A stretch of DNA of 24,000 bases. Source: an uncultured Buttiauxella sp. (GTDB taxonomy: Bacteria; Pseudomonadota; Gammaproteobacteria; Enterobacterales; Enterobacteriaceae). The position numbers were made by a program, and so were the translations under genes. The notes beneath the pieces were generated by a model. That model was not told the origin of the DNA, did not search any database, and worked only from the letters and a program-made list of their open reading frames with translations. The stretch is taken from contig CBCPKK010000005.1 in the NCBI GenBank assembly GCA_965119215.1, positions 246,208 to 270,207 on the forward strand, read 5' to 3'. Positions 1 to 24,000 of this stretch are shown here, in pieces (the first letter of the stretch is position 1; each line of letters opens with the position of its first letter).

Positions 1-3000
1 GCTCCAACAAATTTTGAACTTCATGGCTTTGAGGAATGGAGTCAAAACGATTTTGCGAAACGAATTGATTTAGTCAAAGAGATTGTTGAGAGAATTACGG
101 ATATTGGATTACCCGATAATCACCCATGGAACGGTGTAAACCTTGAAGAAATATTACCAGTTGAAGTTGAACGGTTAATTTCTCGATTAAGCAATGTGCA
201 AGCGATGGTCGCACAGTTGCAATCGGATACTAATTGTCTTAGTGAAAAGCTCGCTATCATTCCAGTACCACTCATATTTTCAGAACTGGGGCGATTAGTA
301 CATATTGCTGAGTCGGTAGTTGACGCACCTGATATTTCTGCTGAAGCTTTAACCTCTATTGACTGGCAAGAAAATATAACTTCCGTTAAAAAACTTATTG
401 ATAGCATCAGGCGATACCAAGATTCTTATCAAGAGCTAGAACAATACATTGTTGTAAGTGAATTAGAAATGCCAGTAGTTGAACTGGATAACGAACTAGC
501 TAAATTGCCTCAAGATTTTAATTCAAAGGGATTTATAGCATCACGGAATTTATTGAAACCCTTGCAGAAACTATCTCAAGATGCGATGCGGTTGCATGAA
601 GAGCTCGGTACTCATGAGGGATTCAGTTCTATTCAGGAAATAGAACGACTTATCGCATTAGGGGAAAGAGTTTCTGCTGCCCCGAATGCATGCCCGGATG
701 CCTTCATTGCTTCTGTTTGGGATCATGGTGTAGAGAAAGCTGCTGAATTAGTCGATTCGATAGCAACATTCGATACCATATATAACGCAATTAGTGACAA
801 GATTAATGAATCGTCCTGGGAAATGGATTTAGTTATAGCCAGAAATCACCTTGCAAGCCATACCGGGATTTTTCGCTTTTTCAACTCTGACTGGAGAAAG
901 GCGAAAGCGTTAGTCGGTTCTCTCCTTAAAAAACCGGATCAACCGATACCACAACAAATAGCATTGCTCGATGAACTCATTCGCGGCCAGGTAGCGAGAA
1001 AAACAATCAAAGAAAACAATGAGTTTGGTCGTTCAGCTTTTGGAAGTGATTGGCGAGGAGAAAAAAGCGATAGTACTTCTTTGATGGCTCTCGTTGAATG
1101 GATGAGAACGTTGCGTGGCGTTGGAGTGGAAGCTCGGCAATTAGCGGGTCGTCTTGCAGATCGTGAAGGTATAAAGCTTCGAACCCAACAATTAAATATA
1201 TTGCTACAGCAAGTCAGACTAGAGCTAGATACGCTCTGGCATGCCTTTGGACTCTCACCCGAAGAGTATTTTTCGAATCAATTGTCTATCTCTCGCGTAC
1301 CTTTAATCTTCATCGAGCAGCGTGTACAGAAGCTGAATTGGATCGATGAAATATCGAGAAAGGTTCTGATCAATCCACCACTTCGTATTGATGAACGAAG
1401 CCAGCTAATACTAAGAATTATAGAGCTTCAAGAACTGGCTTCTCAGATCCATTCTGAAAAGATGATTGGTGAAAATGCGTTTGGTATTCAATGGAAAGCA
1501 CAATCATCTGATGTGAAGATACTCAGTCATGCGTACGACTGGATTGAACAATATTCAGATTTACGCTTTGTTGCCGCGAAAATTACAGATCGCACCGCAG
1601 TGCTTTTATCGGCAATAGCTGCTGTGGATTCCGGCAAGCAAATCTCAGATCATATTCTTCTGATTGCGGAAGAATTGCGTTCCAAACCTGAGTTGCTCTT
1701 CGGGGTAGCAAGCTTTGATCAATTATCGTTTAATTGTGTTGCTCAAAAGCTACAAACCTGGATATCCCATTCAGAACAGCTTTCTAAATGGGTTGCATAC
1801 CGCCATCGTGTTTCTTTAGCGCACCAATTTGGTCTGGGTGAGGTCGTAGCCAGGCTAGCCATTGGGCAACTCAACCTCGATTCCTGCCTCTCGTCGGTGG
1901 AAAGAACATATTACGAATCTTTGTTAAGAACAATGGTCATGAAAGAACCCGAATTAGCACGTTTTGATGGAGAGTTGCATTCCCGTCAGGTGGCGGGCTT
2001 TGCTGACCTCGATCTTAAACGAATCAAGGCTGCAAGCCTTGAAGTCGTGCGGGCACACCACAAACAGATCCCATCAAAAAATGCCGGTTTTGGTCCCATT
2101 GGGATTTTGCGTTCCGAGATGGTGAAAAAAAGAGGGCATATGCCTATCCGGCAATTGATGTCGAAGGCGGGATCGGCAATTCAAGCACTAAAACCAGTAA
2201 TGATGATGAGCCCATTATCCGTTGCTCAATTCCTGCTCCCAGGAAAACAGAAATTTGACCTTCTGGTTATGGATGAGGCTAGCCAGATACAGCCCGTTGA
2301 TGCTATTGGTGCCATTGCACGTTGTAAACAAGTTGTCGTAGTGGGGGATGAGCGTCAACTTCCACCGACGCGCTTCTTCGCCAAAATGACTGAGTCAGTG
2401 AATGATGATGACGATGATGTCGCTCAAGTTTCTGATATTGAAAGCATACTTGGGTTGTTTGTTGCGCGGGGTTTACCGCAACGAATGTTAAGATGGCACT
2501 ATCGTAGTCGACATGAATCTTTGATCGCCGTTTCAAATACTCAGTTTTATGAAAATAAACTCTTTATTGTTCCTAGCCCTTACACTCAGGAAGCAGGAAT
2601 GGGGTTGCAATTCCGGCATGTACCAGAGGGCTTTTTTGAAACAGGGAAAGGCGTTAATGCTGTTGAGGCTAAACAAGTCGCTTTGGCCATAATGGAACAT
2701 GCTCGTAAGTATCCAGAGCAGTCGTTGGGTGTAGCAACATTTTCCGTTTCACAGCGTAAAGTGATCCAGGATGAACTTGAACTATTGCGACGATTGAATC
2801 CTGATTTAGAGGAATTCTTTAACGCCCATCCCAGCGAACCATTCTTTGTCAAAAACCTTGAAAACGTCCAGGGTGATGAACGCGATGTCATTATGATATC
2901 AGTCGGTTATGCACGAAATGCTCAGGGCTATATGGCGATGCGTTTTGGACCTTTGGGAGCAGAAGGTGGGGAGCGTAGGCTTAATGTTTTAATTAGTCGT

Positions 3001-4158
3001 GCAAAACGACGTTGTGAAGTTTTCGCTTCTATAACTGATGAAGATATCGATTTAGAACGCGCGAAAGGTAAGGGAGTGTTTGCCTTCAAACTCTTTTTAC
3101 AATATGCCCGAACAGGTCGAATCTCTTTAGCCCAGCGTACTGAAAAAGAGATGGACAGTATCTTTGAAGAACAGGTCGCTAATGCGCTTCAAAACGCGGG
3201 TTATCAGGTTCACCCTCAAGTCGGTATTGCAGGATTCTTTATTGATATAGGGATTGCCGATCCCGAAATGCCTGGTCGCTATTTGTTAGGGATTGAATGT
3301 GACGGTCGCGCCTACCATTCTTCCCGTTCTGCGCGCGAGCGAGATCGCTTGCGTCAGGCAGTGCTTGAAGATCACGGATGGATTATTCACCGGATTTGGA
3401 GTACTGATTGGTTCCAGCGTCCAGCGGAACAATTGCACCGGACGCTATTGGCAATTGAGTCAGCTAAACGCGAACTGTCTGAACGTGCAGAGCACACTCA
3501 GCAGCGCACTCGTGCGGTACCAGTAGACATCATCACGGTTGATAGAGGCCCTGTTGTCGAGATTGGACTGGTAGACGCTGACGTTGTGGCGGCAACAACG
3601 GAAGATTACATCGAAGCCACCCCGGTGGGGCACCTTAACTATGAACTGCATGAAACACCATTAGGTATTCTTACAGAAATAGTTGAACAAATTATTGAAA
3701 CTGAATCTCCTGTGCATTTTAGTGAAGTTATTACTCGAATCAGAACTGCCTGGGGATTACAGCGCTCAGGAGCAAGGATTGAGGCGGTAGTAAATAGAGT
3801 AATCAATCTTGTCTGTAATAAAGGTGAAGTTACCAGAGATGGGCAATTTTTAATTCACCAAAAATCGACTATTTCTCTGAGAAATCGGCAAAACGTCAAA
3901 TCGTTGGGGCTTCGAAAGATTGAAATGCTTCCCCCAAAAGAAATTGCTATTGGTGTTGCTCAAGTGGTTAAGAACAATTTGGGGGCAACAGATGACGAGA
4001 TTGTCGTATCAATTTCAAGAATGCTGGGTTTTAAATCAACCAGTAGTTCTTTGCGAAAAACAATAGTAGACGTGTTGGATAATCTTATCGACGAAGGTCT
4101 TTTTGTACGGGAAGACGCATTGGTGTTAGAAAATAAACTAGCCGTTGAAGCTGAGTAA
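1..4158 (+). CDS. 5'-truncated giant SF1 (Upf1-like) helicase fused to a Vsr/DUF559-like endonuclease fold and a DUF3320-like C-terminal region; architecture of Hhe-type single-gene anti-phage helicase-nucleases
   Basis: Frame 1 is open from nt 1 (APTNFELHGFEEW...) into the 196..4158 ORF, so the N-terminus lies upstream of the window. Helicase motifs read directly: DLLVMDEASQ (2257-2286), VVVVGDERQLPPT (2332-2370), YRSRHESL (2500-2523), VQGDERDVIMISVG (2866-2907), ERRLNVLISRAKRR (2971-3012). No Walker A (GxxxxGK[ST]) occurs in the visible 1385 aa. Nuclease-like block FEEQVANALQNAGY...GIECDGRAYH...RDRLRQAVLEDHGWIIHRIWSTDW spans about 3163-3411. SPVHFSEVITRIRTAWGLQRSGARIEAVVNRVINLV (3706-3813) resembles DUF3320. 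Stop TAA at 4156-4158 is followed by a hairpin. Confidence 0.85.
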   Translation, partial: APTNFELHGFEEWSQNDFAKRIDLVKEIVERITDIGLPDNHPWNGVNLEEILPVEVERLISRLSNVQAMVAQLQSDTNCLSEKLAIIPVPLIFSELGRLVHIAESVVDAPDISAEALTSIDWQENITSVKKLIDSIRRYQDSYQELEQYIVVSELEMPVVELDNELAKLPQDFNSKGFIASRNLLKPLQKLSQDAMRLHEELGTHEGFSSIQEIERLIALGERVSAAPNACPDAFIASVWDHGVEKAAELVDSIATFDTIYNAISDKINESSWEMDLVIARNHLASHTGIFRFFNSDWRKAKALVGSLLKKPDQPIPQQIALLDELIRGQVARKTIKENNEFGRSAFGSDWRGEKSDSTSLMALVEWMRTLRGVGVEARQLAGRLADREGIKLRTQQLNILLQQVRLELDTLWHAFGLSPEEYFSNQLSISRVPLIFIEQRVQKLNWIDEISRKVLINPPLRIDERSQLILRIIELQELASQIHSEKMIGENAFGIQWKAQSSDVKILSHAYDWIEQYSDLRFVAAKITDRTAVLLSAIAAVDSGKQISDHILLIAEELRSKPELLFGVASFDQLSFNCVAQKLQTWISHSEQLSKWVAYRHRVSLAHQFGLGEVVARLAIGQLNLDSCLSSVERTYYESLLRTMVMKEPELARFDGELHSRQVAGFADLDLKRIKAASLEVVRAHHKQIPSKNAGFGPIGILRSEMVKKRGHMPIRQLMSKAGSAIQALKPVMMMSPLSVAQFLLPGKQKFDLLVMDEASQIQPVDAIGAIARCKQVVVVGDERQLPPTRFFAKMTESVNDDDDDVAQVSDIESILGLFVARGLPQRMLRWHYRSRHESLIAVSNTQFYENKLFIVPSPYTQEAGMGLQFRHVPEGFFETGKGVNAVEAKQVALAIMEHARKYPEQSLGVATFSVSQRKVIQDELELLRRLNPDLEEFFNAHPSEPFFVKNLENVQGDERDVIMISVGYARNAQGYMAMRFGPLGAEGGERRLNVLISRAKRRCEVFASITDEDIDLERAKGKGVFAFKLFLQYARTGRISLAQRTEKEMDSIFEEQVANALQNAGYQVHPQVGIAGFFIDIGIADPEMPGRYLLGIECDGRAYHSSRSARERDRLRQAVLEDHGWIIHRIWSTDWFQRPAEQLHRTLLAIESAKRELSERAEHTQQRTRAVPVDIITVDRGPVVEIGLVDADVVAATTEDYIEATPVGHLNYELHETPLGILTEIVEQIIETESPVHFSEVITRIRTAWGLQRSGARIEAVVNRVINLVCNKGEVTRDGQFLIHQKSTISLRNRQNVKSLGLRKIEMLPPKEIAIGVAQVVKNNLGATDDEIVVSISRMLGFKSTSSSLRKTIVDVLDNLIDEGLFVREDALVLENKLAVEAE

Positions 4159-4177
4159 TCCAGAACAGTGATGCACT

Positions 4178-4205
4178 TAAGGGCTTAATGTTTATTAAGC
4201 CCTTA
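4178..4205 (+). terminator. Rho-independent terminator hairpin between the convergent helicase gene and rnk
   Basis: Perfect 11-bp stem taagggcttaa (4178-4188) / ttaagccctta (4195-4205) with loop tgttta, followed on the + strand by tttatct. The tail on the - strand is not U-rich, so it is mainly convincing for the + gene. Confidence 0.6.
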
Positions 4206-4210
4206 TTTAT

Positions 4211-4621
4211 CTAGCGGTGGTACTCGCCAGCAGCTTCTGGCTGGTATTGCAGCTCCAGCACTTCCAGATGCGTTTGGTTACCGTTCGGTAACGTCCAGTT
4301 AATCACGGCTCCGACTCGTAAACCCAGTAATGCCGCACCAACGGGGGCCATCACTGAAAGCTGATTGTCGCTGTCATTCAGGTTTACCGGATAAACCAGT
4401 GTGCGAACATGCTCCTCTTTCGAAGCCAAATCGCGGAATTTTACGCGGCTGTTCATTGTTACGACGTCTGCCGGGATATCAGCAGGCTTACGCATTTCAG
4501 CTCTGTCCAGTTCTGCGTTCAGCGCCATAGCTACAGGCTGGTTGGCAAATTGTGGTTGCTCCAGCAAACGGTCGATACGCTCGGCATCGAGTTCATTGAT
4601 GATAATGGCTGGTCTGGACAT
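4211..4621 (-). CDS. rnk: Regulator of nucleoside diphosphate kinase (GreA/GreB C-terminal-domain family)
   Basis: 136 aa starting [23 protein letters not shown]... and ending ...[18 protein letters not shown], colinear with E. coli Rnk as I recall it. GGAGAG Shine-Dalgarno lies 6-7 nt upstream of the ATG at 4621. The longer 159-aa ORF would run through the upstream terminator hairpin. Confidence 0.9.
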
Positions 4622-4670
4622 ATTTCTCTCCATGTAAAAAAGCAGGCACTCTTGTGTCTGATGGTCGACC

Positions 4671-4708
4671 TTACAAAAGAAAACCCTCACCGGTTAGAGT
4701 GAGGGTTT
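4671..4708 (-). terminator. Rho-independent terminator of the GntP-family permease gene
   Basis: Stem aaaccctcac (4681-4690) / gtgagggttt (4699-4708) with an 8-nt loop. The minus-strand RNA reads AAACCCUCAC-UCUAACCG-GUGAGGGUUU followed by UCUUUUGU. Confidence 0.7.
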
Positions 4709-4772
4709 GGTCTGTAGTGATGATACTGAGCTTAACGCTTAGTTTAAAGTGAGTTAAGTCACAAACTACAGT

Positions 4773-6149
4773 TTACAAAATAATGCTGCCTACCAGAGCG
4801 AACAGGAAGGCGATAGTCCCGATCAGCGTTTCCATCACGGTCCAGGTTTTCAGTGTGGTTTTCTCGTCCATTTCCAGGAAACGGCCAACCAGCCAGAAGC
4901 CGGAGTCGTTTACGTGAGACAGCACGGTCGCACCACCCGCAATCGCAACCACGATGAAGCACAGGTCGAACTGGCTCAGGCCAGGCGTTGCAGCAACCAT
5001 TGGTGAAATCAACGCCGCAGTGGTAGTCAGCGCTACGGTTGCAGAACCTTGCGCCACACGCAGAGCCGTAGAGATAACAAACGCGGCAACAATCACCGGC
5101 ATACCGGTATCAGACAAGATACCCGCCAGCGCATCACCAATGCCACTCGCACGCAGTACACCACCGAACATGCCACCCGCACCGGTCACCAGGATGATGC
5201 CGCAGATTGGGCCAAGCGCACCATCACACACTTTTTCCAGATGCTGACGGCTATGGCGACCGCTGAACACAGCAAGAGCAACGAAGACGGTGATCAGCAG
5301 CGCAACAGGGGTTTTACCCAGCATACGCAGGAATTGAATCACAGTGCTATCCGCGCTCACCCAACCGAGAACGGTCGCAGTGTTCAGGCCGGTATCGAGG
5401 AAAATCAGCACCAGTGGCAGCAGCAAAATACTTAACACGGTGCCAAATGCAGGTGGCTGGTGTTTAGGGTCAGGCTCGATATTGCCAAGGAAAGAAGAAG
5501 GCAGTGGAACTTCGAATTTTTTACCCGCGTACAGACCAAACAGATAGGCACCGAGGTACCAGGTCGGAAGCGCGATAACCAGGCCAACAACCACCAACAG
5601 ACCGATGTTCGCGCCCAGCAGTTCGCTGGCAGCAACCGGGCCAGGATGGGGTGGCAGCAATGCGTGCATTACTGCAAACGCACCCGCAGCAGGCAGCGCA
5701 TATTTCAGCGTAGAACCGCCAAATTGTTTCGCTACGCTGAAGATAATTGGCAGCATAACGACCAGGCCCGCATCAAAGAAGATCGGGAAGCCGAACAGCA
5801 ACGATGCCACGCCAAGCGCCAGTGGAGCACGCTGTGAACCAAATTTACCGACCAACGTGTCAGCAAGAACTTTGGCACCGCCAGAGATTTCGAGCAAACG
5901 GCCAATCATTGCGCCGAGGCCAACCAGCAGAGCAACGCCCGCCAGGGTACTACCAAAACCGCCCAGAATAGTGGGGACGATTTTATCAAACGGAACACCG
6001 GTCACCAGGGCGACGACCACACTCACCAGTGTTAATGCTAAGAAGGCATGCACTTTGAAGCGCATGATGAGAATAAGCAGGAGTACTACTGAGCAGGCTG
6101 CGATCCCTAGCAGGGTTCCTGCACCGTAATGGGCGGTTATTTCGGTCAT
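4773..6149 (-). CDS. GntP-family (gluconate/sugar-acid:H+) permease
   Basis: 458 aa from MTEITAHYGAGTLLGIAA..., polytopic and hydrophobic. It carries GntP-family signatures (PPHPGP, GSATVA, SHVNDSGFWLV, LKTWTVMETL) alignable to E. coli GntT/GntP/IdnT as recalled. AGAGGA SD lies 8 nt upstream of the ATG at 6149; the TTG-extended 474-aa version lacks an SD. Confidence 0.9.
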   Translation of the reverse strand: MTEITAHYGAGTLLGIAACSVVLLLILIMRFKVHAFLALTLVSVVVALVTGVPFDKIVPTILGGFGSTLAGVALLVGLGAMIGRLLEISGGAKVLADTLVGKFGSQRAPLALGVASLLFGFPIFFDAGLVVMLPIIFSVAKQFGGSTLKYALPAAGAFAVMHALLPPHPGPVAASELLGANIGLLVVVGLVIALPTWYLGAYLFGLYAGKKFEVPLPSSFLGNIEPDPKHQPPAFGTVLSILLLPLVLIFLDTGLNTATVLGWVSADSTVIQFLRMLGKTPVALLITVFVALAVFSGRHSRQHLEKVCDGALGPICGIILVTGAGGMFGGVLRASGIGDALAGILSDTGMPVIVAAFVISTALRVAQGSATVALTTTAALISPMVAATPGLSQFDLCFIVVAIAGGATVLSHVNDSGFWLVGRFLEMDEKTTLKTWTVMETLIGTIAFLFALVGSIIL

Positions 6150-6212
6150 ATATTTGTCCTCTGCGCCGAATTTGTAGGTGAATTGCACACTAAGCATAAT
6201 TCACCGCATTGC

Positions 6213-6241
6213 TGATACCGGTAACATGATATCGGTAACAT
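6213..6241. promoter_or_regulatory. Two tandem, abutting GntR/IdnR-type (LacI-family) operator-like imperfect palindromes in the permease promoter region
   Basis: tgataccggtaacat (6213-6227) and tgatatcggtaacat (6227-6241) share one T. Each reads TGTTAC-CG-GTATCA/ATATCA on the other strand, close to the TGTTAC..GTAACA core I recall for enterobacterial GntR operators. They lie 64-92 nt upstream of the permease ATG and overlap a possible TTACCG-17-AATTAT promoter on the minus strand. Confidence 0.5.
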
Positions 6242-6442
6242 GGCGCTGTCGGGAATGGACCCCCTCATGTTTATTAACAATTTGAGAGCAAGGTCAAACT
6301 ATCGAAATAAACCCTCACTAACATCAGTGGATCAATTGCCCAGCGTAAATAAACCTGTCACGCGCAAAATTTACCCTACCCTTTATAGGCACGTTCCACC
6401 TATGCGCCTTGTGCGGTCATCATCACCTGAACAGGAGATATC

Positions 6443-7273
6443 ATGAGCCATTTCGACAAACTCACGTTAAAGGACGGCAGTTCTCTTTATTTTAAGGATT
6501 GGGGAAAAGGGCAACCGGTCGTCTTCAGCCACGGCTGGCCATTAACGGCGGATGCGTTTGAAGATCAGATGTTTTTCCTTGGGCAAAAAGGATTCCGGGT
6601 TATTGCTCATGACCGTCGAGGACACGGGCGCTCATCCCAAACCTGGGACGGTAATAACATGGACCAGTACGCTGATGACCTGGCGGAACTGACCGCGCAT
6701 TTGAATCTGAAAGAGGCGATTCATGTTGGGCATTCAACCGGCGGTGGGGAAGTGGCGCGCTACATTGGGCGGCATGGTACGGATCGCGTGGCGAAAGCGG
6801 TTCTGATAAGCGCCGTTCCGCCCATCATGGTGAAAACAGATTTCAACCCTAATGGCGTACCCATTGACGTGTTTGATGGTATCCGTGAAGGCGTGCGAGC
6901 TAACCGCGCGGACTTTTTCAAAGAACTCACTATGGCGTTTTACGGCTATAACCGTTCTGGGGCAGAAATCTCGGAAGGGGTCAGAGAGAGTTTTGTTGAG
7001 CAAGGCATGCAGGGCGGAATCAAAGCGCTATACGACTGTATTAAAGCGTTCTCTGAAACCGATATGCGCGAAGACTTAAAGAAAATGACCATTCCGACGC
7101 TGGTTATTCATGGTGACGACGACCAAATTGTGCCGTTTGAAACCTGCGGGAAAGTCATTGCGGCAACATTATCGAACTCGATTTTCAAGGTCTATGAAGG
7201 CGGGTCGCACGGCATTTGTACCACGGAGAAAGACCGGGTAAATGCGGATTTGCTGGAGTTTATCACCTCGTAA
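6443..7273 (+). CDS. Alpha/beta hydrolase of the cofactor-free (non-haem) haloperoxidase / perhydrolase-arylesterase type
   Basis: 276 aa with GGAGA SD 6 nt upstream. Nucleophile elbow GHSTGG, acid [10 protein letters not shown] and histidine GGSHGI form a Ser-Asp-His triad. The N-terminus [20 protein letters not shown] is typical of this subfamily. Confidence 0.88.
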
Positions 7274-7295
7274 TTTTCGCTACATCAGATATTTG

Positions 7296-7349
7296 AAAAC
7301 CGCCCTTATTCCTTGACTCTCTGCCAGTGCGTCAGGGTAAGGGCGGTTT
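7296..7349. terminator. Bidirectional Rho-independent terminator (long imperfect hairpin)
   Basis: Outer arms aaaaccgccctta (7296-7308) / taagggcggttt (7338-7349), extended inward by ccttgac / gtcaggg with one G-U pair. U-rich tails occur on both strands (gtttgtttg on +, ttttcaaatat on -). Confidence 0.65.
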
Positions 7350-7364
7350 GTTTGCCGCCCCGTG

Positions 7365-7517
7365 TTAAGCCTTTTTCGCAACGGGGAGCATAATTTCTTT
7401 CAGTATTTCATAGCGTTGTTGCGGAGAAAGCCAAATCAAACCCAGCAGTTTGTGTTTCTGACCTTCGTGTTCGAATTGGGTTTTTAGCTGCAGTAAAAAA
7501 CGTTTTGTCGTGTTCAT
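7365..7517 (-). CDS. Small hypothetical protein (50 aa), no family recognised
   Basis: MNTTKRFLLQLKTQFEHEGQKHKLLGLIWLSPQQRYEILKEIMLPVAKKA. A strong SD (cGGAGGtcattATG) precedes the ATG at 7517. The gene is bracketed by a terminator downstream and a 150-bp divergent region shared with ypdC. Confidence 0.45.
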   Translation of the reverse strand: MNTTKRFLLQLKTQFEHEGQKHKLLGLIWLSPQQRYEILKEIMLPVAKKA

Positions 7518-7667
7518 AATGACCTCCGTATTTGATAAGCAAAGCCTATGCCTCAAAACCCGGAACTAATAGTGAACTGATTGTTTTTTGTCTTCCGTAT
7601 TTATGGTGATTTAATTGTACAGGGTGCTCGGGTAGGCTTGGGTTTTCCTTCTTACGGACAATCCACC

Positions 7668-8525
7668 ATGCCAGCAAGGACTCTGCCCGCCGAACAGCGT
7701 TTTTTTGCCGAACTTCTCAGCGGTGTGGTGCTCAATCCCAACCAACTTAAACGCTGCTGGTTTGCGCGCCAGCAGCTAACGGCTCCGGCAGGCAGCTACA
7801 GCATTAAATATCCTCGCCTTGAAGTGGTGTTACGCGGGGAATATGGCAATTTGTTGGATGCTGCGCAAAATGTATTAGTGCAGGGCGAGTTACTGTTTAT
7901 TCCGGCCAATGGCGTGAATCAGCCCGCCTGGAACAAAGATGTTTTGCTGCTGGGGATTGTGTTTGCGCCCGCTTATTTAAGCCTGTCATTTCATGATAAA
8001 CGTGTGGACCAGCAGGGTTTTCAGCGCGTGCGTAAGTGCGAAGTTCCTTACCAGAACCACAGTGAACTGGTGCATTTGCTTCAGGCTCTCGCCAGTCTTG
8101 GGGCGAATCCGGACGACCAGGAAATTATCCAGCCGCTGTGCCTGAGTTTATTGCAGTGCTGCCGCAAAATTTTGACTGAACCCACAGCCGATAAACTGGC
8201 TCGCGGGCCGTTTCTTTACCAGAGCATTTGCACCTGGATTCAGGATAATTACGCGCGTGATGTCACCCGTGAAAACACCGCAACACTGTTTAACATCACG
8301 CCGAATCACGTATCGAGATTGTTTCAGCAGCAGGGTAGCATGGGATTCGTGGATTACTTGCGTTGGGTACGAATGGGCAAAGCGAAGATGATTTTGCAAA
8401 AATACCATCTGACTATCCATGAAGTCGCGCGACGCTGTGGTTACCCGGACGGCGACTATTTCAGTCGCCTGTTTAAACGGGAGTTTGGCGTCACGCCTGG
8501 TGAGTACCGCGATCGCTTTCTTTAA
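7668..8525 (+). CDS. ypdC: AraC-family transcriptional regulator, positional equivalent of E. coli YpdC (convergent with fryA)
   Basis: 285 aa from MPARTLPAEQRFF... The C-terminal AraC double HTH reads LFNITPNHVSRLFQQQ...IHEVARRCGYPDGDYFSRLFKREFGVTPGEYR. The length and the position convergent to fryA match K-12 ypdC as I recall. The SD at the chosen ATG is weak, so the start is less certain. Confidence 0.8.
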   Translation: MPARTLPAEQRFFAELLSGVVLNPNQLKRCWFARQQLTAPAGSYSIKYPRLEVVLRGEYGNLLDAAQNVLVQGELLFIPANGVNQPAWNKDVLLLGIVFAPAYLSLSFHDKRVDQQGFQRVRKCEVPYQNHSELVHLLQALASLGANPDDQEIIQPLCLSLLQCCRKILTEPTADKLARGPFLYQSICTWIQDNYARDVTRENTATLFNITPNHVSRLFQQQGSMGFVDYLRWVRMGKAKMILQKYHLTIHEVARRCGYPDGDYFSRLFKREFGVTPGEYRDRFL

Positions 8526-11017
8526 AACTGCAGCTCGCTTTCCAGCAAACTCAGCATATCTTCGGTATTGCTCGCAGCAAATAAAGACTGACGGAAGGCT
8601 TTGTTCACCAGTTTACGGGCCAGTTGTGAAAACACTTTAACGTGATTCATGCCTTCGTTTGCGCCAAGCGTCAGCATAATCACCAGCTCGACTTCACCCA
8701 TGTCAGATTCCCAGTCAATAGGCTGCGGTAAGCGGGCAATGCTAATGCTGGAATGCTGAATATGGGTCGATTTGGTGTGCGGTATCGCCACGCCAAACCC
8801 CACTGCGGTGGTGACGATTTCTTCCCGCTGCCAGATATCTTCTTCCAGCGCTTGTGGATTATTAGTGCGCCCCTGAACAGCCAGATTGCCGCACAGGTAT
8901 TGAATCACCTGCTCTTTGCGTGTGAACGTGGCGGGGATAATGATATTTTCCCGTGCCAGCAATGGCTTGCTTTGTTGCGGCAGGGCAAACGCGTCCAGTT
9001 GCTGTTCAATTTGCTCGCTGGAGCGGCATTCACAAACCCGCGTTGCCAATTCCCGACACGCGCTCAAATCTAGTTGGCGCAACAGTGTTTTTGCCGCTGG
9101 AATGCGCGTGCTGCTCATGCTGAATTCATCCACGCCCAGGCCGAGTAACAGTGGCAGATAGCGTGTCTCGCCGCCCAGTTCACCGCAAATCCCAACCCAA
9201 CGGTTACGCTTGTGCGCCACCTCAATAATCTGCCGTAACATGCGTAAAAATGACGGCGTGATCGGGTTATAAAGGTGTGCAACGCGAGGGTTATTTCTGT
9301 CCACCGCATATAAATACTGCGTCATATCGTTCGAGCCAATGCTGAAGAAATCGACCTCATCGCAGAAGTGGTCAATGATGAAACACACCGAAGGGACTTC
9401 AATCATGATCCCTAATTCAATCGACGAAGCGTGGCGTAAACCCTCTTCCTTCAATGCCGCAATCGCTTTTTTAAGCTGCTGTTTCACCCATAAAATTTCA
9501 TCCAGCGTATGCACCATAGGGATCATCAACCGCGCATTGCCCCATGCCGCCGCACGCAAAATAGCGCGCAATTGCTGGGTAAATAAATCGGTAAATTCAG
9601 GGTAAATACGCACCGCGCGGTAGCCGAGGAACGGGTTTTCTTCTTCACCGATATTCAGGTAGCTGATTTTTTTATCACCGCCGATATCCATGGTGCGGAA
9701 AATCACCGGGCGGGAGCCTGCATCGAGCAAAACTTGTTGATACGCTTCAAATTGTTCCTGTTCGTCCGGTGCGCTATCGCGGTCCATATACAGCATTTCG
9801 GTGCGAAACAGGCCAACGCCTTCTGCGCCGTTGGCAAAGGCCGCCGCCGCTTCCAGTGGGCTGCCAATATTTGCCGCCAGTTCTATTGCTACGCCATCGC
9901 AGGTTTGTGCTTTCAAACCCACGGTTTCAAGCTGGCGTTGTCTTTGCCGTTCGGCTAAATCTCTGGCGACCTGATAATAACCGCACACGGGTTCATCCGC
10001 CTGCGTCACCAGCACGCCGCCGTTGGCATCAATAATGACGGACTCACCGGACAGATACTGCACCTGCGCAGTTTCTATGCCAGCCAGTACGGGAATGCCT
10101 GCCGCTCGCGCCAGTATCAGCGTGTGCGAAGTGCGCCCGGTTTTTGCCAGCACCATGCCTTGCAACCATTGCTTATCGAGATTTAAAAACTGACTTGGGG
10201 TAATGTCATCCGCCACCAGAATCGTTGGCTCAAGCAAGATGATAGCTTTGCCCACCGCCACTTGCGGGTAGGCAATTTGCAGCAGGCGCACCGTAATATC
10301 CTGAATATCAGACACTCGCTCGCGCAGATATTCGCTGGCAGACTGCGCCAGCTTGTTACAGACCTCATTCATGTTTTCAATTGCTGCCGCGCCAAGGCTC
10401 AGGCGGTTTTGTGTCATCTGGCGGCGAATATTTCCGGCAAATTCACTGTCCTGGATTAACGATAAATGCGCGTTAATAATCGGCCGACTTTTCCCATCCA
10501 GCACCGTGAGTTGCAGATTAAGTTGCTCGGCAAGCGTTGCCAGGCTGTGTTCAAGTAAGGTGCTGTCTTGCACACAAGCGGGTTGCTTACTGTAGCCATC
10601 AAGGCTGGTGGGGCGGAATATCATCAGTTGGCCTTCACCAACGCCAGGTGCGATGCCGCTGCCATAAATCAGTGTTGGGTTCAGGCGCAGTAATGAGCGG
10701 GGAAGGGGATGACTGTTGTCGGGCATTTCCGCCTGAATTTCACTGTCGCTATCGGCAAAACGGTGCTGGATATACGGCTCCAGTGTGCGCCAGGCTTTCT
10801 CTTCATCTGCCCCTTTGATTTCAAGGCTGCAAAGATCGTTAAACAACGTACCGGTGCTGATCAACGCCAATGAACTTTTCGCATCAGCTTGCTGGTTCAA
10901 GCGATGGTTAACAAAAGTAATCTCGCTGGAAAACGCGGTGCACTGTTCTTTTAATTCCCAGGCCGGACGCGCATGCAGGCCGTTAGGCAATGGGCAGATA
11001 AATTCAATTTTGAGCAT
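8522..11017 (-). CDS. fryA: Multiphosphoryl transfer protein of a fructose-like PTS (HPr-like + Enzyme I + EIIA-Fru/Ntr type)
   Basis: 831 aa. N-terminal HPr-like MLKIEFICPLPNGLHARPAWELKE. EI phospho-His region KTGRTSHTLILARAAGIPV plus the PEP-utilising C-domain (GSNDMTQY). C-terminal EIIA with GFGVAIPHTKS. GGAG SD upstream of the ATG at 11017. Confidence 0.92.
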   Translation of the reverse strand: MLKIEFICPLPNGLHARPAWELKEQCTAFSSEITFVNHRLNQQADAKSSLALISTGTLFNDLCSLEIKGADEEKAWRTLEPYIQHRFADSDSEIQAEMPDNSHPLPRSLLRLNPTLIYGSGIAPGVGEGQLMIFRPTSLDGYSKQPACVQDSTLLEHSLATLAEQLNLQLTVLDGKSRPIINAHLSLIQDSEFAGNIRRQMTQNRLSLGAAAIENMNEVCNKLAQSASEYLRERVSDIQDITVRLLQIAYPQVAVGKAIILLEPTILVADDITPSQFLNLDKQWLQGMVLAKTGRTSHTLILARAAGIPVLAGIETAQVQYLSGESVIIDANGGVLVTQADEPVCGYYQVARDLAERQRQRQLETVGLKAQTCDGVAIELAANIGSPLEAAAAFANGAEGVGLFRTEMLYMDRDSAPDEQEQFEAYQQVLLDAGSRPVIFRTMDIGGDKKISYLNIGEEENPFLGYRAVRIYPEFTDLFTQQLRAILRAAAWGNARLMIPMVHTLDEILWVKQQLKKAIAALKEEGLRHASSIELGIMIEVPSVCFIIDHFCDEVDFFSIGSNDMTQYLYAVDRNNPRVAHLYNPITPSFLRMLRQIIEVAHKRNRWVGICGELGGETRYLPLLLGLGVDEFSMSSTRIPAAKTLLRQLDLSACRELATRVCECRSSEQIEQQLDAFALPQQSKPLLARENIIIPATFTRKEQVIQYLCGNLAVQGRTNNPQALEEDIWQREEIVTTAVGFGVAIPHTKSTHIQHSSISIARLPQPIDWESDMGEVELVIMLTLGANEGMNHVKVFSQLARKLVNKAFRQSLFAASNTEDMLSLLESELQF

Positions 11018-11040
11018 AAGTTACTCCAGTTCGCAGAACA

Positions 11041-12081
11041 TCAACGCGAGAAATCCTTCAGGCGATCTACATTTTGGCGAGTTAACTGTTTAATCAGTGC
11101 CACCAGAAGTTGGTGGGTGTGCTTTAAGTCGTTTATATCAGCAATGGAGGCGGCGCAGTGGCCGTGGCGCGTTGGTGGCCCGACAACAACCGTCGGAATA
11201 CCCAAGCCGGAAAGATGAATACTGCCGCCATCAGTACCGCCGTTGCTGAACATATCGCGCTGCAATGGAATGGCATTTTCTTTTGCTACTTGCTCAACCT
11301 GTTGCGTGAGGCGCGGGGAGGGGATCATGGTTTTATCGTACATCACCAACATCGGCCCTTTGCCTATCTGGCGGTGGTTGGCTGAGCCATAATCAAAATT
11401 CTTCGCCCAACAGGCGGTGTCCAGCACTACTGCAATATCAGGGTTTAACAGGCGCGTAGCTGTTTGCCCGCCGCGTAAACCGACTTCTTCGCTGGATGTT
11501 GCAACCAGCCAGACTTCAGCATTAAGCGGCGCATCATGCAGTTCGCGCAACAGTTCCAGCAAATGCCAGCAGCCTAGACGGTCGTCGAAAGCTTTGCCCA
11601 TAATGCGCCCGTTTGGCTGCTCGCTAAATGGGGTATTGAAGGTGACATAATCGCCAGGGTTGATGCCTGCCAGCTCAACTTCTTCTGCGCTTATCGCACC
11701 AATATCTACACGGAGATTGCTAATTACGCCGTTGTTGCTGTCGCCGTCCAGCAAGCCCGCGATTTTTTTGCCTGCACGCGTGGTGATGCGCACGGGCTGC
11801 AAGGTGCGGGCGGTCATTCGCACATTACCAATCGGAATAACGTCGATAGCCCCTTCGCGGCTGATGCTGCGCACCATAAAACCTACTTCGTCCATATGCG
11901 CACAAATCATAATCTTCGGACCTGAGGATTGATTCAGGCGAATCAACGTCGAACCGAGTCCATCAAACTGTACTTCTTTATCGTAATGGCGCGCCTGTTG
12001 CAGCAGAATATCGCGCACTTCTTGTTCTGATGATGCAATGGCATCTGCTTCGCTTAATGCTTTTAACAATGACAAATCCAT
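11041..12081 (-). CDS. ypdE: M42-family aminopeptidase
   Basis: 346 aa. [24 protein letters not shown]..., [22 protein letters not shown] and [10 protein letters not shown] are metal-ligand motifs of the M42 (FrvX/YpdE) family. The start shares one nucleotide with the ypdF stop (TGATG). Confidence 0.9.
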
Positions 12082-13166
12082 CAGGCAACCCCTGTAAACA
12101 GCAGTGTTTTTGGCATGGTGTAGAGCACTTCACAACCCGTTTCGGTCACCAGAATGACGTCTTCAATGCGTACGCCGCCTTCGCCAGGGAGATAAATTCC
12201 CGGTTCAACGGTGAGCAGCATTCCTGGTTTGAGTAGCGTGGTGTCGCCTGGTGAGAAACGTGGATTTTCATGAACGTCGATACCAATGGCATGGCCGGTG
12301 TTGTGGCCGAAATGGTGGCTGTGTCCGGCCGCATTGATGATGCTGCGTGCGGTGTTATCAACGGTGTTGCAGGCAATACCTGGGCGAATGGCTGCAATTG
12401 CCGCTAATTGGGCTTCGAGCACCGTCTGGTAAATATCAAACAATGGATGCTCTTGTGGTTGGCGGTACTTTCCTGAAACTAAAAAAGTACGCGTCATATC
12501 GGAACAGTACCCCTGGTGTTGGGCGCCGAAATCCAGTGTGACTAATTCACCGCTTTCGATGATTTTTTCTGAGGCTTTGCCGTGAGGAAGTGCGCCACGC
12601 AAGCCGCTGGCAACAATGGTATCGAACGACGCTTTTTCTGCGCCACACTGGCGCATAAACCATTCAAGCTCGGCAGCAACCTCTCTTTCCCGCATGCCGG
12701 GCTGGATGAATTTCCGAATATGCTCGCACGCCCGATCGGCTATTTCGCAGGCGGCTTTTATCTTGTTAATTTCATCCACGGTTTTAATCTGGCGAAGCTC
12801 GTCAAGCGTGATGCTGTGCAGCTGCGTGGCTAATGCTTCGCGCAGTTGATTACCGGTTTGCCAGGTGACCTGGTCGCCTTCAAAACCGATATGTCGCAAC
12901 CCTTCTTCTTTGATCAACCGATTTACGATAGACACCACGTTGTGGGTGGCATCCAGCAAATGCAGTTGGTAGCCCTGAACGCGCCCGGCAATATCGGCAT
13001 GGTAGCGGGAATCGACCATAATATGCGCATGCTGGCGCGTCACGAATACATAACCGGAGGAGGTTGAAATCCCCAGATAGGGCTGTTTGCTGGCCCGCGA
13101 AGAGATCAATACGGCGTCGAGCTTTTGTGTTTGAAGCCAGGTTTTGAGTGGCGCGAGTTGTGACAT
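12081..13166 (-). CDS. ypdF: M24B-family Xaa-Pro / methionine-type aminopeptidase
   Basis: 361 aa with pita-bread fold motifs [35 protein letters not shown] and GGVRIED. It has the same length and operon position as K-12 YpdF. Confidence 0.9.
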
Positions 13167-13199
13167 AAATCCCCATTGCTATTGCTGGTGGATATCAAT

Positions 13200-13265
13200 G
13201 ACCCCCTCCCAACCTCCCCCTTGTCAGGGGGAGGAGCTAAAAGACATAAGGGTTGGGGTGGGGTC
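13200..13265. repeat. REP-like nested palindromic element in the fryC-ypdF intergenic spacer
   Basis: Inner perfect 8-bp hairpin cctccccc (13213-13220) / gggggagg (13227-13234) with loop ttgtca. Outer arms gaccccctcccaacc (13200-13214) and ggttggggtggggtc (13251-13265) match 13/15 as an inverted repeat. The C/G-tract style resembles extragenic palindromes common in Klebsiella/Enterobacter-like genomes. Confidence 0.5.
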
Positions 13266-13278
13266 TGTCTGGTTTTCG

Positions 13279-14526
13279 TTAAATCGTATCAATAATCAGC
13301 TTTCCACGGCGGTGCAGGCTGTTACGAATCAACACCGCCAACAGCGCCGTCACAATCGCCCCGACAGCAATACCCGCGATATACCCGCCAAGATTGGTGA
13401 CCAACGGCCAGGCCCAGATTGCTGATTCCGGGAACCATTGCACCGCGCCCAATGCGACTGCGGTCGTTGAACCGGCAATTGCGCCAATCATGTAGGCAGG
13501 GAGTGCCGAGAAGGGGTTTTCCAGTAAGAACGGGATAGCGCCTTCGCTGATACCCATGAAGGCCAGGAACATCGCCGTTTTACCCTGCGGATAAAGCTGT
13601 GGGCTGAACAGGCGTTTCCCCGTGAGGCGGTAGTCAATCAGGGTTGCCAGGCCAAGGCCGATTGGCGGTACAACAATCGCTACCGCACGCGAGGTAATCG
13701 GCAGCACATGGTCAGTGGTAAAGCCCAGCGCCACAAAACCAGCGGCTTTGTTGATGGGGCCGCCAAGGTCAATGGCGGTTGCGGCGGATAAACCAATGGC
13801 ATACATCAATGAGCCTGCATTGCCTGCTGACAGCAGAACATGGCGCATACCGGCATTGATCCAGCCGCCAATTGGCGTGATCACGTAGTACATCGCCAGC
13901 ATTACAAAAAGCGCTGAGAGAATGGGAATCAAGAAGGTGCTTTTAAACGCCAGCAAATAGTGTGGCAGGTTGATTTTGGTATTCAGCCATTTCACCAGAT
14001 AACCGGCAGCAATCGCGATAATCAGTGCGCCGATGAAGGTGGATGGAACAGGCTTCGAGGCCACCCACTGCAATGTCTCGTTATTGAAGCTCAGGAACAA
14101 AGTGGGTTGCGTGGAAACCAGCCCGCCAATAAAACCTGCAGGGAATGCCAGCTTGCCGCCGATAGAGTTGGCAACAAACGCGGCAAACATCGGAATAGCG
14201 AAGCTAAATAACAGCCCACCGAACGATTCCGTCAGATAAGCAAACTTGAGTACCGACAAATCAAAACCGGAAAATTTGCCGCTGTTTAGTGCATCCATGA
14301 TGCCGGTATCTGGCGGGATTTCGAGCCAGACATAGGCAATAAGTTGTGAGATGGCGAGGATCACCCCACCCATAATCAGCGTTGGCACCATGCGTGAAAT
14401 ACCGGACATCACATGCTGCGGCAGTTCGCCCCAAAAATTCGAGCGGCTGGTGGAGGCGGGTTTTAGCGCCAGGGTATCGCCTTGTGGAGTGGAGGCGACG
14501 GTCGCACTCCGTTTCTTAATTGCCAT
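13279..14526 (-). CDS. fryC: PTS fructose-like EIIC permease component
   Basis: 415 aa polytopic membrane protein (MAIKKRSATV...NFWGELPQHVMSGISRMVPTLIMGGVILA...), typical of the EIIC-Fru family. It has the same length and position as K-12 FryC. Confidence 0.9.
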   Translation of the reverse strand: MAIKKRSATVASTPQGDTLALKPASTSRSNFWGELPQHVMSGISRMVPTLIMGGVILAISQLIAYVWLEIPPDTGIMDALNSGKFSGFDLSVLKFAYLTESFGGLLFSFAIPMFAAFVANSIGGKLAFPAGFIGGLVSTQPTLFLSFNNETLQWVASKPVPSTFIGALIIAIAAGYLVKWLNTKINLPHYLLAFKSTFLIPILSALFVMLAMYYVITPIGGWINAGMRHVLLSAGNAGSLMYAIGLSAATAIDLGGPINKAAGFVALGFTTDHVLPITSRAVAIVVPPIGLGLATLIDYRLTGKRLFSPQLYPQGKTAMFLAFMGISEGAIPFLLENPFSALPAYMIGAIAGSTTAVALGAVQWFPESAIWAWPLVTNLGGYIAGIAVGAIVTALLAVLIRNSLHRRGKLIIDTI

Positions 14527-14550
14527 CTCATAACCCCATTGATTTGATTA

Positions 14551-14880
14551 TTATTGTTGTTCGGCTGCAATCATCTCTTCGATATCACGCAGGGTTCCTG
14601 CCGCGTTTTTAATCGCATCTTGCAGCGTGATTTCGTATACATCACGGCTTTCAAAACGTTCGTTATCTTCCGGTGTGATTGCGATGGCGTGAATGATGAT
14701 ATCGGCCTGTGCAATGTCCTGAGCCGTCAGGCGATTCTGAATACCGTCAGCACCTTGCGTTTCAATTTTGACTTCGTAACCTGCCTCTGTTGCTGCATCT
14801 TCCAGCGCCTGAGCCGCCATAAAGGTATGTGCCAGACCCATTGGACAGGCGCACAGTGCAATCAGTTTTTTCTTCGTCAT
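14551..14880 (-). CDS. fryB: PTS fructose-like EIIB component
   Basis: 109 aa. MTKKKLIALCACPMGLAHTFMAAQALE carries the EIIB-Fru phospho-cysteine motif (CPxGxAHT). GGAG SD upstream. First gene of the operon. Confidence 0.9.
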   Translation of the reverse strand: MTKKKLIALCACPMGLAHTFMAAQALEDAATEAGYEVKIETQGADGIQNRLTAQDIAQADIIIHAIAITPEDNERFESRDVYEITLQDAIKNAAGTLRDIEEMIAAEQQ

Positions 14881-15089
14881 GAGTTATCTCCAGGATGATG
14901 TTGATGCTGCGATTATGGCGGTTAAAAATTCATCCTGTTTACCAGATAAATAATGCAATCGCTGGATAATTAATTCATGAATGGCAAAGTGTGATTGAAG
15001 TCTGCTTATCGCAAAAACGTATGAATGAAGGGGAAATTGAGAGGATTACGCTTGCGGGGGCAGGCGTGGGTAAAGGGGAGGAGTAGCGT

Positions 15090-15560
15090 TCAGCTAATCA
15101 AACTTGCATCTATCTTCGCCACAATTTTCCTGAGCGCAGCAGGTTCATTTAACGTCGTCATTGGGCGATGAAGCTCACCGGGGAAAAGAATCGCCAGGTC
15201 ACCCGGCAGCAGTTTTATCAATGTTTCGCAGCCCATGCCTTGGTAGAAACCGATGTCATTTTGCTCGTCAAATTCACCGTCTGTCAGCTGTTGCTGTTCT
15301 ACGGGGGCGGCACCGATAATCTCTACGCCTTCCAGCACGATGTGCACATCAATGTAGCGGGCGTGCAGCTCCGGGCGCTGTTCTTCCAGAGGTTTGGTGT
15401 TGCCATCAAACACGGAAAAATAGATCAGTTCGCCTTCAATCGGGTATTTGCCGTTGGCGAGTTGTTGGGGTTGGTTGGCAATTATCGCCTGTAACGCCTG
15501 ACGAATAACCTGCGGATACACTGGGTTATGAGCCGCGTTGTCGAGTTTATCAATAATCAT
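15090..15560 (-). CDS. YhcH/YjgK/YiaL-family (DUF386, EbgC-like cupin) protein
   Basis: 156 aa. RPELHARYIDVHIVLEGVEIIG and LFPGELHRP align with E. coli YiaL (RPEVHRRYIDIQFL...FFPQDVHRP) as recalled. GGAGGAAAT SD upstream. It lies 9 nt downstream of the IdnO-like gene in the same operon. Confidence 0.85.
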   Translation of the reverse strand: MIIDKLDNAAHNPVYPQVIRQALQAIIANQPQQLANGKYPIEGELIYFSVFDGNTKPLEEQRPELHARYIDVHIVLEGVEIIGAAPVEQQQLTDGEFDEQNDIGFYQGMGCETLIKLLPGDLAILFPGELHRPMTTLNEPAALRKIVAKIDASLIS

Positions 15561-15569
15561 ATTTCCTCC

Positions 15570-16334
15570 TCACACCGCAACCAGCATGCCGCCATCAACA
15601 AACAGCAGATGGCCATTCACGAAGTTCGATGCTTTGGATGACAGGAATACCGCCGCACCAATCAATTCTTCCGGGTCGCCCCAACGCGCTGCTGGCGTGC
15701 GCTTGCACAACCACTGAGTGAACGCCTCGTCATCGACCAGCGATTTGGTCATCTCCGTTTTGAAATAACCTGGTGCAATACCGTTAACCTGGATGTTGTA
15801 GCGTGCAAGCTCAACGCACATGCCACGGGTCAACATTTTCACTGCGCCTTTTGCTGCGGCATACGGCGTAATGGTGTCGCGCCCCAACTCGCTTTGCATG
15901 GAGCAAATATTGATGATTTTCCCGGACTGGCGTTTCATCATGCGGCGCGCAACGGATTGCGAAACTAAAAACACCGCCGTCTGGTTTACGGCAATAATAT
16001 CGTTCCATTCGTTAACCGGAAATTCAGTAAACGGGTGGCGGCGCTGAATACCGGCATTATTTATTAATATGTCGATTGGCCCGATTTCTTGTTCAATATT
16101 CTCGATGGCTGTTTCAACGGCATCAGGGTCGGTAACATTAAATGCTGACGTCCAGGCGGTATAGCCGCTGTCGCGTAATTTCATGGCCGCATGTTCGGCG
16201 CGCTCAGCGGTAATATCATTGATAATAATTTCCGCACCGTGCTCTGCCAGCCCTTGCGCTAATAAAAAGCCTATACCTTGTGCCGAGCCAGTAATTAATA
16301 CGCGTTTATTATCGAGCGTAAATAAATTCGTCAT
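15570..16334 (-). CDS. idnO: SDR-family gluconate 5-dehydrogenase / 5-keto-D-gluconate 5-reductase (IdnO-like)
   Basis: 254 aa, nearly colinear with E. coli IdnO as recalled (ITGSAQGIGFLLA, NNAGIQRRHPFTEFP, NICSMQSELGRDTITPYAAAKGAVKMLTRGMCVELAR, GHLLFVDGGMLVAV). Contains the TGxxxGxG and YxxxK motifs. Confidence 0.9.
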   Translation of the reverse strand: MTNLFTLDNKRVLITGSAQGIGFLLAQGLAEHGAEIIINDITAERAEHAAMKLRDSGYTAWTSAFNVTDPDAVETAIENIEQEIGPIDILINNAGIQRRHPFTEFPVNEWNDIIAVNQTAVFLVSQSVARRMMKRQSGKIINICSMQSELGRDTITPYAAAKGAVKMLTRGMCVELARYNIQVNGIAPGYFKTEMTKSLVDDEAFTQWLCKRTPAARWGDPEELIGAAVFLSSKASNFVNGHLLFVDGGMLVAV

Positions 16335-16402
16335 GATGAATTCCTGTTATTGCTGCGTAGTATTTAATACCTCCTATCAAAGCGGTTCGCGCCATTCAAA
16401 AC

Positions 16403-16418
16403 TGTGAAGTAGATCACT
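16403..16418. promoter_or_regulatory. Candidate CRP-binding site in the divergent idnO-like / regulator intergenic region
   Basis: tgtga-agtaga-tcact matches the TGTGA-N6-TCACA consensus at 9/10 core positions. It sits 69-84 nt upstream of the idnO-like ATG. Confidence 0.45.
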
Positions 16419-16528
16419 ACGAATCGTGTTACGCCCGCATGATACCTGGAGTGTGAAGCGCGGCGGCTTTTCTTTTGTTGAGGATGCGGGGCATAATCAC
16501 TTTTCTGCGGGGTTATCAGGAAAGCCAG

Positions 16529-17521
16529 ATGAAGTACCAGCGCATTACATTGCAGGACATTGCCGCCCTTGCCGGGGTGACAAAAATGACCGTCAGCCGT
16601 TATTTGCGCACGCCGGATAAAGTCGCACCGGAAACAGCGGCCCGCATCGCCGAAGTCATGGCGGAAGTTAATTATATGCCAGACCCTGAAAACAGGGCGT
16701 TGGCGAGCAATATGCAGCCGCGTATTGGCGTGATTATTCCTTCTTTTAATAACCAGATTTTTGCCGATTTACTGGCGGGTATTGAATCCGTAACAAAGCA
16801 AATGGGCTACCAGACTCTGGTGGTTAACTATGATTACGACCGTGAACGTGAAGAAGAACAAATAGCGACGGTATTGGGTTTTAACGTCGCTGGGTTAATT
16901 TTGACCGAAACGGTGCACACACTACGAGCCGAGAAGTATTTAACCGCCGCCGGAATCCCCGTTGCGGAAGTGATGGATTTAGTGGCAGGCAGCGGGCGTA
17001 TTAACGTCGGCTTTGATAATTTCCGCGCCGGATTCGATATGACCAATATGCTGATTGCCAGCGGCAAGAAGCGAATCATCTATTTGGGCTCGATGGCCGA
17101 TGTGCGGGATATCAAACGCTACGAAGGTTATTGCAAAGCCATGTCCGACGCGGGTTTAACAGATGGACGACTGCTGCCGAACAAAGTTTCTTCCGTAAGC
17201 ATTGGCACCGGAATGATGGCGATGGCGCGCCAGATGTACCCGGATATGGACGGCATTTTGTGTACCAATGACGACCTTGCTGCCGGTGTGTTGCAGGAAT
17301 GTCTTGCCGCTAATATTCGTGTCCCGGAACAGATTGGCATCGCCGGTTTCCATGGGCTGGAAATTGGCCAGGTTACAGTGCCTAAACTTGCCAGTGTGGT
17401 GACGCCACGCTTCGAGATGGGCAAGGTCGCCACGGAAATTTTACTTAAGAAAATCAATAAACAACCCACTATCGAACAGGTTGATTTGCACTATCGCCTG
17501 TCACTGGGCGGCACGCTGTAG
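16529..17521 (+). CDS. LacI-family transcriptional repressor of the GntR/IdnR subgroup
   Basis: 330 aa from MKYQRITLQDIAALAGVTKMTVSRYLRTP (HTH). It aligns along its length with E. coli GntR as recalled (GIESVT, GLILTE, VGFDNF, LCTNDDLA, IAGFHG, LASVVTPR). AGGAAA SD upstream of the ATG at 16529; the 348-aa extension lacks support. Confidence 0.9.
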   Translation: MKYQRITLQDIAALAGVTKMTVSRYLRTPDKVAPETAARIAEVMAEVNYMPDPENRALASNMQPRIGVIIPSFNNQIFADLLAGIESVTKQMGYQTLVVNYDYDREREEEQIATVLGFNVAGLILTETVHTLRAEKYLTAAGIPVAEVMDLVAGSGRINVGFDNFRAGFDMTNMLIASGKKRIIYLGSMADVRDIKRYEGYCKAMSDAGLTDGRLLPNKVSSVSIGTGMMAMARQMYPDMDGILCTNDDLAAGVLQECLAANIRVPEQIGIAGFHGLEIGQVTVPKLASVVTPRFEMGKVATEILLKKINKQPTIEQVDLHYRLSLGGTL

Positions 17522-17545
17522 CCCTTAAATTGCTGAAGCGATCAC

Positions 17546-17559
17546 GCTAACGGTAACAC
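17546..17559. promoter_or_regulatory. Possible third GntR-type operator upstream of the 2-hydroxyacid dehydrogenase gene
   Basis: gctaacggtaacac matches gataccggtaacat (6214-6227) at 11/14 positions, with the right half-site GGTAACA intact. It lies about 107 nt upstream of the ATG at 17666. Confidence 0.3.
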
Positions 17560-17665
17560 GGTTTTCTAACATGGAATCACGTGACCTGCGTCGCAAAACC
17601 CTGCGCTTAAAACGGTTTTGATGTTAAGCAGAAATTTTGACTTAACTGACTTAACCGGGGGACCG

Positions 17666-18613
17666 ATGTCACAACCTACCCAACACGTATTATTGATTGC
17701 TCCAGTGATGGATGCGCTCCAGCAACAACTGGACGCGCATTACACTGTTCATCGCCTTTACCAGCAGCCTGATGCCGCAGCCTGGCTTACGGACAACGGC
17801 GCACAAATTGGTGCGGTAGTGACGCGGGGCGATGTTGGCGTGACCACCGCCGTACTGGAAAACCTGCCTTATGTCGGCGTGATTGCTATTTTCGGTGTTG
17901 GTACGGATGCGGTGGATTTGGATTATGCTCGCCGCCGCGATATCGCCGTTACCATCACAGCCGGAGCGTTGACTGATGATGTTGCCGACCTGGCATTTGG
18001 ATTGTTACTGAGCAGCGCCCGCCAACTCTGCCTGGGTGACCGCTTTGTGCGTGAAGGCCGCTGGCTACAAGAAAGCCCGGCGTTAGCAACACAGGTGAGC
18101 CGCAAACGCATCGGTATTTTCGGCATGGGGAATATTGGCCGTGCCATTGCCCGCCGTGCCAGCGGATTTGATATGGATATTTATTACACTGACCGCCAGG
18201 CCGATAACTCGCTGCCGTATCACTGGTGTGATGATGTATTGAGTCTTGCCGAGAATAGCGACTTTTTTGTTGTCGCCGTTTCCGGTGGCAAAGCAAGCCA
18301 GGGAATAGTGAACCGTGACGTATTCCAGGCGCTGCCCAATCATGCTCTGATCATTAATATTGCCCGTGGCAGTATTATCAATGAACAAGATTTAATTACG
18401 GCGTTACAAAATGGTGATATCGCCGGTGCCGGGCTTGATGTTTTTGTTAATGAGCCAAACGTCCCTACGGAATTAATTGAAATGGATAATGTGGTATTGC
18501 AACCGCATGTCGCCAGCGCTACGCATGAAACCCGTCAGCGCATGAGTAATATCGTGTTTGAAAATGTTCAGGCTTATTTAAACGGACAGCCGTTACCGCA
18601 TCGCATAAATTAA
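17666..18613 (+). CDS. D-isomer-specific 2-hydroxyacid dehydrogenase (glyoxylate/hydroxypyruvate/2-ketogluconate reductase-like)
   Basis: 315 aa from MSQPTQHVLLIAPV. NAD-binding GIFGMGNIGRAIARRA; catalytic Arg/Glu/His context NIARGSIINEQDL, GLDVFVNEP, LQPHVASAT. GGGGGA SD upstream of the ATG at 17666. Confidence 0.88.
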   Translation: MSQPTQHVLLIAPVMDALQQQLDAHYTVHRLYQQPDAAAWLTDNGAQIGAVVTRGDVGVTTAVLENLPYVGVIAIFGVGTDAVDLDYARRRDIAVTITAGALTDDVADLAFGLLLSSARQLCLGDRFVREGRWLQESPALATQVSRKRIGIFGMGNIGRAIARRASGFDMDIYYTDRQADNSLPYHWCDDVLSLAENSDFFVVAVSGGKASQGIVNRDVFQALPNHALIINIARGSIINEQDLITALQNGDIAGAGLDVFVNEPNVPTELIEMDNVVLQPHVASATHETRQRMSNIVFENVQAYLNGQPLPHRIN

Positions 18614-18671
18614 TCATACCGGCGCCCTTTATTGAAAAGGGCAATGACTTTTATTGTCACGGAACAATACC

Positions 18672-19979
18672 ATGGAAAAGAAAATCCCCGGCACTCGTTG
18701 GTGGCGTGTGGTTGCGCCTATTTTAATCGCCTGCATTATTTCCTTTATGGACAGGGTGAATATTAGTTTTGCGCTTCCTGGCGGAATGGAAGCTGATTTA
18801 GGTATTACCAGCCAAATGGCGGGGCTCACCAGCGGGATATTTTTTATCGGCTATCTTTTTTTGCAGATCCCCGGTGGGCGTGCGGCAGTCAACGGCAGCG
18901 GTAAACGTTTTATTGCGTGGTCGCTGATAGCCTGGGCGATAGTGTCCGTCGCGACAGGGTTTGTCACCAATCACTACCAAGTTTTGGTGCTGCGTTTTGT
19001 GCTCGGTGTGGCTGAGGGCGGCATGTTGCCCGTGGTGCTGACGATGATCAGCAACTGGTTCCCGGACAAAGAAATCGGGCGCGCGAATGCTTTTGTGATG
19101 ATGTTTGCCCCGATTGGCGGCATGGTTACCGCCCCAATTTCTGGTGCGATTATTCAGAGCCTGGACTGGCGCTGGCTGTTCATCATCGAAGGCTTGTTGT
19201 CGATTGTGGTGCTGGCGGTGTGGTGGCTGCTGATTAGCGACCGTCCGCAGGAAGCGCGTTGGTTACCGGCGGCAGAACGTGAATATCTGTTGGCAGAACT
19301 GGAAAGCGACCGTCAGGCGCGCAGCCTGAAACAACCGGTGAGCAAAGCGCCGTTGCGGGATGTGTTCCGTAACAGCAGTTTAATGAAGCTGGTGGCGCTT
19401 AACTTTTTCTATCAAACCGGTGATTACGGCTACACGCTGTGGCTGCCGACAATCCTGAAAAATCTGACCGGTGCGAACATGGCAGGTGTCGGGCTGCTGG
19501 CAATCGTCCCGTTTGTCGCAACGATTATTGGGATTTACGTGATTTCGACACTCAGCGATAAGACCGGCAAACGCCGTTTTTGGGTGATGGTTTCACTGTT
19601 GTGCTTTGCCGCAGCTCTTCTGGCCTCGGTCGTTTTACGTCATAACATTGTGGCGGCATATATCGCGCTAGTGGTATGCGGGTTCTTCCTGAAAGCGGCA
19701 ACCAGTCCTTTCTGGTCGATTCCTGGCCGAATTGCATCGCCGGAAGTGGCGGGTGGTGCGCGCGGTGTGATCAATGGTTTAGGGAATTTGGGCGGTTTCT
19801 GCGGCCCGTGGCTGGTGGGGATGATGATCTATCTCTACGGGCAAAACGTGGCGGTATGCGCCCTGGCGGGATCGCTTGTGATCGCAGCCTTGATTACCCT
19901 GACGTTGCCAAAGAACTGCGATCTGACGCCGGAGAAGGATCGTAAGCCAGTCGCAGATGAAGCACGTGTTACAGGCTAA
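18672..19979 (+). CDS. MFS transporter, anion:cation symporter (ACS) family (sugar-acid/ketoacid transporter-like)
   Basis: 435 aa from MEKKIPGTRWWRVVAPILIACIISFMDRVNISFALP (ACS-family N-terminal motif), with about 12 predicted hydrophobic spans. The ATG at 18672 is preferred over the TTG at 18654. Confidence 0.85.
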   Translation: MEKKIPGTRWWRVVAPILIACIISFMDRVNISFALPGGMEADLGITSQMAGLTSGIFFIGYLFLQIPGGRAAVNGSGKRFIAWSLIAWAIVSVATGFVTNHYQVLVLRFVLGVAEGGMLPVVLTMISNWFPDKEIGRANAFVMMFAPIGGMVTAPISGAIIQSLDWRWLFIIEGLLSIVVLAVWWLLISDRPQEARWLPAAEREYLLAELESDRQARSLKQPVSKAPLRDVFRNSSLMKLVALNFFYQTGDYGYTLWLPTILKNLTGANMAGVGLLAIVPFVATIIGIYVISTLSDKTGKRRFWVMVSLLCFAAALLASVVLRHNIVAAYIALVVCGFFLKAATSPFWSIPGRIASPEVAGGARGVINGLGNLGGFCGPWLVGMMIYLYGQNVAVCALAGSLVIAALITLTLPKNCDLTPEKDRKPVADEARVTG

Positions 19980-20783
19980 TCAATAACCTACAGCATCCAG
20001 GCGGAACTGTTTGGCGCAGTTGCCTGGATTTTTTTGTGTCGCAAATGAGTCTTCGTTCAACGGGCCGTTAATTTTGGCCGCATCAAGCGAGATTTGCATT
20101 TCTGTCAGATAAGCCGGATTACCGTTACAGGTTAATTTCACGGCTTTAACCGCATCACTTCCCCAGCTTTTATCCAGCGCTTTATTGAACGCTTTTCGCG
20201 TGACCATTTTGCCGTAGTTTTCTGCCAAAAACGTACCGAAAGCGCTTTGTTTAAATTCAGTATTCAGGCGAACCATGGTGCCGAAATAGGCATTGGGGTC
20301 AAAACCAAAACACGCGCCATGTTTGGCAAATTCATAACGCTCAAGGCACGACTGGCCGCCAGCACCGGGCATAACGCCTGCGAGTTTAGTCGCAATATCT
20401 GTCGATAGTGCAGGGGCTGGAGCCTGGCATTTCTGCGAGCCGCGAGCTTCTGCCATGTTAGGCACTGGACGGGTTGAACAACCGTATCGCATCCAACGTT
20501 TTTCATCCACGCCTCTTGATGCCACTGATTTTGGCAAGCCAGGCCACAGGCCATGCACGGTCAAAAACGCGCGTTTATCGTCCTGCTCCTGCTGCGTTTT
20601 GCACTCGGCAGGTTCGTTGCGGTTGCGCTCATGCATGCTCTGGCAGAAACCCGTTTGCCAGGACAGTGCCAGCACGTAGCGGTCGAAATCGGCATATTGT
20701 TTAGGCTGGAGAGGTTCAGCGTGGGCAGTAAAGCTGGTGATGCAGGCGAGAGAGAGCAGTGCGGTTTGGCAGGTGAATTTCAT
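19980..20783 (-). CDS. rna: Periplasmic ribonuclease I (RNase T2 family)
   Basis: 267 aa with signal peptide MKFTCQTALLSLACITSFTAHA. YDRYVLALSWQTGFCQ, FLTVHGLWPGLPKS (CAS I His) and LERYEFAKHGACFGFDP (CAS II His) are colinear with E. coli Rna as recalled. Confidence 0.92.
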   Translation of the reverse strand: MKFTCQTALLSLACITSFTAHAEPLQPKQYADFDRYVLALSWQTGFCQSMHERNRNEPAECKTQQEQDDKRAFLTVHGLWPGLPKSVASRGVDEKRWMRYGCSTRPVPNMAEARGSQKCQAPAPALSTDIATKLAGVMPGAGGQSCLERYEFAKHGACFGFDPNAYFGTMVRLNTEFKQSAFGTFLAENYGKMVTRKAFNKALDKSWGSDAVKAVKLTCNGNPAYLTEMQISLDAAKINGPLNEDSFATQKNPGNCAKQFRLDAVGY

Positions 20784-20823
20784 GCCTTTCTCATTCAGTT
20801 AGATGATGATTCCTTATTTAATC

Positions 20824-20852
20824 ATAAAAAAAGCGCCTCGATGAGACGCTTT
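20824..20852 (-). terminator. Rho-independent terminator of citT
   Basis: The minus-strand RNA reads AAGCGUCUC-AUC-GAGGCGCUU (9 bp including one G-U) followed by UUUUUUAUGAUU. It lies 20 nt after the citT stop. Confidence 0.7.
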
Positions 20853-20871
20853 ATTCTGAATGAGAGCAGGG

Positions 20872-22335
20872 TTAGCTCCACAACGCCAGAATCCGCCAGC
20901 CAACGCACAGCAGCATGGTGATATAGATAACCCCAAAGATGGCGCCCAGACGCCAGTAATCCTTCGATTTCACATAGCCGCAGCCGTAGATAATTACGCC
21001 AGGCCCGGTGGCATACGGCGTCAGGCAGCCCATGATCCCGATGGACAGCACCAGCAAAATACACAGGTGTTCCATTGGCACGCCCGGAATGCCTTTACCG
21101 ACGGCGAGGATCACCGGGAGCATGGTGGCGGTGTGCGCAGACAGGCTGGCAAACAGATAGTGAGCAAAATAGAACACCAGCACCAGCACGATGACGGTGC
21201 CATTAGCCGAGAAACCTTCCAGATGCGTACTCATAGTGCTGGCAAACCAGTCGATAAAACCGGAACGGGTCAGGCCGCTTGCCATCACCACTAAGGTTGC
21301 CAGGTTAACCAGCGTGTTCCACGCGCTGTTGTATTTGGTGATGTCTTTCCACGGCACAACGTGCAGCGCCAGCATCAGCGAAACCGCCAGCAGGCCGACC
21401 GCCGTGGCGTCAATAAAGTCGCCGCCAAACACCCACAGGCCAAGGCTCAGTAGTACTAAACCAATCAGCGTGATTTCTTTGCGCGTCAGGCTGCCCATCT
21501 CTTTTAGTGCTTCGCTCGCCCAGCCAGAGACTTCTTCGCTGTGTGTGATTTCAGGTTTGTACAGCACGTAAGAAAGCCACGGAGCCACGATAAGCAGGAT
21601 TATCCCGACAGGCAGGAAACTCAGGAACCACTGCAACCAGCTAATGTGGATACCGGCGATTTTGCTGACAAATTCTAACCCCAGCACATTGGGTGCTGCA
21701 CCTGTCACGAACATCGAAGAACTCAGGCTGGTACTGATCACCATCATCCACATCAGGTAGCCGCCGATGCGTTTAGAAGAAGGGTCATTCGGGAAGGATT
21801 TGAACAGCGGCGGCAGGTTTTTGATTACCGGGAATACGGTTCCGCCAGTACGCGCTGTGTTGGACGGCGTAAACGGTGCGAGCAGAATATCGATAATGAC
21901 AATCGCGTAGCCCAGCGTTAGCGTGCGTTTTCCCATGAATTTCACCATAAAGAGCGCGATGCGGCGCCCCAGTCCGGTGACTTCATAGCCCAGTGCAAAG
22001 ATGAACGCGCCAAACACCAGCCAGACGGTGGTGCTGGAGAAACCTGCCAGCCCCCATTTCAGCGCCTGTTTTCCGGCGTCAAAAGTGGGGTCAGCCAGTT
22101 CTTTTGCATCGAACAGCAGATAGTTGCTGCCGATAACGCAAATCGTGACGGCGATAAAGCTGATTGCCGTTGCCGGAATCGGCTCCAGAATCATGCCGAT
22201 AATCATGGCGACAAAGACAGCAAAGTAGTGCCACGCCTGCGGAGGCATGCCGTCGGGTACCGGAATAAGCAGCATCACGGCCATCACCAGTAACGGGGCC
22301 AGTAACTTCCATATTTTATCTTTTGAAACAGACAT
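20872..22335 (-). CDS. citT: Citrate:succinate antiporter (DASS family)
   Basis: 487 aa. [45 protein letters not shown]... is near-identical over long stretches to E. coli CitT as recalled. Confidence 0.95.
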
Positions 22336-23254
22336 AACTGATTCTCCAGGAAGGATTTATTATTGATTTAGGGGATAACTTGAGGTGGGTCATTTCGTTT
22401 AAAAACCAGGTGGCAATCAGCAAGTCGGCGCAGCCTCCGGGGCTGAGGTTGCGCTCAATGCACATCTGGTTGAATTCATGCAGATGGCGCAGGTTAGCCA
22501 CTTTTTGAATGCCGCCCTGGGCCAGTAATATTTTTGCGTGCTGCTGCAACCAGTTCAGACCCGCAACACCGCCGCGCGAAGCCACGTTGGTATCGTTGTT
22601 GTGCGCCATCAACACCAGCAAGGTGTCGAGCAAAGCGAGTTCAGGGTCGGTTCCCGCCGCAAGCCGGGCGCGGTAATGCGGCAGGGCAAGATTGAGCACA
22701 AGCGGATAACCGGCTTCGGCTTCGCCGCGTGCGCCAGTCATACCCATTTGCCGGTAAAGACGCTGGCCTGCGGTTTGCTGGTGGTTCGGCTTTTGCAGCT
22801 CGCGCTCGGTCAAGCCCTGGCAAATTGCCGCGATTGTGTTGCCGATTTGCTCCGGCGTAACGAGCTGCTGGTTTTGCAGCAACCGGCCGATTGCGGCGCA
22901 CATCAATCCCAACGAAAAAATGGTGCCTTTATGGGTATTTACGCCAGCCGTGGCGCGGAACATTTCCGCCTCGCAAGCGATGCCAATTGGGCGCAGGTCT
23001 GCAAGCACTTCGCTTTCTGGCAGGGCAGCACTCTGCGCACCTGATTCCACGAAACGAGGCAGCCAAAGACGGATGGCCTGCGCGCTGCGATGAAAATCCG
23101 TCAGCGACATATCTTTGTGCGCGCCGCAGTCAAATCTGTCCACTAGCCCAGGTTTTGGGGATAAATTCACTTCCGCGAGCATCGCGCGCCAGGCCAGATC
23201 GCAGACATCAGCAATGCTTGCTGTATCAACCGTGAGCCGCGTTTTCTGCATCAT
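22316..23254 (-). CDS. citG: Triphosphoribosyl-dephospho-CoA synthase
   Basis: 312 aa from [10 protein letters not shown]... [58 protein letters not shown] and [10 protein letters not shown] align with E. coli CitG. The start (23254 or 23251) overlaps the citX 3' end, and the 3' end overlaps the citT start by 20 nt. Confidence 0.88.
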
Positions 23255-23777
23255 GCAGCATGGCCTCCATGTGGGCGATGAGGTCTGCAAGCGGGTGAGT
23301 TTGTTCATGGGCGCAAATTGCCGCAGAGCGCTGGCAAATCAGGCAGTTTCTTGGCGGCTGGTCGAAGTCGCTGCGTGAAAGAATTTTGCCGTGTGGCTCC
23401 AGAACATCGATATCCCAAAGCCTGCCGAGCGGATGTGTCTGCTCAAGCTCCATCGCCATTCGTTTCACCTGATACGCTGGCGCATCAATGGCGAGCAAAC
23501 CTTCCGGGCCGGTTGGCAGGGCAAGGCTGATTTGCTTTTTGATTTCCCAGGCCGATTGCTCTGTCAGTTGCCGCAGTGCGCGCAGGCCGTGGTTAAAAAT
23601 ACGGCGTGTGAGTTCGCTATCTTTAACCGGGCCGGGTACTACGACGGTAAACGAAATCAGAGTAATGGCGTGGTGCTCTAACCATTCCTGCTGCCGTGCC
23701 TGGCGGGCATCGCGGCTGGCGATAAGCTGCGGCAGAGTAATCACGGCGTGAGTGGCGGAAGTCAGGTAAAGAGGCAT
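23226..23777 (-). CDS. citX: Apo-citrate lyase phosphoribosyl-dephospho-CoA transferase (holo-ACP synthase)
   Basis: 183 aa. [35 protein letters not shown] and [12 protein letters not shown] align with E. coli CitX (183 aa) as recalled. Confidence 0.9.
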
Positions 23778-23780
23778 GAT

Positions 23781-24000
23781 TTACTCCTTTACCTGACGCA
23801 CAACGTCGATAACCGAACCGTCGCGGTAACGCACTACGGCGATAACTCTGTCGGTAAATTCAATGGGCTGTGGCTTTCCGGTAAGGATCTCAGCGCGTTC
23901 GCGTAGCCATTCGATGGAAACGACTTTTATTCCGGCTGCTTTGAGGGTTTCCACCAATTCTGGGCGAGCAGGGTTTACCGCTATTCCATGGTCGGTTACG
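23781..24000 (-). CDS. citF: Citrate lyase alpha subunit (citrate CoA-transferase), 3' end only
   Basis: Hand translation of the minus strand gives ...VTDHGIAVNPARPELVETLKAAGIKVVSIEWLRERAEILTGKPQPIEFTDRVIAVVRYRDGSVIDVVRQVKE*, with stop at 23781-23783, 3 nt from the citX ATG. It matches the CitF C-terminus as recalled. It is absent from the ORF track because no start lies in the window. Confidence 0.85.
   Translation of the reverse strand, partial: VTDHGIAVNPARPELVETLKAAGIKVVSIEWLRERAEILTGKPQPIEFTDRVIAVVRYRDGSVIDVVRQVKE

Follow-up and report, generated by a model that had tools for sequence, protein, structure and literature searches.

A probable anti-phage helicase-nuclease of the ProA family encoded beside rnk in Buttiauxella

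The window, a stretch of 24,000 nucleotides from an uncultured Buttiauxella sp. (contig CBCPKK010000005.1), opens inside a very long reading frame. This raises the question of which kind of protein is encoded there and whether it acts in defence against phages. Frame 1 runs without a stop codon from nt 1 until the one at 4156-4158 and comprises 1385 codons (4.1 kb). The initial annotation had deduced from it one giant polypeptide of at least 1385 visible residues, whose N-terminus lies outside the window. Both points were borne out, as upstream extension recovered the full ORF as P0371, the full-length protein of the source genome with 1856 aa. The part encoded in the window matches its residues 472-1856 with 100% identity, and window residue numbers are those of P0371 minus 471. 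On the basis of the open frame, the identity to P0371 and the ProA score discussed below, 1..4158 (+) represents the 3' part of a ProA-family helicase-nuclease gene, with its last 1385 codons and the stop. The 471 further residues upstream of the window hold DUF4011 and the Walker A motif (GPPGTGKS, P0371 343-350). The N-terminal Pfam architecture was read on P0001, a full-length protein of 99% identity, in which DUF4011 lies ahead of the other domains, as had been proposed. AAA_11, AAA_12, MTES_1575, DUF3320 and DUF4011 were all matched in the Pfam search, with E-values far beyond chance for the visible polypeptide; these matches and the motif positions agree with the domain coordinates of the initial annotation.

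The motor part was analyzed for motifs of SF1 helicases. Motifs II-VI and RecA domain 2 are located at 2257..3027 (+), which confirms both the Upf1-like core proposed earlier and its position. Visible residues 749-790 match the C-terminal end of AAA_11, and residues 824-1009 match AAA_12. This region contains Walker B DEAS (nt 2272-2283, aa 758-761), motif III GDERQLPP (nt 2344-2367), motif V QGDERD (nt 2869-2886) and motif VI GERRLNVLISRAKRR (nt 2968-3012), all on the plus strand and invariant in orthologues. Among 24 orthologues, with identities down to 50%, the patterns GPPGTGKS, DEAS, GDxxQLPP, QGDERD and RR..N..SRA are invariant. The closest solved proteins in a PDB profile search were IGHMBP2 (7e-9), DNA2 (6e-6), Sen1 and Upf1; the likeness by profile lies in the Walker A and motif II regions, and all seven-motif residues are kept in the Buttiauxella protein. 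With motifs I, II, III, V and VI conserved and Upf1-like proteins as its nearest structures, the motor groups with the Upf1-like SF1B helicases. Motif II is preceded by a conserved segment returning to RecA1 (RFDGELHSR ... HMPIRQLM ... KPVMMMSPLSVAQFL; 1960..2235, +), which shows dense invariant columns in the 24 orthologues and low pLDDT when modelled without the remainder of RecA1. Like DNA2, the Buttiauxella protein is a helicase-nuclease fusion. However, the nuclease of DNA2 is RecB-type and N-terminal, whereas that of the Buttiauxella protein is Vsr-type and C-terminal.

A further difference from the solved Upf1-like proteins, which have no counterpart of it, is an insert of ~830 aa in RecA domain 1, which it interrupts after Walker A and ahead of motif II. 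Its visible part (1..1950, +) was predicted by AlphaFold to consist entirely of helices (model mbbd9b4a7156c, pLDDT ~92 up to aa ~650). The insert matched no Pfam family and no solved structure, the best Foldseek PDB hit having an E-value of 0.017 and TM <= 0.15. A profile search with the insert yielded 5729 cluster representatives at E <= 1e-3. Self-comparison of the family alignment with hhalign gave an off-diagonal match (E 6e-23, 360 columns, shift of ~118-147 residues), by which about four tandem internal repeats of ~120-150 aa are placed at 184..1740 (+). Signature tryptophans, e.g. in SVWDHG, FGSDWRGE and FGIQWKA, recur in the repeats and are invariant in the family alignment. These four tandem all-alpha repeats in RecA1 are a previously undescribed feature.

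The Vsr/DUF559-type nuclease block named in the initial annotation was recovered as a match to MTES_1575 (E 6e-37) at residues 1055-1149 (3163..3447, +). Candidate catalytic residues of this Vsr-like PD-(D/E)xK nuclease are D1082 (3244-3246), E1099-C-D1101-G (the ECDG at nt 3295-3306) and H1106 (3316-3318), all on the plus strand. Across the 24 orthologues D1082 and the ECDG residues never vary, and H1106 hardly does. The fold matches the NGO0050 endonuclease-like protein (3hrl, TM 0.77) and the catalytic domain of I-Bth0305I (3r3p, TM ~0.7). Family HMM, fold and the conserved acidic and histidine residues (D...ExD...H) are shared with nucleases of the Vsr, DUF559 and I-Bth0305I type; unlike these, the Buttiauxella nuclease is a domain within a giant motor protein. 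A long helix and a predicted disordered linker (3421..3585, +) connect it to the tail; in model m0a336c91d498 the helix occupies segment residues 132-160 and pLDDT is below 50 at 159-186. The tail had been called DUF3320-like, and Pfam DUF3320 was found at aa 1215-1261 (nt 3643-3783, E 1e-16). Pfam and the model together define a first winged-helix unit (3661..3858, +), which contains DUF3320. A second, C-terminal unit (3934..4131, +) was recognized from the model and a weak Pfam match to DUF4777 at aa 1327-1372. Both were modelled as three helices plus a beta-hairpin with pLDDT ~90. DUF3320 has been described as wHTH (PMC3710099), and structure comparison of the tail model gave matches to tandem winged-helix folds that include AlkX/YcaQ, SelB WH2-4 and Nse1/3. 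The tandem winged-helix tail, too, is a previously undescribed feature.

With a probability of roughly 0.7, the 1856-aa protein is a stand-alone, horizontally acquired anti-phage helicase-nuclease of the ProA family (NCBIfam NF058533; PADLOC PDC-S37). P0371 scored 1632.8 bits with antiphage_ProA (NF058533.1, an equivalog model with a curated cut-off of 1500 bits), but only 1091.4 bits with Hhe_antiphage (NF042953.1), for which the cut-off is 2000 bits. The ProA score of P0001 is 1631.9 and that of the visible part alone 1119.8, while the orthologues (1645-1657) repeat the pattern of P0371, passing ProA and failing Hhe. PADLOC assignment was made by the top bit score, and PDC-S37, a single-gene system, reached 1864 with the full-length protein and 1288 with the visible part alone, far ahead of the next model, Hhe, with 787. 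PDC-S37 is itself only a candidate system for phage defence, and its 1550 positions are nearer to ~1600-aa forms with fewer repeats. The architecture of DUF4011, split SF1 helicase, MTES_1575 nuclease and DUF3320 tail is shared with ProA, whose model is aligned to position 1902 of 1903; the match falls into three stretches and is poorer in the N-terminal half. The margin over the ProA cut-off is only ~9%; by comparison, a Paracidovorax protein reaches 2422 bits. As the Buttiauxella protein is a peripheral ProA member, its function could have diverged. In the literature searched, neither a mention of PDC-S37 nor the publication behind the ProA name was found. ProA is a catalogued anti-phage kind that is mechanistically unstudied, and the Buttiauxella protein adds a further member to it.

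The initial annotation had recognized in this gene the architecture of Hhe, and ProA is indeed the sister family of Hhe within a superfamily defined by DUF4011, an SF1B helicase and a Vsr-like nuclease. That the Buttiauxella gene is Hhe itself, i.e. the single-gene system from the panel of Gao et al. 2020 (NF042953.1; PADLOC PDLC02194), is nevertheless quite unlikely. The overall layout is identical up to the nuclease, as DUF4011, a helically split SF1B helicase and MTES_1575 are joined in one polypeptide in both, and both are single genes carried as exchangeable mobile-element cargo. A single alignment of the Hhe model to P0371 spans residues 20-1641 (E = 0). However, the combination of DUF4011, helicase and Vsr-like nuclease is common to the whole superfamily and therefore does not discriminate for Hhe. 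The Hhe score is about half of the curated equivalog cut-off, and PDC-S37 lies 2.4-fold above Hhe in PADLOC. Moreover, the alignment with the Hhe model halts at position 1698 of 1797, and the Hhe-type C-terminal end (~1700-1797) is absent. Hhe-like relatives possess a different tail without tandem winged helices: they end ~100 aa past the nuclease, in one case with a GreA/GreB-C-like domain, and their identity of ~43% extends over no more than ~42% of the visible part. DUF3320, which had been counted as part of the Hhe architecture, is absent from all three relatives tested (P0063, P0064, P0067). The HMM scores indicate that the Buttiauxella protein probably falls outside the clade of the tested E. 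coli Hhe. Thus the relationship to Hhe was correctly recognized, but the assignment to it is not supported. Hhe does not originate from a functional screen, as had been stated, but from prediction followed by heterologous testing.

In Buttiauxella the gene forms a single-gene cassette of ~5.9 kb, with a core LacI-type regulator on one side and rnk on the other. The latter (136 aa; 4211..4621, -), identified by translation and by Pfam Rnk_N/GreA_GreB on the gene of contig L001, is a core gene that forms the downstream flank outside the system; the rnk leader RF01771 lies at 4672-4780. The ProA-type gene and rnk converge, as had been noted, and share a hairpin at 4178..4205, detected by terminator scan, whose 12-bp stem precedes a T-run. 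Alignment of filled and empty sites identified this hairpin as the 3' boundary of the cassette; it is unlike the empty-site hairpin in other Buttiauxella. Five other Buttiauxella genomes have an empty site, with LacI lying 40-80 bp from rnk, and only one of 80 rnk-anchored Enterobacterales loci, that of Buttiauxella sp. B2, carries the giant gene. Conservation at this locus across the genus, which the initial annotation had named as an argument against a defence gene, was therefore not found; the gene is accessory and was acquired by a few Buttiauxella strains as a single-gene insertion. It has a GC content of 0.436 and a GC3 of 0.362, against 0.52 and 0.55-0.68 in the flanks, and is under purifying selection (dN/dS 0.10-0.15). 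No conservation across genera was seen in the 255-bp leader. The gene had been ranked as the most defence-like element of the window, and it is the only one. It does not reside in a defence island in Buttiauxella, where it is flanked by the LacI regulator, rnk, a GntP permease and metabolic genes, and none of the cargo at the LacI-rnk junction in other genera is defence-related.

The contexts of orthologues are variable and often mobile. The Yersinia orthologue lies beside a P4-type integrase and a NERD-UvrD helicase, that of Serratia in the smpB/tmRNA hotspot with an integrase, and that of Klebsiella among toxin-antitoxin pairs. No neighbour gene is shared across the orthologues of Klebsiella, Yersinia, Pectobacterium, Serratia and Paracidovorax, and none is conserved in six genera. 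This argues against the gene being one component of a multi-gene system with partners upstream of nt 1, where the initial annotation had expected them if any existed. Many helicase-nuclease defence proteins act with partners, and the window cannot show the upstream side. However, the gene directly upstream in the 99%-identical contig L001 and in Buttiauxella sp. B2 encodes the LacI-type regulator, which is core and adjoins rnk in the empty-site genomes, so that such a system is highly improbable.

A housekeeping DNA2-like or AddAB-like helicase-nuclease for DNA repair or replication would fit the SF1B core with its match to DNA2 and the Vsr-family nuclease fold, which serves repair in Vsr. All P. 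aeruginosa isolates are reported to carry a related DUF4011 gene as part of the core genome, and accessory defence behaviour is not general to all family members. Yet the gene is absent at the LacI-rnk locus from 10 of 12 Buttiauxella species-level genomes, no other Buttiauxella homologue was found among the named matches, its composition is foreign, orthologues adjoin integrases and some copies of the family are IS-disrupted, which makes a housekeeping function very unlikely. The target could also be plasmids or other mobile DNA, or the gene itself could be a selfish element that spreads in a homing-like manner via its Vsr-like nuclease. Consistent with this are the clean single-gene cassette, whose boundaries bear neither an integrase nor repeats in the alignment of filled and empty sites, the fold match to the catalytic domain of the homing endonuclease I-Bth0305I, and the abundance of the family on megaplasmids together with its virtual absence from phages. 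On the other hand, known homing endonuclease genes do not resemble a gene of 5.6 kb that encodes a full helicase motor, insertion sites vary between genera, and the family is entered as anti-phage or as an anti-phage candidate in two curated defence resources. We consider these possibilities rather unlikely.

An anti-phage role of the Buttiauxella ProA-type protein is suggested by the family label in these two resources and by the tested relative Hhe, a single helicase and nuclease gene active against phages; no experiment on the protein itself or a close orthologue was found. The candidate triggers of Hhe are T7 class II DNA-metabolism genes, which suggests that an activity is sensed and not a single protein. 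We infer a scheme, covering the polarity of the helicase, the substrate of the nuclease and the function of the repeat arm, in which one polypeptide would both sense and execute. The winged helices and/or DUF4011 may load the enzyme on DNA, and the Upf1/DNA2-like motor would translocate on single-stranded DNA, presumably in the 5'->3' direction, as SF1B relatives would suggest. The helical-repeat arm of RecA1 would gate ATPase and nuclease upon phage replication or recombination intermediates, or upon the phage proteins making them, and the Vsr-like nuclease would then nick or cleave DNA, by which the phage genome is destroyed or the infected cell aborted. A more specific idea, put forward tentatively and with the odds clearly against it, is that the four tandem ~130-aa repeats constitute a modular sensor arm for phage proteins or DNA-replication intermediates, which acts allosterically to license motor and Vsr-like nuclease. 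If this were true, sensing, translocation and cleavage would be united in one polypeptide, and ProA and Hhe would stand apart from Hachiman, Nhi and Mokosh as a mechanistic class of immunity in which a single chain senses and cuts. Variation in repeat number, as between the ~1600-aa and the ~1860-2200-aa forms, would then tune specificity.

The giant gene is open in plus-strand frame 1 from the first base of the window until the stop codon at 4156-4158. These 1385 uninterrupted codons agree with the single giant ORF running off the left edge that the initial annotation had described. A protein search returned P0001, a homologue of 1873 aa with 99% identity from a metagenome contig, and an exact-sequence look-up of its cluster led to P0371 (1856 aa), whose contig also encodes the neighbouring proteins of the window. 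The window translation is 100% identical to residues 472-1856 of P0371, so that 471 residues lie off-window. Gene calls leave the start codon ambiguous: those of ENA (1873 aa) and NCBI (1856-1857 aa, beginning MSENESS) differ by 17 codons, and for the 99%-identical contig L001 the alternatives are 1851 and 1902. At its 3' end the gene runs convergently against rnk (4211-4621, minus strand), as had been proposed, with a hairpin terminator at 4178-4205 between the two. Upstream of rnk lies rnk_leader (RF01771; 4672-4780, minus strand; 72 bits in Rfam, gathering score 50), a known cis-regulatory element of the ordinary kind. Two minus-strand ORFs within the giant gene, at 120-407 (95 aa) and 2586-2891 (101 aa), are most likely spurious. 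The neighbouring proteins cluster at at least 90% identity with those of Buttiauxella izardii and Buttiauxella sp. WJP83, and no near-identical DNA was found in E. coli complete genomes; the host is accordingly assigned to Buttiauxella and not to E. coli.

For family assignment, P0371 was scored with the curated equivalog models of NCBI. It reached 1632.8 bits with "anti-phage protein ProA" (NF058533.1, cut-off 1500 bits), but 1091.4 bits with Hhe (NF042953.1, cut-off 2000 bits). The orthologues from Pectobacterium, Klebsiella and Yersinia likewise lie above the ProA and below the Hhe cut-off. The best model in PADLOC-DB is the single-gene candidate PDC-S37 with 1864 bits, compared to 787 for Hhe. 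Among the relatives, P0063, P0064 and P0067 (~1777-1832 aa) lean towards Hhe with 1491-1604 bits, a Paracidovorax protein of 2213 aa is a strong ProA (2422 bits), and Streptomyces forms of ~1600 aa remain below both cut-offs. The Hhe-leaning proteins match P0371 in layout as far as the nuclease, DUF3320 being absent from them, and the alignment of the Hhe model to P0371 ends at model position 1698 of 1797. Because P0371 passes the ProA threshold, fails that of Hhe and differs in its tail, it is placed by sequence at the periphery of the ProA branch, still above the cut-off, and as a sister of Hhe. By the same comparison, it is the predicted tandem winged-helix tail, DUF3320, that separates the ProA branch from the Hhe branch. 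The designation "Hhe-like" thus holds for the superfamily but not for the family, and the label is corrected from Hhe to ProA/PDC-S37. DUF3320 had also been regarded as part of the Hhe architecture, which the Hhe-leaning relatives contradict, and Hhe did not arise from a functional screen, contrary to the initial annotation. A literature search for the source of the ProA name and for PDC-S37 yielded no relevant paper. One Hhe-like protein, P0064, ends in a GreA/GreB C-terminal-like domain (residues 1707-1776), a match that exceeds the gathering score with 32.9 bits. The adjacency of the giant gene to rnk, which encodes a GreA/GreB-fold protein, is probably a coincidence, since orthologues in other genera are not located beside rnk.

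Pfam places the C-terminal end of AAA_11 at aa 749-790 of the window translation, followed by AAA_12 (aa 824-1009), the Vsr-type nuclease family MTES_1575 (aa 1055-1149; E 6e-37) and DUF3320 (aa 1215-1261; E 1e-16), so that the nuclease and the tail proposed initially are both significant matches. The helicase motifs were recovered on the plus strand where they had been read within 2257-3012, namely Walker B DEAS (nt 2272-2283), GDERQLPP (2344-2367), QGDERD (2869-2886) and motif VI (2968-3012); the ECDG motif of the nuclease is at 3295-3306 on the same strand. The off-window N-terminus was analyzed by Pfam on the near-identical P0001, where the anticipated DUF4011 occupies residues 43-227, ahead of a Walker A region at residues ~342-402. 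In an alignment of 24 full-length orthologues with identities down to 50%, Walker A GPPGTGKS, Walker B DEAS, GDxxQLPP, QGDERD and the motif VI arginines are invariant or nearly so. The same applies to D1570, E1587-C-D1589-G and H1594 of the nuclease (P0001 numbering; window aa are P0001 aa minus 488). A profile search of the PDB matched only Upf1-like SF1B helicases, namely IGHMBP2 (7e-9), DNA2 (6e-6), Sen1 and Upf1, with alignments confined to the pieces around Walker A and motif II; it retrieved no solved structure of a family member, and the single protein sequence gave no match in the PDB. The predicted structure of the C-terminal module (window aa 1010-1385) comprises a nuclease core of alpha/beta type, then a long helix and a disordered linker, and finally two confident units, each of three helices and a beta-hairpin. 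In Foldseek searches with this model, the core resembled Vsr-like endonucleases (3hrl, target-normalised TM 0.77; catalytic domain of I-Bth0305I, 3r3p, TM ~0.7) and the tail resembled arrays of winged helices in tandem, among them AlkX/YcaQ, SelB WH2-4 and Nse1/3. In accordance with this, Anantharaman et al. 2013 (PMC3710099) described MTES_1575 as a novel Vsr-family REase and DUF3320 as a wHTH. Judging from its intact motifs, the protein is predicted to combine a competent SF1B ATPase, a Vsr-like nuclease and winged helices of the DNA-binding type in one chain.

The RecA1 domain of the helicase is split by an insert containing ~4 tandem helical repeats (window 184-1740, plus strand) of ~120-150 aa each, which have neither a Pfam annotation nor a solved structural match. 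This repeat arm is previously undescribed. Shorter family members (~1600 aa) appear to have fewer repeats. The profile of the insert alone recovers 5729 cluster representatives at 50% identity; the family is thus large, and it is flagged as anti-phage by NCBI and PADLOC, while public records still name its members "DUF3320 domain-containing protein".

The distribution of the gene was analyzed in a rnk-anchored sample of 80 species-representative loci, 12 of them from Buttiauxella. By tblastn the giant gene was detected in a single locus, that of Buttiauxella sp. B2 (96% identity), and the site is empty in five other Buttiauxella genomes, where 40-80 bp separate a LacI-type regulator from rnk. 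The gene is therefore not conserved throughout Buttiauxella at this position, as a housekeeping helicase would be. Alignment of filled and empty sites delimits a cassette of ~5.9 kb, composed of an AT-rich leader of 255 bp, the gene and its own hairpin, which stands in place of a short native intergenic hairpin. No integrase, target-site duplication or att repeats were evident at its boundaries. The giant ORF has a GC content of 0.436 and a GC3 of 0.362 (flanking genes ~0.52 and 0.55-0.68, respectively), and dN/dS among the Buttiauxella copies is 0.10-0.15. On the basis of its sparse presence, deviant composition and low dN/dS, the giant gene is regarded as foreign, functional and accessory. 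A conserved regulatory leader was considered and rejected, as the leader showed no conservation across genera and no sigma-70 consensus was found in the Buttiauxella leader.

Orthologues in other genera have no neighbour in common. The one from Klebsiella variicola adjoins MazEF and Gp49/HTH toxin-antitoxin pairs. The Yersinia orthologue (loci L003-L005, 8345-17725) comes directly after a P4-type integrase, is followed by a NERD-UvrD helicase and has three different left flanks. In Serratia fonticola (L089/L090, 8678-15556) the gene directly follows smpB at the tmRNA integration hotspot; one strain has an integrase, RadC and a resolvase in between. The contexts in Pectobacterium and Paracidovorax are ordinary. 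Members of the family often reside on megaplasmids and chromids (72 near-full-length matches). On Ralstonia solanacearum megaplasmids (plasmid matches H5-H8), several strains have copies cut in two by an IS5/IS1405 transposase and other strains have intact ones, which indicates recurrent inactivation. Viral contigs gave no match to the full-length protein, and phage genomes gave three partial matches only, so that the family is essentially absent from phages. These results show that the gene is stand-alone, mobile and under selection.

Several other explanations were weighed against a single-gene ProA defence protein. A component of a multi-gene system is scarcely conceivable: upstream of nt 1, where any partner genes would lie, L001 and the Buttiauxella sp. 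B2 locus show a core LacI-type regulator, which is no partner, and this reading is ruled out by the empty sites and by the changing contexts of orthologues. A housekeeping role in DNA repair is very improbable given the accessory status of the gene. However, a large DUF4011 gene is reported to be core in every P. aeruginosa isolate, where it flanks the defence hotspot cDHS1 (PMC10250203), and this calls for caution about the superfamily as a whole. Identity with Hhe proper is distinctly unlikely, as it is ruled out by the curated thresholds, and a role against plasmids or as a selfish element is also considered unlikely.

For a ProA defence protein, the winged helices and/or DUF4011 would engage DNA, and the motor would move along single-stranded DNA, with the 5'->3' polarity expected from its SF1B relatives. 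The repeat arm in RecA1 would be well placed to gate the ATPase, and the nuclease might cut phage DNA or replication intermediates, resulting in direct restriction or abortive infection. No mechanistic study of the family was found in the literature; hints exist only for the relative Hhe, and their transfer to ProA is speculative. The PhageMaP preprint describes trigger-like behaviour of several T7 class II DNA-metabolism genes towards Hhe, which suggests that an activity is sensed rather than one particular protein. The same preprint reports that Bas63 g40 is toxic in combination with hhe and that NAD-synthesis genes are weak counters to Hhe. The family has thus been catalogued already but is mechanistically unstudied, and the present results refine rather than overturn existing knowledge. 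The locus is a clean natural example: a single gene carries its own leader and terminator, its catalytic residues are intact, and genomes with the matching empty site exist. It therefore offers a convenient minimal construct for studying infection sensing by a one-protein helicase-nuclease. Together with the repeat arm, this cassette provides a good experimental entry point.

The rnk/LacI junction itself (L006-L026, ~10409 onward) is variable among genera. Five Buttiauxella genomes have it empty, and two have the ProA cassette there. The insert amounts to ~4.7 kb in Dryocola, Enterobacter sp. TMH.L2 and one Buttiauxella MAG and comprises regulators (OmpR-type, sigma-54 activator, MarR, TetR) plus a fragment of an autotransporter. 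The idea of a defence hotspot was discarded, as the other cargo consists of regulators, this fragment and transport or metabolic genes. On the other side, rnk and rna (RNase I, 19980-20783), which are side by side in E. coli, are separated here, within 4773-20783 of the window, by ~15 kb of ordinary transport and metabolic genes. These encode a GntP permease, a hydrolase, an AraC regulator, a fryA-like PTS protein, M42 and M24 peptidases, PTS IIC/IIB, an SDR, a LacI regulator, a 2-hydroxyacid dehydrogenase and an MFS transporter, and are followed by citT-citG-citX, which is likewise ordinary.
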